DNA of 64,000 nt from Thermoprotei archaeon (GTDB lineage: Archaea > Thermoproteota > Thermoprotei_A > Sulfolobales > Sulfolobaceae). The stretch is from assembly GCA_049973945.1 (NCBI GenBank), contig JBMFJH010000005.1, positions 11,441 to 75,440 of the forward strand. Reading direction: 5' to 3'. Position numbers and translations under genes: made by a program. This document shows positions 1 to 64,000 of the stretch, in pieces. The number at the start of each line of letters is the position of its first letter. The first letter of the stretch is position 1. Under the pieces are notes generated by a model. The model had not been told where the DNA came from. It did no database searches and saw nothing but the letters and a program-made list of their open reading frames with translations.

Positions 1-7
1 CTGGAAG

Positions 8-400
8 GTGAAGTCCTACCAGAGGGCCTTCGGCGTCAACGGGAGGGTCTTGGTCAGGAGGGCGTTCAAGCCTGAGGACGTAGGCCCATCGGTGGAGGCC
101 ATGGGGGCGGGAGACCTCGTCGTGATAAACCCCTACGGCTTCTTCAGGCTCTACACCCACATAGTCGGAGCGATGAGGAGGAGGGGAGGGAGGACTTTCG
201 TCTTCTCTCCCTTCGACAGGGAGAAGAGGGGGAGCGTCTTCGGCCTGCACTCGGCCCACTCCGTCATAGAGGTGACCAGGGGGAGCAGGGGCGTGAGGTT
301 CAGGGTCGTGAAGAGCCCGGATCACGGGGAGGTCGAGCTCTCCTACCCGATACAGTCCCTCTTCGGGAGGGAGTCGGTCGGTTTGGAGGCCTGGCTCTAG
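8..400 (+). CDS. hypothetical protein, probably the 3' part of a gene starting upstream of the window
   Basis: Frame stays open back to nt 2; codon usage (GC3-rich, AGG Arg) matches neighbouring genes; no diagnostic motif recognised. Confidence 0.4.
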   Translation: MKSYQRAFGVNGRVLVRRAFKPEDVGPSVEAMGAGDLVVINPYGFFRLYTHIVGAMRRRGGRTFVFSPFDREKRGSVFGLHSAHSVIEVTRGSRGVRFRVVKSPDHGEVELSYPIQSLFGRESVGLEAWL

Positions 401-798
401 GCCTTCTTGAGGGCCTCCTCGAAGACGGGGGCTATCTTGTAGGTGGCCTTGGCGAAGCCGTTAGGGTCGAGCCTCTTGACCTGCCCGTTGCTCCTCATGT
501 AGGTCACCTCCTTCACCGCCTTGTATATCGGGATCCCCGAGAGCTCCGAGTAGACGTAGAGGGCGTACTTCGCCAGGACTGCGGGCCTCCTCCTCTGCTT
601 GACCTTCTCGAGGACTTGCCTGTAGGTGGAGTAAACCCTCTCCACGAACTGGTTGGGGTCAACCTCGGCCTTCTCCACGACCACCCTGTACTCCGAGACG
701 TTCTTGCGGCCTATCAGCTCAATCACGAGGTTCCCTCCGTCCTCCTTAACGACGAGCTCGAAGGGCCTCCTCCACCTCTTCTTCTCTACCCTCTCCAT
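397..798 (-). CDS. hypothetical basic protein
   Basis: 133-aa ORF with host-like codon usage, 4-nt overlap with the convergent ORF 8-400; no motif recognised. Confidence 0.5.
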   Translation of the reverse strand: MERVEKKRWRRPFELVVKEDGGNLVIELIGRKNVSEYRVVVEKAEVDPNQFVERVYSTYRQVLEKVKQRRRPAVLAKYALYVYSELSGIPIYKAVKEVTYMRSNGQVKRLDPNGFAKATYKIAPVFEEALKKA

Positions 799-864
799 TA
801 AGCCGATTTTGGAATTGAAATATATAACGTTTAACGCGAAGGCAATAATAGGTAGGGAGGCGAG

Positions 865-2052
865 TTGAGGACAGTCATGGACTTCGGGGAGCTGAAGAGA
901 CTGCTCAGGGACGACTTCCCCTGGTACTTCTCCGTAATGGACAACGAGGTGCCGGCGAAGTACCTGATAGCCAAGAGGGTCGAGGCCGAGCCCGGAGGGT
1001 TCGAGTTACTCGACAAGCTCACGGACTCCTTCCTGAGGCTATGGAGGGACGTGAGGGAGGGGAAGGAGGACATCAGGAAGCTCGATGTGCCCAAGTACTC
1101 CCTCCTGGACTACCTGGCCGACCTCGTGGACAAGTGGGTCGAGAGCTGTGGCTTCTGCAGGTGGAACTGCAGGGTGAACAGGAAGGTGAGGACAGGGGCG
1201 TGCCAGCTCAACGTGGAGAGCAGGGTCGCCTCCTACTTCCACCACAGGGGAGAGGAGCTAGTGTTCAGGGGAGTGAACGGCTCGGGGACGATCTTCTTCA
1301 CTTCATGCAACATGAGGTGCGCCTTCTGCCAGAACGGCGACATATCCAAGGACAAGGACAACGGGATCCCCTTCACCCCTCAGAGGCTCGCCGGGGCAAT
1401 GAGAGTCCTAGCGAGCGAGGGGGTTCACAACATAAACCTGGTCGGAGGGGAGCCGACGATCCACCTGCACACAATTGTCAAGGCGATAAGGGAGCTGGCA
1501 TACAGCAGGGAAGTAATAGACGAGGTGACCCTCTACCCCAAGGCGGACTACCTCGTCCCCAGGAGGGGGAGGAGGCTCTACGGGAGCGAGGTCAACGTGC
1601 CGATCCTCTGGAACAGCAACTTCTTCATGAGCGAGGCGACAACTAAAGTCCTCAGGCTACTCGTGGACATCTGGCTCCCCGACTTCAAGTTCGGCAACGA
1701 CAAGTGCGCCCTGAGGCTGAGCAGGACCCCCTGGTACGTCGAGACCGTCACCAGGAACCTCTCCCTGATATACTCCTGGGGCGAGGAGGCCGTGATCAGA
1801 CACTTAGTAATGCCCAACCACGTGGAGGACGACACTTTCCCAGTCCTGGAGTGGATTGTCAAGAATGTGCCGAACTACTGGGTGAACATCATGGATCAGT
1901 ACCACCCGGACTCCTTCGCAAACCCGTTCTCGCCCTCCTTCGACCCCAAGTACTCCGACATAGCGCGCTACCCCACGAGGGAGGAGATAGAGAGGGCCTA
2001 CGAGTACGCCAAAAAGCTAGGGGTGAAGTACGAGCTGGTCACCTTCTACTGA
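865..2052 (+). CDS. radical SAM protein (PflX / activase-like family)
   Basis: CNMRCAFCQN = CxxxCxxC 4Fe-4S/SAM cluster motif; 395 aa; TTG at 865, alternative ATG at 877. Confidence 0.85.
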   Translation: MRTVMDFGELKRLLRDDFPWYFSVMDNEVPAKYLIAKRVEAEPGGFELLDKLTDSFLRLWRDVREGKEDIRKLDVPKYSLLDYLADLVDKWVESCGFCRWNCRVNRKVRTGACQLNVESRVASYFHHRGEELVFRGVNGSGTIFFTSCNMRCAFCQNGDISKDKDNGIPFTPQRLAGAMRVLASEGVHNINLVGGEPTIHLHTIVKAIRELAYSREVIDEVTLYPKADYLVPRRGRRLYGSEVNVPILWNSNFFMSEATTKVLRLLVDIWLPDFKFGNDKCALRLSRTPWYVETVTRNLSLIYSWGEEAVIRHLVMPNHVEDDTFPVLEWIVKNVPNYWVNIMDQYHPDSFANPFSPSFDPKYSDIARYPTREEIERAYEYAKKLGVKYELVTFY

Positions 2053-2167
2053 CCGCTTCTGGCGGCGAGGCCTTTCAGGGCCGACCGAGCCCGCGCGGCG
2101 ACGCCCGTACTGCTCGGACTGTCGAACGTTTATTTTCTTAGGTGCACAATGTAGTGTAAGGCAGGGC

Positions 2168-2590
2168 ATGATTGTCAAGAACTCCGACTTCGCGGTGGCG
2201 GCCAGCCCTAAAGCGGCCTACGCCGCGGTCTCCGACCCGAAGAACTTCAGGGCGCTCTGGAAGTTCGCCAAGGAGATCGAAATCGAGGCCCCGAACAGGT
2301 ACACGGTCAAGCTGAAGATCCTCCCTTTCGTGACCTTCACCTACCATATGCACGTGCTGTACCTGCTCAGCTCGGTGATCCACGAGGGGAACTCGACGGA
2401 CGGGAGGGCCACCCTGAGGCTGGAGATCGGGTTCGCCCCCCACAGGATTAGGGGGCTCACGAGGGTCATAGCGACCGTTTACTACGTGGGCCCGCTGGAG
2501 ATCGCCGCCGGGCCTGTAATCTCCAGCATGGCGTCCCACGTGAGCAAGGTACTGCCCCTCCTGGTCCGCGACGACGTGGTGGTAGTTTAA
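2168..2590 (+). CDS. hypothetical protein, SRPBCC/START-like N-terminal pattern
   Basis: 140 aa; N-terminus (SDFAVAASPKAAYAAVSDPKNFRALW) fits the usual SRPBCC opening pattern; paralog of the next ORF. Confidence 0.5.
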   Translation: MIVKNSDFAVAASPKAAYAAVSDPKNFRALWKFAKEIEIEAPNRYTVKLKILPFVTFTYHMHVLYLLSSVIHEGNSTDGRATLRLEIGFAPHRIRGLTRVIATVYYVGPLEIAAGPVISSMASHVSKVLPLLVRDDVVVV

Positions 2591-2740
2591 AGGGGGGAGG
2601 GGTCGAGGGGACTGGGGTAATACCAGCAAACTTTCGAGATGCAATGAAGAAGCGTCGTTCTCGAACGAATTACTTATTAATTTAACTTCTTTAGTTAATT
2701 AACGTGTACTTAAAATGATTCCGACACGGTCGACTTCCTC

Positions 2741-3445
2741 GTGAGGGCGACCCCGAGCGAAGTCCTGACGGCGGTCGGCGACCCGTACAACCTCCCCAAG
2801 CTGTGGAAGTACCTCAAGGAGGTCAAAGTCGAGTCCACCACGTCGTACGTCGTGAAGTTCAAGGTCTTCATGTCGTTCACTTTCAGGATGACCGTGACGG
2901 CGATGAAGGACACCGTGGTCCACGAGGGGACTATGGAGAGGCCGGCCGCTTACTTCAAGTTCACGGTGAGGAGCTACAAGGCGTCCCCGGTCTTCGCCAG
3001 GGTGATAGCCGAGGGGGACTACATGGGCCCTCTGGAGTCCCTCGCCAGGGGACCCATGAGGAAGTTCCTCTTGCACTTCAGGAGCTCGCTCGTTGACCTT
3101 ATGGCTGGGGGGCCGTCTCAGGCAGCGTCCGTTGAGCCCGACAGGCCGGGGAGGGGCCTGGAGGTCGTCCCAGCTATCCCGGAGGCCCGCGCGATGGTTG
3201 TAGCGGGACTGCAGGGTTCGCTTATGAACGGGCCCGAGCGGAACGTCCACGTGTCATCGCTCCGCCAGATCAAGGCAAGTCGCGCGGGGCGTCGGAAAAG
3301 CGTGCGGCCGAACCGCGAGAGGCCGGAGCGGAGCGACGAGGACGCGACGGTTGCCGCCCTGACCAGCGCGGAGGGAGAAGCGTACGGAGCGACGCTCGGG
3401 CACGGCGACCATAAAGAGTCCAGGGACTGGAGCCAGACGCGCTGA
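2741..3445 (+). pseudogene. decaying tandem paralog of 2168-2590
   Basis: aa 1-125 align with the upstream paralog. The homologous ATG (2715) is out of frame with the body (MI.. then DTVDFLVRATPSEV in another frame). The ORF then runs about 100 codons past the homologous C-terminus into GC-rich non-coding-looking sequence. Confidence 0.45.
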
Positions 3446-4525
3446 ACTTCCCTTGGTTGACACGGACAAAGGTTGGCGGTAGTTGCGATCGCCACGTCGG
3501 CCCACTTCCACTCGGTCACTTCAAGCTTACGTTTCCTGGACTCCGCGGTTTCGGCCCAACAGACTGGGTCGAGCCGGGCCCCATACGGTAAATCAGCCTT
3601 TCCCCCTATGCAGGCCAGCCGAAAAATTTTGACGGCATTGACTGGCGCGCGACTGTTGGGGGTTAGTTAGGAGCCCAGGGCTATAAGCTGATTCGATCGC
3701 TTCCCGCCCATATTGCGATCCTCGTGATGGCCTAGGGAGCCGCGTTTACCTTAGCCGGTCTTTACGGGTGAGTCAAACAATATGTCGTAGCCCATCGTTA
3801 GGAGTCGGGAACCCTCTGCGACCGGTACTTTCGAATATTTATATGTTCATTGAAACGTACTCGTCGTTTTAGACCCGAGAGCTCGGCCCAGCGATGTAGC
3901 AGGGCGAAATCACCATCTGGGGGCCGACGCGCGCCGGCCGCCTCAGCGCCGAAAGCGGTCCTGGTCGCTTTGGGCGTAACGTTATGTTGGGCCCGCCTGC
4001 CTTTGGGGGCGCGACAATCGGGACAGCGCTAATAACACCGGCCCTAGTTCCGCCAAAGCTGGGCCAGGGATACGTAGTCACAAACATGAGGGCCATGACA
4101 GCGAAGGGCGGTAAGGTAGTAGAGGAGGCGCCTCTAGACACGCCCAACTCGGTTGTACCCGTCGTGGACGAGTCGACGCACGCCACTGTCACGCCGTTCT
4201 CCCGCACCGCGTCGATAACGACCGTCGTGGGCACCTTCGTGGCCAACGGCGCCAAGCTCTTGAGGTTCGGCAAGCTGAAGTCCGGACGAGCGTCGGGGCT
4301 GCTCTCGAAGCTGTCGAGTACGGGGATAACCACCGAGTACCCCCTCCTCGCGACCTCTCCCTCAGCGAGCCCTCGGGCCCCTGGGCTCACTCAAGGTGAG
4401 CGTTTTTGTTTCATTTTATTTTATTTATTAATTCTTCTTCTTGAGATAAAAATTTATCTCGGAAAAAAGATAAACTAAAAGTTTAGCAAGAAGAATGTAA
4501 ATTTTCGTTCTTAAACGGGGTTAAC

Positions 4526-6082
4526 ATGCAAAGGCTCGTAAGCCTCGTCCGCGATCTGCTCCAGTTGGACAAGGACTGGGTGACCAGAGCTACAATGGCC
4601 ATGATAATGATGAGCGTGATATGGGGGATCCTCGGAGTGGTCGACGCACTAATGGTCAGGCTCGTCGAGGCCACCTGGGGGCTTTACGGCCTCCTCCCGC
4701 TGACCCCTCAGGAGTACTACGCCTCGATAACACTCCACGCCATGAGGGACCTCTTCGGCTTCGCCCAGCAGCTGGAGTTCGCCGTGTTCATCTACTTCAC
4801 GTTCAAGCTGTTGAAGCTCGAGCCCAAGGCGAAGTGGGCCTTCAACGCCTCGTTCGTAATGTTCAACATAGCATTCATGCTCCTGGAGGGCCCGATACTG
4901 ATAATCAACGGCCCAGGGTTCGACAACTACTTCCCCGCGACCGGCTGGTACTACCTGTCCCCGCTAGGACTGCCGGGCTACTCGTACTACGTGGTCTCCC
5001 CGATGTGGTACTGGGGCTGGATGCTGCTTGATATTGCGACCATGATCCAGGTAGTGTGGATAACTTACCACTACGCAGTTTACGCTAGGACTGCTAAGGA
5101 GAAGCTACCGCTCTTCCTCGTCTTCGTCCTGATGAACGTCCTGCTCTACGGGATAGGTTATTCTGGGGAAGTAGCGGCCAACGTGTGGGACTTGCTGGCT
5201 ATTTATGGACTGGCCAGTATGGATCCCATAGCCAACCAGATAGCCTTCGGAATACTCTGGCACGCGGTCGTTTACATGGCCTGGCTCCCCGCTGTCGCGG
5301 CCCTCTACACGCTGATCCCAATGATTAGCTACAGGGAGATCTACAGCGACAAGATGGCTAGGGTCGCGGCCGTCCTCTACTTGGTCTTCTCCAACAACGT
5401 GCCGATCCACCACCTATACATGGTGGACTTGCCTGTAGCCCTCAAGCTCCTCACTGAGGCGTTAACCTACGGCGTCGTGTTGCCCTCCCTCATGACCTTC
5501 CTGAACCTATGGGCTACTGCGAAAGGAGCGAAGGTTCAGTGGAACGTGCTGACCGCCTTCACAGTGCTGACCTTCGCCGGTTCGATCTTCTCCGGGGTCA
5601 CGGGCATCGCCAACGCCACGATATCATTCGATTCGGTGATCCACGAGACCCTGTGGGTTGTTGGCCACTTCCACGGCTTCATCCTCCTCTCCATTGTGCC
5701 CGCGGGCTTCGCTATGCTCTACTTGATGATCCCGATGATGACGGGGAGGCAGTGGTACTCTAACAAGCTCATGTGGGCCCACTTCTACGGCTACCTGATA
5801 GGTGCCGCGTTAGTAGTGCTAGGCATGGACCAGCTAGGCTTGGCCGGAGTGATAAGGAAGGCCGAAATGTATCCGAGGTACCCAGTCATTGTGGACGGCG
5901 AGGTAATAACCACTATAGGGGCCATCATAGCCGACTTAGCGACGACCGTTTGGCTCATCAACTTAGTGCTGACCGTCCTGAAAGGGAGGACCGTTGCAGT
6001 CGATAGCCTGCAGGCCTCAGTGAACCTGATAATGTCGAGCGGTTCCTCTCCGAAGCTGGAAGTTAAGAGAGGCGCGAAGTAA
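4526..6082 (+). CDS. haem-copper oxidase subunit I family protein
   Basis: 518 aa polytopic membrane protein. Ligand motifs occur in canonical order: [16 protein letters not shown] (CuB His plus Tyr), HHLYMV (CuB His-His), GHFHGF (haem His pair). Confidence 0.85.
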
Positions 6083-6157
6083 CGGAAACGTTTTCACGCG
6101 AATTCAGTTTTTTCGTGCCTATTAGTCTCACGAAGCCCTCGAAACGTCGTTCTGCCA

Positions 6158-6673
6158 TTATTTCTGCGTCATCCTTGACATGGCCTTCAAGACCACGAGG
6201 GGGTCGAGGGCAGGGATTGGCTTCTCGTTGTAGAGGATTTTAGGCGTGCTCCTGACGTGGTACCTCTCGATGAGCTCCTCGTTAACTGTTAAGTCGTAGA
6301 CCTCCACTCTCAAGTTCTCGTTGACTAAGGAAGCCCTATAGAAGAGCTCCACGTACTTGGGGCAGTAAGGGCATGTAGGTGTGACCAGTAACTTGACCGT
6401 CCCCTTCAGGAGCTTAACTAAGTTGGCCTCCTCCTCGTTTAAACCGGAGTCGACGCTCTTGGCGACCTCGACGAACGGGAAGAGCTCGTTAACCGCGGGA
6501 ACCCCGTAGTAGGTGAACAGCGTCCTGTCGCCCTCCTTTACCCTCGCGTAAGGTTTATCGCAGTCCCCCTTGACTAAGCCGTCCAGGTGCTCGAGGACTT
6601 CCTCGGCCTTACAGACCTCTACGACCCTCACGGGCTTCGGGAGGACTCCCGACTTAAAACAACGAAATAGCAA
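6158..6673 (-). CDS. thioredoxin-fold / glutaredoxin-like disulfide oxidoreductase
   Basis: TPTCPYCPKY contains the CPYC redox motif; 171 aa. Confidence 0.75.
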   Translation of the reverse strand: MLFRCFKSGVLPKPVRVVEVCKAEEVLEHLDGLVKGDCDKPYARVKEGDRTLFTYYGVPAVNELFPFVEVAKSVDSGLNEEEANLVKLLKGTVKLLVTPTCPYCPKYVELFYRASLVNENLRVEVYDLTVNEELIERYHVRSTPKILYNEKPIPALDPLVVLKAMSRMTQK

Positions 6674-6908
6674 AAGTCCAGAGAGCCCAGGGACTTCGAG
6701 CTTAGCCTGTTCGCCTTTAGCATTATTTTCTGCAGTTAGAGTTACAACCTCGAGGATTACTTCGTTCGAAACGGTAGCAGTTCGTCATGAGGCTTCTATC
6801 TAGGTTTAGTGGCCTTCTAGAAAGGGGAAACCTCCCCTCTCATCCTTTACACAGTCGTTTCTAGGAAAGTTTTTAAGTCGGCCCTAAAGAATATAAAATT
6901 GAGGCAAC

Positions 6909-7418
6909 GTGAATGCGAAGAAATACGCACTCAAGACCTTCCTTGCTATAGAAGGTATACTGCTAGTGTATACAGGAGTGATGCTGGCGCTGTCGACCAA
7001 AGGACAGATCCTGGAGATGATGGCACAAGTGAAGATCAAGGGACCTCTCCCAATACCGTTCGGGGCCATAATGCTGTCCTTCTTGTTCAGCGGCGCGGTG
7101 TTCCTAGCTGCAGTGAGCGACAGGTTCCTCTCGTGGCTCACCAAACGTAGCGTCGCGCCATTAACCCTGAGGGCGCTCCTGATATTCACGAGCTTCGTAC
7201 TGATCTTCCCAGCCCTCATAAAGATCCCCGATTACGGCTCTATCAATTGGCTCAATCCCGCTGTGCCGGCAGGACTGGCGTTCCCAGGGGGTCTGTTAGT
7301 CCACCTGGTGTTCCAGCATTGGTTGGGCGGTCTGACGGGGTTCGCTATGGCGGCTAAGCCCATGCTGTTCTCCGGCGTGAGGAGGATCGCGACCATGATC
7401 GGAATTGCCAGAAAGTGA
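6909..7418 (+). CDS. integral membrane protein, unknown function
   Basis: 169 aa with about 5 hydrophobic segments; AT-rich promoter-like region upstream. Confidence 0.55.
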   Translation: MNAKKYALKTFLAIEGILLVYTGVMLALSTKGQILEMMAQVKIKGPLPIPFGAIMLSFLFSGAVFLAAVSDRFLSWLTKRSVAPLTLRALLIFTSFVLIFPALIKIPDYGSINWLNPAVPAGLAFPGGLLVHLVFQHWLGGLTGFAMAAKPMLFSGVRRIATMIGIARK

Positions 7419-7708
7419 TGGCGAACCTAAGAAAGAAGGACGAGTCGGAGAGTCGTAGCTCTTTTTGAATCAAAAAGGTAGATTTTCTTGTTTTACCCTC
7501 TGTCCCGCTCTTTGAGCCTGAGAGAACGTCACGCCCCTCAATCTAGGCGGGAGGCCTGCTGGGAGAACTGGTGGGCGATCTACGCTGATCCAACTTCGTT
7601 CAAGCGCGGGGTTTAAGGCGGCCAGAGCACTCGCGCTGCGGAACCGCAGTTCGGCGGGACGACTCCTACGAGAGTGGTTACGGCCTGGAAGAACTCCCGT
7701 CCGCCCTC

Positions 7709-9046
7709 TCAGCACTTCGCCTCGTGGAGCTTGACGAAGTCCGTCCTCCCCTCCTCTAGGTTAGGGTCTCCTCCGGTTATCACGAAGCTCTCCCCGCACT
7801 TGACGAACCTCTTCGATACCTCCTCGGCATAGTCCACGACCTCATTCAGCGTGGCCAAGGGCCTCTCCGTGAGGACTGGGTAGACGCCCCAGCAGAGCCT
7901 CAGCCTCCTTGCTAACCCCTCGCTTGGGGTGAGGCCTATTACCGGCACCTTCGGCCTCAGCCTGGATATCCTCAGTATCGAGTTCCCGCTCCTGCTGTGA
8001 ACGATTATTAACTTAGCCCTCGACACTTCGGCCAGGTCTACAGCTGCTACTGCAACGGCGTCGTCGGGGGTTAAGGCTTGGGGCCTCACGGTTTTAGTCC
8101 TGGCCTCGACGGCAGAAATCACCTGGTGGAGGGTCTTCACCGCCTCCACGGGGTAATTGCCTATGGCCGTCTCGTCGCTCAGCATTATGGCGTCCACCCC
8201 TTCAGCTACGGAGTTGGAGACGTCTATCACTTCTGCCCTCGTGGGAGTCGGGCTGTTCACCATAGACTCGAGGACTTGGGTGGCCAGTATCACGGGCCTC
8301 CCGTACTTCCTCGAGACCCTGATGACCTTCCTCTGGACGAAGGGCAGGTTCTCGAGGCCCACCTCTACTCCCAAGTCTCCCCTCGCTACCATCACGCCGT
8401 CTGAAACCCTGACTATCTCCTCGAGCCTGTCGACGGCTTCCTTCTTCTCTACCTTAGCTATCACCCAGGCCTTGTCCCTCACGATTTCCTTGACCTTCAG
8501 GACGTCGTCCTTCGACAGCACGAAGGAGAGGCCTACGAAATCCGCCCCCAGCTCTAAGGCTTCCTTGAGGAGCTCCAAGTCCCTCTCCGTGACCCCCGAG
8601 GGGATTGCTATGTCAGGCACGTTGACCCCCTTCCTCGATGTTATCACGCCGCCCTCTATTACAACTCCCTCCACCCTGTCCTTCTCCATCCTCGTAACCC
8701 TCACCTTCACGGTGCCGTCGGCGATGAGGACGTAACCCCCCACCTTGACTCCGGAGTAGAACAGGGGGTCTTCGATCGGTATCCCCTCGTTCGGGGAGAA
8801 GACGACCTTGTCCCCGGGCTTTAGGACTACCTTCTCCCTCAGCTCGCCCACCCTGACCTTGGGCCCGGGGAGGTCTACCAGGATCGAAGCGTCGGAGTTC
8901 TCCCTGACATACTTGAAGTACTCCTCGTGGCTCTCCCTGTCGCCGTGGGCGAAGTTTATCCTGAAGACGTCGACGTACTGAGCGAGCTCTCTGACCTTAT
9001 CGACGCTGGAAGGGCCTAATGTAGCTACTATTCTAGTCCTCCTCAC
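7709..9046 (-). CDS. pyk: pyruvate kinase
   Basis: MRRTRIVATLGPSS and FRINFAHG N-terminal motifs, full-length 445 aa. Confidence 0.95.
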   Translation of the reverse strand: MRRTRIVATLGPSSVDKVRELAQYVDVFRINFAHGDRESHEEYFKYVRENSDASILVDLPGPKVRVGELREKVVLKPGDKVVFSPNEGIPIEDPLFYSGVKVGGYVLIADGTVKVRVTRMEKDRVEGVVIEGGVITSRKGVNVPDIAIPSGVTERDLELLKEALELGADFVGLSFVLSKDDVLKVKEIVRDKAWVIAKVEKKEAVDRLEEIVRVSDGVMVARGDLGVEVGLENLPFVQRKVIRVSRKYGRPVILATQVLESMVNSPTPTRAEVIDVSNSVAEGVDAIMLSDETAIGNYPVEAVKTLHQVISAVEARTKTVRPQALTPDDAVAVAAVDLAEVSRAKLIIVHSRSGNSILRISRLRPKVPVIGLTPSEGLARRLRLCWGVYPVLTERPLATLNEVVDYAEEVSKRFVKCGESFVITGGDPNLEEGRTDFVKLHEAKC

Positions 9047-9343
9047 AAAGGGAACTAGGGATCGTCCCTCTTTAAGTTACCAGCGAGGTCGTCACGGGCG
9101 GGGAGTAAGGACCGAGTTGAATTACCACGGCCAGACTAGACCGTCTCACCCCCCGCCCCTCTATTCTCTTGAGTTCCCTTATACAGTTAAGCCTTTTCCC
9201 CGGCCGCACGACGATCGGCGAACTAGAGACTCCGTTCGAGTCCCGAAATCAAGGAGTCGCAGGACGTAATTCCCTTTAACCGATACAACTAAAGGACTCG
9301 CCCCGCCTTCAGGCATAAATTCAGGGCTGAGAGTCTCTACCCC

Positions 9344-9883
9344 GTGCAGTACCCCCTCCGAAACGGGCTCACGGTAGAGCTGATCCAGGGGGACATAACG
9401 GAGCAGGAGGCAGACGCGATTGTAAACGCGGCCAACTCCTACTTACAGCACGGAGCCGGCGTAGCAGGGGCCATAGTCAGGAAGGGGGGATACGAGATAC
9501 AGAGGGAGAGCGACGAGTGGGTTAGGAAGCACGGCCCGGTGCCGGTGGGAGGTGTAGCGGTGACCGGGGCGGGGAAGCTGAAGGCCAAGTACGTGATCCA
9601 CGCCGTGGGGCCGAGGTGGGGGCTGGAGGGGGAGGACAAGCTGGAGGAAGCTGTGAGGAACTCCCTGCTCAAGGCCGACGAGCTGGGGTTGAGGAGCTTG
9701 GCCATGCCAGCCATCTCGACAGGAGCATTCGGCTTCCCCTACGAGGTCTGCGCGAGGGCGATGGTGAGGGTCTTCAAGGCTTACTCGCCCAAGACGCTGA
9801 AACTGGTCAAGGTAGTCCTTTACGGCAGGGAGGCCTACGAGGTCTTCAAGGAAATATTCGACGCCGAGCTACGGAGTGGATAG
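9344..9883 (+). CDS. macro-domain protein (ADP-ribose binding / O-acetyl-ADP-ribose deacetylase family)
   Basis: IVNAANSYLQHGAGVAGAI and AISTGAFGFP motifs; 179 aa; GTG start. Confidence 0.9.
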   Translation: MQYPLRNGLTVELIQGDITEQEADAIVNAANSYLQHGAGVAGAIVRKGGYEIQRESDEWVRKHGPVPVGGVAVTGAGKLKAKYVIHAVGPRWGLEGEDKLEEAVRNSLLKADELGLRSLAMPAISTGAFGFPYEVCARAMVRVFKAYSPKTLKLVKVVLYGREAYEVFKEIFDAELRSG

Positions 9884-10230
9884 AGGGTTTCGCTCACGCT
9901 GGGAAGACCTCGGGAACGGCTTGCCCCTCCTCTCCTTACCCCTTAGGGCCGACAGGACTGTGGCGGTGAGGGTGACGAAGAACACGGCCCTGAAGGCAGA
10001 CCTCAGGCCCTCGACGAACGCCGTGGACACTCCCCCGATCAATTAGGTAGTCCCCGGGGACACCTCGAAGGCCACTTCCCTGGGGACTGAGGCCGAGGCC
10101 GCTGTCATGGCTATGACGCAACTGAGCGGGATTCCCCCCCCCCGTTCCCCAGAGTCCTCAAGGCCCCAGAAACGGCCCCGTAGCCCTGGGGTGGCCACTT
10201 TGCTTGGGCGCGACCGGGTAACGCTTGAGC

Positions 10231-10908
10231 TCAGCCCTGCACCGCCTTGACCAGCCCGGTCTCGCCCAACAGGTTCAGGACTGTCCTCCCCAGTGGGGTT
10301 AGGCCCACCTCCTTCCTTTTGCCGTCCCTCGACCTCACCACCAGCCCCTCGTCCTCGAGGTCGGAGAGCTGTATCGAGATGGTCGAGGCCGACTTCCCGG
10401 TCTTCCTGGCCAGCTCCGAGACGCTCTCCCCCTCCCTTATCATGAGCAGGAGGTTCAGCTTCTCCCCGCTCGGGATCTGGGGTATCCTCAGGGGTAGCTC
10501 CTTGGAGTTCGTCATGGCCTCGTCGAAGGCCACAGCCTTAACCCTCACCCCGTCCGCCTGGGCGAGGATCAGGGCGATGAAGTAGAGCGACAGGAGAGTC
10601 ATCCTGGTGCCGCCGACGAGGTAGAACTCGTAGTCGTCGTAGCCGCCCACCCTCTCGCTGATCCTCTCGACGATCTCGTCGAAGTCCCACTCCGGGCTCA
10701 CCTTTATGACCTCCACGTCGGTCACGCCGACTGTGGCCAAATAGGAGACTATCGAGTTTATGGCCTCCTGCGACCTCTTCTGGGCGTAGCTGTCCTGGGA
10801 CTCGATGGTCACCAGGTAGACCTTCTCCACGTTCTGGATAGACCTCCTGGCGAGGACCCGCATGACATACTCCGCGGTGAAGCCGACGTTGAATATTAAG
10901 ACCGCCAC
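10231..10908 (-). CDS. csa3: Csa3-type CRISPR-associated regulator (CARF domain + C-terminal wHTH)
   Basis: N-terminal Rossmann-like domain with YLVGGTRMTLLSL loop. C-terminal wHTH ESVSELARKTGKSASTISIQLSDLEDEGLVVRSRDGKRKEVGLTPLG. 225 aa, typical Csa3 size. Confidence 0.8.
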   Translation of the reverse strand: MAVLIFNVGFTAEYVMRVLARRSIQNVEKVYLVTIESQDSYAQKRSQEAINSIVSYLATVGVTDVEVIKVSPEWDFDEIVERISERVGGYDDYEFYLVGGTRMTLLSLYFIALILAQADGVRVKAVAFDEAMTNSKELPLRIPQIPSGEKLNLLLMIREGESVSELARKTGKSASTISIQLSDLEDEGLVVRSRDGKRKEVGLTPLGRTVLNLLGETGLVKAVQG

Positions 10909-11242
10909 GGTTTTAGCGTAGCGTAAAAAGATTTAAGTCTAAACCATATGTTTGACGGGCGACCCCCGACAGCCCCGCCGACCTGCCGGGCCCTCGGCCC
11001 AGGCCCCGCGGGCCTCGACGACGCTTTTCGTTCGAGGGCAAAAGCGGACAGGGCCGTCAAAGCGACCCTCACTCTGCACCGGGTGGAGTCAAAAAGTTGC
11101 CCTGCTTGGGGATGTTTGAGGGCGTCGCGGCTCAACCATATGTCCCCCGCCGGGGTCGCTTGACTCTGGCGCCATTAAGCGGTCGGCGCAGAGGTCGTGC
11201 CAGGAGCGGAGCCCCTAGCGAGAGGGTCGAAACGGGGTCGGC

Positions 11243-12802
11243 TCAGCCCGACCTCCTTCGGCTCAGATCCTCCAACACCGCCATCGCGGCGTTGTGCCCG
11301 GGGGCCCCCGTCACTCCCCCTCCCGGGTGTGCCGAGGAGGAGCAGAGGTAGAGGCCCTTGACCGGAGTCCTGTAGTTCGAGACCTCGGGCAGAGGCCTCA
11401 TGTCCAGTAAGGCGTCGATCGTCATGTCCACGTGGAATATGTTACCGCCGCTCATGCCGAACTTCGCCTCTATGCCCTTAGGCGTTAAGACTTCGACGGC
11501 CGTGAAGTCGAAGTACTCCCGGAGCACGGACTTGACCGCCTCCAGCACCTTCTCTGGGTCTGAGTTATAGCTCGCGTACTGGCCGAAGACGTTCACCACG
11601 TGTACCCCCTGGGGCGCGAGGGTGGGGTCGACGGTAGTAGGGATGTTGAGCGAGAGCCAGGGCTCCTTCGAGTAGCCGAAGGTGAGGAAGTCTCCGTAGG
11701 CCTTGACGAGGTAGTCTAACGAAGGAATGACCAGCTGGGATGACACGTGCTGGGGGACAAACCACTGCCCCTGGCCGTAGTCGGGGAGCCTGTCGGAGTA
11801 CCCGTTGATTTTGAAGCTGACCCCTGCAGTCTTTAAGGCCTTAACCCTCCTCAGGAAGTCCTCCTCCAGGCCGTCCTTGACCAGCTTCAGGAACGTGGTC
11901 TTGACGTCGGCGTTGGAGAGGACTACCCTCGACTCGACGAACTTCCCGTTCCTTAACTTGACCCCCTTGACCTCCCCTCCCTTGACGACTATCTCCTCGA
12001 CCTCCGAGTTCGTGTAGACCTCGGCGCCGAAGCCCTCCGCGGCCTTTCTGATCGCCTCGCTCACGGCCCCCATCCCGCCTAAAACGTACCCCCACGCCCC
12101 CTTGACCCTGTTCACTTCCCCCACGTTGTGGTGGAGGAAGACGTAGGCCGTGCCTGGGGCGGTTATGGGCTGGGCCGTGCCGACGACCGCGTCCTCGGCC
12201 AGGGCGGCCCTGACTTCCTCGCTCTCGAACCACTCGTTGAGCAGAGTGTAGCCGTCCATCACGAGGAACCTCTCTATCTCGGCGACCTTCTCCCTGGGGA
12301 GCCCCAGCCCCTTAAGGGTCGAGAGGACCTCCTCGACGCTGGGCGGGGGAGAGAGCATGATGGAGTCTGCTATGAGGGAGAAGGTGTCGAGGAACTCCAC
12401 GAACTTGAGGTAGCTCTCGGCGTCCCTCTTCGAGAACCTCTCGAACTCCTTGGCCGTCTTCTTCGCGTCAAGCCAGACGGTGACCCCTCTTCCCTTCCCT
12501 AAGGGGAGGTACATGGCGGGGTCCTTCGTCACGACCTTAAGCCCGAAATCCCTGAGCCTCAAGTCCTCGATTATCTTGGGCCTCAGGAGGCTCAGAACGT
12601 AGGAGCCGGTCGATGCCCTTATCCCCTTGGCTATCTCCTCGGTTACAGCGGCACCTCCCACGAATGGCCTCCTCTCGAAGACCGCGACCCTCAGCCCCGC
12701 CTTCGCCAAGTAGGCAGCTGCGACCAGGCCGTTGTGGCCTCCCCCGACTACTACGGCGTCGTACATGCGGGAAGAACTCCCTCTAGGATAATAAATGGGC
12801 AC
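11243..12802 (-). CDS. FAD-dependent oxidoreductase, CrtI / phytoene-desaturase-like family
   Basis: N-terminal dinucleotide-binding motif VVVGGGHNGLVAAAYLAKAG; 519 aa. Confidence 0.85.
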   Translation of the reverse strand: MPIYYPRGSSSRMYDAVVVGGGHNGLVAAAYLAKAGLRVAVFERRPFVGGAAVTEEIAKGIRASTGSYVLSLLRPKIIEDLRLRDFGLKVVTKDPAMYLPLGKGRGVTVWLDAKKTAKEFERFSKRDAESYLKFVEFLDTFSLIADSIMLSPPPSVEEVLSTLKGLGLPREKVAEIERFLVMDGYTLLNEWFESEEVRAALAEDAVVGTAQPITAPGTAYVFLHHNVGEVNRVKGAWGYVLGGMGAVSEAIRKAAEGFGAEVYTNSEVEEIVVKGGEVKGVKLRNGKFVESRVVLSNADVKTTFLKLVKDGLEEDFLRRVKALKTAGVSFKINGYSDRLPDYGQGQWFVPQHVSSQLVIPSLDYLVKAYGDFLTFGYSKEPWLSLNIPTTVDPTLAPQGVHVVNVFGQYASYNSDPEKVLEAVKSVLREYFDFTAVEVLTPKGIEAKFGMSGGNIFHVDMTIDALLDMRPLPEVSNYRTPVKGLYLCSSSAHPGGGVTGAPGHNAAMAVLEDLSRRRSG

Positions 12803-12974
12803 CTATGAAATGGCGGGTAGAACGCTTCCCCCTCAGCGGGGCACCTCAGGCTCGCGACGCCCGCACTACGCTCTTCGTCCATGATGGTGAGAGGAGCTCC
12901 GTACAGCCGTTCCAAAGCGCCCCCGAATCGCCCGCAGTACAGTTAAATTTGGCGATCCGCTGTGTTATTCAGCC

Positions 12975-13199
12975 GTGGCGAAAGTAGTGAGGAGGAAAGT
13001 CGACGGCCGCGGGAGGATAACCATACCGAAGGAGTGGAGGGACAAATTCAAGGCCAGCGAGTTCGTGCTCGTCTTGAGGGACGACAGGATCGAGCTCTAC
13101 CCCCGCGCATCTGACCTAACGAAGCTGGTCGATAGCGTCGAAGTCGACGAGCTCCCAAGCGACTGGCACGAGCTCAAGAGGGAGGTTTTCAAGCCTTAG
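12975..13199 (+). CDS. AbrB/SpoVT-family antitoxin-like protein (VapB-like), no cognate toxin downstream
   Basis: GRITIPKEWRDKF swapped-hairpin motif; 74 aa; convergent with 13314-14732. Confidence 0.8.
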   Translation: MAKVVRRKVDGRGRITIPKEWRDKFKASEFVLVLRDDRIELYPRASDLTKLVDSVEVDELPSDWHELKREVFKP

Positions 13200-13313
13200 C
13201 AGCTTTATCAACGCCGTGCTCGAGTTCGGGGATTCCGTCGAAGAAAAGGCTCCGAAATGTTATCGACTATCGGTAAAGTTTTGCGGATAACCGCGCTAAC
13301 GGACGAAATAATG

Positions 13314-14732
13314 TTAACTGCCGAGGGCTTTGTTCAGCCCCAGGACAGCCTCCACGTCCACGCTCACGTCCTTGCCCCACCTTATCTCGACCTTCTTCAA
13401 CTCGTCCGCGAACTTGCCCCACCCCCTCTGCCTCGCCTCGGCCTTTATCCTGCTCAGGAATAGCCCCAACTCCATTGCTATGAAGGCGGCGACCCTCTCC
13501 TCCCTCCTCTCCTCGTATTTGGCTCCTTTCTTCTCCTCACTTCTACCCTCGTCAGCGCCCTCCACCAAGCCCAAGGTCACGTACTTCGAGAAGGTCAGCT
13601 TCCTCCACCTGTTCAGGGCGTGCTTGTCCCCGGTGACCACTAACGCCCCCTCGATCAGGTCTGGGTCTATCTTCGGGATGGCGATGTCGCAGTACGCGAA
13701 CTCCGAGGGCAGGACCCTCGCCCTCTCGAGGAGGCTCTCGTAGACGTAGAACGCCATTTCCCCCACGGGGTTCTTCTGGGTGTTCACGTTGTTCAGGATC
13801 TCGTTGTGGACGCAGTACGGGATGACCAAGTCCCTGACCTCGTGTGAGTGGATCCCGTTGTAGACCAGGTTGGTGTCGACCACCACGCTGTGCTCGAACG
13901 CCACGTCCCTGATCGACCTGGCCTGCCCGTACGTGCCGTCCCTGTTCAGCGCTCTCACCTTGATGTCGTACGCCCCCGCCAGGCGGAGCAGCCTCTCGGC
14001 CATGTCGTGGGAGTTTCGCGGGTCTATCGCGGACAAATAGACGTCCAGCTTGCCCAGGACGAACTTGTAGTCGGGGTTAGCGCTGCTCACCACCCTCTCG
14101 TCGTTGACGTACAACTCGATGGGGTCGCCCTCGTTGCTAGTCTTCCTCCTGTTCAGCTCGAAGGAGAGCCTCTTCATGTCCCTGTAGAACGCCGGCTCGT
14201 CGTCGCCGAGGTAGGCCGCAAGGCTCAGGTCGAGCTTGGTCTGGGGCTCCGGGACTCTCCCCAAGGGGACCAGCTGGCTGAACTTCCTCGGGACGAAGGG
14301 GTAGTAGTACCCCACCCAGGGCCCGAAGGCGAAGACCACGTTGACGAGGGGGAACCTATCGGGATCCGAGTCGTGCAGCTTAGTCAGGGCGACCGCCGTT
14401 ATGTTAGCGGCCGGGGTGACGGCGAGGAAAACCCTCTCGCACTTCTCCCCCTCGACCTTCTGCCTGAGCCACGAGAGGAACTTCTCGAAGCTCAGGGCCT
14501 GCGGGATCATCTCGGCGTTGACCGCGACTCCCCTCTCCCTCATCTCCCTGAAAAGGCCCTCCATCCTCTCCACAGCGGGCCTGTTGAAGTCGCCGTAGAG
14601 GACGATGAACCGGCCCGGCCTGAAGGCCTCGTACACCCTGACTATCGTGGAGAACGCGCTGTCGAAGACGAAGTCAGACCTGTTGACCGGGACGACGGCG
14701 CAGTCCACGGTGGTTCCGGTTAACGCCTCCAC
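13314..14732 (-). CDS. PIN-domain nuclease with large CARF-like N-terminal domain
   Basis: PIN acidic quartet in canonical order and context: D286 (VVVDTN), E311 (VHNEI), D349 (YCDIAI), D369 (VVTGDKH). The N-terminal 130 aa has a Rossmann-like pattern with a VFLAVTPAANITAVAL loop resembling the CARF T-G-G-x-K strand-loop. Confidence 0.7.
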   Translation of the reverse strand: MEALTGTTVDCAVVPVNRSDFVFDSAFSTIVRVYEAFRPGRFIVLYGDFNRPAVERMEGLFREMRERGVAVNAEMIPQALSFEKFLSWLRQKVEGEKCERVFLAVTPAANITAVALTKLHDSDPDRFPLVNVVFAFGPWVGYYYPFVPRKFSQLVPLGRVPEPQTKLDLSLAAYLGDDEPAFYRDMKRLSFELNRRKTSNEGDPIELYVNDERVVSSANPDYKFVLGKLDVYLSAIDPRNSHDMAERLLRLAGAYDIKVRALNRDGTYGQARSIRDVAFEHSVVVDTNLVYNGIHSHEVRDLVIPYCVHNEILNNVNTQKNPVGEMAFYVYESLLERARVLPSEFAYCDIAIPKIDPDLIEGALVVTGDKHALNRWRKLTFSKYVTLGLVEGADEGRSEEKKGAKYEERREERVAAFIAMELGLFLSRIKAEARQRGWGKFADELKKVEIRWGKDVSVDVEAVLGLNKALGS

Positions 14733-14775
14733 TTATTAGCGCTTGCAGGGGGGCCGCAGTAATACGCCCTCCTCC

Positions 14776-14807
14776 GCCCCCGGTCGTCTAGCCTGGGCCA
14801 AGACAGC
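14776..14807 (+). other. tRNA 5'-half-like fragment (acceptor strand + D-arm)
   Basis: GCCCCCG GT CGTC TAGCCTGGGCCAA GACA: archaeal-type D-loop TAGCCTGG. No anticodon arm, T-arm or matching 3' acceptor strand found nearby. Confidence 0.25.
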
Positions 14808-15017
14808 GCGAGCGAGGGCGGGCCGGGGCCGCTCGGAGGCCGTGAGTCAGCTTCGGGGAGCTCCGCGGGGGGACGCCGCGCCCCTCGGTGATGGGCACCG
14901 TTGCCGGGCCTACGAGCGCCCGCGGCGTCCAAGGCCCTAACCCGTTTCGTCAGGCCCAGCGGGCGACCAACCCGCAGAGCCCGCCGAGAGTGTCGCGACC
15001 CCCAGGGAAGAAAAAGT

Positions 15018-15572
15018 CTAATTTTCTTCGCCGTCCTCGCCCGCCGACCCGTCCTGCTCCTTCGCGATGGCCCGAGGGCTTACTCGAGCGAACTTGGAGT
15101 TGCACAGCATCGTGAACTCCTCCTTGTCCGCGTACATCAGGTCGTAGATGAAGCCCACGAACTCGTTCTGCATCAGGACGGGCACGTAAGAGTCGCCGAG
15201 CTCCACCCCGTTGACGAACCTCACCCTCTTCTGGTCGACCACGGTGAAGACGCCCTCGTTCTTGAGGAACTCGTTGAGCTTCGCCTTGTCCAGGGCTATC
15301 ATAAGCCTGTCGTGGACGACGTAGAGCTTCGCCCCGTACTTCTCCCTCATCAGGACGAAGATCAGGAGGGCAATTTCCTTCCTCCTCGCGACGATCACCG
15401 CCTTCGTCCCGTCCGAAACGGCCAAGCAGGCCTCCTCGTCGCGTGCGCTCTCGGCGAAGAGCTCGGTCACCCTCGTCAAGAGGGTATCCTCCGCGAGCTT
15501 AGACGTTATCCTCGCCGCCCGCTCCCTCCTCTCGTACTCGTCGTAGTGCCTGAAGACTCTGAAGAAGTCCAC
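15018..15572 (-). CDS. hypothetical protein, family with a second (disrupted) copy at 22866-23336
   Basis: 184-aa ORF; about 90 C-terminal residues clearly homologous to the ORF at 23016-23336. Confidence 0.6.
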   Translation of the reverse strand: MDFFRVFRHYDEYERRERAARITSKLAEDTLLTRVTELFAESARDEEACLAVSDGTKAVIVARRKEIALLIFVLMREKYGAKLYVVHDRLMIALDKAKLNEFLKNEGVFTVVDQKRVRFVNGVELGDSYVPVLMQNEFVGFIYDLMYADKEEFTMLCNSKFARVSPRAIAKEQDGSAGEDGEEN

Positions 15573-15723
15573 GGCCAGAATTAAGGGAGTTGAGATATTT
15601 TAAGTGTACTCACCGTCCAAAGCCCCTATCAACGTTAGTCTATTTCTACTCCAACTACCGCGTCAGGCGAACGTGTAAGGGCCCAAACGAGGGAGGGGCA
15701 AGCCGTGGGGAAAAGCCTCGAAC

Positions 15724-16300
15724 TCACGCGCTCTCCGCTACGCCCTGAGCTGGCTTGACAGGGCCGGAGTGGGTCACCGTGAGGCCCTTGAAGTCCAGTT
15801 CTATCTTACCAGAAAGGTAGGTTCGCCGGGGGTCGGCTACGTCTATCTCGCCGGCCTGAGGAGACATCGCGTAGACCGACCACTCGGAGTTGCCAACGCT
15901 GTCGACCAGGGAAGAGGTCAGCGTGAGCGGGATTCGAATCGCCACAGTCGCGTTGTTGACCAGCACCACCCTCGCGAAATAGGCGCAGCCCCCCTTGCCG
16001 TTGGTGGCGACGTACACCTCGACCTCCCTGGCGTAGCCCAGGTAGAATATAGTGCCAACAACGAAGCCGCCTTCAGCGGAGGACGAATTTCATGAACTGT
16101 CCTGGGTTCACCGTCACTGCGGTGCCGTCGAGGTTTTTCACCGTGCCCCCGCTGAAGGTAGCTACGAAGCTCTCATAGGTTAGCAACGTCCACTGCCCTC
16201 CGAAGGCTAAGGAGGGGGCATTAATGAACGCGTTTCCCCCGCTGAAGTTCAGAAAGTGGAGCAGGGCTATCAAGCCGCCGACCTCGCCGACTGCCATCAC
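15724..16300 (-). pseudogene. hypothetical (secreted/membrane-anchored?) protein, frameshifted
   Basis: ORFs 16073-16300 and 15724-16017 join when the frame is shifted near 16070-16080 (..KFVLR / AEGGFVVGTIFYLGYAREVEVYVATNGKGG..). Confidence 0.45.
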
Positions 16301-16728
16301 CCCGGCGACGATTAATACGGTCTTAAGCGACGGCTTTACTGCCTCGCCCAGGAACGCATACCGCTACCCCGCTAACTGCCTTTCCCAGTCCTATCTGTCC
16401 TCACCTGCCCGCCGGCCCACAGAGCATGTGGGTTAATAAGCAAGGTTAGAAGGGGGCGTAAAACCCTGACCTTCATTATCCCCTGAGCGGGACGCCGGAG
16501 GTGAGACAGCTTAAAGGCCTTTGGCCCCTCTACAGTTGGGGCTGGACTCCAAACCTCCGCCCTCTCCTAAAGGGAGAAAGACCGGTTCTGCCCTCATTGG
16601 TTTGACGAACGGGGTAAATTTTCCGTTCAGTTGGAAACAAACCGGTAAAGGGGACTCGGGGGCTGGAGAGGAGGTTCGCCCCTCACAAAGGCCAGTCCGA
16701 GATTGGCGCTCAAGGGAGAAAGGCGGAG

Positions 16729-17361
16729 TTGCGATCGCTTGAGCCCAGCGTTCACCAAGCTACAGCCTTTTTACCCCGCCCCTCAACTCGGCGTGTGGAG
16801 CTAGCGAAGGCGGTCTCCTACGCCCTCCACCCCCTGACGGTGACGTTCTTCGGCTTCCTTGCGTTCGTCCTAGCCACGGGCCTCCCCTACCTTTCCGCAG
16901 TAGTAGCGGGGGCCTCCTTCTCGCTGGTCCCCTTCCTGATAACCCTGTATTTCAGGAGGAGGGGTTTGGCGAAGAGCGTGCTCCTCGAGGGAAGGGAGGA
17001 GAGGGTGAGGCCGATGGCCCTTTCGCTCCCGAGCTACGCGGTTGGGACTGCCCTGAGCTGGGCGCTGGGTTTCTCCGCCCTGGTGCCGGTGGAGCTGGGT
17101 TACATAGCGTCTACGGCCGTCATACTGCTGGTCACCCTGAAGTACAAGGTCAGCGTCCACGTGTCGGTCACAACTGGCTTCGCCTCTGTGCTGACCCTCT
17201 TCGCGTCCCACGCGTTCGTAGTAACTTTCCTCTTCGTGCCCTTAGTCGCTTGGGCTAGGCTTAAGCTGAAGGCCCACACTTTAGGACAGGTCGTCGCCGG
17301 CCTCCTGCTGGGCGGGGTAGTCTCTCCCGTCTTGGTCTCAGTTTTCAAGACTTTGGTCTGA
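16729..17361 (+). CDS. integral membrane protein, possibly PAP2-like phosphatase
   Basis: About six TM segments. Loose PAP2-order motifs (..RVRP.., KVSVH, ARLKLKAHTLGQ). More plausible start is GTG 16795. Confidence 0.4.
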   Translation: MRSLEPSVHQATAFLPRPSTRRVELAKAVSYALHPLTVTFFGFLAFVLATGLPYLSAVVAGASFSLVPFLITLYFRRRGLAKSVLLEGREERVRPMALSLPSYAVGTALSWALGFSALVPVELGYIASTAVILLVTLKYKVSVHVSVTTGFASVLTLFASHAFVVTFLFVPLVAWARLKLKAHTLGQVVAGLLLGGVVSPVLVSVFKTLV

Positions 17362-17523
17362 TAGGCGAGCCGGGTACGAGTGGCGCGCAGTCCTTGAAGT
17401 CGCCACGTGGGGTTGGTCCCGGAAAGCGACGCGCTGATTAGGCCCACGGAAGCGTTGCGGGCCAGGGTGACGCGCTTTGGCTTCGGATCTCACGAGGGGG
17501 TTATTCCGACGCCGTGAGAGCCG

Positions 17524-17739
17524 GTGCACCCCGATGACTTCGTGATAAAGGAGAGGGTCAGGGAGTTCAAGGGGGTCGTCTACAACGCCAAGGGCGTCAA
17601 CGCGCTGATCCGCGCCTCGTCCAGGCTCGAGCTCAGGGGCAGGGTGGTGAGGGCCAAGCTGAGGCGGGAGGTGAACGCCGAGGAGGTCATCAGGCTGGGG
17701 GTCAGGATACTCGAGCCCTTCAGGCTCCCCGCGGTGTAG
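17524..17739 (+). pseudogene. 5'-truncated paralog of the small cas10-adjacent gene 49309-49710
   Basis: 71 aa align along their whole length (roughly two-thirds identical by eye) with aa 62-133 of the 133-aa protein. A TGA lies immediately upstream in frame. Confidence 0.6.
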
Positions 17740-17770
17740 TGATGTCACTACTAGCGCCCCCTTAGGACGG

Positions 17771-18682
17771 CTAGTCGGCCTTATACTTCTTCCATATCGC
17801 GACCACCCTCTCCGCCTCCTCCACGGTCTGGGCCACCCTAGCCACCTTCACCGCGTCGCGCACGTCCTTGAACCCCGACGAGACCAACAGCCTCGCGACC
17901 CTCTCGGCGTAGTCCCTGGGCCTCCCCTCCCTCTTCTCGATCACCGCCGCCATCACCCCGACCAAGGTCTCGTCGTCGTACTCCGGGATCCTCAGCACCA
18001 TGAACCTGGAGAGGAGCTCCCTCCTCAGCCTCCTGACGTCGTTGGCCGCGGCGTAGACGTTGACTTCCAGCCGCTCCTGGACGTGCACGCCGTGCTTGTC
18101 GACCTTGAGCAGGCCGTTCTCCATTAGGCCGAGCAGTACGGACTGATCCTCCCTGCCCAGCTTGTCTATCTCGTCTATCAGCAGGTACCTTGGCCTGAGG
18201 CCCAGCACCACCTCTGCTATCCCGGCCTTGGAGCTCTCGCCACCCATTACGTAGACCGAGCCCGGGAGCCTGGCCACCTCCATCAGGAACAGCGTCTTGG
18301 CAGTCGCCGGGGGGCCCACGAGCAGGATGTGGTGGAGCTTGCTCCTCAGGGACATGCGGAATAGCTCCTTCACGTCGTCGAACCCCACAATGACGTCGAA
18401 GAGCTGGTCGGGGGTCACGTCCTCCCTGGGCCCCCGGTTCGCCTCCCCAGCTACCCCCACGAGGGCCCTCGCGGCGTTCAAGTCCTTGAGCCTGTAGAGC
18501 GTCCTCTTGTTGGAGCGGTAAGTGACCTCGACTATCCCCTTGCTAACGAGCTTCAGGAGGACGTGCGGCGGGACGTTGACCTCCCACCACTCCCACGACC
18601 CCTCGGGGTTCCTCTCCTGGACAGGAAGGATCCTGAGGATCGCCTCCCTCTCCTTGTCGCTCAGCTCCGCTATCTTCACCAC
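17771..18682 (-). CDS. AAA+ ATPase with N-terminal wHTH-like region
   Basis: Walker A LLVGPPATAKT, Walker B YLLIDEIDKL, sensor-1 VYAAAN, SRF arginine; 303 aa. Confidence 0.8.
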   Translation of the reverse strand: MVKIAELSDKEREAILRILPVQERNPEGSWEWWEVNVPPHVLLKLVSKGIVEVTYRSNKRTLYRLKDLNAARALVGVAGEANRGPREDVTPDQLFDVIVGFDDVKELFRMSLRSKLHHILLVGPPATAKTLFLMEVARLPGSVYVMGGESSKAGIAEVVLGLRPRYLLIDEIDKLGREDQSVLLGLMENGLLKVDKHGVHVQERLEVNVYAAANDVRRLRRELLSRFMVLRIPEYDDETLVGVMAAVIEKREGRPRDYAERVARLLVSSGFKDVRDAVKVARVAQTVEEAERVVAIWKKYKAD

Positions 18683-18852
18683 CCCGGGGCGCCGCTGTGT
18701 GACGAACGATCCCCCGTCTTGAAAGCGCTGTGCGAACTACAGGCCCACCCCGGTCGTCCTCTCCAGGGGGCGACCAGTTGATCGCCGACGGAGGCTCAGG
18801 GCGTGAGTGCGCGAAGCCCTGCGAGCGCCCCGTAAGGGCCGGGGACGGGTCA

Positions 18853-18876
18853 ATTTCAATTCCGTGGAGGATAGTT
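18853..18876 (+). repeat. solitary degenerate CRISPR-repeat-like sequence
   Basis: ATTTCAATTCCGTGGAGGATAGTT matches the array repeat CTTTCAATTCCATAGAGGATTATC at 18 of 24 positions, including 10 consecutive; no neighbouring repeats. Confidence 0.4.
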
Positions 18877-19271
18877 AGCGGAGCCAGTGAGCTGCGTCCT
18901 CGAGGACGGACGTCGTTTCGACCCTATTCGACGCGTGAGTCGACAGAGCTCTCGTTTCAGGTCGCTCTACGCGTGAAGCTTGAATTGGACTTCGTAATCG
19001 TCCTTGTAATGATAGCGTTAGGTCGCGGGCTACGCTGCGGGCGTCGCCACGTGTCGCGCTGCGCCCCGAGACGCCGCGTCCCGCTGACACGCAGAAGGAT
19101 GGGGGTAGAGAGTAAGCCCTGAACCGAGACGACAATTTGTTCTCACGCGTCACCGATTCCCTTGCGTACTTCAGGTGAGCATTGCGACTCGGTTGCGCCC
19201 TTACGATCTAGAGGGTCGACCCAGAAAGAAGGGGGCTGAAAGCGATCGTACTCTTCATGAGGGATGGAACG

Positions 19272-19627
19272 TTAAATTATTTCGGAGCTCCTCTTGGCCC
19301 CCTTCCTCACCAAGTCCTCGTCGTCGCTGGCCAGCGGGACGTTATACTTCCTGCTCAAGAACAGGTAGGTCGCGTCGTAGTAGGTTATCTTCTCTTCGAC
19401 CGCAAGCCTTATCACCTCCTCGTTAAGGCCAACGCTCTCCACGTTGATGAACTTGAGAACCTTGGAGAAGTCCTCCAGTAAGTCCTGCCTCTTGACCTTC
19501 CACAGGAAGTTCCCTATCTCGTAGAAAGCCAGATCCGTGGTCAAACACTCCTTGAATAGGTCTACTGATTCGCCTCTCAGCCGTAGGACCAGGTTAATAA
19601 TGGCTGAGTGTCTAACACGTACTTCAT
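19272..19627 (-). pseudogene. vapC: VapC-type PIN toxin, frameshifted
   Basis: ATG 19627 gives MKYVLDTQPLLTWSYG then TGA (19577-19579). The rest of the PIN domain (..ESVDLFKECLTTDLAFYEIGNFLWK..ITYYDATYLFLS..LASDDEDL) continues in another frame. ATGA overlap with the upstream antitoxin. Confidence 0.7.
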
Positions 19628-19842
19628 CTCTCCCTGTCCTCTCTGATTAACCTGGCTACCTCTTCTTTGGGGATTTTAAGCTCCTCGGCTATCCTCTCGG
19701 CAGACAGCCTGGCTTCCTCTTCTTTTCTGCGTACTTCCTCCTCCAGCGCCCTTCTCAACACCTCGGAGACGTTGATGTCGTACTTCTTGACCTTCTCTAA
19801 CGGCTCCCTCTGGACTTCAGTGGACACCGTGACCCAGTCCAT
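19624..19842 (-). CDS. vapB: ribbon-helix-helix (CopG-like) antitoxin
   Basis: VSTEVQREPLEKVKKYDINVSEVLRRALEEEV fits the strand-helix-helix pattern; 72 aa; 4-nt overlap with vapC. Confidence 0.6.
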   Translation of the reverse strand: MDWVTVSTEVQREPLEKVKKYDINVSEVLRRALEEEVRRKEEEARLSAERIAEELKIPKEEVARLIREDRER

Positions 19843-20184
19843 GAGTTTTACTACCCTGCATGGAGCTATTATTTTTGCTGTAAGAATCGCGTTGTCCTGT
19901 TCGTGTCCGATTCTGCGTTTGGATGAGCTTTCATATTCGGTTGAGCCCTAAGCAGGTGAGGGCATTTACTACATGGGTAGGTGCGCGGTAGGCTTAGCAA
20001 TAGATGAGATGAACCGGGTCGAAACTAAGCTCAATTACTAAAGTTACATTTTGATGGGACTGAGCAAGCCATAAGACTTTTAAGTTAAGTGGTGAGAATA
20101 CTTTCCAGGAGCATGAATTTTAAACAAAGGCGAGAAGAGGTAACCGCTCACTTATGACAATTCAGCTGTTTCAGTTGGCGATGC

Positions 20185-21384
20185 CTAATCTCCTTTCAAG
20201 TACTTTCCGTCGATCACTAAACGCGTGTCTATTAACCATGTATCGGGTTCAAGGCTCAACATTCGCTCGCAGAACTTATACTTTTCCCGAAGATTCCTGT
20301 TTCTAGACCTGAGGTTGCCTTTAAATTCTAGGTGCCCTTCTCTATTCGTTCTTAGAAATACACGTACCGAAGACGTACTACCAGTCGTAATCCTGTAGGT
20401 AACAGACTCTAAACCCCTAGACCTCACACGTAGCCTCGTTTCGTTTCCTATACCAACAGGAACCGATTCAACAAGTAGTTCGGGCGGCTCAATGGATCTA
20501 GACAAGTAGTTGACAAACCTCGAATACTCGGGCAGGTGAAGATGCTCGAAGAATATCCTGGTAAGTGTTAGGTGGCCGAAGTACGCTGCAAGTGCACTCG
20601 ACAGAACATAGTTTTTGAAGTTTAAGACGTCTCGCGACATCATACCACTTGCGTCGACATGCAAACGAGTGGGTCCGCTTCCTTGGTGCCCACCCGGACC
20701 GCCCCTACCCCTCGCTCCTGATGCGCCTGTCAAAGCCCTCAAATCGCCTGTATCGATTACCTGCAAGTATGCTTTGTAGAGTCCAAAAGCGGTGGCCATC
20801 GCCTCTTCGTCCTTCTGACCGTGTGCAGGTCCGCCGGCCCAGTGGTATCGTTCGTGATTGAACAGGTAAGTCAACGAGACGTCCCTGGTGACTTTAGCAG
20901 CGACGTTTTTAACTAGTTCAAAGGGGATCCCTAGCTTTTGACCGCCACCCATCCCGCCACCCAGGTTCTTAGCTATTTGCTTGATGAACGTTCCCACGTT
21001 CGCCAGGTACAACCTCGTCACCCACCTAGCGATCCTGTCCACGTTGTAATAAACGACGTCTCTACTCGGACAATAGACGGCCAAGTACTCCATGCATTGA
21101 ATCCCCTTGAGGTAATTCTCGTATAGTTTTTCTACATCTTTGTTGAAGGACTTCGATTCCGCGAATAACTTCACCACGTCAGCAACGTCCATGTCGCTTT
21201 CGACGTCGGCACTACCTTTAGTGCGCGCAAGAATATTCAGCACCTCGTCAACATCGACGAGTAGGTCTACATAGTCGCTCCCCTTGGGCTCGAGCTCAGT
21301 CTTACGTCGGGAAAACTCCAAAACCGTTGGTGGCTCACACCTTATGTCGCAACTGTTACACTCGCAGGAATAAGCGGGAACCAT
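20185..21384 (-). CDS. hypothetical protein with HExxH motif and N-terminal Cys cluster
   Basis: 399-aa ORF in an AT-rich island; CECNSCDIRC near the N-terminus; FNHERYHW contains HExxH; Gly/Arg-rich linker RGRGGPGGHQG. Confidence 0.6.
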   Translation of the reverse strand: MVPAYSCECNSCDIRCEPPTVLEFSRRKTELEPKGSDYVDLLVDVDEVLNILARTKGSADVESDMDVADVVKLFAESKSFNKDVEKLYENYLKGIQCMEYLAVYCPSRDVVYYNVDRIARWVTRLYLANVGTFIKQIAKNLGGGMGGGQKLGIPFELVKNVAAKVTRDVSLTYLFNHERYHWAGGPAHGQKDEEAMATAFGLYKAYLQVIDTGDLRALTGASGARGRGGPGGHQGSGPTRLHVDASGMMSRDVLNFKNYVLSSALAAYFGHLTLTRIFFEHLHLPEYSRFVNYLSRSIEPPELLVESVPVGIGNETRLRVRSRGLESVTYRITTGSTSSVRVFLRTNREGHLEFKGNLRSRNRNLREKYKFCERMLSLEPDTWLIDTRLVIDGKYLKGD

Positions 21385-22252
21385 TGACGATAGATTTCAG
21401 AAGGATTTAAAAAACCTTATTTATCCTTGATCGTCAACTAGCTGTACGGTTAACATAACGGCAAAAGATACACGTGATCTATTATGGCACGAGGCAGTTG
21501 CTACTGTATTTCACGTGTAAGATAGGTTACAGCTCAAACTCACAGACATTCAACGATAACCCACCCTGACGTTGTACTTCGCTGGCCTGGCTGGCTTTTC
21601 ATCTTTTAACGTAATAGGTCGACTGAGTGACCCATCGTTAAAACTCTAAGCGACTCATAGAAGGACGATGACTAGGTAGCTTAATTGTCCATAACTGAGC
21701 TTTATGGCAAGAGAAGCGTCGGATGCTACTGGGAGAATGGCAGGGAAAAATAGCTCACATAAAGTAACTAAGGTTGCGCCACTATAGGAGGCTAAACAGA
21801 CTCTCTAGTAAGTTCTTGACACTTGGAGTAAAGTCCTCAGAACCTTTAACTTATTCATGTATATGTGTCATGATATGAATGGTTAGTAAGTTGATGACGA
21901 AACCCTAGTTAATTAATTGAATAACTACCCCTTAAGGGATGATCAAGCTGGCTTTACATTTGTGACAAATGCTAGTAGCGATTCCGTGTTTACTAATTAA
22001 GCCGATTTTTATAGGGCTGTTTAGAATCGAAATTTTCTAACTTTTTCATGAATTATCGTCAAGGCAATATCGCTTCTCTCAGAGTCCAGTCAAGAGCTCA
22101 GGATCTCCTTCTTCGAAAGCGAGATAAATCGGAGGGTTTGACCGTCGGCGTTAAAACCCCCTGAGCCTAGTTACTAACACAAGCTCTGATTTCTAATTAT
22201 CACTTCGTCTCTTTTCTTGAGTGATAATCGTTTGACCAGTCGACGCGTTGGA

Positions 22253-22534
22253 CTACGTCTTTTTAGTTTTTCCCATTCCCATAATAGCGAGGTGGAGGGG
22301 GGTATTACCTTCAGCATTTCGGGCGTTGACGTCGGCACCATGTTCGACCAAGAATTTTACGATATCGAGATAACCGTACCAGGCCGCTAGGTGGAGGGGG
22401 GTATTGCCATCTTTGTCTCTAATGTTCACATCACATTGGTGGATTTCGACTAAATATTTGACGCGTTGTAGATCTCCTTCCTCAACGGCTTCAAACAATT
22501 CCTCACAGTTTACATTGGCCATGTGATACGACAA
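22253..22534 (-). CDS. ankyrin-repeat protein
   Basis: Two canonical ANK units (DKDGNTPLHLAAWYGYLDIVKFLVEHGADVN, ARNAEGNTPLHLAI) plus an N-terminal capping unit; 93 aa; AT-rich codon usage. Confidence 0.8.
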   Translation of the reverse strand: MSYHMANVNCEELFEAVEEGDLQRVKYLVEIHQCDVNIRDKDGNTPLHLAAWYGYLDIVKFLVEHGADVNARNAEGNTPLHLAIMGMGKTKKT

Positions 22535-22865
22535 GATTAGACAATTATTAAATGTTTCGATATTATGCTAAGGCCTCGCTCTTAAGGTGCGTCTAAAAGA
22601 TATAACCCGTTAGGAGATCCCTCGTCGTTGGCTTCGCAAATGACCCCCCGGAACGAGAAGAGGTGCTCGGGGCCCACCTCGCTACCGGGCCCGACGCGCG
22701 CCGCGAACGCCCCTATAGTCTCGTAATCCGAGCCACTCGAAAAGGGTTTGAGTGACAGCCGTGGACGCACGTAGAGTGAACGCTTTTAATGTCTTTAGCC
22801 CTTCCTAAAACTGCGACGTCATTCAAGTTGTCGACTTCGACGAACTCGAGGAGAGGAAGAGAGCT

Positions 22866-23336
22866 ATGGCCGTGGCGGCCAAGCTCGGGAACGACGCAGT
22901 CCTGCAAAGGGTGGTCGAGCTCCTCGCCGAGGACGTGCGAGACGAGGAGGCCTGCTCCGCCCTCTCCGACGGGATTAAGGCGGTGGTCATCGCGTGGGGG
23001 AGGTAGAGGGCCGTCGTGCTCTTCGTCCTCATGAGGGAGAAGTACGGGGCCGAGCTCTACCAGATCCGCGACGACCTGGTGATCGCGGTGGACAAGGTGA
23101 AGCTCAACGAGTTCCTCAAGAACGAGGGCGTCTTCATCGTGGTCGACAAGAAGAGGGTGAAGTTCGTGAGCGAGGTAGAGCTGGACGGCTCCACGATACC
23201 GGTCCTGATACAGGAGGAGCCCCTCAACTTCATCTACGACCTGATGTACGTGGACAGGGAAGACCACATGGCGTTGTGCAGCCCCAACCTCATCCAGGCG
23301 GGCCTGCGGGCGCACGCGCAGTCGTCTAAGCGTTAG
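22866..23336 (+). pseudogene. disrupted paralog of 15018-15572 (in-frame TAG)
   Basis: ATG 22866 and ORF 23016-23336 share one frame, separated by TAG at 23004-23006 (..KAVVIAWGR*RAVVLFVLMREKYG..). The homologous N-terminus (VVDFDELEERKR) has no start codon. Confidence 0.65.
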
Positions 23337-23671
23337 GGTAGCCGAGCGCCGCGATAAATTACCCTCTCCTTCGCCCCTCCTCCTCGAGGCGACGGTAGCT
23401 GGGACAGGGGGCTCGCCCTAGGAGCTGGGGTAAGGTGGCGGGACTAAAAATGCGTGAATCGAGTTAGCCGTATCCCCACCCGCGACGCTACGGTGGGGGG
23501 AAGCGTCTGTCGGTACGGCAGTCCCGACCTCCCAAGTCTGGAAGGGTGCGTGAGGGACTGCCGTCGCAACGTTTTACTTCCGCGTTCAATGAACCCGGCG
23601 GAGAGTCCCTGGACGCGGGGAGATAGAAGCGCGGGACGTCCGCGACGCGGAGGGCCACCTCTCAGGGAACC

Positions 23672-23902
23672 TCAGTCCAACCCGCTCAACTTCCTTATTA
23701 AGGCGTCCCTGCTGACCCTCCCAGTCGCCCTTAGCCGGGCCTCCGCCCTCAGTGCTGCGGTCGTTTCGGTCGGTCGACTCCACATGCTAAGCACCCACAA
23801 CACGCTGTTGGGGTCGGTGACGGCCTTGACTTTGAACTCGCGGTTCATCAGGACTATCATGTAGCAGTCCTTCACGCCGTCGACGTACCTGATACAAACC
23901 AT
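23672..23902 (-). CDS. hypothetical small protein
   Basis: 76-aa ORF only; moderate coding look. Confidence 0.35.
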   Translation of the reverse strand: MVCIRYVDGVKDCYMIVLMNREFKVKAVTDPNSVLWVLSMWSRPTETTAALRAEARLRATGRVSRDALIRKLSGLD

Positions 23903-23949
23903 CGTGCTTGTCGCGGAGATCTTTTACGTTTCGACGCCGTCTATGTCGC

Positions 23950-24174
23950 TCAACGGCCTGAACGGGTCGAATATATCATCGGCATCGTCTTACCGCAGTT
24001 CTTCACGATGCAGTTGATCACGACGAGCTTGACCGTCTTGTCCAGGTCGTTCCTGTGCAACAGCCTCAGCAGGGCCTGTGGCTCGTCTGACTCGTCGCTG
24101 TTGTCGCCCAGGGCTTCGGTTATGATCCTGATGAAGTCGGAGGGCGAGACCGACTGGCCCTGCACCACGATCAA
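23950..24174 (-). CDS. hypothetical small protein
   Basis: 74-aa ORF, 4-nt overlap with the upstream ORF 24171-24617 suggests an operon. Confidence 0.4.
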   Translation of the reverse strand: MIVVQGQSVSPSDFIRIITEALGDNSDESDEPQALLRLLHRNDLDKTVKLVVINCIVKNCGKTMPMIYSTRSGR

Positions 24175-24617
24175 CCACCTGGTTGAGGTTTGACTTCAGC
24201 GGTCTCGGCCTCTTCCTGGCTCGGTGGCTTAATCTTGACGGAGAAGCAGATGGGGAAGCCTGGGACTTCGTTGATGTCGTCTGGGTTCACGTTGATTTCG
24301 GTGGCGTGCTTAATCAGTTTCGCCCTCATTTTCGCCACGAGTTCACAGAACTTGGTCTCGGGAACACGACACACTGACGTCGCTATATACGCGTCTATCG
24401 ACGATGCAATGATGCCAGATATGACGATATCTTTCATTTCCTCTGGGATGTATATTTGAATCTTGTCCCTCTCGTTGACGAACTTTACCACGCCGTTCTC
24501 GTCAACGACATAATATTCACTCGGTGGCACTGCGTTAAGGCATTTGACGAGGTATTCCATGACGGGTTCTGGTATAATTATCCTATCGTCTTCCTTGCCA
24601 AGAACGTAGTACTTCAT
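24171..24617 (-). CDS. hypothetical protein
   Basis: 148-aa ORF, AT-richer codon usage, ATG start preceded by an AT-rich region. Confidence 0.5.
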   Translation of the reverse strand: MKYYVLGKEDDRIIIPEPVMEYLVKCLNAVPPSEYYVVDENGVVKFVNERDKIQIYIPEEMKDIVISGIIASSIDAYIATSVCRVPETKFCELVAKMRAKLIKHATEINVNPDDINEVPGFPICFSVKIKPPSQEEAETAEVKPQPGG

Positions 24618-24953
24618 AGATATCCCCTAATCCCCCATCTTGACTGATAATAAGCTTTACGTGAGTTTGACACTGGTCATCGGTTCCCTTTACAACGGTA
24701 CGCGACCCAGGCTGGTGGCCACGAACCTCACCGAAAGGATAAAACTCTTCAAGGTGGCGATCTTCCTGAACCTAGAGCCCTGCAAGAGCCTATCCGAGCG
24801 TAGGTAGCGGGCCTCCAGGCTCGCAAATACCGGATGCCAAGCAAGCTCAGAGACTTCGTGAACGGGTGAGGGTCATACGCTAACCGACGCCGGGGCCTTT
24901 GCTCCGACCGAAGAGGTTTGCGAGATGATTTGGAAAATCTGACCCCCGCCCGA

Positions 24954-25286
24954 TCACGAGTAGGGGCAGATCGTCCCGTACAGGCACGACTTGCAGAAGG
25001 GGTTCCTCTCTTCCTCGACCTCCTCCAGGAGGCTCGACAGGTAATCCAGCGCGCCGGCGTTGGGTATCACCAGATCGCCTACGTCTTCGCCCGGCGTGGT
25101 CGGGACTATCAGGGTCGCGCGGCTCTCCTCCCCCCTCATGCACATGTAAGCGATGATCACGGCCCTCCCGTAGATGTGCCTCAGGCTCCGCCTGCTTATC
25201 GTCGATTCGACGACCAGGTTCCCCACGACCGAGTCTGGGATCCCCACCACCCCCACCCACTCGCCGGCTAAGAAGTAGACTTCCAT
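24954..25286 (-). CDS. hypothetical protein
   Basis: 110-aa ORF; C-terminal CKSCLYGTICP Cys pattern. Confidence 0.4.
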   Translation of the reverse strand: MEVYFLAGEWVGVVGIPDSVVGNLVVESTISRRSLRHIYGRAVIIAYMCMRGEESRATLIVPTTPGEDVGDLVIPNAGALDYLSSLLEEVEEERNPFCKSCLYGTICPYS

Positions 25287-25659
25287 CCTCAGACCAGCAG
25301 TGGCGTGAGGCCCCGAGGGGAGCTCGGTGACCGCCGGGCTTGCGACAAAGCGGTTGGGGGACTGGGTCTTCGAACGTTCAGGGTGCGAGTTGAAGGGGAA
25401 GCCTCGGATAACGGCGAGAAGTACGGCGACTACCGGTCGCCGGTGTTACCCGTCGGGGGGCCGAGGTTTCGCGGAGCGGCTCATAGCTCGCCCCTCGACA
25501 GTCCGCCTGGGTCGGGCTTGCATTGCGGCCGAACCGGCTAAGGACTCGTCGAACGCTGACGGAGGGGAGGCTCCTCGGAGGGCCATAGCGGTCGTAGCGG
25601 CGCAACCGGGCCTAAAAAACCCGCCGCTACGCTTAAATCCCGTCTCGGGACTTCACCTC

Positions 25660-25914
25660 GTGGGCGACGAGGACGTCCTTTTCTTCCTCGAGATGACCGA
25701 GCTGCTCGGCCTGGACTGCGTCGATCAAGAGGAGTTCAACAGGGTGTCGCTCACCGAGAACCTGGACTTGTACGTCCAAAGGTTGAAGCTCCTCTGCTCG
25801 AAAGGGTTGTACGACCAGGTGAGGAACGTCAGGGCCCTGAAGAACTGCGACCCCGAGGAGGTCTGCAACGCGGTGCTGGGGGCGAGGGAGAAGTTCGGCT
25901 GGCTGTTCGAGTAA
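25660..25914 (+). CDS. hypothetical small protein
   Basis: Only the last ~85 codons of ORF 25327-25914 look coding; GTG 25660 or ATG 25693 as start. Confidence 0.35.
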   Translation: MGDEDVLFFLEMTELLGLDCVDQEEFNRVSLTENLDLYVQRLKLLCSKGLYDQVRNVRALKNCDPEEVCNAVLGAREKFGWLFE

Positions 25915-26068
25915 GGCCCTCCGCCGACTCCACAGCGATCGACGCGAGCTACCCAGAGAACTTCAGCAGCGACGAGGCTAGCCCTACTTCCTTACCCGCG
26001 TCCGCGGTGTTCTCGAACAACCCCGGCCGAAGCCCAGTCAACGATTTAATTGCCAAATCAAATTAATA

Positions 26069-26440
26069 GTGCCCATGCGCATCCTCACCTTCGACATCCA
26101 GGACGGACTCCAGCCCCCGCCAGGAGCGGGGGAGGTCTTGGTCGAGACGATCGGGTCGATAATGGAGTTCTCCGGCGCGGACGTGATGGCCGTGATCGAA
26201 GTGGTGCCCAGGGGTAAGGGCGAGTACGACACGGTAGTCCGCCTCAACGACGACGAAGCGAACGACCTAGTCCAGGAGGTGAGGCTCGCCGTGACGGCCC
26301 TGGGGGAGGACTTGGTCGACGTCCTTATGGACTACCCCGACCCGGAGGACAGGTACGCGGCGGTAGTGATCCTGCACAACAGGAGGCCCTTCATCGTAAT
26401 ATTGGGGAAGCGACAGACGATGTGCCCGCGCACGAACTGA
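26069..26440 (+). CDS. hypothetical protein
   Basis: 123-aa ORF, acidic, host-like codon usage. Confidence 0.45.
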   Translation: MPMRILTFDIQDGLQPPPGAGEVLVETIGSIMEFSGADVMAVIEVVPRGKGEYDTVVRLNDDEANDLVQEVRLAVTALGEDLVDVLMDYPDPEDRYAAVVILHNRRPFIVILGKRQTMCPRTN

Positions 26441-27134
26441 GTTTACGCCTGGCTACCTGTGACGCTTAGATAGCCAAAGGCGCGCTCCTTCCCCCGTCGT
26501 TTCCCGCCCCAGTCCCTTTTTCCCGTTTTACCCTGGCCTTACCTGAGGGGACGTAGCTGAGACGCCTCATTTCTTGCTCGGACTTTCACCCTCGTATCTG
26601 GGGATCGACGTCACGTACCTTATTTCCACTGTCCGCGGGAGCTCATATCCTGCCGGGCCGACGAAGAGCTACGCGTACCACACCGCTACGCGTACAAGGC
26701 CGTGAGGGCTTCCGTGACAGCTCGTCAGGAGTTGAAGGGTAAAACTGACCGAGGGCGTGGCGGTGGTTACTTCAGCTCCAGGATGGTAGAGGCGACGGGT
26801 GGACATTTACCGGAGTGAAAGGGTAATTGGGAAAAGGCGTTTGACAAAATTTCCAATTTTATTATGAACATACAAAATATTCGTTTTCTTTCGTGCGAGT
26901 TTGTATAACTGGTCTCCTTTTACCCTTGCGGGGAGAGCGGCTTCCCGACCCTTCCAGACCCGCAGGGCTCCCGGTAGTCTTGCAAACGTTTACCTAAGCG
27001 AGAACTGAACGGTGAACTTTCCGTAGCACGGTTTTCCACCGCGTCCCGAACTGTTGGGAAATCGTCCCAGGAAAGCGTAGGCCCGCCCCGCGATTAAAAA
27101 AGCGTAATTTAAACGCCCTCCGAGCCGACCCGGG

Positions 27135-27809
27135 CTAGTCCTCCCCCTCGAGGAAATCGGGTACGTCCACCCCGTGCAGCCTCGCGAAGTTCCCGACGCT
27201 ACTGACGAACGCCTCGAACTCGCCGTCCTGCGCCACGGCGTCGAGCTGCCCGTTGACCACTTGCCTGAACGCGAAGTAGTCCATGACCCTCTCGTTCCCG
27301 TTGGAGTCGTAAGTGTATATCGAGGTCCTGCCTCCCCCCTCCGAGAGGTACACCGAGACGTCGTAGTCCGGGAATTTGATCACCACGTCCGGCTCCTCCG
27401 CCTCGTAGTCGCTTACAGGTTCCACGTAGACCGTGTTCCCGCTGGCGAGGAGGAAGGCGTTTATGTAGAACTCGCGCAGTTCCCTGTAGACGCTCGAGAA
27501 GTAGTACATCACCCTCGAGTACACCTTCCCCCTGATGACGTCCAAGTCGAGGTCCCTGATCCTGATCTCGGCGCCGCTTAACTCTGCGTACTTGACTCGA
27601 AGCGGCACCTTCCACTCCCCGATCACGAAGTCGTACAGGTTGTAGGCTATGTCGAACAGGTTGCCGTACCTCACTATCACTTCCTCCAGCGGAGTGTCCG
27701 AGGTCACGAGCAGGAAGCGGTTCTCCTTCCCGACTTCCTCGATGAGCTTGTCGACGAGATCCTCGATGAAGACGATGAGCCTAGTCGTGTCCTTGTTTAT
27801 CTTCACCAC
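27135..27809 (-). CDS. hypothetical protein
   Basis: 224-aa ORF with good coding look, next to the trailer end of CRISPR array 1. Confidence 0.6.
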   Translation of the reverse strand: MVKINKDTTRLIVFIEDLVDKLIEEVGKENRFLLVTSDTPLEEVIVRYGNLFDIAYNLYDFVIGEWKVPLRVKYAELSGAEIRIRDLDLDVIRGKVYSRVMYYFSSVYRELREFYINAFLLASGNTVYVEPVSDYEAEEPDVVIKFPDYDVSVYLSEGGGRTSIYTYDSNGNERVMDYFAFRQVVNGQLDAVAQDGEFEAFVSSVGNFARLHGVDVPDFLEGED

Positions 27810-28002
27810 CCCGGTTCAGACGGCGGGGCGGAGTATAAGCTTTCCCCGCTTTTTCGTTCGGCGATGAAGCGGTGAAGGCAGGCCTTCGATGGGGGGGGGG
27901 GTGACTACTAACGCAGTTAAGCGGCTGTCCCCAGCCGCTTGTCCGCTTTTATGGAGGGTTAAGACAGTCTACCCCTTGGTCTAACGTAGAGTCAGCATAT
28001 AA

Positions 28003-29875
28003 CTTTCAATTTCATTGGGGATTAACGCAGGTGGTCGAATACCCCATTTCGACGTACTTGCTGAGGACTTTCAATTCCTTGAGGATTACCTATGTTATCA
28101 TTACGTAGCATATCGGCGACCTGGTGTAACTTTCGTTCCGTGTATGAGGATTATGGGCATTGTCTTCTCTCAGGCTTGTGAGCCCCCACTTGTCTTTCAA
28201 TTCCATAGAGGATTATCTTAACGAATAGAAAGTTTTTAAAGTTATGGAAAGACACAAACTTTCAATTCCATAGAGGATTATCGGAACTCTGCGGCGATAA
28301 CTGTTGGGATATTTGTGAGGAAGCTTTCAATTCCATAGAGGATTATCTTACAACAACGCAAAGGCGTACGACAAATACCAGATAAAGCTTTCAATTCCAT
28401 AGAGGATTATCGTATGATGGCAGAACCCCTCTCCACATCGCTGTAATGCGTACTTTCAATTCCATAGAGGATTATCCTTGAGGAAGTAAATTCCATCGCC
28501 AAGCACGTAGAGTTCTCTTTCAATTCCATAGAGGATTGTCATGGAGACAGTTAAAAAGATATCAAAATGGGTTGAGAGCGAACTTTCAATTCCATAGAGG
28601 ATTATCGCTTGTCGGCGAAAAAGGCGTTCGAACTGACAAACAAGATACTTTCAATTCCATAGAGGATTATCACGATGGTCAATTACTACGCGTCGCCGCA
28701 GTCAATTATCTTTCAATTCCATAGAGGATTATCAGTTTACGCCTTTCCAGTCTTTCACATGCACATCAAGCACTTTCAATTCCATAGAGGATTATCCAAA
28801 GTCGAATATTCCCAAACCCATTAAAGAGATATCTATCTTTCAATTCCATAGAGGATTACCTCGAGCCCGCCAAGCTTCTGGTCGCGATGAAGATTGCGAG
28901 TACTTTCAATTCCATAGAGGATTACCTTGACGCCTACGCGATCCGCCACAGGCTCAACAGGAGCGCTTTCAATTCCATAGAGGATTATTGGTTCTTCGGC
29001 TGATAAGCAACAAGCATTGTCAGCACCCCTTTCAATTCCATAGAGGATTATCGTGTTAGAAACCCCTGCTGAAACCACCCAGGAAGGGGGGCTTTCAATT
29101 CCATAGAGGATTATCTTAAAGAACTCCACGGCGTGGACATCTCGGAAGTCTTAAATCTTTCAATTCCATAGAGGATTATCTTAGCCGTCCCTGTGTTGGC
29201 CCTCGTGGCGTCATCAGCCCTTTCAATTCCATAGAGGATTATCTCTATAGAAATGTAAGTTTTGCTCTTTTAGGAGGTCTTTCAATTCCATAGAGGATTA
29301 TCCGATAACCGAGTACGCGAGTTCTTCGATGGCGTTGTAGTCCCTTTCAATTCCATAGAGGATTATCGGACACCGTGCTTCACGATGACGTACGGGACGC
29401 GTTCTGACTTTCAATTCCATAGAGGATTATCTTCCTTCCCTTTCCAAGCCAAGTCCCGCAAAGCTTAAAAACCTTTCAATTCCATAGAGGATTATTCCCT
29501 TTCCATCTTCCACAGGATGAGCTTGCCCACGATCGCTTTCAATTCCATAGAGGATTATCTCATAGGTCTGATAATCTTGACGGTTTGGCGTTTCCTCTTC
29601 TTTCAATTCCATAGAGGATTATCTATATAGATGCTGACGTGGAACTATATATTAGTTTGAAACTTTCAATTCCATAGAGGATTATCGGACATCGTTTATT
29701 ACAATATTTGAAACAAAGTTGAATATCTTTCAATTCCATAGAGGATTATCAGTGCGGAGGATGTGCGAAGCGGATGATACGTGCATCTACTTTCAATTCC
29801 ATAGAGGATTATCCCTCCGCGACGATATACCTAGCGTACCACAGCAGTTCGCTTTCAATTCCATAGAGGATTATC
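28003..29875 (-). CRISPR. CRISPR array 1: 30 repeats, 29 spacers; repeat (transcript sense) GATAATCCTCTATGGAATTGAAAG
   Basis: 24-nt repeat with a period of about 64 nt. The three repeats at the 28003 end are degenerate (trailer). A conserved leader sits at the 29876 side, so transcription is inferred on the minus strand. Confidence 0.95.
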
Positions 29876-30130
29876 TGAAAACTTATATACCTCCCCTCAT
29901 CGCCCCTTGTTTTCTGTTTTTCAAGACGCTAGTGATTAAACCACGTTATAAGCCTTACGAGAATTTTTCCCAGTTCCTATCTGGAGTTCACTTGGCGAAA
30001 AGTTGTGAACTTATCGTGCTAAAGCCAATTTCCCGGCCGCCCCCGGGAAGCCCACGTGTTCTTGACAAAGAGAATGACTTGAGGAATGGACGCGGTCGGC
30101 AGGAACCCCGGCCTAACGCAAATTCCTCGC
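29876..30130 (-). promoter_or_regulatory. leader of array 1
   Basis: Shares with the other two leaders a TATATAA-like box 6-16 nt from the first repeat, a CCxGGGAAGyCCAsGTGTTCT block, and GGACGCGGTC at about 212 nt from the repeat. Confidence 0.6.
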
Positions 30131-31418
30131 GGGACCCGGGAAGGGTCACGGGCCGAGCCCTTGAGCACGGCACGAACAACGCGGACGAACCAGCTTCACG
30201 CCCCGTTCGGGGGCCTCTAACGGCCCGAGGGCTTTCGCGCCGCCCCGCGACCTCCCTCACCTCGCCCGTCTCCACCCTTCCCCGCCCGGCCTGGGAGAAC
30301 TTTCGCCTCTCTTAATCTAGAAAAGGCGAGAGCTAGGGAGCCAACGATCTGCTACCCGGGCGTCGCGGGGCTATCCGCCTCTGAGGAGAGCGACGAGGTC
30401 GAGATCCCGACAATACGGGTTGCGACCCTGCAAAGACCTCCTCCCGGCGACTGCCCTCATTCGAGAACATCCCTTCGCCCAACGCTCCTTCACGCCGCTT
30501 CGAGAGCCCCTCGCCCTGGGCCTGCACTTTGCCCCCGCGTCGACTACCAACGGAGCTCGGCCAAGGCGCGGCCGGAAGCGTCGCGGCTTTCGATCCTCCC
30601 CAGGCGACCAATGACAGCCCGCGGGACGTCGGGATGACGGCGCGGGTCGGATCCCTTTGGGCACCGACAGCCCAGGGGTGTCGTGCGCCTCTCTGCCCCC
30701 AGCTCGCCCACGAGTCCTTCTGGGCACCGTTAGGCCCCAAGCGCCTCTCATCCACCGAGCTGAGGAACCGCGCCGTCTGGGAGCCTCCACGCTCGTACCG
30801 CCGTCCCAGGGCGTCACGACCCGTTTACTCCCGCGCGGCCCTAGAACTCATTGGCCGGGAGAGCCTCCGACTGACGTCGGTGGGGCGGACAGGGCCGTTA
30901 GCCACTCCCTGTGTATCAAGACGGCCGGGAGAGCCTAATCTGCGTCCAGACGCCTGTCTACCCGCTTTCAGTCCCACACGGACTCGTCAACGGTATCGCC
31001 GGCGCTCTTTCAGAGGCTGAGGTTCGTAGTACGGAGCGGCATGGCGTTTGGGGTCTACCCCAACGTAGGGCACACCAGGAGTGCATCTAGGAGGCCGTCT
31101 CTAACGGAAAGGGAACACCGGTTCCGAGAGGTAACGACGGGATACGACAGTGGGATGATGACAGACGGAGAGGTCCCTTCACGTTTGTCGCGAGCCCCTA
31201 CGACGGCTTCGGTCTACGCCGCGTTCTGCGGGGTCTGAGAGATGGGGGAACGGGGCAAGTCCTCCGCTTCCGGACGCCTTGAAACCGAATTTTTACGATA
31301 TGCCAAGGAGCACGACGGTGAGGTCGCGGTGCCCCTCGCAAACGATCGTCCGGTCGGAGAGGGCGGGGAACCCCCACACCCAGTCGAACGGGACACGGAA
31401 CAGAGAGGTTGTAGAAGT

Positions 31419-31742
31419 TCAGGGGTTGGCCCTGAGTAAGCCGAGCTCCGAGAGCAACTCGGAGGCCCTCCCGCCCAACTTCCCGCGCACCCCCCTCCTT
31501 ATCAGGTTGAACATGTAGAGGGAAGCCTCTAGGATCGCCTCCTCGTCGTATTTATTTACCAGAGACAGGTACTCCTCGCAGTCGGCGACGTAACCGCTCG
31601 CCGGGCCGCGATAGGTGAGACGCCCGTCGACCTCGTAGAAGTCGTCTATGGGGATCCCCAAAGAAAGGGAGATTAAGAGAGCCTTCTCGTCAACCAGGCT
31701 CCTTTCGTTCTCCTTCACGCAGTTAAAGACCGCCGAAGCCAT
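31419..31742 (-). CDS. hypothetical protein
   Basis: 107-aa ORF, the only coding-looking stretch in a long GC-rich ORF-poor tract. Confidence 0.45.
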   Translation of the reverse strand: MASAVFNCVKENERSLVDEKALLISLSLGIPIDDFYEVDGRLTYRGPASGYVADCEEYLSLVNKYDEEAILEASLYMFNLIRRGVRGKLGGRASELLSELGLLRANP

Positions 31743-32606
31743 TTCTTTTTGGGTGATCGCAGAATTTTTCCCCTCTCATCACAGTGTTCAGAAATCACAG
31801 GGAGTTAACCGAAGGTGAAAGTCCCGTCTCGGCCCGCGAAGGCGTACAGGGCTCCGGCGACGCTTTACGCGGGTATCACGGGGTGAGGCACTTAAAAAGT
31901 GACGCGCGGCGCCCCTAGCAGGGGGTAGAGGCCCGAGTCGGAGGGAGGGGCCCCAAGGTTCACGGGCTCCTAAGTCCGGGAGACAGGGGGACGCCCCACG
32001 GTATTGGCCCCCACGGGGGAACCCGCCGTCAGCTCCCCTCTGGCCTCCTTCCAGGCCTCGCGCCTGACGCGGCCCGCTTCCGTCTCGCCCCGGGGGAAAA
32101 GGCCGCGGACGACCTGATGAGCGGGAGACCCCCGCGATCCCGCGAAGCCCCTTCCCGCTACCCGGGTTACGCCAAGCGTTCTGCCGTCTGGCCGCTCGCG
32201 GAGGCTCCGGCCTTCCTCGGCTACCCCTAGCGATGGCCCCTGTTTTCCTCCCTCTCTCCTTCTCCCACCGCCTCGGGTCTCAAGGGGCTCGAGCGTCCCT
32301 CAAGGCGCCGGCATAGCTTTCGAGGCCTGTGCTATCGCGCCCAGATGCCCTACGTAACTCCAACCCGCGGGCGACGGGGACACCCTTTTCTTCCTCGGGA
32401 CGGCGGAGCCGTTAGTGTTAGACCGCGTCGACCGAGAGAAGACGGAATCGACCTGACCGAGGGCCGGGTTTGCACGCGCAGAGGACGAAGGTACCGACCG
32501 TTGACATTACTGGAAGCCCAACCGCGGCAACTCCCTACTCGGCCTAGGGGCGCGAGCGAAAGCGGAACTACAGCAAACGTCGGGGGCGTTACGGACGCGA
32601 CTTCTT

Positions 32607-32995
32607 TCACCTGATCCAGATCCTCTTGACCTCTTTCACCTTGTCGAACTCCCTGTCCTCGCTCAAGACCAAGTCCAGCGAGTTGTTCAACATGACGGCG
32701 ACGTGAAAGGCGTCGGAGGGCTTGATCGAGTACCTCCTCATGACCTCTTTCGCCCTCTCGTATTCCCTCACCGTAATCGGTAAAACCGTCAGGTACTTCA
32801 GACTGCTTCGCCTAAGAACTCCATCGTGTCGCTGTACTCAACCCCGTATTTCTTTTTAGACACGTACAGTACCTCGTCTAGGACTAGTGGGTCGGTGAAC
32901 AAAGACTGTTGAGTCAAGAGCCTCAGGTAATAATCCCTTACCTCGCTTACATTTAGGTTCAGGTATATCAGGAAGTTAGCGTCCGGAAAGATCAT
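32607..32995 (-). pseudogene. vapC: VapC-type PIN toxin, frameshifted
   Basis: N-terminal 65 aa (MIFPDANFLIYL..) stop at 32798. The C-terminal PIN part (..YLTVLPITVREYERAKEVMRRYSIKPSDAFHVAVMLNNSLDLVLSEDREFDKV..) continues in another frame to the TGA at 32607. Confidence 0.7.
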
Positions 32996-33251
32996 CCTCG
33001 AACTCCTCTTCCAAGCTCACCGCCTCGAGCTCCCCCAGGCTCGCCCTCTTGGCGTAAGAGACCCTCTTCCCGTGCTCGTCGAGCTTCCTCGCCACCTCCC
33101 GCACGTCCACCCTCCTCTCCGGCTCGAGGACTATCTTGCGCCCGACGACGGTCAAGACCAGGACGTCCCCCTCCTTTATTCCTAGCGAGTCCCGCACGCT
33201 CTTGGGGATCGTTATGCGGCCCTCCTTCCCCACCTCCACCCGTATGCCCAT
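32976..33251 (-). CDS. vapB: AbrB/SpoVT-family antitoxin
   Basis: GRITIPKSVRDSLGIKEGD motif; 91 aa; overlaps the vapC start by 20 nt. Confidence 0.8.
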   Translation of the reverse strand: MGIRVEVGKEGRITIPKSVRDSLGIKEGDVLVLTVVGRKIVLEPERRVDVREVARKLDEHGKRVSYAKRASLGELEAVSLEEEFEDDLSGR

Positions 33252-33784
33252 ACTGTATCGACTGTTTAATCGGTGAAACTGAATTTAAACTGACGTCTTA
33301 ACTGACGTGCCGACCGCGTCGCTTGGCACGGCAAGAGAGGCCGCGCTGGTTTCTTTTATTAAACGTCTTGTGGCCCTAGATCGCGCTACTGAAGGGCTGT
33401 CCGGCTCACCCGTTGACCTTTTAACCCCCTAAACTGAGGGGCCTAGCCCTCGCCGCGAGCGAGGTCGAAGAGGAGAGGGATTAACGGCCTTGGATAGCCA
33501 CCGAACTCCTCCGCCGTCGCGCCCCTCTCGGGTCGCAGTCCCTGACACCCCCCCCCCACGGCTTACGGGCCAGTTGGGACTCGCTCCGACGCCGTCGCTG
33601 GCACCCTTCGCTTACACAGTGCTGACGCCGCGCGACACACGCGGCGGGGCGGAGAACCACGAGTACGTAACCCTCACCGAGCCCGTTGCGGGTCGAGGGC
33701 TTCACGCCCCCTCGGTTGTGAGCGGCTCCGCCCGCTGTCGACGATGAGCCGCCCGAGCCGCGGGGCCCCGGCGTCCAGGAGGTT

Positions 33785-34268
33785 CTAACTGGCCTGGGGG
33801 ACCTTCCCCAGAACCCTCTTCATGACCCCCACGAACTCCTCGGCCTTCGACAGCGACAGCTCGACGTCCTCCCTCGTCATGAAGCCCTCGTAAAAGTTGG
33901 AGCGGAGCCTCAGGCAGACGGACCAGCCGGAGACCAACTTCTCGTCCTTCTCCGCGCTTATCAGCTTACTCATCGCCTCCTCCAGCTGCCTGTGCCTGTA
34001 GTGCTCGAGCCCCCTCTTCTCCGCGTAAGCCTTGACCGCGGAGGCGCAGGCCCCCCCAGGCCTTCCCCGAGGCTTGGACCAAGTCCCCCGCCTCGAGGTA
34101 CTTCCTCGCCTCCGAGAGCAGGTCGTCCGCCTTCTCCACGTACAGGGCGAAGCGAGTCGCGGGGTCCAGGTCCCTCGAGAGCTTGTCTATTATCAGGACC
34201 TCCTCGTCGATGCCCTTCTCAAAGGCCTCCCTCTTGAGGGCCTCTTCTAGGAGCTTCGGTATTTCCAC
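33785..34268 (-). pseudogene. PaREP1-family protein, frameshifted in a G7/C7 homopolymer
   Basis: ORFs 33966-34268 and 33785-33973 join if one base is changed in the C7 run 34051-34057 (..GDLVQASGKAWGG / ACASAVKAYAEKRGLEHYRHRQLEEAMSKLI..). Confidence 0.7.
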
Positions 34269-34379
34269 AAGGTGGCTATACCGCGAAGTGATAAAAACTT
34301 AGTTTCACCGTTGCTTGGAGTCCGACTTTCATGAGATCCCATTTCTGTTTTAGACTCTTCTGAAAAGATTTTTCATTAA

Positions 34380-37300
34380 CTTTCAATTCCATAGAGGATT
34401 AACAAAACAATCCCTGTGGACGAGCGTGAAGACCAGTGTAGCTTTCAATTCCATAGAGGATTAACTGATACGGAATTAAACTATGACGAGTACGAACTCT
34501 TTAAGACTTTCAATTCCATAGAGGATTAACGGTGGCTACGTTGTTTACCTGCAGTATCGAGTTTACGGCCTTTCAATTCCATAGAGGATTAACGGGAGAG
34601 GTAGACCCAGACGTTTTCTTCTCTTACTTTGACCTTTCAATTCCATAGAGGATTAACACCAACCCGACAACTTGGCTGTCACGATCGGCACTATAGTCTT
34701 TCAATTCCATAGAGGATTAACGCGAATCCAATAGCGTTCAATATACTGAGAGACATCTACGACCCTTTCAATTCCATAGAGGATTAACGAGTTTCTTAAG
34801 GCAATTCTCGAAAACTTAATTTATGTTTTCTTTCAATTCCATAGAGGATTAACGCAGCATCTTGGCATCGAACGGCGCCGACATGTTCCTGACCTTTCAA
34901 TTCCATAGAGGATTAACGTGAATCCAGCGTTGCGAGCTGTCATGAACCTCTACAGACAAACTTTCAATTCCATAGAGGATTAACGTTCAGCCCTGAACGA
35001 GGGCCTGTACGACATTCTAAAAACTTTCAATTCCATAGAGGATTAACACCACAGCTTGTAGACCCAGCCGGCGATGAGGAGGAACTCTTTCAATTCCATA
35101 GAGGATTAACCCGGTCGCTCTGCTACGCCCCCGGGCACCAGGGACCGAATGCTTTCAATTCCATAGAGGATTAACGCAGTGTGTTGGCCAGAGCTACACT
35201 TACAGCAGTGCAAGCGTCTTTCAATTCCATAGAGGATTAACAACCCCCAATCAAGAAGATGAGATATTGATTTTTCAGTCCGACTTTCAATTCCATAGAG
35301 GATTAACAGCAATCAGCGCAACCCAGCCGACGCTGATCGCTGGAATTCACTTTCAATTCCATAGAGGATTAACTGTTCTGGGCTGTAGCACTAATAGCGC
35401 TTGGTGCATTAGCCTTTCAATTCCATAGAGGATTAACTCAGGCAGATGATGTTGCAGACCATGATGAACATGTTGCTGCTTTCAATTCCATAGAGGATTA
35501 ACTCTGAACTATATAATACATATCTTATGGCAAAGGCAAACTTTCAATTCCATAGAGGATTAACCGACCTTTATCATGACATAGCCGTCGAGGTAGTTTA
35601 TCCGCTTTCAATTCCATAGAGGATTAACGATAGAACATATATTTTATCACGAATTAGGGCCAATTTATACTTTCAATTCCATAGAGGATTAACGCAATTG
35701 GCGTGACTATCCTGGCTTCGTATTAGATGTCCCCTTTCAATTCCATAGAGGATTAACGTCACGATCTACGTGGATCATGACCCCTTAACGGGGAGACCTT
35801 TCAATTCCATAGAGGATTAACCATCTCTCACTTGAACTTATTCAAGACATTTTGATAATTTCACTTTCAATTCCATAAAGGATTAACCCTTATGATTATG
35901 TCTTGGTCGTTGAGGGCTTCTCTGAGCCTTTCAATTCCATAGAGGATTAACCTCCAACGTGCGAAAAGACTGAACAAGAGGACGGAATAATCTTTCAATT
36001 CCATAGAGGATTAACCGGATATCCATTTGAACCAATTTGGCTTTACAAGGTAATTGGCTTTCAATTCCATAGAGGATTAACCCGACAAAGTGGTACGTTG
36101 TACTTGACGAATACCTTGACTTTCAATTCCATAGAGGATTAACACCGAAAAATGGTGAAACTATAACATTGAAAATCACCAACTTTCAATTCCATAGAGG
36201 ATTAACTCGCCCCCTGTAGCCACTATCCATGCTATGATACAGCAAATCTTTCAATTCCATAGAGGATTAACTCGTACTGGTCAAAAAATGAGACGTAAGT
36301 CTATGTGGTAGCTTTCAATTCCATAGAGGATTAACAGAATTCCATAAGCTTTGGAACGACGAAACGGTTGCAAACTTTCAATTCCATAGAGGATTAACGG
36401 GGCGAGTATAGGGGACACGGCGATCTATTTCGTCCTGAAAGCTTTCAATTCCATAGAGGATTAACGCTACAAGGTAAGGAGGGTGAAGCTGTACGACGCG
36501 GCTACCTTTCAATTCCATAGAGGATTAACCGCGGATGTAGATTCTGTCGCCTCCTTTCGCTGCGATGTCTTTCAATTCCATAGAGGATTAACCAGTTCCG
36601 CGCTTGTCAGGGCCGGGCACAGGACTATTTCCTTTCAATTCCATAGAGGATTAACGGCTCAAGGACATTTCGGAGTTCGTTGTACCGGTAATGTCTTTCA
36701 ATTCCATAGAGGATTAACTTCGCTATATTCATTGACTCTGAGTTGATCGAATATGATGCTTTCAATTCCATAGAGGATTAACTGCCTTAGACGACGCTGG
36801 TTGTACTCCGCTTTGCAGAGCAACTTTCAATTCCATAGAGGATTAACACATGGTGACAGGACAAAGCTTCAACGTGAACGTGAACTCCTTTCAATTCCAT
36901 AGAGGATTAACTACCGTTCTGCGTAATAATGGCAATGTCGCCAGATAAACCCTTTCAATTCCATAGAGGATTAACTAATCAGTTTTTTGGTGATATTCCT
37001 GTTACTTTTTACTTTCTTTCAATTCCATAGAGGATTAACGACGAAGAGCTAAGTGCACTAATGACTGCTCGTGTGCTACTTTCAATTCCATAGAGGATTA
37101 ACTAACTACGATGACGAGAAAAGCAAATCTAAGCTGATCATCTTTCAATTCCATAGAGGATTAACCAGCCTACGTATGCGTGGGTCGAAAGTTACACGTC
37201 GTCATCTTTCAATTCCATAGAGGATTAACTTTCCTCTCTTTACGTTAACTGGGGAGTTAACAGAACTCTCTTTCAATTCCATAGAGGATTAACTGATCTG

Positions 37301-37876
37301 CTGCGGTGTGGTCATGAACATCGTCGGCTTCGCCTTTCAATTCCATAGAGGATTAACGGTTTGCAAATACTTTTGCAAACTGACAAGCCGGGATCCGGCT
37401 TTCAATTCCATAGAGGATTAACTAGGGAAAAGCTCGTAAAGTCTGTAGTCCTTACTACGCTTTCTTTCAATTCCATAGAGGATTAACACGCGAGAAAGAC
37501 CCAGTCGAAGAGTATGAGGAAGCGGTCGAGCTTTCAATTCCATAGAGGATTAACACCATAAAGGAGCTGGCTTGGTACGTGTTCAACCTAATAAAACTTT
37601 CAATTCCATAGAGGATTAACGCTATAGCACTAGCGATGACGTACTTCGTGCTTCCGGGAGGCTTTCAATTCCATAGAGGATTAACGCCTTGCTGTTGAAG
37701 TCGGTGAACCCAGCGAACAAGTTATACGCTTTCAATTCCATAGAGGATTAACCGTGACTGGTTGCACCGCAGGAAACTGCATCGGTTGCTTTCAATTCCA
37801 TAGAGGATTAACACCCGCCGGAGCTCAGGGACTCGGGGTGGCAGTTCCTGGTCTTTCAATTCCATAGAGGATTAAC
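34380..37876 (-). CRISPR. CRISPR array 2: 55 repeats, 54 spacers; repeat (transcript sense) GTTAATCCTCTATGGAATTGAAAG
   Basis: Counted repeat by repeat; one variant repeat (..CCATAAAGG.. near 35864). The leader lies at the 37877 side, so minus-strand transcription is inferred. Confidence 0.97.
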
Positions 37877-38170
37877 TGCAAGTTTATATACCCCCTACCT
37901 CCTCCCTCACTTTTTCTTTGCTACGAGTCTTAGAATCAGAAATCAGATAATAAGCTTAACGCGAACTACTTCCGCTGCACTTTGTTCCCTTTCCACGTTG
38001 TCGTGTCAGAAGTTAAAGCGGCGTGAGCCCATTTCCTGGCTTCCCCAGGGAAGTCCAGGTGTTCTCTAGAGAGGGAATTACTTAAGGGCTGGACGCGGTC
38101 CCTAGGGAGGGTCAACTCAAGGCCTCTCCCGGCTCCCCCAGGGAGAAAAGGAGGGAGGGGACCTCTGGAC
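37877..38170 (-). promoter_or_regulatory. leader of array 2
   Basis: About 300 nt nearly collinear with the reverse complement of 46300-46616 (leader 3). Confidence 0.7.
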
Positions 38171-38317
38171 TTCTACTCTCGCAACTTTACAACGAGCCCC
38201 GCACCGCTCCTCCCCACGCCCTACTTTACCGCCCTGAGGAGACCTCGCTTTCCCCGTCCTCCCTGCTCAGCCCGGGAGAACCACTTTCTTTTTAAATTTA
38301 GAAAAACCCTGTAACAC

Positions 38318-38743
38318 GTGAAGTCCTACTTCACAACGCTCGGCTACACCGAGCAGTTCGTCCTCAGGCTCCTAGCCGAGACCTCCGCCTCCCCCGACGA
38401 CCCCTTCGTGATAGTAGTCCCCTCCCCGATCACCTCCTCGACGAGGACTGCCCTGGAGAACCTCAACGCCTTCTGCTCGAGGGCGAACTACCCCCCGCCG
38501 AAGGTGGTGGAAGTGGCTTTCGACTCCCTCGAGTCGTTGCTCTCCTCCGTGCTCGACGCCCTCTTACCCCTCCCCGAGCCAGTGATCACTGACCTCACCG
38601 TGGGGATGAGGCTCTTCGACGTGGCCATCCTCCTGGCCCTGGTGTCCTCCAGGAAGAGGTTCGTGGCCTACCTGAGGGAGATTGGTCAAGGGAGGGGGAT
38701 TCGCTCAGCAAGATCCTCCTCAGCTCCAGGGCCCTCCAGTTGA
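38318..38743 (+). CDS. Csa3-like CARF domain only (C-terminal wHTH missing from this frame and strand)
   Basis: MKSYFTTLGYTEQFVLRLL.. and ..ITDLTVGMRLFDVAILLAL follow the Csa3 N-domain pattern. The ORF ends after 141 aa in low-complexity sequence. Confidence 0.6.
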   Translation: MKSYFTTLGYTEQFVLRLLAETSASPDDPFVIVVPSPITSSTRTALENLNAFCSRANYPPPKVVEVAFDSLESLLSSVLDALLPLPEPVITDLTVGMRLFDVAILLALVSSRKRFVAYLREIGQGRGIRSARSSSAPGPSS

Positions 38744-38907
38744 TAGAACCTCGAGACTATTTCGCGCCCGCTGACGCTTTCGCCGGTCTCGATGCACTTC
38801 CAGACCCCGGACGAAGGGGATGCCTCTTCACGCCATACTTCTATGTCAGGGAACGGAGTACGCGAAGGGTTGTTAAGAGATAAATTCCCTCATTTCTAAG
38901 CGAGTCC

Positions 38908-39195
38908 TCAGGCCTTCCCAGGCTGGGCGGTCGCCCTCTCCCCTGCCCTCGCCTCCTCCGCCTGACCAGCCCTCCAGGCCGCGAGCTTCACCGCGAGCCT
39001 CCCCAAGGGGGTTAAGGAGACCAGCCTGTCCTTGCCCCTGGTCGTTATTTGGCCCAGCTTCTTCAGGCCACTAGTCCTGTTCAGCATGGTCTTCTCGCTC
39101 CTCTTGAGGGAGTTAGCCAACTCGGTCAGAGTCCTGTCCCTCTCCACGAGCGAGGCGAGGAACCTCAACTCCTCCTCCGAGTAGTCCCTGGTCAA
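38908..39195 (-). CDS. wHTH DNA-binding protein resembling the C-terminal half of Csa3
   Basis: SEEELRFLASLVERDRTLTELANSLKRSEKTMLNRTSGLKKLGQITTRGKDRLVSLTPLGRLAV parallels the wHTH of the Csa3 at 10231-10908; TTG start; lies 125 nt downstream of the 1455-aa gene. Confidence 0.65.
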   Translation of the reverse strand: MTRDYSEEELRFLASLVERDRTLTELANSLKRSEKTMLNRTSGLKKLGQITTRGKDRLVSLTPLGRLAVKLAAWRAGQAEEARAGERATAQPGKA

Positions 39196-39319
39196 GGCGT
39201 TTACTTCGGCGTCGGTGAGCCTGAAGGCCCTGGTCCCGCTCTCCTCGACGGGACGTTCCTGTAAGGGAAACCGGGTAGAAATGACGGAAATAAGGCTAGA
39301 CCAGGTTAACGACGTTAAG

Positions 39320-42300
39320 CTAGAAATGGAGATAGTACAGTTTTGCCAGGGCGAGCTTCACTCTCTCCTCGTCGTTGTTCTCCACCGCCTCGCGTAGGGC
39401 CTTAAAAAGCCCTGAAACTATATCTATGTTAGAATGTATGAGCTCACTTCCCTTCGAGATGGCCCTCACAGTCTCCCTATCGCCGTCGAGCAGGGCGTTT
39501 AATGTGAGTATCAGGTCGCCTACAGACCGATCCGTCGACAGCGCCTGTATGACGGCCCTCGGGCTGAACTCCTTGCTGAGCTCTTCTACGACGCTACCCT
39601 CGGACACGGACTTGAGGTCTTCGACCAGCATCTCGCGCGCAAACCTGTTCCCCTTTAGGGCTAAGCGCAGACCGTTGCAAACGTGTTCGCATAACGTTGC
39701 TTTCTCATCCGGCTCACCCTCATACAGCTCCTCGCACCCCTTCCCACAGTCGACGTCAAGGCCTAGAGAGAGCTTCAGGGCCGGAGCCATGAACCTGAGT
39801 ACCCTGGCGGCACCTAGCACCTCGTCAACGCCGGGCCTCCGGTCGACTACCCCTAAGTAGTTCAGGAGCAGCGTCGTCGCGACCCTCATGGCAAGGGGTA
39901 AATAGTCTAGTAACCAGCCGAGTACTTTGAGAAGTCCCTCCGCCTCGCCCTTGTTGCCAGAAAGTCCCAGGTAAATCAAGTACTCTGCGAGTGTAATACC
40001 CTTTAGCTGCGAACCGCGGGCGTCAATACCTAGCTTCTCCACAGCTTCGTTGAACACCTCCCTGAACTCGCCCGCGGCCTCAATTAGACCCTGGAGGCTG
40101 TCCGCCTTGAGAACCCTCGCTCTCACTAAGAAGGAGTGCGCAGCGACGTAGTTTCCCCAATGCTCTGTCTCCTGGGCGAGAGCTCTGGCCTTCTCGAAGT
40201 GTTTCACCGCGTCGTCGAACTTGCCCTCTCGTAGACTAATAGCACCTGCCGCGGAGTGTAACACCCCCAATATATTCTTCACATGAGAGACTAAGGCCTC
40301 TTTCGGCTGTCTCAGTGATACACCTTTTAAATACTCCCTCACGTTCTCGTCCTTCAACCACTCGTCGAACTTCTCCGCCCTGTCCAAATCGCTTATGAGC
40401 CTCTCTATCTCTCTTGCTAAGTTAATGCCACAATTCAATCCAGTCTTGGTAAGAACCTCAAGAACGCGTGCTTCGGAAGCATACCTAAGAAACTCGCTGC
40501 CCAGCCCTTCGGCCACCTTCAGCAGGAGCTTGGCCGTTTCACATACCACGTTTGGAGGGGCCCCGCCGCCTATCAACGAGGCTAATGCATGAACTAGTCT
40601 AACCTTATTGGAATCCCTCAACTTGTCCAGATCTTCAAGGGAATCCATGACGAATCTTCCGATGCCGAGCAGTGCTTCCTTAATGTCAGCAACTACGTTT
40701 ATAGCAGAGCTGATGAATTCGGCCCAACGGTCGGGCGACTTTCCTCTTAGCGAACTCAAAAGATCTACAGCAGAGACTATAAGATTTGGACGTGTTACAG
40801 TGTCGATGCTCAAGGAAGCTACCCGTAAGGCCTCGTCCGCGAAATCCACTTTGGCGTAGGCGGAGAGGATCGAGAGGCCCAGGCCGTAAATTTCTTCTAG
40901 CAAATGGACTTTTTGCCTTTCCTCCCACTTCTTCAAGAGGGCCTCCAACTCGCCCTTCATCCTGTCGCGCTGAACCATAACGTCGATGAACGGGTTGTCC
41001 ACTAATTTCTCAGCCGAGTACGGCATAAGCAAAAGTCCCTCACTTAAGGGGGTCAGCTCCCCGTCGGCCAACAGCATGTCGAGGGCCCGACACTCGCTTT
41101 CAGGATCGCTCAGGAAGTTAAGGGCCCTTCTGACCGGTTCGGCGAGGTCGCGTTTCCCCTCGTCGCTCATCCTCTTGTAAGCTATAAGGGGTAGCCGGAG
41201 CCCGTGTCCCCCCCTTACAGCACCAAGAGCGAACACTAACGCGTTCCAGCAAGGGCTATTCGGGTCGGCAAGACCTCCTTCGCCGGCTATTACCTCCTTG
41301 ATCTTGCCGCCGTATTCCTTGAATACGTATTTCACGGCTTCTTCCATGCTGTTGACCCTGACCCTCTTCTCTTGATCCATCCAGACGCTCAGGACTTCCC
41401 TTAACTGTTTGTCCTTGATCTCTTCGCCTCTGACGGCCCTCACGATGAGGCTTATCGCGTCCTCCAGAAGGTCCTCGTGCTTCAACGCCAGCCAGTGAGC
41501 TTCCTCCCCCCAATTCTCTTTCTTCCCGCCCAAGTTTAATCCATTCGACCAACGCGCCAGGCGGTTAACGAAGTAGGGGGGCATTACGTACATTCCGCTT
41601 TTCACTGCGTCCTTTAACGGCTCCCTTATGGCCAAGATCTCGGAGAACGCCTCGACCCGTTGTGTATTTATTTCATTATCCTCTTTAATTTTCAGATAGT
41701 CGTTAATCCACCAGACAAGGAAGAGATCCGCCCTACCTCTGGACTCCCTCAGTAACTCTTCAATTCTGCTAACGTTACAGCCTTTCTCCTTTAAATTCTC
41801 GCCAACTAACCTGGCAATTAAAGTATAACCCTCCTTAAACTTCAAGACCTCACTTACTAGGTTACTTAGAGTGTTCTCATCAAACATGCAACCGGAATAA
41901 CTCCTGATTATCTCCTTAAGGAAGTCCATATCGGAAACGTTAAACTCGACACTCTCAACCCTCTTTCTAGCGTCCTCGCGTAACACGTTATAAACATCAT
42001 CCGGTATTACTATGATCGTGGGGACGGAATAAGTCACCCCATCCTTCCCGGAAGTCATGAGATTGAAAATCTTCTCGACCTTACTTACTATAGCCCGAGC
42101 GACCTCCTGCTTCGGCCTTCCCAGACCCCCAACCTCGTAAAATAGTAGAGTTGATGGGTCGTAGAGTAAAACGTATCTCTTGAACCCGATAGCTTCCTCA
42201 ATTGTACTGTGGATCTGACCTTCGTTCAGTGCAGCTAGGTCTATTATGCCCTTTATCTCCCCCTCCTTCAACATCTTTGCCATAAGGTAGTTGATGAAAG

Positions 42301-43687
42301 TGCTCTTGCCCACACCGTGAGGTCCTCTGACTATAAGAATCTTCCCCCCGTCCACGGCCTCCCTAACCTTCTTTACGACGTTAGCGACCTTGTCCTTAAG
42401 GTTCGGAAACCCCTCTGGATCCACGAACTTATAGGAAAGGTTTCCGAACTTAATCCAGGTTTTACCGTCTTTAAATTCTATGTGCAACTGCGATGGCTCA
42501 GTATACAGACTACTTACAATATTCTGAGTTTTCATGACGTTCTCAAGTCGATCTAATCTCTCCTTTAGCCCCTTAATTTCCTTCCTTAGACCTTCGAACG
42601 CCTTCTCCAACTGCTCGACGTCCAGTCCGGTCACCTCGTTTATGGCCTCTAACGCGTCTTCCGGCGTTATCCCCAACTGTAGGGCCACCTTTGACGCTAT
42701 CAACTTCTTAAGCTCGTCGCTTAACTTCCTCCACTTTTCCCCGAAGACGATGAGTTCTTTAACGCTGCCCTCCTCCCTCTCTGTGAGCTTATAAATGAGG
42801 CTTAGGAATATTGCTGTCGCCACGGCTGAAAGCACTATGCCTCCTAGACGTCCGATCGCAACGTCTGCCAACTTCTTTAGACTCTCTTTAGTTAAGTCCT
42901 CGAACAAGCTCTTGACGCTTAGGATCAAGAAGCCCTCGAACTCTACATCCTTCTCGCCCACGAGAAATTTGAGTAGGCTCTCGTAAGCTTCCGCCTGCTC
43001 GATAACGAAGTCCTCCGCGGCTTTACAGCCCTCAACTTTCTCGCAGTTGGCCTCCCTAGCCTCGCTTATGATCTCCTTTACGAAGCCCGGGAGTACGTAT
43101 TTCTTACCCAGCCACTCTGTGGGTTTCTTGAAGTGATCCTTCATTAGCTTAACAGACGCCCTTACGTCGTCGGGTAAACTGTTCTCGTCAATGTCCCAGG
43201 GTATCGCGTAAAATACTACTGCGTCGTAGGATTTGCGTAACTCCTTTAGATGGTTTACTAACTCTTTTGGCAGTTTCTCAACACCGCCCAAGTACTCCCT
43301 AAGAGTCCTCATTTCCTCCTCTGTAAACCCCTCAATTGCGGTATTCCTAACGTCCACGAGCCCTAATCCTATAAGCCTCTTGACTCCTGAAAATATCTTC
43401 ATGATTTGACCAACTTCGTCTTTCTTCTCCCCTGCGATCTCGCGTCTCTCGTTAGGCTTCGCCGGCTTTAAGTTCTCGAACCCAGTTATCGTCTCATAAA
43501 CGTGGGGTAGGTCTTTCAATTTCCCCGTTATTAAGAAGCTCTTCCCGCCCCTTGGGGGGCCAATGACCAGAATTTTAGCGTCTTCACCCTTTTCTACAAT
43601 TGTCTTTTGTAAGATTGGGTAAATGTCACTAGCGTAATAGTTGTTGTTGTACGTGTTGAATAAGTCCTCTCTTTCCTCTGGATTCAA
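39320..43687 (-). CDS. giant STAND/Avs-like NTPase with two P-loops, one TM-like helix, a coiled coil and a C-terminal helical-repeat region
   Basis: Uninterrupted 1455-codon ORF. Walker A GPPRGGKS (aa 43-50); hydrophobic helix aa ~279-301; heptad-like region aa ~357-386. Second Walker A GPHGVGKS (aa 455-462) followed by YVLLYDPS and TIIVIPDD strands and an EGYTLIARLVG (GxP-like) motif. TPR-like helices run to the C-terminus. Visibly AT-richer than the flanking cas genes. Confidence 0.85.
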   Translation of the reverse strand: MNPEEREDLFNTYNNNYYASDIYPILQKTIVEKGEDAKILVIGPPRGGKSFLITGKLKDLPHVYETITGFENLKPAKPNERREIAGEKKDEVGQIMKIFSGVKRLIGLGLVDVRNTAIEGFTEEEMRTLREYLGGVEKLPKELVNHLKELRKSYDAVVFYAIPWDIDENSLPDDVRASVKLMKDHFKKPTEWLGKKYVLPGFVKEIISEAREANCEKVEGCKAAEDFVIEQAEAYESLLKFLVGEKDVEFEGFLILSVKSLFEDLTKESLKKLADVAIGRLGGIVLSAVATAIFLSLIYKLTEREEGSVKELIVFGEKWRKLSDELKKLIASKVALQLGITPEDALEAINEVTGLDVEQLEKAFEGLRKEIKGLKERLDRLENVMKTQNIVSSLYTEPSQLHIEFKDGKTWIKFGNLSYKFVDPEGFPNLKDKVANVVKKVREAVDGGKILIVRGPHGVGKSTFINYLMAKMLKEGEIKGIIDLAALNEGQIHSTIEEAIGFKRYVLLYDPSTLLFYEVGGLGRPKQEVARAIVSKVEKIFNLMTSGKDGVTYSVPTIIVIPDDVYNVLREDARKRVESVEFNVSDMDFLKEIIRSYSGCMFDENTLSNLVSEVLKFKEGYTLIARLVGENLKEKGCNVSRIEELLRESRGRADLFLVWWINDYLKIKEDNEINTQRVEAFSEILAIREPLKDAVKSGMYVMPPYFVNRLARWSNGLNLGGKKENWGEEAHWLALKHEDLLEDAISLIVRAVRGEEIKDKQLREVLSVWMDQEKRVRVNSMEEAVKYVFKEYGGKIKEVIAGEGGLADPNSPCWNALVFALGAVRGGHGLRLPLIAYKRMSDEGKRDLAEPVRRALNFLSDPESECRALDMLLADGELTPLSEGLLLMPYSAEKLVDNPFIDVMVQRDRMKGELEALLKKWEERQKVHLLEEIYGLGLSILSAYAKVDFADEALRVASLSIDTVTRPNLIVSAVDLLSSLRGKSPDRWAEFISSAINVVADIKEALLGIGRFVMDSLEDLDKLRDSNKVRLVHALASLIGGGAPPNVVCETAKLLLKVAEGLGSEFLRYASEARVLEVLTKTGLNCGINLAREIERLISDLDRAEKFDEWLKDENVREYLKGVSLRQPKEALVSHVKNILGVLHSAAGAISLREGKFDDAVKHFEKARALAQETEHWGNYVAAHSFLVRARVLKADSLQGLIEAAGEFREVFNEAVEKLGIDARGSQLKGITLAEYLIYLGLSGNKGEAEGLLKVLGWLLDYLPLAMRVATTLLLNYLGVVDRRPGVDEVLGAARVLRFMAPALKLSLGLDVDCGKGCEELYEGEPDEKATLCEHVCNGLRLALKGNRFAREMLVEDLKSVSEGSVVEELSKEFSPRAVIQALSTDRSVGDLILTLNALLDGDRETVRAISKGSELIHSNIDIVSGLFKALREAVENNDEERVKLALAKLYYLHF

Positions 43688-43722
43688 TGATCCCCTTCCC
43701 CCGTTTTTCGTTAATGACCCAT

Positions 43723-43731
43723 CTTATAAAA
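43723..43731 (-). promoter_or_regulatory. candidate TATA box for the 1455-aa gene
   Basis: TTTTATAAG on the minus strand 36-44 nt upstream of the TTG start, with a purine-rich GGGGAAGGGGA just before the start. Confidence 0.35.
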
Positions 43732-44157
43732 CATAATGTTGAATAAGTGTGTCGAAAATCTGAAGCTAACGGAAAGCTTTCCCTGAGGTTAACTACCATT
43801 GATAATTTGAGAAGAGTCGAAGCGAAAGTGCGGGCCCACGGCGCTTTTCTGGAAGGAACGCGGGGAAAATCACCGGAGAACGTAGACGGTCTGCCGGGAG
43901 CCGGCGAACGCACTCGAGCTTGAGCCGTTTAACGAAGGGAGTACGGCGGTGGACGGTATGGTGCCCGTGTGCTCTTCAGACACTTCTACGGGCACGTACC
44001 GGATAGCGAGGCCGGAGAAGAGGAGGGAAATCGCGGAGATGAGGGGAGGGACGTCTCGACCTATATGAGGACAGGCTAAAATTGTCCTACGCGCTTAAGG
44101 GCCTTAGACATTGCTTTTGCAAACCCGAGTGTAACAGGGGTTCCCCTCGAGGACACG

Positions 44158-44319
44158 TCAGGCTCTCCGTTGACGCCATAACCTCCCACCCCATGGCGAC
44201 CCCCGGAAGGCGCTCCTCTGTATCCTCGACAGTCCTAACTTCTTCAGCTCCTTGGCCAGCCTCAGCCTCTTGGCGTTGTCCGAGACGTCGTAGACCACCA
44301 AGACCAACACGGTAGACAC
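44158..44319 (-). pseudogene. cas2: cas2 remnant (N-terminal ~40 aa recognisable)
   Basis: [40 protein letters not shown] is a typical Cas2 N-terminus starting 3 nt after cas1. The ORF ends after 53 aa and no frame restores a normal Cas2 C-terminus. Confidence 0.55.
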
Positions 44320-44322
44320 CGC

Positions 44323-45231
44323 CTAAAGCTCCGCCCTGAAGCCCCTGTATGCCCTCCCGTCTTTGACGGCCGAGGCCAGCTTGACCGCGTGGGCCCTCAT
44401 GGCCTGGTCTAGGGTCTTGGGGTTGTGGTCGCCCAACTCCCTGTACCTCTCGTCGAAGACCCTCAGCACGACCTTGGCCAGCTCCCTCCTGCTCTCTGGG
44501 GAAATCAGCCCGTCCTTCACCTGGAGCCTGAGGCCCGACAAAAACGCCCTGACCAGGGCGAAGTCTACCAACGGCTTGAACATCTCCGAGAAGTCGAAGA
44601 CCAGCGCCGGGCTCCCCGGCCTGTCCCTGTGGACGAAGCCCAGGTAGGGGTCTAGGCCCGCTAAGAAGAGGTACTTGTAGGCCTTGGAGTAGAGTATGGC
44701 GTAGCTGTAGTTCAGGGCCAGGTTGAACTGGTCTTTAGCCTCGGGGTCCCTCCCGTCGAAGTTCAAGTCCCTGGGTAGGACTTGGGCTAACTCCCCCCAA
44801 TAGAGCCTGGCAGCTGTAGGCTCGTCCTTATCCAGGATGCTCTTATAGTCCACCCTGAACCCCTTCCTCGCCTAGTGCTTGACGTGGGCCGCTTGGTTGT
44901 AGATCTTGGCCGAGACCATCTCTCCCCCGTACCTCTCAGCGGAGCTCAGGTAGGCCTCGTACTGCTTGACCCTAGTCTTCACGGTCTCTGTGCCTAGGGA
45001 GGGCGTCAAGACGCCCCAGGGGCTCCCGTTCCTGTCGAGGAAGAACAGCGTTATCCCGTGCTTGAGGGCGAGCCTAATAGCCTGGACTGTAATGGCCCCC
45101 GAGGAGGATATCAGTATCTCGTCGACCTCAGCGGGCGGAACCTCGACCTTCCTGTCCTTGAACTGTACCACGAAGACCCCGTTCTTGACCTTGAGCAGGG
45201 AGCCGTGGTCCGAAACGACTAGGGTCTTCAA
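44323..45231 (-). pseudogene. cas1: cas1 interrupted by an in-frame TAG
   Basis: N-part (TTG 45231, LKTLVVSDHGSLLKVKNGVF.., 119 codons) and C-part (NLALNYSYAILY, GFVHRDRPGSPALVFDFSEMFKP) share one frame, separated only by TAG at 44872-44874 (..AAHVKH*ARKGFRVDYKS..). TTGA overlap with the upstream gene. Confidence 0.85.
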
Positions 45232-46076
45232 GCCTTCGCTCCCCCGTTGCAGTAGGAGTAGAAGGGGCAGGATGAGGGGCAGACCGCGGGCCTCCCCGGG
45301 TCCTTCTCCTCCGAGATCAGCTCGACGACCTCGTCCCTGGCGTCGATGAACTGCCTCCTCAGGTCGGGGGAGATGTAGTAGACCTCGTAGGAGATTTTGG
45401 GAACCCCCTCGCTCAGGCCGTTGACGTAGACCAGGGCCCCGAAGTCCACGGGGAGCTCGAGGTTGCTTTCGAGGGCCATGGCGTAGCCAGCTAAAGCCAA
45501 CCTGTGGAAGTCCTGCGGCGAGCCCAGCTTGAACTCGACGACCATGGAGAGGGAAGTTATCGCGTCGACCGAGAGCCTCGGGGAGAGGCCCAAGGGGGTA
45601 CCGTCGACCCTGACCTCCGAGAAGGTTGGCAGCAACGGGGAGTCCGAGCCGTCCGAGAGGAGGTCGAGAGCGAAGGCCTCGTAGAGCGATGAACAATAGG
45701 CGGAGTACTTGGGGGGACAGAGGGAGGACGCCCTCCTGGAGTTGTAGACCGCTAGCTCCATGGCCTTGTAGGGCGGCAAGCCGGAGGAGAGCCACCTCGA
45801 GACGTCCCTAGAGGCCCTGGCGAGCACCTCGTGCACGGCCTTGCCTAAGGTTAACGGCTCCCTGGCCTCGCCCTGCAAGTTCAGGACCTTCCGCAGGTAG
45901 ACGTCCCTCTTGGTGGGGCAGTAGCGGTAGGCCACGTCAGCCATCGAGAGCCCCAGGTAGCGCCTGGGCTTTACAGGTGGACGGGTGTAGGACCAGCCCC
46001 TGAGCTCCTCCTCCACGGGGTCGGAGGCCCTGTAGGAGTGGAGCCTCCTGAGCTGCCTCAGGACCTGGAGCTTCAT
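45228..46076 (-). CDS. Cas4-superfamily nuclease, Csa1-like (I-A adaptation module)
   Basis: N-terminal YCPTKRDVYL Cys plus C-terminal CPSSCPFYSYC cluster; RecB-like D..(10)..E-x-K in VDAITSLSMVVEFK; 282 aa (Csa1 size rather than Cas4). Confidence 0.75.
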   Translation of the reverse strand: MKLQVLRQLRRLHSYRASDPVEEELRGWSYTRPPVKPRRYLGLSMADVAYRYCPTKRDVYLRKVLNLQGEAREPLTLGKAVHEVLARASRDVSRWLSSGLPPYKAMELAVYNSRRASSLCPPKYSAYCSSLYEAFALDLLSDGSDSPLLPTFSEVRVDGTPLGLSPRLSVDAITSLSMVVEFKLGSPQDFHRLALAGYAMALESNLELPVDFGALVYVNGLSEGVPKISYEVYYISPDLRRQFIDARDEVVELISEEKDPGRPAVCPSSCPFYSYCNGGAKA

Positions 46077-46299
46077 CGGGATTGGTATTACCCAGGAATT
46101 TAATATTCGTGAAAAAGGCGGGGGTAAAAGCGTTCCCGGCCGTGGCGAGGAAGGAACGGAGGGCTGTGGGAGAGCGAGTCTGAGGTCTTCCTCGCTAAAG
46201 CCGGGAAACTCGGTACCGCGGAAGTGAGATTTAATTTATTTATTGAAAATAGGAGAAACTAAATGCTGCGTCGCTCGCGAATTGCCCTCAGCGGGCAGT

Positions 46300-46616
46300 C
46301 CTTTTCTCCATCATCCAGGTAGCAGGCGAACTCTTCCCCTCGTTTTTCTCCCTGGGGGAGCCGGGAAAGGCCTTGAACGAACCCTCCCTTGGGACCGCGT
46401 CCAGCCCTAAAATCATTCCCTCTCTAGAGAACGCCTCAGTTTCCTTGGGAAAGCCGGGAAATTGGCTCAAGTCGTTTTGACTTCTGACTCGATAACGTGG
46501 AAAGGGAACAAAGTGCAGCGTAAGTAGTTCGCGTAAAGCTTATTATCTGATTTCCGACTCTTAGACTCGTAAAAAAGAAAAAGTGAGGGAAAAGGTAAGG
46601 GGTATATAAACTTGCA
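46300..46616 (+). promoter_or_regulatory. leader of array 3
   Basis: Inverted, near-collinear copy of leader 2. GGTATATAAACTTGCA lies directly before the first repeat; GACCGCGTCC lies about 215 nt from the repeat. Confidence 0.7.
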
Positions 46617-49083
46617 GTTAATCCTCTATGGAATTGAAAGACGTGCTGACGGATATGCCCGTGTACTTCCCTGCAGATGGGTTAATCCTCTATGGAATTG
46701 AAAGATTATCATGATAGCAGCGCCTGGAGGGCTCATCGCTTTCGTTAATCCTCTATGGAATTGAAAGAATCGCGAAGCGAGAGAGGACTGAGGAGCTGAA
46801 ATTGTAGAGTTAATCCTCTATGGAATTGAAAGCGCTGAATAGAAAGATCAGGTACTTAGAGAAGCTGTCGATGTTAATCCTCTATGGAATTGAAAGTGAT
46901 AGGCGGCTAGATGGAGGGGAGTTTCGCCATTATTGGTTAATCCTCTATGGAATTGAAAGCGTGACAACCTCCAAGCCCTTCAAGACGGAGCTTGTTGCTG
47001 TTAATCCTCTATGGAATTGAAAGCGCGGTACGCGCTCGTGGTTAAACGTCAAGACGAGGAGATGTTAATCCTCTATGGAATTGAAAGGTAATGCAGTCGC
47101 TGTTGCTGTGCCAGCCCGTTATCGTGTTAATCCTCTATGGAATTGAAAGCAGCAACACCTCGACCTGTTGAATCCTCTTGGTATAGTAGTTAATCCTCTA
47201 TGGAATTGAAAGCCATCTGTGATCGGGTTCATGATTCCGTCGTCCATGTTCACAAGGTTAATCCTCTATGGAATTGAAAGCTCACCTTTCAGTATAAATA
47301 GATAGCTATAATCGAAATCTGTTAATCCTCTGTGGAATTGAAAGGGAGAAGCTCGCCACAGTCCTTTCGCTCCTGCCTTACTCGTTAATCCTCTGTGGAA
47401 TTGAAAGACTTCAATATCGAGTCAGCCAGCTCTCCGAGGTAGTCGTGTTAATCCTCTGTGGAATTGAAAGGCGTAAGTTCAGGCGGTGGGCTCTCTTGAC
47501 CGACTCTTTCTTTGTGTTAATCCTCTGTGGAATTGAAAGCTTTCCTGTCGTTTTCCTCACACCACGCGACGTACGCCTGTTAATCCTCTGTGGAATTGAA
47601 AGACAACGACACTTGGTTTAATGTCCTGTGGGTTCAGGATCCGTTAATCCTCTATGGAATTGAAAGTACTGATCATGATCTTCTTTCCGTTTAACGTGAG
47701 AACGTCGTTAATCCTCTGTGGAATTGAAAGTTAATTCTTATTTTTAAACTGTCTACAAGTTCATTTAAACTGTTAATCCTCTGTGGAATTGAAAGCGAGC
47801 TACACGAACACTACGCTGCAGCCGTTCCCCTTGGTTAATCCTCTGTGGAATTGAAAGTCGACGGCGTTGTGATGAGGCGAGGTAGATGCGTTCGTCAGTT
47901 AATCCTCTGTGGAATTGAAAGAAATACGTACTGTACTACTACCTAGCGTTTAACGGCTCGTCGTTAATCCTCTGTGGAATTGAAAGGTCATTTCCATAGC
48001 CCCTCTCTTCCTCAGCTCTCTTACTATGTTAATCCTCTGTGGAATTGAAAGTCTCTGTGCCCCATGCCCGCAACAGCACTTTCCCGCAATGGGGTTAATC
48101 CTCTGTGGAATTGAAAGGTATTCCAGTTGCGCATAAAGCGGTGACCCGCTCTTGACCGTTAATCCTCTGTGGAATTGAAAGAAGATCTCTCGCTCTCTGT
48201 CAGCAGTATTGAGGAGGAAGAGTTAATCCTCTGTGGAATTGAAAGAGATCCTGCTCCCAGGTCACATCGAACGGGTCAATCCTGTTCTTTAACAGTTAAT
48301 CCTCTGTGGAATTGAAAGCATGTATACGTTGTATAGGTGGTTCACGTGATGGCACGTTAATCCTCTGTGGAATTGAAAGATCGGTAGGGTGACGTTGGTA
48401 GTACTGGTTCCAGAGGTTAATCCTCTGTGGAATTGAAAGACTCCTTTCTATCTATAAGAACGCCATCAAGGATCGTGTTAAGTTAATCCTCTGTGGAATT
48501 GAAAATATTTCAATAGCAATAACGGCTTATCATACTCCATCCCCGCGTGTTAATCCTCTGTGGAATTGAAAGAGCTCTTTGGCTACTTCAACTATTTCGA
48601 AAATACCTCCCGTTAATCCTCTGTGGAATTGAAAGATTAGGTTCGCCAATGCTGTCGGCTGGAGAACCGATTGACGTCAATCCTCTATGGAATTGAAAGC
48701 GTTCGAACACGGGGTTGAACTTGTGGGGCGGGACTTCGTCGTTAATCCTCTGTGGAATTGAAAGCAATCTCGTTCTCGACGTGCTCTGCAGGTCTCAGGG
48801 ATGTTAATCCTCTGTGGAATTGAAAGTTTTCAAAGTCCATCTCCTTAATGACCAGCCATGCTTTTCCGTTAATCCTCTGTGGAATTGAAAGCTGGTTCGG
48901 TGGAAACGGCGAGAAGTCGAAAACAATGAGTTAATCCTCTATGGAATTGAAAGGCGTACTCAGTATATTTCGTTATAGGTATTTGTAGACTTGGTTAATC
49001 CTCTATGGAATTGAAAGTAGTCCCTGAGGCCCTGCACGACCTTGTATGCGTGGAAGTCGGTTAATCCTCTATGGAATTGAAAG
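46617..49083 (+). CRISPR. CRISPR array 3: 39 repeats, 38 spacers; two repeat alleles (..CTCTATGG.. and ..CTCTGTGG..)
   Basis: Counted repeat by repeat. Repeats 1-11, 17, 33 and 37-39 carry A at repeat position 12; the other 23 carry G. Leader is upstream on the plus strand. Confidence 0.97.
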
Positions 49084-49308
49084 CTTAAGTGACGAGATCG
49101 CACAGGGGTCGCCCGCGTGGACATACCGTATCATGTTGACTAAACGTCACTAGTGCTAGGAGCTTCACGCGTAATTAATCCCCTCGAAACTAAAAGGAAC
49201 GACGAAGAGACCGCCTCTCTGACGTCGCCCCCGTTCGTTGTGTTGAGCTCCCGGCGCACTTCGTAGACTTTCGAGTTGGGAAAAAGCGGAGTGATGTTGT
49301 ACTATCGG

Positions 49309-49710
49309 TTACACTAAGGGCAACTCGAAGGGCTCCAGTATCCTGATCCCTAGTCTCAGGATCTCCTCCGCGCTCACCTCCCCATTCAGCTTCGCGCTAA
49401 CCAAACGCCGTCCCTTGAGCTCGAACTTCGACGACCTCCTTATCAGCTCGTTGAGCCTCTTGACGTTGTATACCACCCCCTTGAACTCCCTCACCCTCTC
49501 CTTCACCACGAAGTCTTCCGGGTCGTCCGGGATAGGGATGGGCTTCCCGTAAACGTTGAGTATCACGAAGCCCCTGTCCCCCCTCAGCAGGTTCAGCAAT
49601 GAGTCGAAGAGCTCCCTCTCGCTCCCGCAGTAGTACCACTTCATGACCTTGCCCTCGTAGACCCTCTCGCAGGGGCTGCCGTCGCCCTTCGAGTTAGTTA
49701 TGTACATCAT
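49309..49710 (-). CDS. small conserved protein encoded directly downstream of cas10, unknown function
   Basis: 133 aa, 12-nt gap after cas10, same strand; a truncated second copy lies at 17524-17739. Confidence 0.6.
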   Translation of the reverse strand: MMYITNSKGDGSPCERVYEGKVMKWYYCGSERELFDSLLNLLRGDRGFVILNVYGKPIPIPDDPEDFVVKERVREFKGVVYNVKRLNELIRRSSKFELKGRRLVSAKLNGEVSAEEILRLGIRILEPFELPLV

Positions 49711-49722
49711 GTTGCCTCGCGT

Positions 49723-52044
49723 CTACTCCCTCTTCAGTAGCGAGTACATGTTAACAGCAGTCCTGAACTTGAGCAGGAACGAAAGGACTTTTTCCGCGTC
49801 GTCGCCGGGATAGGTCAGGAACTTCTTGTAGATCCCCTTCATCTCCTCGGCGTACTTCTCGTTCCTGGCGTTCAGGTAGGCGTAGCTGACCAGCGCCCTG
49901 TGATCCTCGCCCGCCTCGACCATCGACCCTATCTGGTAGAGCTTGTAGAGGTAAGCGCTCGGCACCTTGTCCCCGATGTTCTTAGCGACAGTTAGGAACT
50001 CCTCGGCCTCCTCCCAGCTGAGCGAGGTCAGCTCCTTACTCCCCTCCCTGTACTTCTCGAAGATGTTGCTCGCCACCCTGCCCCCGCTCCCCGTCCTCTC
50101 AGCCTTCGCTAAGGCCTCGTACTCCCTAGCGAAGGAGTAGGCGTAGGCTATGGGGTACTTCTTCTTGAAGACGAACACTCCCCCGGAGACCGAGATCGAC
50201 GGTATTACCCTTCTGACCAGCTTCGAGAGGCGGACGAGGAGCTCGAAGGCCTCGTCCCACTTCCCGTAGACCGCCAGGTCGTCTCCCCCGGAGTAGAGTA
50301 TCACGACCGGGGCCCCCTGGCCAGTCCTATCGGTGACCTCCCTCACCACTACGTGCGCGAAGGCGAAGTCCAACAGGGTCGAGAACGTCATGAACCTGCC
50401 GGGGAAGGCGGAGAGCCTCTTGGCGATCTCGCCTATCCTGTCCCCGTCCGTCACCCCCAGGGCGAGGTAATTGCCGAGCTCGTCGAGGCTCTTGAACCTA
50501 CCCCCCTCGTCCACGGGGTGGTAGGTGCTCAGGGTGATGTAGCCGAAGCTGACCCCCTCCTCTGCCAGCTCCTCGAGGACGAAGTTCGTGGTGTCGTTGA
50601 CCGCGAACACCCTTATCCTCTTTGCGACGTCTTTCTTGGTCTGGATCAGGCTCTTCAAGAACGCGACGTCTTTCCTGTTGCCTGTCGTGCCCTTCCTGGA
50701 CTCGTCCCCTCTCACGTTGTGGACTAACAGGAAGCCCACGTTCAGAGGCTCTATGTAGATCTCGCCGACGTTGTCCCTGTAGGCGTTCTCCCCCCTCGCC
50801 CCGTCCTTGTACACCACCTCTATCACGTAGTCCAGGTTCCTCGTCGAGTGGCCGACGATCAGGGAGATCAGGTTCATCTCCGAGATGTACTGCGGCCTTC
50901 CTGTTTCGGCGCGGGGCGTAACCTCGCCGGCGGTCAGCGTCTCTATCCCCTCTACCTTATCGACCTCGTAGTACCTGGGGCTCAGGTCGCCGAAGTAGTC
51001 GACCTTGACGTCCTTAGTCACGGAGGGTCTGCCGACTGTCCGGAGGTTCTTGAAGGCTTCGTCCAGAGCCCTCTGGAAGTCCCTGTCCTCCTCGTTCTCG
51101 CTGTATATCTTCATCTTCGCCACTTCTATTTCCCCGCTGAGCGAGTAGGCGAACTGGAGCTCGTAAGCGCTCCACTCCTCGAGGTCGGTCAGCACTTTCT
51201 CTACGTCTTTCACCTTCTTCTCGTCCAGGCCACAGGCCACGAATATCAGCTTGCCCGGTTCGAAGGATATGTTGTGCAACGAGGTCAGTCCCAGGACTTC
51301 GGCGAGCTTGTCCGTCAGGGCCCTCTGGAGCAGCTGGAGGAAGAAGCTCCTCCCCCTCAGCCTCTTGGAGGTCTCCGCCTCCCCCTTCACGTTGGTCAGG
51401 AACCTCTGGATCCCCTTGACGTCGATCAAGAGGAGCCTCACCTTCTGGCAGACGGAGAGTGGGGCGGCCAGCCTGCTGTGGCCGTAGAGCGTCGTATTGG
51501 GCACAGCTTGGTAAACAGCTGCCGGCACCAGCAACGCGACCGTCCTGTATATGTAGTCGTAGGTCTCGAGGAGGCTCAGTGGGTCCTTTATCTTCTTGGC
51601 CTTTTCGGCCAGGCTCTTGAGTACCTCCTCGATCTTCTTGTAGCTCACGAAGGCCTCGCTCATTTTCCTAGTCCCGTAGCTTTCAGGGCGCGCGTTGAAG
51701 TCTATGTAAGTCACGGGGTACCAGACCTCCTTGTCCCGCAGTTTGTCCAGGTCGTTTGGGCTCACGTCTAGGACGGGGTCTAGCAGGGGGGTCGTGAAGG
51801 GCTGTTGGGGGCCGGCCTCGGTTCCTATCCTCTCGGAGGCCGACGCGTAGTCCGCTACCCTCCACTTCCCCTCCTTGAATATCTTGACGTACTCCTCGCC
51901 CAGGTAGTCCTGAAGGAAGTCACACGTCAGTCTGTCGTGTTCGTGGAAGTCGCCTTCAAGGACGCACCTCGGCCTCTCCCCGGCCCTTTGCAGTATTTTC
52001 CCCACGTCGTGGAGCAGGGTGACCAGTATCAGCTTCGCGTCCAT
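49723..52044 (-). CDS. cas10: Cas10 (type III large subunit) with HD and GGDD motifs
   Basis: N-terminal HD (LLHDVGK, H12-D13, later HEHD); Palm-1-like LLLIDVKGIQRFL; cyclase motif ILYSGGDDLAVYG; 773 aa. Confidence 0.9.
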   Translation of the reverse strand: MDAKLILVTLLHDVGKILQRAGERPRCVLEGDFHEHDRLTCDFLQDYLGEEYVKIFKEGKWRVADYASASERIGTEAGPQQPFTTPLLDPVLDVSPNDLDKLRDKEVWYPVTYIDFNARPESYGTRKMSEAFVSYKKIEEVLKSLAEKAKKIKDPLSLLETYDYIYRTVALLVPAAVYQAVPNTTLYGHSRLAAPLSVCQKVRLLLIDVKGIQRFLTNVKGEAETSKRLRGRSFFLQLLQRALTDKLAEVLGLTSLHNISFEPGKLIFVACGLDEKKVKDVEKVLTDLEEWSAYELQFAYSLSGEIEVAKMKIYSENEEDRDFQRALDEAFKNLRTVGRPSVTKDVKVDYFGDLSPRYYEVDKVEGIETLTAGEVTPRAETGRPQYISEMNLISLIVGHSTRNLDYVIEVVYKDGARGENAYRDNVGEIYIEPLNVGFLLVHNVRGDESRKGTTGNRKDVAFLKSLIQTKKDVAKRIRVFAVNDTTNFVLEELAEEGVSFGYITLSTYHPVDEGGRFKSLDELGNYLALGVTDGDRIGEIAKRLSAFPGRFMTFSTLLDFAFAHVVVREVTDRTGQGAPVVILYSGGDDLAVYGKWDEAFELLVRLSKLVRRVIPSISVSGGVFVFKKKYPIAYAYSFAREYEALAKAERTGSGGRVASNIFEKYREGSKELTSLSWEEAEEFLTVAKNIGDKVPSAYLYKLYQIGSMVEAGEDHRALVSYAYLNARNEKYAEEMKGIYKKFLTYPGDDAEKVLSFLLKFRTAVNMYSLLKRE

Positions 52045-52049
52045 CTAGG

Positions 52050-53060
52050 TCACCCGACGCACAGCCTCGCCCAACCGACCCCTACGGAGTCGATCAGCTT
52101 GACCGTGCTGTCGTCCCAGAAGTGTTCCGTCACCTTTGTCATGACCTTGCTCCTAAGGCTCTCCAAGTCGGGTGGCAGCGGGATCGTCTTCGCCTTGTGG
52201 CCGGTGAACATGCCTACTTTCACAGGGAAGCAGTTGCCCTCGACCTTCAGGGTGTCGAGGAACTTCCTGTACTCCTGGAACTTTGACGCGGCCTTCAACT
52301 TCTCCTTCTCCGAGGAGACCACGCGCTCGCTGTAGGCCTTGAGGGCGCTCACTATCGCGTCCTTGTTCACCAAGTCGTCCAGCGCCTTGAGCTGGGCGTT
52401 CACGCCGTAGTTCTGAGGCTGTACTACCTTCACGTCGTAGGTCAGCGTCCCTCTGTCGAGGGTTATCGCGTAGGCCTGGGTGGAGAAGCTCCCCACGAGT
52501 TCTGAGACCTTGATTAGGCGGAGGGAGAGGGAGAAGCCCTTGACCTCCGGGTCGCTGATCAAAAGCCTGCTGAAAGCGTCGTAGTTGTACGTGCCCCTCC
52601 CGAACTGCAGCCTCCTCTTTAGGAGGAGCTCCACCGGGCCTCCCACTTCCTTCACTCTCTTAGGTATCTGGTGTTTCGGCAACCTCATGAGCTCCTCCAA
52701 GTTCGAGCGCACCTCCTCGTACACGTCCTTGTTGACCATCCTGCTGAGCACGGCTGTCCTGATAAGCCCCTTGACGGTCGACGCGGGTATCAGGTTCTCG
52801 TTAATCATGAGTATCCTGTCGGGCGCGGGGGAGGTGGAGGGGGTGGAGAAAACCAGTTTGAAGCCCCTGACCTCCCTCGCGAACTCCTCCCTGAATACGT
52901 CGCTCAGGGCCTTGACCTTCCCCATGGCCTTGAAGGGGTCGGCGACTATTAGCCTCTCGCCTACCAGCTCGAAGTCGGCCCCTCTGTACAGCGTCTCCCC
53001 GCTCCACACGAAGACGGGGGTGATCGGTGAGACTTCTATGGTGAAGGACTCCTTGATCAT
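52050..53060 (-). CDS. csm5: RAMP protein, Csm5-like (Cas7 group)
   Basis: SPITPVFVWSGETLYRGADFELVGERLIVADPFK, IPASTVKGLIRTAVL (G-rich-loop equivalent), LLISDPEV, KVGMFTGHKAKT, C-terminal VGVGWARL. Confidence 0.65.
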   Translation of the reverse strand: MIKESFTIEVSPITPVFVWSGETLYRGADFELVGERLIVADPFKAMGKVKALSDVFREEFAREVRGFKLVFSTPSTSPAPDRILMINENLIPASTVKGLIRTAVLSRMVNKDVYEEVRSNLEELMRLPKHQIPKRVKEVGGPVELLLKRRLQFGRGTYNYDAFSRLLISDPEVKGFSLSLRLIKVSELVGSFSTQAYAITLDRGTLTYDVKVVQPQNYGVNAQLKALDDLVNKDAIVSALKAYSERVVSSEKEKLKAASKFQEYRKFLDTLKVEGNCFPVKVGMFTGHKAKTIPLPPDLESLRSKVMTKVTEHFWDDSTVKLIDSVGVGWARLCVG

Positions 53061-53078
53061 CCCTCGCTTGACCTCTCC

Positions 53079-54017
53079 TCAGGACTGCTGCGTGATTAGC
53101 TTGATGAGGTTGTCGATCTCTTTGGCCAGCTCTTCGACGGAGTTCAGCGGCTTTTCCTTGAACTTCGTCTCCTTGTTAGCCTGAGGGTCGTAGACTGAGA
53201 CGTCTATACTGGTGAACTCCACCCTCCCGTATCCCCTCGAGCCGTAGGCCCCCAAGTAGGTCTTCTCCAACAGCGTCATACCCTTCGTCAGGAGGTTCAG
53301 GAACTCCTTAACCGAGTTCGCGTTCTTATCGAAGACTAAGAGCGAGATCGTGCCGGTGAACGGCACCCCGGGCTTAACCCTGCTGACTTCCCTTGGATCG
53401 GCGGCCGACGTGACCCTGTCTATCCTGTTCTCGCCCTTGTCCTCTATGAAGTCGTCGAAGGTGACAAGGCCGTTCCTCTTGTAGATGTCGCAGACGTACC
53501 CCTTAGAGGGGAACAAGTCCTCCACCAACAGGGCCGTCGGCGTCAACACCTTCAGCAGCTCAGCCAACTCCTGCTTGTTCTTTAGCCCGTCCTGCAGTTC
53601 CCTTATGGGGAAGGCGCCGTAGCCGAAGAGCCTGTCCAACGGGGTGTCCTTCAGCGCCTTGACGAACTCCTCGTCGGTTATCCTCGTCCCCGCCAAGTCC
53701 TTGAATATCCCCCTAGCCATTATGTGGGCCCATATCTTCCTGTCGGACGAGTAGAGCGGTAACCCGAGGGCGACCTCCAGCAACGACCTCATTCTCCCCT
53801 TCAGCGACGAACCGGGGATATAGGGCACCCTGACCGTGATCTTCTTGTTTTGATCGCCCTCGCAGGCGTACTCCCTCTCAACGCTCATCGGCTCTATGTC
53901 GGAGCCCCCGATGCGGCCCAAAGCCCTGCCGCCCGAGATCAGCAGGCCAGTCTTAGTCGTAAGTTCGACGTTGAGCCTCACGATCTTGAGTAGCTTTAGC
54001 GAGAGCTGGCTGGACAC
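53079..54017 (-). CDS. csm3: RAMP backbone subunit, Csm3/Cmr4-like (Cas7)
   Basis: GLLISGGRALGRIGGSDIEP and VPYIPGSSLKGRMRSLLE motifs; 312 aa. Confidence 0.8.
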   Translation of the reverse strand: MSSQLSLKLLKIVRLNVELTTKTGLLISGGRALGRIGGSDIEPMSVEREYACEGDQNKKITVRVPYIPGSSLKGRMRSLLEVALGLPLYSSDRKIWAHIMARGIFKDLAGTRITDEEFVKALKDTPLDRLFGYGAFPIRELQDGLKNKQELAELLKVLTPTALLVEDLFPSKGYVCDIYKRNGLVTFDDFIEDKGENRIDRVTSAADPREVSRVKPGVPFTGTISLLVFDKNANSVKEFLNLLTKGMTLLEKTYLGAYGSRGYGRVEFTSIDVSVYDPQANKETKFKEKPLNSVEELAKEIDNLIKLITQQS

Positions 54018-54018
54018 C

Positions 54019-54429
54019 TCATCCCACCTCCTTCGCCACCACGGCGAGGCTGTCTATCAGAAGCCTGGCTTTCCTTATTAGGATCTTGACCTCCTTCTGA
54101 GGGGCGTTCAGAAGGTCGTTTATCATGTCGATGAGGATCTTCTTGAGGTCGTCGTAAATCTGACCCCTCACGTTTTGGTACTCTATTATCAGGTAAGCCC
54201 TCGGGAGTTGCTCCTTCAGGAACTTCACCGCCTCCTCATCTTTCATGCCCTCGGCAGTGTCCAGGATCGTCGCCAGCATCTCATGGATCTTCCTGTAAGA
54301 GGACTCCGACCTTATTTGCCTCAAGAAGTAATCGTGGTTTCTTTCTAACACCGTCCTCACTATGTCCATGGGCTCTTGGCTCTTTATCGATATACTAACT
54401 TGAGGCCTCGGGTTTGGCCTCTGAGACAT
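54019..54429 (-). CDS. probable small subunit (Cas11; Csm2/Cmr5-like)
   Basis: 136-aa all-helical-looking protein, first gene of the operon, 1-nt gap to the Cas7 gene; assignment by size and position only. Confidence 0.5.
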   Translation of the reverse strand: MSQRPNPRPQVSISIKSQEPMDIVRTVLERNHDYFLRQIRSESSYRKIHEMLATILDTAEGMKDEEAVKFLKEQLPRAYLIIEYQNVRGQIYDDLKKILIDMINDLLNAPQKEVKILIRKARLLIDSLAVVAKEVG

Positions 54430-54530
54430 GGCTGAGTCTTGAAAAGGGAAAATGATATTATAAATTTTGTAAGGTTAACGACGTATGTGACGCCCCACTT
54501 TATGCTAACGTTCATTCGCGTCGTGTTACT

Positions 54531-55022
54531 CTAGTTAACAGTACATATGACGAAGTTACAGTTCGGGCAATTCAGGTTATCGCATTTAAGATTGTCCGTC
54601 ACTCCATCGTGTATGGAGCGTTCTCCGTGTTCGCCACACTTAATTGTGGTGTTTGCCTTCATAGATGCGATTATGTCGCCGCTAGAGGCGTCGCACATGC
54701 AACAATAAGCTTTGTGAATGTCACAGATAACGAATCTATTGCAGTTTTTAGAGCCGTCATTACATTCTATTATCGATGAATTAGTTCTGAACAAATTAGT
54801 CCTGAAAGTGAGATAACCGACGATCTCGTTGATTAATCGTGTAATGTTTTCCCCTAACTTCACACTTTTATCCCACGCTACTATCAAAATTACTTTTTCA
54901 TCTTTCCTCAAGCGCTTACTAAACAATTCCTTTTTCAGTGTTCCTAAAAGCCCTTCATTTTTACAGTACTCTACACAATAGAATATTCCTACTAGGTCTA
55001 TGTACACTTTCCTTACGCTCAT
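54531..55022 (-). CDS. Cys-rich protein (putative multi-zinc-finger C-terminus), partner of the ATPase
   Basis: ATG 55022 overlaps the ATPase stop as ATGA. About 16 Cys in the last 90 aa (CNDGSKNCNRFVICDIHKAYCCMCD .. CGEHG .. CDNLNCPNCNFVIC). AT-rich codon usage. Confidence 0.6.
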   Translation of the reverse strand: MSVRKVYIDLVGIFYCVEYCKNEGLLGTLKKELFSKRLRKDEKVILIVAWDKSVKLGENITRLINEIVGYLTFRTNLFRTNSSIIECNDGSKNCNRFVICDIHKAYCCMCDASSGDIIASMKANTTIKCGEHGERSIHDGVTDNLKCDNLNCPNCNFVICTVN

Positions 55023-55972
55023 AGCAACACGCCCGACAGACTGAAGCCCGGTATGTACCAACCCTCTTTCAGCGTAGACAGAGTAACTTTGTTACGCTCT
55101 CTGGTCATCACGTATGCAGTCACCAGGTTGCTAGAGCGCATGACGCCTTTGTAGAAGTCCCAGCTGTGGGTGGTCGCAATGATGTACAAGTTCTCCGAGC
55201 TGGATGCTAGGCGTTGTGCCACTCTGCCCAGCGTGTAGGCGAAGCTCGGGTAAGCGAAGGCCTCGGGCTCGTCGAGTAATAGCAAGACCTTCTCCTTCTT
55301 GCTCAACGCGTACGAATATATCATGGCGGTCAGGGCGAGAGCCGAGTAGAACGAGGGCGGGAGCTTCGTAACGCTTCGACCTTCGTTTCCGAAGACGTCT
55401 CTCCACTCTATCCCTTCAGGTGTGACGGAAATCCTCAGAGGCATTAAATACTTCACCTCCTCCTCGTGACCCGCCTCCTTCGCCTCTTTAGACACCTCCG
55501 CGACCTCGCCCTCCACCAACCTCATAGCCTCATACAAGTCCTCGTCCCTGGATCGTGAGCGGACATAAAACAGCCTCAGTATCCCCGATACGTCTTTCCC
55601 GATCTTTGAAAGTCTCGTCAATTCTAAGTTCTTCTCCCCTACCTCCTCCGCCTCCCTGAAGTAATCCTTGTACTTGTCGTAGATGTAGTAGGTTATGGCG
55701 TACGGGTCTAAATACACCGCGTCGTCGAAGTTCTCGTTAACGCTACACTCCTTTATCGGCTCTGTCTCCACGCTCAAGTCGTACTTGTTCCCGGTGATAG
55801 AGTGAAAGATACACCTCAAGAGCACGGACTTCCCGGCCACGTTAGGGCCTACTATCAGAGTTATTCTATTCGCCTCCAATGTGGCCTTGAGCTCGACCGG
55901 CTCGCTTATGTTAGCCGTTATCTTCACGAGTTCAGTCCTTTGTATTGAAATATATAGCTTCGTATCACACAC
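55019..55972 (-). CDS. ABC/SMC-like (AAA_15/AAA_21-type) ATPase
   Basis: Walker A IVGPNVAGKS, signature-like LPPSFYSALAL, Walker B VLLLLDEPEA, H-loop ATTHS; 317 aa; AT-rich codon usage. Confidence 0.8.
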   Translation of the reverse strand: MCDTKLYISIQRTELVKITANISEPVELKATLEANRITLIVGPNVAGKSVLLRCIFHSITGNKYDLSVETEPIKECSVNENFDDAVYLDPYAITYYIYDKYKDYFREAEEVGEKNLELTRLSKIGKDVSGILRLFYVRSRSRDEDLYEAMRLVEGEVAEVSKEAKEAGHEEEVKYLMPLRISVTPEGIEWRDVFGNEGRSVTKLPPSFYSALALTAMIYSYALSKKEKVLLLLDEPEAFAYPSFAYTLGRVAQRLASSSENLYIIATTHSWDFYKGVMRSSNLVTAYVMTRERNKVTLSTLKEGWYIPGFSLSGVLL

Positions 55973-56083
55973 GGGTAGCCGTTCCGAAGTTAACGGACTT
56001 GGGCTCGACTGCAGTCAGTATTACCTTCAGCGACTCTTGCAACGCGAGGAAAAAGATAAGAACCGAGGGCGGAATCAGACTTA

Positions 56084-56929
56084 ATGAAGTTAATAACGGT
56101 CAGGTTCGTCTCGCCCTTCAAGATTGGCGAGAGGGAGGACTACGTCGATGCCGTAACGCTGTACAGGGCCTTCATTAAGGCCTTGGCCATGCTGGGAGAG
56201 AGCTTCAGTGAGATAATGGAGGGAAAGGTCAAGTTCTCCTCCATGTTCCCCGTCATAAACGGCACTCTCTACGTCAAGACCCCCTATAGGAAGGTCGAGT
56301 GCAAGGACAGGGAAAAGGATAAGAGGCTGAGGAGGATCGGCTTCATCAGGGTTGATGTCCTCAAGAAGGCGGAGCCCCCGTACACCTTCAGGTGTAGGGA
56401 GAACAGCGACGAGATATACGTCCAGGACTACAATAACCAAGAGTTCGCGCTGAAGGGGTCGGACTACCTTGAGTCCCACGGGAGGACGATCGTCGAGTAC
56501 AAGAACAGGATCGACAGGGTCAACCACTCGGCGGACATCTACTCCACTCCATCGTTCATGCCGGCATACGACATGGGCTTCTTGGCCACCGAGTGGAACG
56601 GCAAGCTCGAGAGGGCCTTGAGGCTGTTGGAGAAGTTGGGGATAGGGAAGGACAGGAACCTGGGCTACGGGAAGTTCGTGGTCAAGGGGGTCACGGACTT
56701 CGATATAAGCCTAAGCTGGAGGTACAAGTACGTCACGGGGAAGGCTTACACCGAGGGCGACTTCCTCGCGGAGAGGTTCGACAGGGCCCAGATAATAGGC
56801 GGGGACGTGAGTCCCGTCTTCTTCCCGATATTCGTCCTGTTGCCCCCCGGCTCGCTGGTCAAGGAGACGAAGAGGTTGGTGGAGAGGCGGGACGACAACG
56901 TGGTGATCGTCGACCCCATAGCTCTGTGA
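56084..56929 (+). CDS. csm4: RAMP protein, Csm4/Csx10-like (Cas5 group, Cas10 partner)
   Basis: MKLITVRFVSPFKIGEREDYVDAVTLYRAFIKALAML (Csm4-type N-terminus) and C-terminal LGIGKDRNLGYGKFVV glycine-rich loop. Confidence 0.7.
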   Translation: MKLITVRFVSPFKIGEREDYVDAVTLYRAFIKALAMLGESFSEIMEGKVKFSSMFPVINGTLYVKTPYRKVECKDREKDKRLRRIGFIRVDVLKKAEPPYTFRCRENSDEIYVQDYNNQEFALKGSDYLESHGRTIVEYKNRIDRVNHSADIYSTPSFMPAYDMGFLATEWNGKLERALRLLEKLGIGKDRNLGYGKFVVKGVTDFDISLSWRYKYVTGKAYTEGDFLAERFDRAQIIGGDVSPVFFPIFVLLPPGSLVKETKRLVERRDDNVVIVDPIAL

Positions 56930-57060
56930 GTACCTTCGATTGACCGAAACGCCCGCCCTTTGCGTCTTTAGGCTTTAGCGTTAGACGTCCTTCCACTTCC
57001 TCGCTCCCCTGACTAACGAGTTCGCACCGTCGGGCTTCGTGGGAGTTAAGCCGGTGCGGT

Positions 57061-58236
57061 TCAACCTTCCTCGCCCTGCCCCGCCCTGAACAGCTCCTGG
57101 GCTATTTCCACAAGCTCCTTTGGGCCGAGGCTCAAGTCCCCGTACTCCGGGGGCCTCTCCCTCAGGCTCACGAGCCCCACCTTCTCCGCCACCCTGCCCA
57201 TCCTCTTCACCGCCTCCCTAGCCTCCGACTCGCTGAACTCCCCGACCTTCACCTCGAAGGCCCATACCGGCTTCCTCCCCTTGACTATCACCACGTCTAT
57301 GTCCTCCCTGGGCGAGTAGTGCAGTACCCCGCCGAAGTGCCTGGCCAGCATCTCCCCCACGCTGAACTGTACTTCCCTGCCTATGGGTAGCTCCCTGACC
57401 TCGACCTCCCTCTCGCCCACCGCGTACTTCGCTTCTGCGTAGAGGGTCAGGGAGAGGGCCGGCGACCTGACGCTGTAGTAGTTCTCCCTGGAGAGTGTGG
57501 GGATTTTCTGGGCCAGCCCCATCCTCACGAGTTTGTTGACTACCGAGGAGACCGTGGCCTCCCCGCCCTTTGGCTGTATCACCCCGGCTATCTCGGAGGT
57601 CTTCCAGACCCCCTCCCCCAGCAGGAGCAGCGTCCTGTAGTAGACGTCGGTGAGCTGCCTCTCCTCCTCCTTGAACACCTCCCCGATCAGCCCCTTCGAT
57701 ATCAGGGCGAACTCCTTCACCCTCCCGACGAACTCCTCGTAGCCGTCGACCAGGGGGATCACCCAGGGGTCCCTGTACAACGCGGAGAGGACTGGGTTCT
57801 CGACCTGGGCCAGGACGTCCTCGTAGGAGATGATGTCCACCTCGAGCGGGGTGAAGAGGCCGAGGAGGGGGCTGTTCCTGTCGAAGACCTTGCTGACTAT
57901 CCCGTAGCTCGACCCGACCAACACGAGCACCCCGTCCCTGTCCCAGGTGCTTATTACGGACCAGTAGACCTCGGGGAGCCTCTGGAACTCGTCTATCACT
58001 GCGACTCCTCCCCTGCGGAGCGCGGCCTTGGCCTCGCGAAGGGCCTCCTCCACCTTCATGACCTCGTCGTCGAGGGTCACGGCGTTGCCCGGGTCGGCTA
58101 TGAGCGCGTAGAAGTCGAACTTGAGGTTCCTCCTTACGAGGGTGCTCTTCCCGGTCTTCCTCCTGCCGTAAATCAAAGTCCAGTTCTTTATCGCCCTTAT
58201 CCTCGCCTCTTCCCGTCTCTTGAGATATAGTCTCAC
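57061..58236 (-). CDS. archaeal ATPase (Arch_ATPase + DUF234-type C-terminus)
   Basis: Walker A IYGRRKTGKSTLV, Walker B VAVIDEFQRL, SPLLGLF motif, C-terminal wHTH plus restriction-endonuclease-like tail (DIDVVIV..WAFEVK). Confidence 0.8.
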   Translation of the reverse strand: MRLYLKRREEARIRAIKNWTLIYGRRKTGKSTLVRRNLKFDFYALIADPGNAVTLDDEVMKVEEALREAKAALRRGGVAVIDEFQRLPEVYWSVISTWDRDGVLVLVGSSYGIVSKVFDRNSPLLGLFTPLEVDIISYEDVLAQVENPVLSALYRDPWVIPLVDGYEEFVGRVKEFALISKGLIGEVFKEEERQLTDVYYRTLLLLGEGVWKTSEIAGVIQPKGGEATVSSVVNKLVRMGLAQKIPTLSRENYYSVRSPALSLTLYAEAKYAVGEREVEVRELPIGREVQFSVGEMLARHFGGVLHYSPREDIDVVIVKGRKPVWAFEVKVGEFSESEAREAVKRMGRVAEKVGLVSLRERPPEYGDLSLGPKELVEIAQELFRAGQGEEG

Positions 58237-58510
58237 GGGACTAGTCTAATGAGACTAGTATAAAAAGACTGGATGAAACGAGACCAGACGCGGTGCCGAG
58301 TGCTCTCGAACAACGAGGTGAGGACGCCGTCGAACGGTTCGCGGCTTTACAGCCCTCACGGGACGGGCGAAAGGTTCTGAAGCCGTAACGCCTCCCGAGC
58401 TCGGGTCGCCCGACGGTTACGAGGGGCGGTTGCGCTCTGGCCACGTGAGGGAAGAAAGGTTTATGGCCTGAATGGGTCTAAGTTTAACGACGCGCTCCGA
58501 CTCGGTTAGC

Positions 58511-59485
58511 TTACTCGGCCTTCCACTCAGCGATGTGCGACATCTCCTCGGCCAACCCCTTCAGCCCTTCCTTGCCCGCTCCCCTGACCTTGCTGCACAG
58601 GTAGTCCACGAAAGCGTCGAGCTTCGCCCTCCTCTCCTCGGCCTTGGCGGTGTCGCCGGTCAAGGCGACGACCTTAGTCCCGCCCTCCTGCCTCGCCAAT
58701 TCGAGCTTGGGGAGGGAATCGTCGAACCCTCCCCACCTACCGCAGGCCTCCTGGACGGCCTGGAGCGAGCCCTTGAGGGTCGCCTCGATCACCTCCGCCC
58801 TCACATCCTCAGCGCTCCTGGCCAGCTCCACCAAGTCCTCGCTGAGCGGTTTATACCTCGGGGGAGTCCCCACCTCGACGAGCTCGTAGGAGTTCTGGGC
58901 CGTGGGGACTGCGTAGACCACTACCAAGTCCTTGTTGGTGAGGGAGGTCAGCCAGTTCGTCACGTCGTGGGCCATGACGGTCACGAAGTTCAGGCTGTGG
59001 GTCACGTCGAGCACGACGGTGTCCTCCTTCGTGGACTTGACCACGGGGTAGAGCTTCCTGACCATGTAGCCCCTGACGTGCTCCGGCTGTACGTCGAAGA
59101 GGACGTCCCTGAACTTGCCCAGCGCGGGGATTATAACGACTTTGAGGTCGGGCCTGACCTGGGGCACGCACTCCTTTATACAGCCCTCGGCCAGCTCCTC
59201 TAGGTAGGCCCCGCTCTCCCCCTCCAAGTCCTGCAACGCCCTCGAGGAGCGGGAGGTGAACGAGTTCTTCGCGACGGGGCAGAAGGCCCCCAGCCTGTTG
59301 GGGTCGCCGGGCAACGAGGAGAAGAGCACCGAGGCGAGGCCCACAATCACGGTTTCTCCCTGGTAAAGGGGGACTGTAGTCCAGCAGTTGACCTCCTTCT
59401 CCCTCATCGCGAGCTCCGTCCTGGAGCGGTAGGTCGCCCTAGTCCAGTTCAGGGGGTCTCCCCAAGTAGCTATGTAGAGGGGCAT
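58511..59485 (-). CDS. CRISPR-associated DxTHG-motif family protein (CARF-related), no HEPN motif seen
   Basis: VVLDVTHSLNFV = DxTHG motif; MPLYIATWGDP N-terminal strand; 324 aa, shorter than I expect for this family. Confidence 0.6.
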   Translation of the reverse strand: MPLYIATWGDPLNWTRATYRSRTELAMREKEVNCWTTVPLYQGETVIVGLASVLFSSLPGDPNRLGAFCPVAKNSFTSRSSRALQDLEGESGAYLEELAEGCIKECVPQVRPDLKVVIIPALGKFRDVLFDVQPEHVRGYMVRKLYPVVKSTKEDTVVLDVTHSLNFVTVMAHDVTNWLTSLTNKDLVVVYAVPTAQNSYELVEVGTPPRYKPLSEDLVELARSAEDVRAEVIEATLKGSLQAVQEACGRWGGFDDSLPKLELARQEGGTKVVALTGDTAKAEERRAKLDAFVDYLCSKVRGAGKEGLKGLAEEMSHIAEWKAE

Positions 59486-59698
59486 CGGGAGGGTTAAGCG
59501 GGAGGGTTAATAAGCTGGGCTATTCGCAGTCGCTCGCAACGCTTATATCTCGCGCGGCCAAAGGAGTTGTACGAGGCTTGGCCGATGAAAAGCCTGCACG
59601 ACCTGTCGGGGCGGGCCCGAGGGGGATGAGTGCGGGTGGGCCCCTGACCTGTCGGGGCAGCCCCGAGGGGGATGAAGGGGCCATTGGGGTGATTCGTT

Positions 59699-60268
59699 TT
59701 GACCCGAGGGAAGTACTACCTCTTCCTGGACGAGTCTTACGACTTGAACGCCTTCGTGTTGGCCCTCGTTTGGACGGGGAACTTGAGGGATGTGGTGGAG
59801 GTGAAGAGGAGGGCCCTGAGGAGGATAGGGAAGGAGAGCTACAAGTTCCACTTCTCCGACGACAGGGACGCCATAAGGGAGGCCTTCCTCGGGGAGATCC
59901 TTTCGTCCCCCTTGCATCTAGGGGTAGTACTCTTCGACGCGGTGCCGAAGACTTGCAGGGACTACGCCGTGTACTACGTGTCCGTCCCGCTCAAAGTCTT
60001 ACCGGTGTCCAATTCCATAGTCTACGTTTACGTGAAGGGGCTCAAGTCGTGGCTCCCCAGGGATTGCGACCTCCTGAGGGAGGCCCCTTCTTTAGGCTGG
60101 CACGGCAACGCCGTCGTCCTGAGGCTCAGCTTCGGCGAGCTCGAGAGGGCCGGGCTCGAAGTGGCCGACTACCTGGCCTCCCTTTACAGGCGGTGCCTCG
60201 CGAGGGGCTTCGAGGGGGAGTGCGGGGCTTTGGACGAGAGGCTCGAGTTCGTGTACAGGTGGCGTTGA
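59699..60268 (+). CDS. DUF3800-like protein
   Basis: YYLFLDESYD near the N-terminus and LEVADYLASL near the C-terminus follow the DUF3800 pattern; TTG start. Confidence 0.5.
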   Translation: MTRGKYYLFLDESYDLNAFVLALVWTGNLRDVVEVKRRALRRIGKESYKFHFSDDRDAIREAFLGEILSSPLHLGVVLFDAVPKTCRDYAVYYVSVPLKVLPVSNSIVYVYVKGLKSWLPRDCDLLREAPSLGWHGNAVVLRLSFGELERAGLEVADYLASLYRRCLARGFEGECGALDERLEFVYRWR

Positions 60269-60536
60269 AGCCTCGAGCGGTTTGAAGGGAGAACCGGTCT
60301 GACGGAACTCCTCAATGATCAAAGGCGTCGCGAGTCTTCAGCCCTGCGACCTTCCCCACAGCGTCTTTTTATGCGACCGGCTCCGTCGCCAAAAGTGACG
60401 GCGTCGTCTCGTCACCTGCCCGAAAACGCAATGAGGCTCGTCATCTCGGTCGTGATGGGTGAGACCTTAATCCGCTCGCAGAGGAGAGATCGGAAGCGGG
60501 ACGCTCTCCTGGCTGGCAATTAATCGGAGCGCGACG

Positions 60537-61046
60537 TCAGGGAACCCAACCGGGCTTCTGTAGTCTTACCCTCACTTCCTCTATCAGGTTCAGGACGTTG
60601 GCCTTAGCTACCTCGTCGTTCCTGAACGGGCTGAGTACCGCGTCCCTGTCGGGCCCGTTGTACTGGTACTCTTGAACAGCTAGGGCGAGTTTCGTCACTA
60701 GGTTCACGTCTTTACCCAGCAACAGCGACAGCTCCTCCATGTAAGAGGTGGGGACTACGGCTATCAGCCAGTCGGCGAACTCGACGAACTTTTTCCCCCT
60801 CAGCCTCTTCTTCCCTGGATACCTCCTCAACAGCTCCTCCCTCTTGTCAACTAGCATGGCCCCTAACAGGGCCTTCCAAGCCTGGAACGCTCTGCCGGCA
60901 GCGTTGCGTAAGAGCCCCTCGTTGACGAACTCCTCAGCTAACTTGGACTCGTAGTACGCCTCCTCGACCCTCGTCCTCTTGTAGCCGGCCAAGTCGAACC
61001 AGGGCTTCGGCAGTTCCTGCACGAGTCGCTGTTCTCGCGCTACCAT
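60537..61046 (-). CDS. PaREP1-family protein
   Basis: EEAYYESKLAEEFVNEGLLRNAAGRAFQAWKALLGA.. fits the PaREP1 helical pattern. ATG 61046 is preferred over the upstream extension to 61148. Confidence 0.6.
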   Translation of the reverse strand: MVAREQRLVQELPKPWFDLAGYKRTRVEEAYYESKLAEEFVNEGLLRNAAGRAFQAWKALLGAMLVDKREELLRRYPGKKRLRGKKFVEFADWLIAVVPTSYMEELSLLLGKDVNLVTKLALAVQEYQYNGPDRDAVLSPFRNDEVAKANVLNLIEEVRVRLQKPGWVP

Positions 61047-61219
61047 AAAACCTTGCGTCGTGGCGAGGAAGGTATGGCTCACGCTGGGGGTTAGCGTCCG
61101 TAACCATTGCCAGATGAAAGGTAGGGGCTGTCTCCCCCGAACCCACACGGTTTTACGGCGCGCGGACGATCCGCGAACTCAAAGCGTTCGATGTCGCTCG
61201 AGACCAGGAGCCGTTTCCC

Positions 61220-61665
61220 CTACAACAGGAGGGAGTAGGCGTAGATGCCCAGGGCAAAGACGGCCAGCATGGCGAGGGGTATCACCAGCTCGTAGACCAG
61301 GGGTTCCCTCACCCCCTCCTCAGCGGCATGAGCCCAAGCCGGAGGTGGCGTGGAGGACGAAGAAGAGGGTGGGGGGCCCGATCAAGATTATGTAAAGCTC
61401 CAGGCTGTCGCTCCCGTTCAGGAGGCCGAAGGCGAGCTCCGAGACCAGGGCGGAGGACGGGGGGGGGCACGTGCCAAACCCCGTGACGCCCTCCAGGAGG
61501 CCCAGGACGAGGAGGATCCAGGCCGTGGCGCCCTGGAACGACTGGGAGTAGACCGAGTCCTGCAAGCCCCGGGGCGAAGGCCTTCCTCGACGCCATTATG
61601 ATGATTAGTCCCGGGACGGCGAGGAGGGGGCTCAGGGGGAACAGGGAGCTCAGGAAGGTGCCCAA
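61220..61665 (-). pseudogene. small membrane protein broken into three frames
   Basis: Hydrophobic segments continue across at least two frame changes (..LLAVPGLIIIMA.. / ..ATAWILLVLGLLEGVTGFG..LELYIILIGPPTLFFVLH.. / ..PLVYELVIPLAMLAVFALGIYAYSLLL*); a G9 run lies at 61459-61467. Confidence 0.35.
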
Positions 61666-61778
61666 CGATACCCTGAAGCCACTTCTGAGCAGGGTTCAAT
61701 GATCCGCTCCTCTGTTCCTCGGTTCTCTATTGAGGTTACGTCCGTCCTGACCCGAGGCGCGACGGGGGAGGCGTCACT

Positions 61779-63116
<1,338 letters not shown>

Positions 63117-63268
63117 TCAGTACGAAGCTTCAGCGGTGAACCAGCTCTCCCGTAAGTCCGATCGCTGGAGATAGGGTAGGGAAGAGCCGTTTCGAACTCA
63201 TGACCGAGCTCAGGCCGTTTCAACGGCGTCTCCCTCAGTTCAAACGACCGAACGAACTCGACCGCCCC

Positions 63269-63810
63269 TCAGGGCTCCCCGAAAGCCCTCCCTATCAGGG
63301 GTTCCGAAGGGCAGTACGCGTCGCCGACCTTCGCTATCCAGGAGGCCTCCAACAAGTGCTGCAAGTAGTTGTAGACCTGGGAGTCGCCGACGCTGACGCC
63401 CTCCATGGCCTCCAACGCCCTCTTTATCCTGCCCCACGAGGCACAGCCGTCGCTGACAGTCCTCATCACAGCCAGGTACCTCTCCCTGGCCCCCTCCCTG
63501 CCCTTGAGGAAGTTCTCGAACTCGCGCGTTATTAGCGTCCTCGCGTACCTCAGCGTCTCCTCCAAACTCCTCCCCAAGTCCCTCGTCTGGGAGTAGGTGA
63601 AGCCGAAGTAGGTCAGCCATCCGGGGATCCCCCCGAGCTCCTCATAGACCCTCTCGTAGTCCTGGAACGGCACGTTCATCTGGGAGAACCGGCCCTCAGG
63701 AACTCGGTCGCCTCCTCCTTAGTGAAGGGCCTCAGCTCGACCTTAAGGAAGGCCCTCCCGAAGAGGGGCGAACTCGGGTCGTCCACCCTCAGGAACGTCC
63801 AGGGCGTGAG
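63269..63810 (-). pseudogene. Arch_ATPase C-terminal fragment, frameshifted and 5'-truncated
   Basis: ..SSPLFGRAFLKVELRPFTKEEATEFLRAG then a frame change near 63685-63705, then MNVPFQDYERVYEELGGIPGWL... No Walker A/B part lies upstream on this strand. Confidence 0.6.
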
Positions 63811-63814
63811 CGTC

Positions 63815-64000
63815 ATGGGGAACGAGGTAAGGTTCAAGTGGCAGGGGAGGGACAGGCTGTCCTTCGCCGACCTGCTCGAGGCCCTGGACAGGCTCGACGA
63901 GGGGTTCGTGCTCGTGATCGACGAGGCTCAGGAGCTGATCAAGATGAGGGGCGCGGACTTACTGCCCTCGCTCGCGTACTCCTACGACAACCTGAAGGTG
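63815..64000 (+). CDS. Arch_ATPase-family fragment (Walker B region), runs off the window end
   Basis: ..RLSFADLLEALDRLDEGFVLVIDEAQELIKMRGADLLPSLAYSYDNLKV; lacks the Walker A region upstream, so probably itself 5'-truncated. Confidence 0.5.
   Translation, partial: MGNEVRFKWQGRDRLSFADLLEALDRLDEGFVLVIDEAQELIKMRGADLLPSLAYSYDNLKV

Follow-up and report, generated by a model that had tools for sequence, protein, structure and literature searches.

The gene at positions 13314–14732 on the minus strand of the window, which is the whole stretch of 64,000 nucleotides analysed here, is an ordinary member of the CARF_m3+PIN family (Crf10/Crf11), already catalogued as a predicted type III effector. Sequence profiles and structural models support a predicted architecture in which a CARF sensor is joined to a catalytically intact PIN nuclease, because a curated profile matches the protein over its full length, its two ends match CARF and PIN structures, and the acidic quartet of the PIN domain is conserved. 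With a probability of about 0.6, we predict that the protein is an ancillary effector of type III CRISPR-Cas. The initial annotation of this DNA had proposed the same fusion; it was right on the architecture and overstated the novelty.

Gene start and domain architecture

The open reading frame runs for 472 aa from its first GTG to a TAA stop codon at 13314–13316, as originally described, while translation likely starts 8 codons later, at the GTG at 14706–14708, giving a coding sequence of 464 aa (13314–14708, minus strand). An identical (100%) protein from a ‘Thermoprotei archaeon’ MAG (P0001) is annotated by NCBI as 464 aa, with its first residue 8 codons downstream, and M-x-C is found at the 464-aa start in every close homologue. 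A TATA-like CTAATAAG precedes the 14708 GTG by ~28 nt, a spacing that would fit a leaderless mRNA. Together, the annotation, the homologue starts and the TATA-like element suggest that the residue numbers in the initial annotation are probably 8 too high; residue numbering throughout this text follows the 472-aa form.

The AlphaFold (AF2) model of the protein (pLDDT 93.6, pTM 0.92) shows a Rossmann-like N-terminal domain at residues 9–157 (14262–14708, minus strand), with strands at 9–16, 41–46, 70–75, 98–105, 129–134 and 152–157 and helices between them. Foldseek comparison of this domain, as had been suggested earlier, returned CARF proteins as the best PDB matches: the top 28 are all CARF proteins, most at a probability of 0.9–1.0, and the highest ranks are taken by Cdn1, Can2, Csm6 and Cam1 (TM 0.62–0.64 on the target), Card1, Csa3 and Sso2081. 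Cdn1, the top structural match, was also considered as a PIN protein and rejected, PIN being unmentioned in the Cdn1 paper. At the sequence level, the family profile weakly matches the CARF domain of Can2 (E 0.046).

A putative ligand loop, T106-P-A-A-N110 (14403–14417, minus strand), follows strand 4 and sits in the model between strand 98–105 and helix 110–122. The profile search pairs it with ‘VTGGTK’, a loop of Can2, bearing out the earlier placement of TPAAN at the position of the T-G-G-x-K ligand loop. Relative to T-G-G-[T/S]-[K/R], the loop keeps the position and the threonine but has other residues in place of the glycine and the basic residue. The family consensus at this site is [T/S]-P-G-S-R, with T or S in 63 of the 66 family representatives and P in 32; the alanines of the window protein recur in 21 (A108) and 11 (A109), and N110 in 7, so that each replacement in TPAAN is also present in other family members.

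Between the CARF and PIN domains lies a middle region (residues 158–279; 13896–14261, minus strand), delimited from the secondary structure of the model, in which N194 and G253 are invariant in the family. Ahead of it, at the end of the CARF domain, the family carries a signature, F-x-F-G-P-W..Y-P-x-V-P-R, at residues 134–149. The C-terminal extension (residues 396–472; 13317–13547, minus strand), placed from the model and the homologue alignment, consists of a long helix (412–436) and a small β-hairpin; it is poorly conserved, and in the window protein it contains an insertion relative to the Sulfolobales homologues.

The PIN domain, delimited by the model, Foldseek and the acidic quartet, occupies residues 280–395 (13548–13895, minus strand). 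All four residues of the complete quartet reported earlier are present, with their codons on the minus strand at 13875–13877 (D286), 13800–13802 (E311), 13686–13688 (D349) and 13626–13628 (D369). Across the 66 representatives, D286, E311 and D369 are each kept in 66/66, and the D349 column holds 63 D and 3 E. When the C-terminal part was modelled on its own (pLDDT 86.5), the top Foldseek matches were 3ix7, PINA (5f4h), AF0591 (1o4w), VapC, SMG6 and SiRe_0806 (9jxx), at probabilities of 0.92–1.00; E-values for the domain were modest (best 5.7e-3), and the highest query TM-score among the PIN structural matches belonged to SiRe_0806 (0.41).

The PIN domain is barely visible to sequence methods. 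The PADLOC ‘CARF+PIN’ profile PDLC01182 matches residues 282–381 (E 1e-11). Pfam PIN_9 reaches 13 bits on the protein, below its cut-off of 26.3, NCBIfam yields nothing above threshold, and among the 66 family members Pfam gives no PIN model at E ≤ 0.01 and no CARF model. A profile of the PIN region searched against the PDB retrieved chance chemokine matches and no PIN domain, and phmmer of the whole protein against PDB sequences also returned chance matches only.

The same structural matches bear on the substrate. PINA (5f4h), an archaeal Holliday-junction ATPase, supplies the second-best of them through its PIN domain, as would be expected if the domain acted on DNA flaps or junctions in the manner of FEN-like or PINA-type PIN proteins instead of on RNA. 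The other leading matches, however, include VapC toxins, SMG6/EST1A PIN domains and uncharacterised stand-alone PIN proteins, and VapC toxins and SMG6/EST1A PIN domains are RNases. Since the model, as judged from its secondary structure, also contains no FEN-type helical arch or H3TH, we consider a DNA-directed activity very unlikely.

Family membership and genomic context

The PADLOC profile PDLC01983 (‘CARF_m3--CARF_PIN’) matches residues 10–462 of the protein along positions 2–394 of its 397 (E 1.1e-112), and a second profile, PDLC01984, matches at E 1.7e-30. The combination of CARF_m3 with PIN is classified as Crf10/Crf11, an archaea-specific sensor and effector (Makarova et al. 2025, PMC12669027, Supplementary Table 2). 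The profile, the structural models and the conservation of the quartet thus bear out the CARF-like sensor fused to a PIN nuclease that had been proposed for this gene. The family is small: among 83 representatives, most of them nameless, all named members are Thermoprotei, from Stygiolobus, Acidianus, Sulfuracidifex, Metallosphaera, Sulfodiicoccus, Infirmifilum and MAGs of Desulfurococcales and Sulfolobales. A search of a word-indexed protein database with the family profile found no further members, and PHROGs and a viral structure library gave no meaningful match and no sign of a viral homologue.

Linkage of the family to CRISPR is loose. Of nine homologue loci, six carry a CRISPR or cas feature no more than 10 kb away, but only two (Metallosphaera and Sulfodiicoccus) hold type III core genes, both with the homologue beside csx1. 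The Metallosphaera homologue is flanked by csx1 on one side and a cmr cassette on the other, and that of Sulfodiicoccus begins with a 4-nt overlap onto the csx1 stop; the other CRISPR-linked homologues adjoin cas6, csa3, an APE2256 CARF gene or a 4-repeat CRISPR remnant. The Sulfuracidifex, Infirmifilum and P0053 loci (3/9) show no CRISPR feature within 10 kb. A role as a replacement for Csx1, implied by the initial annotation, was rejected, both genes standing side by side in Metallosphaera and Sulfodiicoccus.

The window itself holds a type III system, as claimed earlier, comprising cas10/csm1 (49723–52044, minus strand; TIGR02578 at 191 bits, above cut-off, and PADLOC Cas10), csm5 (52050–53060), csm3 (53079–54017) and csm4 (56084–56929). 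In Cas10, LLHDVGK (HD motif) and SGGDDLAV (cyclase motif, the GGDD) are both intact, and we presume this protein to be the source of the cyclic oligoadenylate (cOA) signal. The CARF-PIN gene lies 35 kb from cas10, outside the cassette and with its own upstream intergenic region; a csa3 gene (10231–10908) is 2.4 kb away. Two CARF genes beside the cassette had been overlooked: one encodes a Csx1-family CARF9 protein with no detectable HEPN domain (58511–59485), and the other a CARF7–aspartyl-protease fusion (61779–63053). Among the window ORFs that were scanned, none was found to encode a CARF+HEPN protein, and within this set the earlier statement that no Csx1/Csm6 HEPN effector is present holds.

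The neighbouring AbrB/MazE-type gene (12975–13199, plus strand; Pfam E 1e-7, TIGR01439 E 1e-9) is real, with no toxin gene of its own nearby, consistent with its earlier description as an orphan. PIN toxins are commonly partnered by AbrB/MazE-fold antitoxins, so this gene could in principle be the antitoxin of a VapBC-like toxin formed by the CARF-PIN protein. The two genes are convergent and 114 bp apart, however, and form no operon; at 464 aa and with a sensor domain, the protein also differs from a VapC of ~130 aa. Moreover, AbrB/MazE genes are not conserved beside the homologues: in Acidianus, a weak MazE match lies 1.8 kb from the homologue on the other strand, and Metallosphaera carries a complete, separate VapBC pair. 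We therefore rejected the toxin–antitoxin pairing, to which we attach hardly any probability.

Proposed role in type III signalling

A link between the CARF-PIN protein and type III signalling is plausible, because the Cas10 GGDD is intact, homologues occur in type III loci, and a relative of SiRe_0806, for which a cA4-bound structure is deposited, scores as CARF_m3--CARF_PIN. In the scheme that we infer, down to the ligand, the dimer, its activation by binding and the choice of RNA as substrate, a Csm-type complex would bind a target transcript and the GGDD cyclase of Cas10 would then make cyclic oligoadenylate, most likely cA4 in Sulfolobales-like archaea. The signal would diffuse to a homodimer and bind in the pocket that its two CARF domains make together, of which the T106–N110 loop is part; the movement this causes would travel via the conserved FGPW..YP.VPR segment, then the middle region, to reach the PIN domains. 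There, the D286/E311/D349/D369 site would hold Mg2+ or Mn2+ and cut single-stranded RNA non-specifically, slowing both host and virus.

Several observations count against this effector reading and favour a PIN nuclease that is unwired to type III, in which the CARF domain would sense another nucleotide or a metabolite, or be a degenerate dimerisation module, and the protein would act as a stand-alone stress or defence RNase. These are the 35 kb to cas10, the three of nine homologue loci without a CRISPR feature within 10 kb, the off-consensus TPAAN loop, which has neither the glycine nor the basic residue, and the result for ST0035, a ‘CARF-PIN toxin’ of Sulfurisphaera tokodaii (Shah et al. 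2018). Considered a type III accessory of Sulfolobales, ST0035 cross-linked to cA4 only weakly, and no RNase activity was induced (PMC6546367). Moreover, CARF_m1+PIN (Crf6), a related family, has been described as typically not CRISPR-associated (PMC12669027). Yet a CRISPR link is seen at six of the nine loci, including two within type III loci, one of which shows the 4-nt csx1 overlap; a sister-subfamily protein has been crystallised with cA4; and the family is classed as a cOA-pathway sensor and effector (PMC12669027). On balance, we regard an unwired nuclease as unlikely. The barely detectable PIN sequence, the modest Foldseek E-values and the weak relation to SiRe_0806 were also counted against an effector.

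The protein might instead act mainly as an off-switch, binding and degrading cOA in its CARF pocket or PIN site. Ring nucleases are frequent among CARF proteins, and Sso2081/Crn1 is among the structural matches; a CARF7 ring-nuclease-like gene in the window indicates that signal turnover matters in this genome, and in relatives the homologues adjoin a true RNase, Csx1. Crf10/Crf11, however, are coded ‘s,e’, without an ‘r’ (PMC12669027, Supplementary Table 2). The invariant four-acid metal site, typical of PIN RNases, also exceeds what a ring nuclease would need. To our knowledge, the CARF-type ring nucleases described so far are metal-independent. Signal removal as the main function thus appears improbable.

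The protein could be the main or only cOA-activated nuclease here, since no CARF+HEPN RNase was found near the cassette, and its TPAAN loop could point to a subfamily that reads a signal other than cA4 or is controlled together with the nearby Csa3. We offer this extension tentatively and think it rather doubtful; if true, type III immunity would here have an arm that is PIN-based and metal-dependent.

Significance and comparison with known systems

CARF-PIN effectors are listed in CRISPR classifications, and we found no published biochemistry of a cOA-dependent PIN RNase. The evidence on CARF-PIN proteins so far comprises a quick test of ST0035, which was negative, and a single cA4-bound structure deposited for a sister subfamily; searches of the literature on CARF plus PIN from 2023 on, on 9JXW and on SiRe_0806 found no characterisation paper. 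The initial statement that no CARF-PIN fusion had been characterised is nevertheless out of date, given the release of 9JXW and 9JXX on 2025-07-23 and the 2018 test of ST0035 (PMC6546367). With a worked example, the set of type III effectors would gain a metal-dependent RNase, and the control of a PIN active site by a CARF dimer would become visible. The window gene, a well-preserved family member from the MAG of a thermophile, brings no new concept; because the type III cassette of this genome appears to come without a HEPN effector, it could reasonably be chosen for work of this kind.

The closest known system is the CARF_m3+PIN family itself (PDLC01983), to which the window protein is assigned as Crf10/Crf11 jointly, not split between the two. 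It has the same domain order, the family is restricted to archaea, and the PIN site is intact. Nothing that defines the family differs; the window member has TPAAN in place of T-P-G-S-R and an insertion in its C-terminal tail.

SiRe_0806 of Sulfolobus islandicus (PDB 9JXW, and 9JXX with cA4) likewise has a CARF domain followed by a PIN domain. A 92-residue fragment of SiRe_0806 found nothing in the word-indexed protein database, and a metagenome scan recovered a gene 90% identical to it, whose protein matches PDLC01982 (‘CARF_m3--CARF_PIN’) at E 9e-174. This SiRe_0806-like protein is colinear with the window family, and TPG, DTN, E and T-x-D coincide between the two. SiRe_0806 differs in belonging to another subfamily profile, in its marginal sequence similarity to the window family (E 0.44 with the family profile; 7% probability and E 0.005 in hhalign), and in a stretch between CARF and PIN that is ~50–60 residues shorter, placing DTN at about residue 220 against 286. 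ST0035 is likened to the window protein by its description as a Sulfolobales CARF-PIN protein.

Csx1 and Csm6, which combine CARF with HEPN, follow the same predicted logic, in which a dimeric CARF cOA sensor drives a fused non-specific RNase. Their effector is a metal-independent HEPN domain with an R-x4-6-H motif, whereas that of the window protein is a metal-dependent PIN domain with four acidic residues. Accordingly, the Csx1 profile matches the CARF part only (residues 34–157, E 8.6e-6), and a HEPN profile has no match in the protein, whose C-terminal fold is PIN.

Can2/Card1/Cdn1 (CARF with PD-(D/E)xK) and Cami1 (CARF with RelE) are also cOA sensors fused to a non-HEPN nuclease, and the CARF domains of the former are among the best structural matches of the window N-terminal domain; they differ in their nuclease folds and in belonging to the CARF4 and CARF7 clades, in contrast to CARF_m3. 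VapC PIN toxins, finally, share the PIN fold and the placement of the quartet after strand 1, in the helix after strand 2, and after strands 3 and 4. Unlike them, the window protein has no cognate upstream antitoxin, carries ~280 additional N-terminal residues with a sensor domain, and has a sequence too diverged for the Pfam PIN models.

Family assignment and predicted fold

The 472-aa open reading frame on the minus strand (14732 to 13314) is, as the initial annotation had it, a real gene: a 'Thermoprotei archaeon' MAG carries an annotated protein 100% identical to it, five more homologues (34–42% identity, E down to 3e-93) were found in Sulfolobales genomes and metagenomes, and 83 relatives emerged when 1.84 billion cluster representatives were scanned exhaustively with HMMER. 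The annotated MAG protein has 464 aa, all close homologues begin with M-x-C aligned at the second GTG of the gene (14708), and a TATA-like CTAATAAG lies ~28 nt upstream of this codon; the residue numbers first assigned are therefore probably 8 too high. For continuity, the 472-aa numbering is retained here. The gene has its own upstream intergenic region of 285 bp, beyond which a 184-aa ORF on the same strand (15018–15572, minus) is without a match in Pfam or PADLOC and has chance-level matches only in NCBIfam and PHROGs (E > 0.05).

The protein is visible to a defence-system library but barely to general sequence libraries. Pfam returned PIN_9 alone, whose 13 bits fall short of the 26.3 cut-off, and an NCBIfam search returned nothing, whereas the PADLOC profile PDLC01983, 'CARF_m3--CARF_PIN', matched residues 10–462 over profile positions 2–394 of 397 (E 1.1e-112). 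A second CARF_m3--CARF_PIN profile, PDLC01984, matched at E 1.7e-30, and the 'CARF+PIN' profile covered residues 282–381 (E 1e-11). The protein is a member of the CARF_m3+PIN family.

The full-length AlphaFold2 model, built on a 66-sequence alignment, has a mean pLDDT of 93.6 and a pTM of 0.92, and its top 28 matches in the PDB are all CARF proteins. The CARF matches comprise Cdn1, Can2, Csm6, Card1, Cad1, Cam1 (TM 0.62–0.64, normalised on the target), Csa3 and the ring nuclease Sso2081. That the protein serves as a signal-degrading off-switch seems quite unlikely. For a separate model of residues 256–472 (pLDDT 86.5) the leading structural matches are PIN domains, with probabilities of 0.92–1.00 and modest E-values (best 5.7e-3): Thermus 3ix7, the PIN domain of the archaeal PINA ATPase (5f4h), AF0591 (1o4w), several VapC toxins, SMG6 and 'SiRe_0806 in complex with cA4' (9JXX, released 2025-07-23). 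Action as a DNA-structure nuclease is very improbable in our judgement. Together, the PADLOC profiles and the structural matches support the fusion of a CARF sensor to a PIN domain.

All four acidic PIN residues named initially are present. Across the 66 representatives of the family alignment D286, E311 and D369 never vary; position 349 holds aspartate in 63 and glutamate in three. In the full-length model D286 immediately follows strand 283–285, E311 lies within the helix after strand 302–305, D349 starts the helix after strand 339–341 and D369 immediately follows strand 364–367; the four are predicted to occupy the positions needed for a PIN site. Residues 134–149 (F-x-F-G-P-W..Y-P-x-V-P-R), N194 and G253 are also invariant or nearly so. 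The putative ligand loop, T106-P-A-A-N110, is modelled between strand 98–105 and helix 110–122 and aligns in a profile search with the TGGTK loop of Can2, at the position suggested earlier. Judged by its residues, the loop is atypical: the family consensus is [T/S]-P-G-S-R, and each TPAAN substitution also occurs in other family members.

The CRISPR-Cas neighbourhood

The CRISPR-Cas neighbourhood in the window is a full one, with three arrays built on the common repeat CTTTCAATTCCATAGAGGATTA, at 28003–29873 (28 repeats), 34380–37874 (55 repeats) and 46619–49083 (39 repeats), the last in the opposite orientation to the other two. csa1 and an interrupted cas1 occupy 44323–46076 (44323–45225 and 45228–46076, both minus), with csa1 directly upstream. 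The N-terminal part of cas1 (profile 1–119) extends to 44872, and its C-terminal part (profile 159–326) begins at 44853 in another ORF; the break is due to a frameshift, to a stop or to an error in the assembly. A 1455-aa ORF between two arrays (39320–43687, minus) has weak matches to NACHT/STAND-type NTPases. The ORF runs at 18700–28000 and 30000–34300 lack Pfam matches and include a 399-aa ORF (20185–21384) in an AT-rich stretch (GC 0.46 versus about 0.60); the arrays may here be flanked by variable or integrated DNA.

The Csm-type cassette comprises cas10 (49723–52044), 35 kb from the CARF-PIN gene, with csm5, csm3 and csm4. Its Cas10 keeps both the HD motif and the GGDD cyclase motif, so synthesis of cyclic oligoadenylate (cOA) is expected. 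Inside the cassette are also an ABC/OLD-like AAA ATPase with AriA/PtuA-like matches (55019–55972, minus) and a small 'cas_RFas, cluster 17 associated' protein (54531–55061, minus). On the target's own strand, a csa3 gene (10231–10908) is found 2.4 kb away.

The initial annotation reported no HEPN effector, which holds in that no CARF+HEPN protein occurs among ~40 scanned window ORFs, but it missed two CARF genes adjoining the type III cassette. One encodes a 324-aa Csx1-family CARF9 protein (58511–59485, minus), in which CARF+HEPN profiles match the CARF part only and the last 100 residues show no visible R-x4-6-H motif. The other (61779–63053, minus) fuses a CARF7/APE2256 ring-nuclease-like domain (NF040951, 487 bits; PDLC01926, E 1.6e-80) to a retropepsin-like aspartic protease (residues 322–424, TIGR03698, E 8e-22; PADLOC PEPT_D, 'Aspartyl protease, in the type III operon in Sulfolobales'), and could act as a protease under cOA control. 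Near a CARF-PIN homologue in another locus, L013, there are also stand-alone Asp-protease genes.

The AbrB-type gene noted beside the target (12975–13199) is likewise real and convergent with it across a 114-bp gap. That the target is a toxin paired with this neighbour is scarcely credible, and we reject it in view of the convergent orientation of the two genes and the lack of conservation of the pair.

Genomic loci of the relatives

Named members of the family are all Thermoprotei. We compared nine homologue loci, with flanks of several kb to 10 kb on each side. In Metallosphaera tengchongensis the homologue is flanked by csx1 (CARF+HEPN) on one side and a cmr cassette on the other, with cas1, cas2, cas6 and a 56-repeat array nearby. 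In Sulfodiicoccus acidiphilus (L012 8634–11224) there is a 4-nt overlap between its start and the stop of csx1, with type III genes nearby. cas6 adjoins homologue P0064; in the metagenomic relative P0017 (L015 974–3199) csa3 lies 78 nt upstream on the same strand. Acidianus infernus has an APE2256 CARF gene 4 kb away, and Stygiolobus caldivivus a four-repeat CRISPR remnant 0.4 kb upstream. Sulfuracidifex tepidarius, Infirmifilum sp. and homologue P0053 have no CRISPR-related feature within 10 kb.

The family is thus associated with CRISPR, but loosely, with features at six of the nine loci. A CARF-PIN nuclease uncoupled from type III is an unlikely, if credible, alternative. The tightly linked homologues accompany Csx1 and do not replace it, and the csa3 (L015) and Sulfodiicoccus csx1 arrangements suggest co-transcription of CARF-PIN with other CARF genes.

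Proposed activity and known CARF-PIN proteins

The fusion, the strongly conserved active site and a genome with a Cas10 predicted from its motifs to be cyclase-competent favour, at a probability of about 0.62, a CARF dimer acting as a cOA-activated, metal-dependent PIN RNase. The protein would dimerise through its CARF domains and bind Cas10-made cOA, which would switch on the PIN RNase. The most likely ligand is cA4, the main product of type III systems in Sulfolobales and the ligand present in a SiRe_0806 crystal structure.

The architecture, initially presented as uncharacterised, already has a family name and curated profiles; there is also one early biochemical test, and a ligand-bound structure has been deposited for a sister subfamily. 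ST0035, 'a CARF-PIN toxin' of S. tokodaii, showed weak cA4 cross-linking and no additional RNase activity (Shah et al. 2018, PMC6546367). There is apparently no demonstrated cOA-dependent PIN activity in the literature searched, nor did we find there a paper on the SiRe_0806 structures (9JXW and 9JXX, the latter with cA4). Residual interest lies in the atypical ligand loop and in the lack of a visible HEPN effector near the window's type III cassette. A gene recovered from a metagenome, 90% identical to a 92-residue fragment of SiRe_0806, encodes a protein scoring 9e-174 on PDLC01982, a third 'CARF_m3--CARF_PIN' profile. Its alignment with the target's family is colinear, with the TPG loop, DTN, glutamate and T-x-D in register, although the score is weak (hhalign E 0.005, probability 7%). 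The closest relative with a studied structure is therefore a sister subfamily that binds cA4 and falls within the same CARF clade, and the target is a well-preserved representative of CARF_m3+PIN, a kind already known but too little studied biochemically.

Follow-up and report, generated by a model that had tools for sequence, protein, structure and literature searches.

Our analysis showed that positions 39320–43687 of the window, which is the whole 64,000-nucleotide stretch of Thermoprotei archaeon DNA that was analysed, hold an intact member of an unnamed NLR-like (STAND) ATPase family of hot-spring archaea. Its product is most likely a single-gene NLR/Avs-like anti-invader sensor, possibly with a membrane-acting effector, and not a Cas accessory. 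To the full reading, a stand-alone NLR-like conflict sensor that came from a lower-GC donor and whose location in a CRISPR cassette is incidental to its function, we give a probability of about one half.

The gene and its putative expression signals are as follows.

39320–43687, minus strand: whole gene, TTG start, stop codon within these coordinates; it encodes a STAND-family protein of 1455 aa
43689–43696, minus strand: Shine-Dalgarno-like AGGGGATC, directly 5′ of the TTG start, putatively complementary to the 3′ end of the 16S rRNA
43724–43730, minus strand: TATA-like box TTTATAA read from the sequence, 37–43 nt 5′ of the start codon, putative in function

By simple arithmetic at the composition of the gene, a stop-free run of 1455 codons has a chance probability of (61/64)^1455, about 1e-30. 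The TTG start agrees with the aligned N-termini of the homologues. The window copy shows no sign of decay, having kept each of the 24 residues that are invariant or near-invariant in the family. The sequence-only reading had described an intact, uninterrupted ORF of 1455 codons and had placed three motifs in it (GPPRGGKS, GPHGVGKS, and EGYTLIARLVG); it was correct on both points.

The central domain is predicted to be a STAND-type NTPase of the nSTAND3 type. The proposal of such an NTPase followed by a long helical region is supported by the family's nSTAND3 matches, the AF2 model, and the structure 6MFV.

41588–42355, minus strand: STAND NOD module (nucleotide-binding, helical, and winged-helix-like domains), aa 445–700
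42302–42325, minus strand: second Walker A, GPHGVGKS, aa 455–462
42155–42175, minus strand: Walker B, YVLLYDP, aa 505–511
41801–41833, minus strand: EGYTLIARLVG, aa 619–629, the invariant family-wide GYTLIARLxG motif
39323–41587, minus strand: all-helical C-terminal solenoid, aa 701–1455, putative sensor

nSTAND3 (PF20720, Pfam) was matched by 30 of 35 family members, with a best E of 2.7e-10; the window protein scored 19.5 bits against nSTAND3 (cut-off 27.2) and 21.2 bits against NACHT (cut-off 26.7). Residues G455, G458, G460, and K461 of the second Walker A are invariant (35/35), and so are D510 and P511 of the Walker B in the 35 members. The Walker B has no second acidic residue, and ATP hydrolysis may therefore be weak. 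The GYTLIARLxG motif lies where STAND proteins have the GxP motif, of which it is the presumed equivalent. In the AF2 model of aa 430–1455 (pLDDT 88, pTM 0.80), five beta-alpha units are followed by helices, a beta-hairpin, and further helices, which is the order of an NBD, the helical and winged-helix parts of a NOD, and then repeats. Its best multi-domain Foldseek match was 6MFV, a STAND-TPR protein of P. horikoshii (E 7.6e-4, probability 1.0, 878 columns), and weaker matches (E 8.5e-4 to 0.02) included RuvB, ORC/Cdc6, NOD2, and NRC3. With the best E-values at about 1e-3, the Foldseek TM-scores were low (0.2–0.3), and therefore the structural match to STAND proteins stands at the domain level. 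TPR matches in the solenoid were weak and confined to aa 1144–1187; two Cys pairs (C813/C866 and C1318/C1337) are conserved there.

In the N-terminal module (aa 1–445), the first P-loop, the hydrophobic helix, and the coiled coil noticed earlier were all found.

43043–43687, minus strand: alpha/beta P-loop domain of the AF2 model, aa 1–215, with only generic P-loop matches
43538–43561, minus strand: first Walker A, GPPRGGKS, aa 43–50
42623–43042, minus strand: helical bundle of the AF2 model, aa 216–355, which encloses the hydrophobic helix-turn-helix
42779–42880, minus strand: conserved hydrophobic helix-turn-helix, aa 270–303, with its core at aa 281–299, LGGIVLSAVATAIFLSLIY
42506–42619, minus strand: predicted long single helix, aa 357–394, that carries a leucine heptad; candidate coiled coil with weak coiled-coil matches
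42428–42481, minus strand: small three-stranded beta unit of the AF2 model, aa 403–420, ahead of the NTPase

The AF2 model of this module, which is conserved in the family, reached pLDDT 86 and pTM 0.80. Its first domain carries conserved IPW and Y-[IV]-P-P-G-L-V-x-E motifs. The Lys of the first Walker A is retained in 21 of the 35 family members, and about 40% of family members have either a degenerate first P-loop or none; therefore, the earlier label "two-P-loop" fails as a family trait. Over the whole protein, the Kyte-Doolittle 19-mer mean is highest in the hydrophobic core (2.15), and the segment is conserved in the family (KD of at least 1.8 in 27 of 35 members), usually with 20–46 uncharged residues and a central Gly or Pro. 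Judged only by its hydrophobicity and the predicted helix-turn-helix, this segment possibly has a membrane role; the AF2 model packs the helix into a soluble bundle. The heptad leucines (L360, L367, L374, and L381) fall within the predicted 38-residue helix. Foldseek searches of the N-terminal 445 aa against PDB and BFVD matched no solved or viral structure, and no pore-former was matched significantly (SmhB, E 0.33, probability 0.06). Searches of aa 1–430 against Pfam, NCBIfam, and PADLOC gave a P-loop match alone and no known effector (nuclease, SIR2, TIR, or protease).

Several known systems resemble this protein in part. One precedent is Avs5, in which an N-terminal effector is joined to nSTAND3 and a TPR-like sensor (bioRxiv 10.1101/2025.07.08.663546). 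With Avs5 (AVAST type 5, SIR2-nSTAND3-TPR) the window protein shares the three-part layout of an N-terminal module, an nSTAND3-type NTPase, and a helical-repeat C-terminus, as well as the single-gene form and horizontal spread. However, it has no SIR2 or other known effector, its N-terminal 445 aa have no structural relative, and its family, known here from sequence and models alone, has hyperthermophilic archaea as hosts. Membership in a named Avs family (1–5) was rejected, because no PADLOC Avs model matched the window protein at E≤1 and no N-terminal effector could be recognised. The best PADLOC match, to mad8 (E 4.8e-7), is of the generic P-loop kind, and the mad8 model matches HerA more strongly. 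PH0952 of Pyrococcus horikoshii (PDB 6MFV) has the same NBD-HD-WHD module followed by helical repeats, but at 641 residues it has no counterpart to the 445-aa N-terminal module or to most of the 750-aa solenoid, and it reaches a sequence identity of 11% and a TM-score of 0.2–0.3 to the window protein. KAP NTPases are likewise P-loop proteins with a hydrophobic segment that could be embedded in the membrane. In KAP proteins the transmembrane helices are inserted within the NTPase domain, whereas the segment at aa 281–299 follows the first P-loop domain, 150 aa ahead of the second, and lies outside both NTPase domains (aa 39–215 and aa 445–585). The KAP_NTPase model was absent among the 25 listed Pfam matches (of 29 at E≤1). 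On these two grounds the "KAP-NTPase flavour" suggested earlier was rejected.

In an exhaustive HMMER search the family comprised 243 clusters at a threshold of E≤1e-3, of which 93 also passed E≤1e-30; lengths of 1400–1500 aa are common among them. Every placeable member belongs to Thermoproteota, and the family has so far been seen only in hyperthermophilic Thermoproteota. It can be aligned over its whole length, C-terminus included, and a full-length ORF (at least 1300 aa) is present in 79 of 95 loci. The conjugative plasmid pNOB8 carries a split homologue with 43% identity and is the sole carrier among 72,556 plasmids, and 50,697 phage records gave no match. Tandem paralogues are frequent, up to three copies (copy number 0 to 3), and fragmented copies were found in V. 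distributa, pNOB8, and L002. In 7 loci the family gene has pNOB8-type integrase ORFs nearby, and a DDE transposase fragment adjoins the closest relative. The data thus show a family that moves horizontally, occurs on a conjugative plasmid and beside integrases, is duplicated in tandem, and is often pseudogenised. Most copies lie on chromosomal contigs adjoining housekeeping genes.

As had been expected, the homologues lie in variable islands with defence and mobile-element genes. In a raw neighbour listing, without a background-corrected score, defence-type neighbours were present in several loci and housekeeping genes were present too. On the restriction and helicase side these neighbours are type IIG R-M or N6-MTase, a DpdJ/DrmA-like helicase, HerA, and Mokosh-like helicases; the others are a CARF-TM protein, PLD-like genes, the toxin-antitoxin types HEPN-MNT and PIN-MazE, an integrase, and a transposase. 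No fixed partner gene was found, and no neighbour is conserved across lineages.

In the window the gene lies between two inverted CRISPR leaders in a decayed adaptation module, as had been described from the sequence: cas1 has a nonsense codon, cas2 is truncated, and csa3 is split.

34380–37876, minus strand: CRISPR array of 55 repeats, leader side towards the cassette
38318–38743, plus strand: CARF N-terminal half of the disrupted csa3 (Csa3_N, E 1.6e-32)
38908–39195, minus strand: inverted wHTH C-terminal half of the disrupted csa3 (matches 2WTE residues 147–218, E 4.5e-13)
43688–44157, no strand: ORF-free, GC-rich stretch that separates the truncated cas2 from the STAND gene
44158–44319, minus strand: truncated cas2, 53 aa
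44323–45240, minus strand: cas1 with a single in-frame TAG at 44872–44874
45228–46076, minus strand: intact csa1 (E 2.8e-88)
46617–49083, plus strand: CRISPR array of 39 repeats in the opposite orientation to the first, leader side towards csa1

The two arrays are transcribed on the minus and the plus strand, respectively, and therefore both leaders face the central cassette. What had been taken for a Csa3-type wHTH gene is a remnant of a broken csa3, namely its C-terminal half in inverted orientation; the CARF half is on the opposite strand. The open frame of the wHTH half extends upstream to about 39260–39318, and the csa3 inversion breakpoint abuts the 3′ end of the STAND gene. No cas4 could be recognised in the adaptation cassette, including 43688–44157. 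Judged from its genes, the I-A adaptation cassette is now defective, and the position of the STAND gene within the CRISPR locus looks accidental.

The STAND gene has a GC of 0.507 and a GC3 of 0.626, while csa1, cas1, csa3, and cas10 have a GC of 0.59–0.64 and a GC3 of 0.85–0.90. The borders of the GC drop are at about 39300 and 43800, and the low-GC segment in the window is the gene alone; neither an integrase nor att-like repeats nor further element genes were found there. The earlier observation that the gene is AT-richer than its flanking genes therefore holds (GC3 0.63 against 0.85–0.90), and its composition is foreign. Since its GC3 is below that of the host genes and that of its closest relatives is 0.42–0.49, the gene is predicted to have been acquired horizontally from a lower-GC donor.

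Three other explanations were weighed against the stand-alone sensor. The position in the window would fit a CRISPR accessory that is coupled to adaptation or type III cOA signalling and co-regulated between the leaders, and there are scattered parallels elsewhere: a CARF-TM gene 1.5 kb upstream of the family gene in one Caldivirga locus, an 8-repeat array 1.3 kb upstream in one metagenome locus, and a mini-array 8 kb from the family gene in pNOB8. However, none of 13 earlier loci had an array in the fetched flanks (up to 10 kb), only one did among 80 metagenome loci that together span 750 kb, and tblastn with the csa1, cas1, cas2, csa3, and cas10 of the window found no cas homologue in any locus. 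The recurrence beside CRISPR leaders or cas1 that the sequence-only reading had proposed to check is thus absent. Domains for cOA sensing, such as CARF or SAVED, are absent from the protein, and the surrounding cassette is broken; this explanation is close to refuted. A housekeeping role, as a membrane-associated signalling or remodelling ATPase working as a MalT/PH0952-like STAND switch without any part in conflict, is improbable. The arguments for it are the match to 6MFV, the housekeeping genes that flank some loci, and a family alignable from end to end, but the patchy distribution, the variable copy number, the frequent pseudogenes, the plasmid-borne copy, the foreign composition in the window, and the lack of a neighbour conserved across lineages all speak against it, and no DNA-binding or other output domain of regulatory STANDs was found.

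It is also rather unlikely, though less so, that a mobile element brought the gene along as cargo and that the gene serves this element instead of the host, in plasmid or integrated-element competition, entry exclusion, or addiction. Its insertion would then have removed cas4 and broken csa3 as a by-product, or even to the benefit of the element because spacer acquisition was disabled. The pNOB8 homologue, the pNOB8-type integrases, the DDE transposase fragment, the foreign composition, and the csa3 breakpoint at the 3′ end of the gene are consistent with this. Against it, the single plasmid copy is split, phage records lack the gene, the low-GC segment in the window holds no element genes, and most copies are chromosomal, beside housekeeping genes. 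Defence genes commonly travel on mobile elements, and for this reason the cargo explanation overlaps with the preferred one.

As a stand-alone conflict sensor, the protein would bind an invader-derived ligand through its solenoid, which would release autoinhibition. Nucleotide exchange would then lead to oligomerisation via the NOD, and the coiled coils would gather the N-terminal modules. The exposed hydrophobic hairpins might enter the membrane and collapse the membrane potential, by which the infected cell would be halted (abortive infection). The N-terminal P-loop domain may be a regulatory or auxiliary unit, because it is degenerate in many relatives. The window copy would have landed at the cas4/csa3 end of the I-A adaptation cassette. 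This mechanism is modelled on coiled-coil NLR resistosomes (plant ZAR1/NRC) and HeLo/HET-S-type fungal NLR effectors, in which a STAND oligomer gathers N-terminal helical domains and a hidden hydrophobic helix enters the membrane. Unlike these, the window protein has an N-terminal module without detectable homology to theirs and an extra P-loop domain in front, and its membrane insertion is only presumed. NRC3 and NOD2 were among the weaker Foldseek matches to its NOD, with E of about 0.017–0.02.

The large gene encodes a STAND sensor whose N-terminal module has not been described before, and its family has so far been seen only in Thermoproteota. Our analysis confirmed the open reading frame, and every motif quoted in the sequence-only reading was found at its predicted residues. 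The N-termini of homologues line up at the TTG start (MSNSGDDLF versus MNPEEREDLF), and two putative signals could be read from the sequence upstream of it.

39320..43687, minus strand: large gene, 1455 codons, TTG start
43724-43730, upstream of the large gene: TATA-like TTTATAA
43689-43696, upstream of the TTG: SD-like AGGGGATC

A perfect 12-nt direct repeat, TGTTGAATAAGT, at 43654-43665 and 43737-43748 brackets the start codon and promoter and may be there by chance.

The assignment to STAND rests on motifs, profiles and models. In the alignment of 35 family members, the Walker A residues G455, G458, G460 and K461 were invariant, as were D510-P511 of the Walker B 'LYDP', L623, A625 and G629 of 'GYTLIARLxG', W732 and E742. 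The 'GYTLIARLxG' stretch would correspond to the GxP motif of STAND proteins. Pfam nSTAND3 was matched by 30 of the 35 members (best E 2.7e-10), and the window protein itself scores under its cut-off. The AF2 model of aa 430-1455 was confident (pLDDT 88, pTM 0.80), and its best multi-domain PDB match was 6MFV, a Pyrococcus horikoshii STAND-TPR protein, which it matches over several domains (E 7.6e-4, probability 1.0, 878 columns); RuvB, ORC/Cdc6, NOD2 and NRC3 were among the other matches listed (E up to about 0.02). These results bear out the STAND NTPase centre that had been proposed. The C-terminal roughly 750 residues are all-helical, with a weak TPR signal confined to aa 1144-1187. Mean pairwise identity is highest in the NTPase module (30-33%) and 20-28% in the remaining regions, and the proteins can be aligned end to end. 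Three Cys pairs, C600/C637, C813/C866 and C1318/C1337, are kept in 27-31 of the 35 members, the last lying in the window copy within a C-x3-C...C-x3-C cluster. They could be metal sites or intracellular disulfides, which are common in hyperthermophilic Crenarchaeota.

The N-terminal 445 residues also gave a confident AF2 model (pLDDT 86, pTM 0.80), made up of the following elements.

aa 1-215: alpha/beta P-loop domain
after the P-loop domain: helical bundle
aa 270-303: helix-turn-helix carrying the hydrophobic segment
aa 357-394: 38-residue helix with Leu at every seventh residue
aa 403-420: small beta unit

The strongly hydrophobic helix predicted earlier is indeed present, aa 281-299 being the most hydrophobic 19-mer of the protein (Kyte-Doolittle mean 2.15). 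The segment is kept across the family, with a 19-mer of at least 1.8 on the same scale in 27/35 members, and comprises 20-46 uncharged residues, often with a central Gly or Pro. A single spanning helix would leave one P-loop domain outside the cell, so it makes more sense to read the segment as a hairpin that is re-entrant or inserts conditionally. The first Walker A Lys is retained in 21 of the 35 members; in others this motif is degenerate (e.g. GSSR) or the N-terminal domain is absent.

No relative of the N-terminal model was found by Foldseek (best E 0.22 in PDB and 0.023 in BFVD). Profile searches classed aa 1-215 no finer than a generic P-loop NTPase, with ORC4, NSF, adenylate kinase and the Pnkp kinase domain about equally weak matches in the PDB profile search. 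The idea that the N-terminal domain is a duplicate of the NTPase module was rejected, as hhalign aligned only 29 P-loop columns. A link to MADS-type methylation-associated systems, prompted by a PADLOC mad8 match (E 4.8e-7) and by an N6-MTase adjoining the family gene in three homologue loci (L008, L009 and L016), was also rejected: an unrelated HerA scores more strongly with mad8 (E 1.6e-12), and the match was thus judged a generic P-loop one. The NCBIfam ABC-F match (E 3.5e-5) spans coiled-coil and P-loop and lies far under the cut-off.

The family emerged only from an exhaustive HMMER search, for which the profile covered aa 1-1050: 243 clusters passed E<=1e-3 and 93 passed E<=1e-30, and many were 1400-1500 aa long and matched end to end. 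Word-indexed protein search, with a single sequence or the 35-member profile, gave only 3-5 matches (two relatives). The family carries no name in Pfam, NCBIfam or PADLOC, the libraries searched, and in their sources its members are unnamed, 'hypothetical protein' or given assorted automatic P-loop/TPR names. Genomes and metagenomes were scanned for related loci with an alignment of 11 closer members. All genome matches belonged to Thermoproteota, the carriers being Vulcanisaeta distributa, Sulfolobales Acd1, Pyrobaculum sp. WP30, Thermoproteus sp. CP80, and MAGs of Thermoproteaceae, Caldivirga and Desulfurococcales; 231 further places were confirmed in the metagenomes. A member was also seen in an Acidilobus MAG. 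No match was found among 50,697 phage records.

The large gene lies within a CRISPR cassette; the features of the cassette and its surroundings are as follows.

28194-29875: CRISPR array, 27 repeats, variant repeat ending ...GGATTATC
34380-37876: CRISPR array, 55 repeats
38318-38743, plus strand: csa3 CARF half (Csa3_N, E 1.6e-32)
38908-39195, minus strand: csa3 wHTH half, aligning to residues 147-218 of the Csa3 structure 2WTE (E 4.5e-13)
within 43688-44319: cas2, stopping after 53 aa
44323-45240, minus strand: cas1, 305-codon frame with one in-frame TAG at 44872-44874
45228-46076: csa1, intact
46617-49083: CRISPR array, 39 repeats, inverted relative to the 34380-37876 array
49309-63053: type III module and CARF region, downstream of the right-hand array
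49723-52044: Cas10 of the type III module
53079-54017: RAMP of the type III module
55019-55972: AAA_15/ABC-like ATPase, lower GC3 (0.71)
57061-58236: AAA_14 ATPase, after the type III module
58511-59485: Csx1-type CARF protein, after the type III module
61779-63053: Cas_APE2256/SSO1393-like protein, after the type III module

The three arrays share one repeat family, and a degenerate solitary repeat (28003-28026) lies beside the 27-repeat array. The usual crenarchaeal repeat orientation ends in ATTGAAAG. On this basis transcription of the 55- and 39-repeat arrays runs outward from the central cassette, so that the leader-cas-leader layout described earlier is correct; downstream of the 39-repeat array come the type III module and a number of CARF genes. 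The adaptation module has decayed, as had been recognised from the sequence. The TAG in cas1 reflects a nonsense mutation or else a mistake in the assembly, cas2 is truncated, no cas4 remnant was recognisable in any of the six frames of 43690-44170, and the 470-bp interval from cas2 to the large gene has a positive GC skew and no long ORF. What had been taken for a separate Csa3-type wHTH gene at 38908-39195 is a gene fragment, since the two halves of csa3 lie on opposite strands. This arrangement would be explained if about 38700-39260 had been inverted in place; the right breakpoint of the inversion is directly next to the large gene's stop codon.

The large gene itself shows no such decay, unlike its neighbours, because none of the 24 residues that are invariant or nearly so in the family has been lost; it had been singled out as an intact frame amid broken genes. 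Its odd composition was likewise confirmed by computation: GC is 0.507 and GC3 0.626, versus a GC3 of 0.85-0.90 in the cas genes around it, with GC steps at about 39300 and about 43800. The low-GC segment comprises only the gene and its promoter. No integrase was found in it, and only short, chance-level repeats were seen in the search for flanking att-like direct or inverted repeats. GC3 is 0.42-0.49 in the closest relatives (P0009, at 53% identity the nearest relative found in full length, the pNOB8 protein, P0017 and P0018) and about 0.87 in host genes. The intermediate value of the large gene (0.63) is consistent with its having come from a lineage of lower GC and then been partly ameliorated, or with a donor of intermediate composition. 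Its position is accounted for best if it inserted into an adaptation module that was decaying, so that the locus is a landing site and not a functional partnership. The spacers of the three window arrays had no match to the large gene, its homologues or pNOB8 (longest 14-19 nt).

The best-supported interpretation is that the large gene is a single-gene NLR/Avs-like conflict sensor, and three rivals were weighed against it. Its place between two arrays favours a CRISPR accessory, which is ranked last and is highly improbable, as the comparative data nearly exclude it. Homologues did not recur beside arrays or cas genes: no array was present within the fetched flanks of the first 13 loci, in 80 metagenome loci that together span 750 kb only one (L042) had any, and no homologue locus gave a tblastn match to the csa1, cas1, cas2, csa3 or cas10 of the window. 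The sequence-only reading is confirmed in its observation and partly supported in its interpretation. The case also shows that location within a CRISPR cassette can be a poor guide to what a gene does. The L042 array (3089-3565) has 8 repeats of CTTTCAGCCCCTTTGATGGATGCATC and lies 1.3 kb upstream of the homologue.

That the gene works on behalf of a mobile element is possible, although we consider it unlikely. Among 72,556 plasmids, the sole match was the conjugative plasmid pNOB8 of Sulfolobus sp. NOB8H2 (NC_006493.1; 43% identical), in which the homologue, at 8989-12692, is split into two hypothetical ORFs and lacks the C-terminal end, and pNOB8-type integrase ORFs are close to the family gene in 7 loci. 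About 8 kb from the split homologue, pNOB8 carries a six-repeat mini-CRISPR at 392-723 (CTTTCAATTCTATAGTAGATTATC, close to the window repeat). A housekeeping switch is less probable still; housekeeping genes do occur among the neighbours, and no neighbour is conserved across lineages. Other neighbours include type IIG R-M or N6-MTase genes (L008, L009, L016), a DpdJ/DrmA-like helicase and HerA (L007, L003, L005), a CARF-TM protein (L009), PLD-like proteins and an integrase fragment (L019), HEPN-MNT (L016), PIN-MazE (L018), a tubulin-like protein and Mokosh-like helicases. The family has a mobile, island-type lifestyle. Five loci (L090, L091, L055, L032 and L006) carry two or three consecutive copies of full length; tandem paralogue arrays are typical of NLR-type receptor families.

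We infer a role of the family in defence. The conserved hydrophobic hairpin and the coiled coil point to an output that would be directed at the membrane once the protein has oligomerised. In a candidate mechanism, the effector would consist of the P-loop domain and a helical bundle hiding the hydrophobic hairpin, a second nucleotide-binding domain would gate it, and oligomerisation would let the N-terminal module form a resistosome-like membrane lesion. We give a chance of about one in four to this full reading, an undescribed Thermoproteota-specific NLR-type immune receptor with a new-fold effector of that kind. If true, archaea would offer a candidate case of cell suicide that a STAND protein drives by attacking the membrane.

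STAND/NLR sensors play a central part in the innate immunity of plants, animals, fungi and bacteria. We know of no study of one from hyperthermophilic Crenarchaeota; the viruses of these organisms have few proteins in common with the tailed phages sensed by known Avs proteins. The family could reveal what an archaeal NLR senses, as well as a new effector type, and it is experimentally approachable because a relative sits on a Sulfolobus plasmid. A 2026 census counted 589 prokaryotic STAND clades (PMC12803255), and Avs5 combines an NTPase of nSTAND3 type with a TPR-like sensor and a SIR2 effector (bioRxiv 10.1101/2025.07.08.663546). The large gene shares the NTPase family with Avs5, whereas Foldseek gave no relative of its N-terminal module in PDB or BFVD. 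What is new here is a sizeable family with clear motifs and a confidently modelled N-terminal module of unmatched fold.

A Sulfolobales-like subclade (L027, L036, L038, L045, L050 and others) shares a recurrent order of a divergent 128-aa ORF, a 62-aa ORF, the family gene and a secreted 254-aa protein with an N-terminal signal anchor. These three accompanying ORFs had no Pfam match and were absent from the other lineages and from the window; they look like lineage synteny. Elsewhere in the window, a 399-aa ORF without a Pfam match (20185-21384, minus strand; GC3 0.56), in a low-GC stretch at about 19000-22000, is likely another foreign gene.

Follow-up and report, generated by a model that had tools for sequence, protein, structure and literature searches.

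Two overlapping genes in a type III-A CRISPR locus of a Sulfolobaceae archaeon are almost certainly an instance of Cas_RecF and RFas, a known accessory pair of crenarchaeal type III-A systems. The pair was named in 2014 by Vestergaard, Garrett & Shah (PMC3973734) and corresponds to clusters 17 and 83 in the 2018 paper of Shah et al. (PMC6546367), where it received the top Cas-association score; the literature describes its members as 'invariably adjacent' and the pair as the accessory most linked to type III-A. A sequence-only reading of the same DNA had left the choice between an uncharacterised type III accessory pair and an independent module parasitising the locus. Its type III accessory nature is borne out by this published score and by the position of the pair beside csm genes, a CRISPR array or both in all seven lineages in which we find it, but it is not an unrecognised pair: it already has a name and an HMM, the cas_RFas model carried in PADLOC/CCTyper. 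The context does not speak for parasitism either, although the pair does seem to be transcribed and recombined separately.

Locus layout and family identity

The window, i.e. the whole stretch of 64,000 nucleotides that was analysed, contains a type III-A module with the following features:

46617..49083, plus strand: CRISPR array of 39 repeats, GTTAATCCTCT[A/G]TGGAATTGAAAG, adjoining the type III-A module
49309..54429, minus strand: csm2-csm3-csm5-cas10 and orf133 block (NCBIfam, PADLOC)
49309..49710, minus strand: orf133, a conserved 133-aa ORF whose product is 95% identical in L086
49723..52044, minus strand: cas10
52050..53060, minus strand: csm5
53079..54017, minus strand: csm3
54019..54429, minus strand: csm2
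approx. 54393..56045: tract divergent from the otherwise near-identical L086, comprising promoter, ATPase, RFas and the csm2 5' end (blastn breakpoints, per-gene identity)
54458..54464, minus strand: TTTATAA, a TATA box 35 nt ahead of the csm2 ATG; candidate promoter that would serve csm2-csm3-csm5-cas10 separately
54531..55022, minus strand: RFas gene, 163 aa with 13 Cys (PADLOC cas_RFas match, alignment, AlphaFold)
55019..55022, minus strand: ATGA stop/start overlap of the ATPase and RFas genes (sequence)
55019..55927, minus strand: ATPase gene, Cas_RecF-type and ABC/SMC-head-like, 302 aa (ORF, Pfam, AlphaFold, Foldseek)
55950..55956, minus strand: TATATAT, a TATA-like heptamer 29 nt ahead of the GTG at 55927; candidate promoter for the ATPase–RFas unit
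56084..56929, plus strand, divergent: csm4, cas5 family (TIGR01903 6.7e-17; PADLOC Csm4 2e-21)

The two minus-strand ORFs and their ATGA overlap are thus present where they had been described, and the overlap supports the proposed translational coupling of the two genes. Their placement between a divergent csm4 and csm2-csm3-csm5-cas10, in DNA that stems from a Thermoprotei MAG, is the crenarchaeal type III-A setting. Like the published pair, they comprise an ABC/SMC-type ATPase of approximately 300-330 aa directly upstream of an approximately 160-aa protein without database matches, beside a crenarchaeal type III-A cassette with CARF Csx1. Nothing essential sets them apart from it, although identity between the RFas of the window and the members that we found elsewhere is as low as 27-55%. 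Membership of the ATPase in Cas_RecF is assigned by the adjacency rule of PMC6546367, and the cluster-17 (Cas_RecF) profile does not appear by name among the best 25 of its 79 PADLOC matches.

As a pair, the two genes are conserved. Their order recurs in seven lineages, down to 39% identity for the ATPase and 27% for RFas, with adjacency seen in L086, L002-4, L092-98, L099, L100 and L101 besides the window; in L086, L101 and L002 the reading frames overlap by 4 or 8 nt or are 1 nt apart. In Sulfolobaceae, homologues of the ATPase with 50-53% identity also occur without any RFas (L001, L087/88), and more distant ones (33-40%) reside on ORFan-rich, mobile-element-like contigs without cas genes, so that the ATPase can work, or at least survive, alone. 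An RFas profile run beside 80 bacterial AAA_15 ATPase genes found no match.

The ATPase and its cysteine-rich partner

The length of 317 aa first assigned to the ATPase, which counts from an in-frame GTG at 55972, is probably too long. The most likely start is the internal GTG at 55927, which gives 302 aa: all ATPase homologues begin at its equivalent, the putative TATA element is positioned for it, and the resulting protein has the length of the NCBI MAG protein P0001 (302 aa), to which it is 100% identical. Walker A (GPNVAGKS), Walker B (LLLLDEPEA) and H-loop (ATTHS) are all there as had been noted, and the assignment to an AAA_15/21-like class agrees with Pfam (AAA_15 1.5e-10, above cut-off; AAA_21 1.3e-7). 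The ABC signature motif is degenerate, with PSFY instead of LSGGQ, which makes canonical head-to-head dimerisation uncertain. The Walker-B glutamate is missing in 3 of 21 homologues, a loss that would fit sensing of nucleotide better than motor activity. The AlphaFold model (pLDDT 92) has an insertion of approximately 80 residues, folded into four short helices (residues 75-151), between its lobes; the polypeptide stops 35 residues past the H-loop, and pLDDT is low in its conserved C-terminal tail, WYIPGF, which would be in keeping with a docking motif.

What kind of ATPase this is bears on the possibility that the pair serves RecF/Rad50-type DNA repair, either by mending host damage caused by the Cas10 HD nuclease or by processing DNA ends. 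The historical name Cas_RecF alludes to such a function, and in structure the model most resembles Rad50, SMC heads and RecN (E 3e-7 to 2e-5, TM about 0.45-0.5), with Rad50/SMC heads at the top (E=3e-7) and the retron-IA ATPase, AriA and PtuA also present. Yet the four-helix insertion takes the place of the long coiled coil with its hinge or zinc hook, the signature motif of the ATPase is degenerate, there is no Mre11-like or kleisin partner, and the distribution is narrow and CRISPR-linked rather than that of a housekeeping gene. A housekeeping family is not indicated by HMMs either: Pfam SMC_N reaches 16 bits against a 40-bit cut-off, and neither RecF nor RecN nor Rad50 is found among the best 25 NCBIfam matches. 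A repair role thus seems very improbable to us, and by its predicted structure the ATPase is Rad50/PtuA-like, not RecF. The NCBIfam matches listed are mostly short ABC-transporter P-loop alignments far under cut-off.

Relatives also appear among defence systems. The best PADLOC matches are AriA, mad8, PDC-M01A, Old and PtuA (AriA 6.9e-11, partial; Old 7e-8; PtuA 6e-6; GajA 7e-5), and the OLD-type 6p74 is matched by sequence in the PDB. With Septu (PtuA ABC ATPase and PtuB HNH nuclease) and the PtuAB of retron type I-A, the pair shares a two-gene layout in which an AAA_15/21 ATPase precedes a small partner, structural matches to PtuA (8ee4) and the retron-IA ATPase (9n69), and the PADLOC match to PtuA. 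It differs from these systems in that RFas has no HNH signature or Pfam match, in the length of the ATPase (302 aa versus about 460) and in its link to the type III-A CRISPR loci of Crenarchaeota. PARIS, classified as OLD class 4, combines the ABC ATPase AriA with AriB, a DUF4435 TOPRIM nuclease (PMC12796447). Here too, ATPase and partner are encoded by separate adjacent genes, and AriA is the best PADLOC match, with a Foldseek match to 8v45 at 2e-5, but the AriA HMM aligns only with the Walker A and Walker B/H-loop segments, and RFas has neither TOPRIM nor DUF4435. In the OLD family and Gabija GajA, an N-terminal AAA_15/21-type ATPase of the same kind is fused to a TOPRIM domain, whereas the window ATPase has no Toprim match.

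RFas is recognized by the PADLOC profile PDLC01064 (cas_RFas) at E=2.3e-15, with residues 5-161 aligned to positions 2-132 of 133, and nine of ten family members match the same profile (best 8.8e-44). Together with homologues at 27-55% identity that keep the Cys positions, and with a pN of 0.26 against a pS of 0.81 relative to the closest relative, this speaks for a real gene. The profile also matched P0035, an 882-aa tandem-repeat protein, which was judged spurious. The protein is indeed cysteine-rich (8% Cys, compared with 0-0.7% in the neighbouring Cas proteins), although the count of about 16 cysteines in its last 90 residues was too high, with 11 there and 13 overall. Twelve Cys/His positions are conserved in the family alignment (C16, C20, C87, C94, C100, H103, C107, C108, C110, C129, C147 and C155), which suggests roughly three putative metal sites. 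The AlphaFold model is compact (pLDDT 84, pTM 0.83) and consists of an N-terminal alpha/beta half with the conserved D9 and W50-D51-K52 and a Cys/His-rich C-terminal half. The strand-helix-strand rhythm perceived in the N-terminal part reappears in it as strand-helix-helix-strand-helix.

The guess that this half might be a degenerate TOPRIM found no support. Its conserved residues are D9 and WDK, not E...DxD; a Pfam search with 10 RFas members at E<=10 gave nothing apart from scattered single matches, a PDB sequence search gave no match, and Foldseek against PDB and BFVD returned no significant match, with no TOPRIM protein among the 50 best listed of either search. DUF4435, HNH, PD-(D/E)xK, HAD and PIN readings are likewise without Pfam, PDB or Foldseek support, and no HNH family match occurs in Pfam or PADLOC. 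PIN-like proteins (ExoIX, T5 exonuclease, a viral FEN and a NYN protein) do appear among the Foldseek matches at E=0.2-1.2, but mixed with many glycosyltransferase halves, and we read them as a generic Rossmann-like resemblance only. RFas thus has a confidently predicted fold without significant structural or sequence neighbour.

Probable separate transcription and exchange of the cassette

On the minus strand between 54000 and 56200, only two TATA-like heptamers occur (against a mean of 0.2 per kb on each strand over the whole window). From the putative promoter at 55950..55956, the ATPase–RFas transcript would be near-leaderless, and with the second TATA box, ending at 54464, preceding csm2, the pair looks like its own transcription unit, separate from csm2-cas10. 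The notion of a cassette wedged into the type III operon thus holds for its position, flanked by csm4 and csm2-cas10, but probably not for its transcription.

Codon usage and divergence draw similar boundaries. The AT-rich codon usage reported for the pair is real and most marked in RFas, with GC3 values of 0.46 for RFas and 0.73 for the ATPase compared with 0.85-0.89 in csm3, csm5, cas10 and csm4, and the GC3 dip coincides with the tract that diverges from L086. In comparison to L086, the ATPase has a dS of 1.87 and RFas is at saturation, but values are 0.12-0.26 for csm3, csm5, orf133 and csm4; synonymous divergence of the cassette exceeds that of the flanking csm genes by a factor of more than 10. 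This pattern points to an exchanged cassette or allele that moved as a unit. Accelerated evolution was rejected as the cause of cassette divergence, since dS itself is saturated while dN/dS is low (0.10 for the ATPase versus L086). Judged by these substitution patterns, both cassette genes are under purifying selection.

The same low GC3 could also be taken as a sign that the pair is a decaying or non-functional relic in this genome, with the small ORF being poorly expressed junk: with a background GC3 of 0.87, the value of 0.46 means that rare codons are numerous, the copies in a sister lineage are plainly disrupted, and the RFas sequence is absent from a collection of 15 billion proteins (by a single-sequence, word-indexed search; its relatives needed an alignment query), which makes it likely that gene calling missed it in the source MAG. 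However, neither ORF is interrupted, RFas retains every conserved Cys and His as well as D9 and WDK, pN is far below pS, and neither the coupling overlap nor the TATA box has been lost, which leaves decay as an extremely improbable explanation.

A separate promoter, a discrete recombination tract and a donor-like low GC3 would also be expected of an autonomous two-gene abortive-infection cassette of the ATPase–effector kind, carried as defence-island cargo in CRISPR-cas loci with no functional tie to Csm. Moreover, this ATPase is of the class found in Septu, PARIS and Gabija, the pair is placed differently relative to the csm genes in L100, and in L095-L098, where both of its genes are disrupted together, the csm genes stay intact. 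On the other hand, all RFas loci that are informative belong to type III-A or adjoin CRISPR, the Cas-association score in Shah et al. (PMC6546367) is the highest, and the family is tiny, with 12 representatives among 1.84 billion proteins, whereas one would expect a wider distribution from a system that stands alone. An origin from plasmids or viruses was also considered, but the ATPase was not found in PLSDB (plasmids) or INPHARED (phages), nor RFas in IMG/VR, which does not favour autonomy either. We consider an autonomous cassette unlikely.

The opposite view would be that the pair is a helper of the Csm complex itself, with the ATPase acting as an ATP-dependent assembly, remodelling or recycling factor and RFas as a zinc adaptor on Csm4 or Cas10, or with the pair supplying energy for target processing, as speculated by Shah et al. 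(PMC6546367). In four lineages the pair always lies between csm4 and csm2, and between the window and L086 Cas10 has a dS of 0.74 against 0.12-0.18 for the backbone subunits, which would fit co-variation of interacting partners. Yet most type III-A systems function without such a factor, and the csm genes in L095-L098 are intact next to the broken pair; a helper function appears distinctly unlikely.

A candidate role in type III-A immunity

What we propose instead is that Cas_RecF and RFas form an ATPase–effector complex that would serve type III-A immunity. Identity and mechanism taken together as one statement strike us as nearly, but not quite, as probable as improbable, while the mechanism by itself, built on the analogy with Septu and PARIS, is a tentative proposal, somewhat less probable still. 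In its favour are the recurrence of the pair beside csm genes or CRISPR arrays, the joint disruption of its two genes in L095-L098, the Walker-B glutamate losses, the WYIPGF tail and the purifying selection on both genes. Translational coupling would keep the ATPase and RFas at a constant ratio, and the two would assemble into a single complex. The ATPase, as an ABC/SMC-head-type nucleotide binder with a short four-helix insertion replacing the long coiled coil, may dimerise or oligomerise as an ATP-gated sensor or scaffold, like PtuA in Septu or AriA in PARIS. RFas is compact and presumably owes its stability to several metal sites, with zinc as the probable metal; the ATPase would hold, release or position it, in a putative division of labour between sensor and effector. 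In RFas, the conserved D9, D51 and K52 are predicted to make up an acidic/basic patch where two parallel strands have their C-terminal ends, and this patch could be catalytic, perhaps with nuclease activity, or nucleic-acid-binding. With no CARF or SAVED domain in the pair, such a complex would act independently of cyclic oligoadenylate and may operate alongside the Csm effector during interference, as a cassette that probably has its own promoter and moves from locus to locus in one piece. Similarity of RFas to a nuclease or another known domain was not detected, the ABC signature motif of the ATPase is degenerate, a trigger tying the pair to Csm activity is not identifiable, and ATPase homologues exist without RFas (L001, L087/88 and those on cas-free, mobile-like contigs), all of which stands against this mechanism.

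A bolder version, rather improbable in our estimate, would make RFas a new metal-rich effector fold that is ATP-gated by Cas_RecF and constitutes a cyclic-oligoadenylate-independent arm of crenarchaeal type III-A immunity, for instance as a PARIS-like guard that would fire when viruses inhibit the Csm complex. If this were true, an arms race against viral inhibitors would have left its mark in the exchange of cassette alleles and in the concurrent divergence of Cas10.

Overall, our analysis is a rediscovery of a known family, and the pair is among the most tightly CRISPR-linked type III accessory modules catalogued; in the literature, where the names turned up in three papers only, we found no follow-up of Cas_RecF/RFas since 2018. 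New handles are provided by the confident model of RFas, with no recognizable fold and probably several metal sites, by the likeness of the ATPase to Rad50 and PtuA, and by the apparent exchange of the cassette as a unit. Should the pair aid interference, it would do so by a route other than cyclic oligoadenylate signalling, and the logic of an ABC ATPase combined with a small effector, as in Septu, PARIS and Gabija, would then reach into archaeal CRISPR systems.

A catalogued gene pair in a type III-A locus

Two minus-strand genes are flanked by a divergent csm4, by csm2, csm3, csm5 and cas10, by the CARF protein gene csx1 and by a 39-repeat CRISPR array:

55019-55972 (-): ATPase (ORF call)
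54531-55061 (-): small cysteine-rich protein, RFas (ORF call; ATG at 55022-55020)

Both ORFs are present and overlap in an ATGA at 55019-55022, with the RFas ATG running into the ATPase TGA (55021-55019), as the sequence-only reading had described. They are genuine genes and belong to an already catalogued family, Cas_RecF plus RFas, which removes the novelty that this reading implied but bears out its alternative of a type III accessory pair, given the linkage to type III-A genes across lineages and a full-length match of RFas to PADLOC PDLC01064 ('cas_RFas; cluster 17 associated', E=2.3e-15), a profile also matched by nine of ten RFas homologues. The pair was named by Vestergaard et al. in 2014 (PMC3973734). 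Shah et al. 2018 (PMC6546367) listed cluster 17 as Cas_RecF, an SMC ATPase of about 330 aa, and cluster 83 as cas_RFas, about 160 aa and without database matches, which 'invariably' adjoins cluster 17 and type III-A cassettes and had the top Cas-association score. The few papers found using either name give no function, and the pair goes unmentioned in a survey of type III effectors from 2024.

The ATPase ORF is real but probably shorter than the 317 aa first read: an internal GTG at 55927 is the likelier start and would yield 302 aa, the length recorded at NCBI for an identical protein of a Thermoprotei MAG, and 21 of 21 homologues start at the same position. A TATA-like heptamer, one of only two on the minus strand of 54000-56200, lies 29 nt upstream of this GTG, and the second (TTTATAA) 35 nt ahead of the csm2 ATG; the pair thus probably has its own putative promoter, and csm2-cas10 another. 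The AT-richer codon usage was read correctly, third-position GC (GC3) being 0.46 in RFas and 0.73 in the ATPase gene versus 0.85-0.89 in csm3, csm5, cas10 and csm4. In both high-GC loci, i.e. the window and the otherwise near-identical locus L086, the dip is centred on RFas; its cause may lie in donors of low GC or in selection that favours rare codons.

Further features of the CRISPR region are as follows:

28003-29875, 34380-37876, 46617-49083: three CRISPR arrays, 122 repeats in total; the first has the repeat variant GATAATCC..., in the third, repeat position 12 is A in some blocks and G in others
39320-43687 (-): 1455-aa ORF between two arrays; weak P-loop, STAND and NACHT-like matches only (E about 3e-4)
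44323-45795 (-): Cas1 similarity over two ORFs (profile 1-116 in 44872-45795, 155-249 in 44323-44853), which suggests a frameshifted or interrupted cas1; csa1 adjoins at 45228-46076 (Csa1 2.8e-88)
49309-49710 (-): orf133 (133 aa), directly 3' of cas10, with a 95% identical counterpart in the same position in L086 (7492-7893); searches of Pfam, NCBIfam, PADLOC and PHROGs gave no match; possibly one more accessory gene of this III-A variant, as yet uncatalogued
57061-58236 (-): AAA_14/PADLOC PDC-S01-like ATPase (7e-12) between csm4 and csx1; AAA_14/DUF4143 or ATPase_2 relatives also lie near the pair or the ATPase in loci L002, L005 and L087
61779-63053 (-): 424-aa protein with Cas_APE2256 CARF domain (6.8e-32) and SSO1393-like winged helix (1.9e-24); VDTGF motif in the C-terminal ~130 residues, which also match aspartyl proteases weakly (Asp_protease_2 0.007, gag-asp_proteas 0.08, RVP 0.048 with almost its whole profile covered); possibly a fusion of CARF and retropepsin, which would make it a protease regulated by a signal

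Predicted properties of the two proteins

The assignment to AAA_15/21-type ATPases holds: both Pfam models pass (AAA_15 1.5e-10, AAA_21 1.3e-7), and Walker A (GPNVAGKS), Walker B (LLLLDEPEA) and H-loop (ATTHS) are present. Specific to the family are a HEEE motif, a signature motif degenerated to PSFY and a WYIPGF tail at the C-terminus, conserved but of low model confidence; three homologues lack the Walker-B glutamate. The otherwise confident AlphaFold model (pLDDT 92, pTM 0.92) shows an ABC head into which four helices are inserted (residues 75-151). In Foldseek, Rad50 and SMC heads rank top (3e-7, TM about 0.5), ahead of retron-IA ATPase, RecN, AriA and PtuA. A repair function is one rival explanation for the pair; by sequence, the ATPase is no member of the housekeeping families RecF, RecN or Rad50 (Pfam and the best 25 NCBIfam matches listed).

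RFas (163 aa) is indeed cysteine-rich, with 13 cysteines, 11 of them rather than about 16 in the last 90 residues; neighbouring Cas proteins contain 0-0.7% cysteine. Its model, confident given the shallow alignment (pLDDT 84, pTM 0.83), runs beta1-alpha-alpha-beta2-alpha into a beta-rich cysteine region with one helix. Homologues conserve D9, C16, C20 and W50-D51-K52 in the N-terminal half, C87, C94, C100, H103, Y106, C107, C108, C110 and G115-D116, and finally C129, D139-G140, C147 and C155; the 12 Cys/His among these positions could be the ligands of three predicted tetrahedral metal sites. The degenerate TOPRIM once guessed here is unsupported, as Pfam and PDB sequences yielded no relative and Foldseek (PDB and BFVD) none at E<0.09.

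Distribution, loss and exchange of the cassette

The pair is conserved as a pair elsewhere, the ATPase-RFas order with overlapping or abutting frames recurring in seven lineages.

Gene order at loci carrying the pair
Window: csm4, ATPase-RFas-csm2-csm3-csm5-cas10
L086: identical to window
L002-4/L092-94 (low-GC host): identical to window
L095-98: identical to window; pair decayed
L101/102: ATPase-RFas-csm2-csm3; ATPase identity 39%
L100: CRISPR, ATPase-RFas-csm5
L099: ATPase-RFas on contig fragment

A word-indexed search found 22 ATPase homologues. For RFas, an exhaustive HMMER search of 1.84 billion representatives with its profile picked up only 12 proteins, of which one is spurious. A second rival takes the pair for an autonomous defence system that has settled at CRISPR loci. 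Sulfolobaceae ATPase homologues of 50-53% identity occur without RFas (L001, L087/88), and distant ones (33-40%) on ORFan-rich contigs without cas genes; RFas was not found in IMG/VR, nor the ATPase in plasmid and phage collections. Two such distant Cas_RecF-like ATPases (L089 4048-5052, L090 8001-8825) have neither RFas nor cas genes nearby, and their contigs, probably mobile elements, carry a DUF1374 protein or a HerA/TrwB-like ATPase.

In L095-98 (e.g. L097 3818-5224), the four metagenome contigs share an ATPase frameshift directly past Walker A and an in-frame RFas TAA within an A-run, past C20, while csm2 to cas10 remain open. Both genes were lost jointly here, and the Csm module can persist without them. 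Two further rivals are a helper of Csm assembly or remodelling and a relic.

Comparison of each gene with L086 locates a divergent tract from about 56045 to about 54393.

Amino acid identity and dS, window versus L086
csm3: 95.8%, dS 0.16
csm5: 95.5%, dS 0.12
orf133: 94.7%, dS 0.18
csm2: 90.5% (first 40 aa: 52), dS 0.42
csm4: 87.5%, dS 0.26
cas10: 77.1%, dS 0.74
ATPase: 70.4%, dS 1.87
RFas: 54.5%, dS saturated

Fast protein evolution is rejected as the source of this divergence, since dS is high or saturated and ATPase dN/dS is 0.10. The pattern points to allele replacement through recombination, the window and L086 RFas alleles being nearly as distant from each other as from the low-GC L003 allele (46%). 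Cas10 (49723-52044, minus strand; L086 5188-7473) is itself a mosaic, identity falling to 55% in some segments (aa 61-120, 301-360) that neighbour others of 87-93%.

A possible function

Tight pairing, translational coupling, type III-A linkage, purifying selection and the ATPase class are established for the pair, which lacks CARF, SAVED and known nuclease domains. ATPase and RFas might form one complex, in which the ATPase would serve as a scaffold or as a sensor gated by nucleotide, on the model of PtuA, AriA and GajA (PMC12796447), and RFas would be its partner, stabilised by metal, in which D9/D51/K52 might form an active or binding site; taken jointly, we give this tentative scheme rather less than an even chance. 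The Cas_RecF/RFas family is a neglected, strongly CRISPR-linked puzzle, which the structural and recombination results sharpen without solving it.
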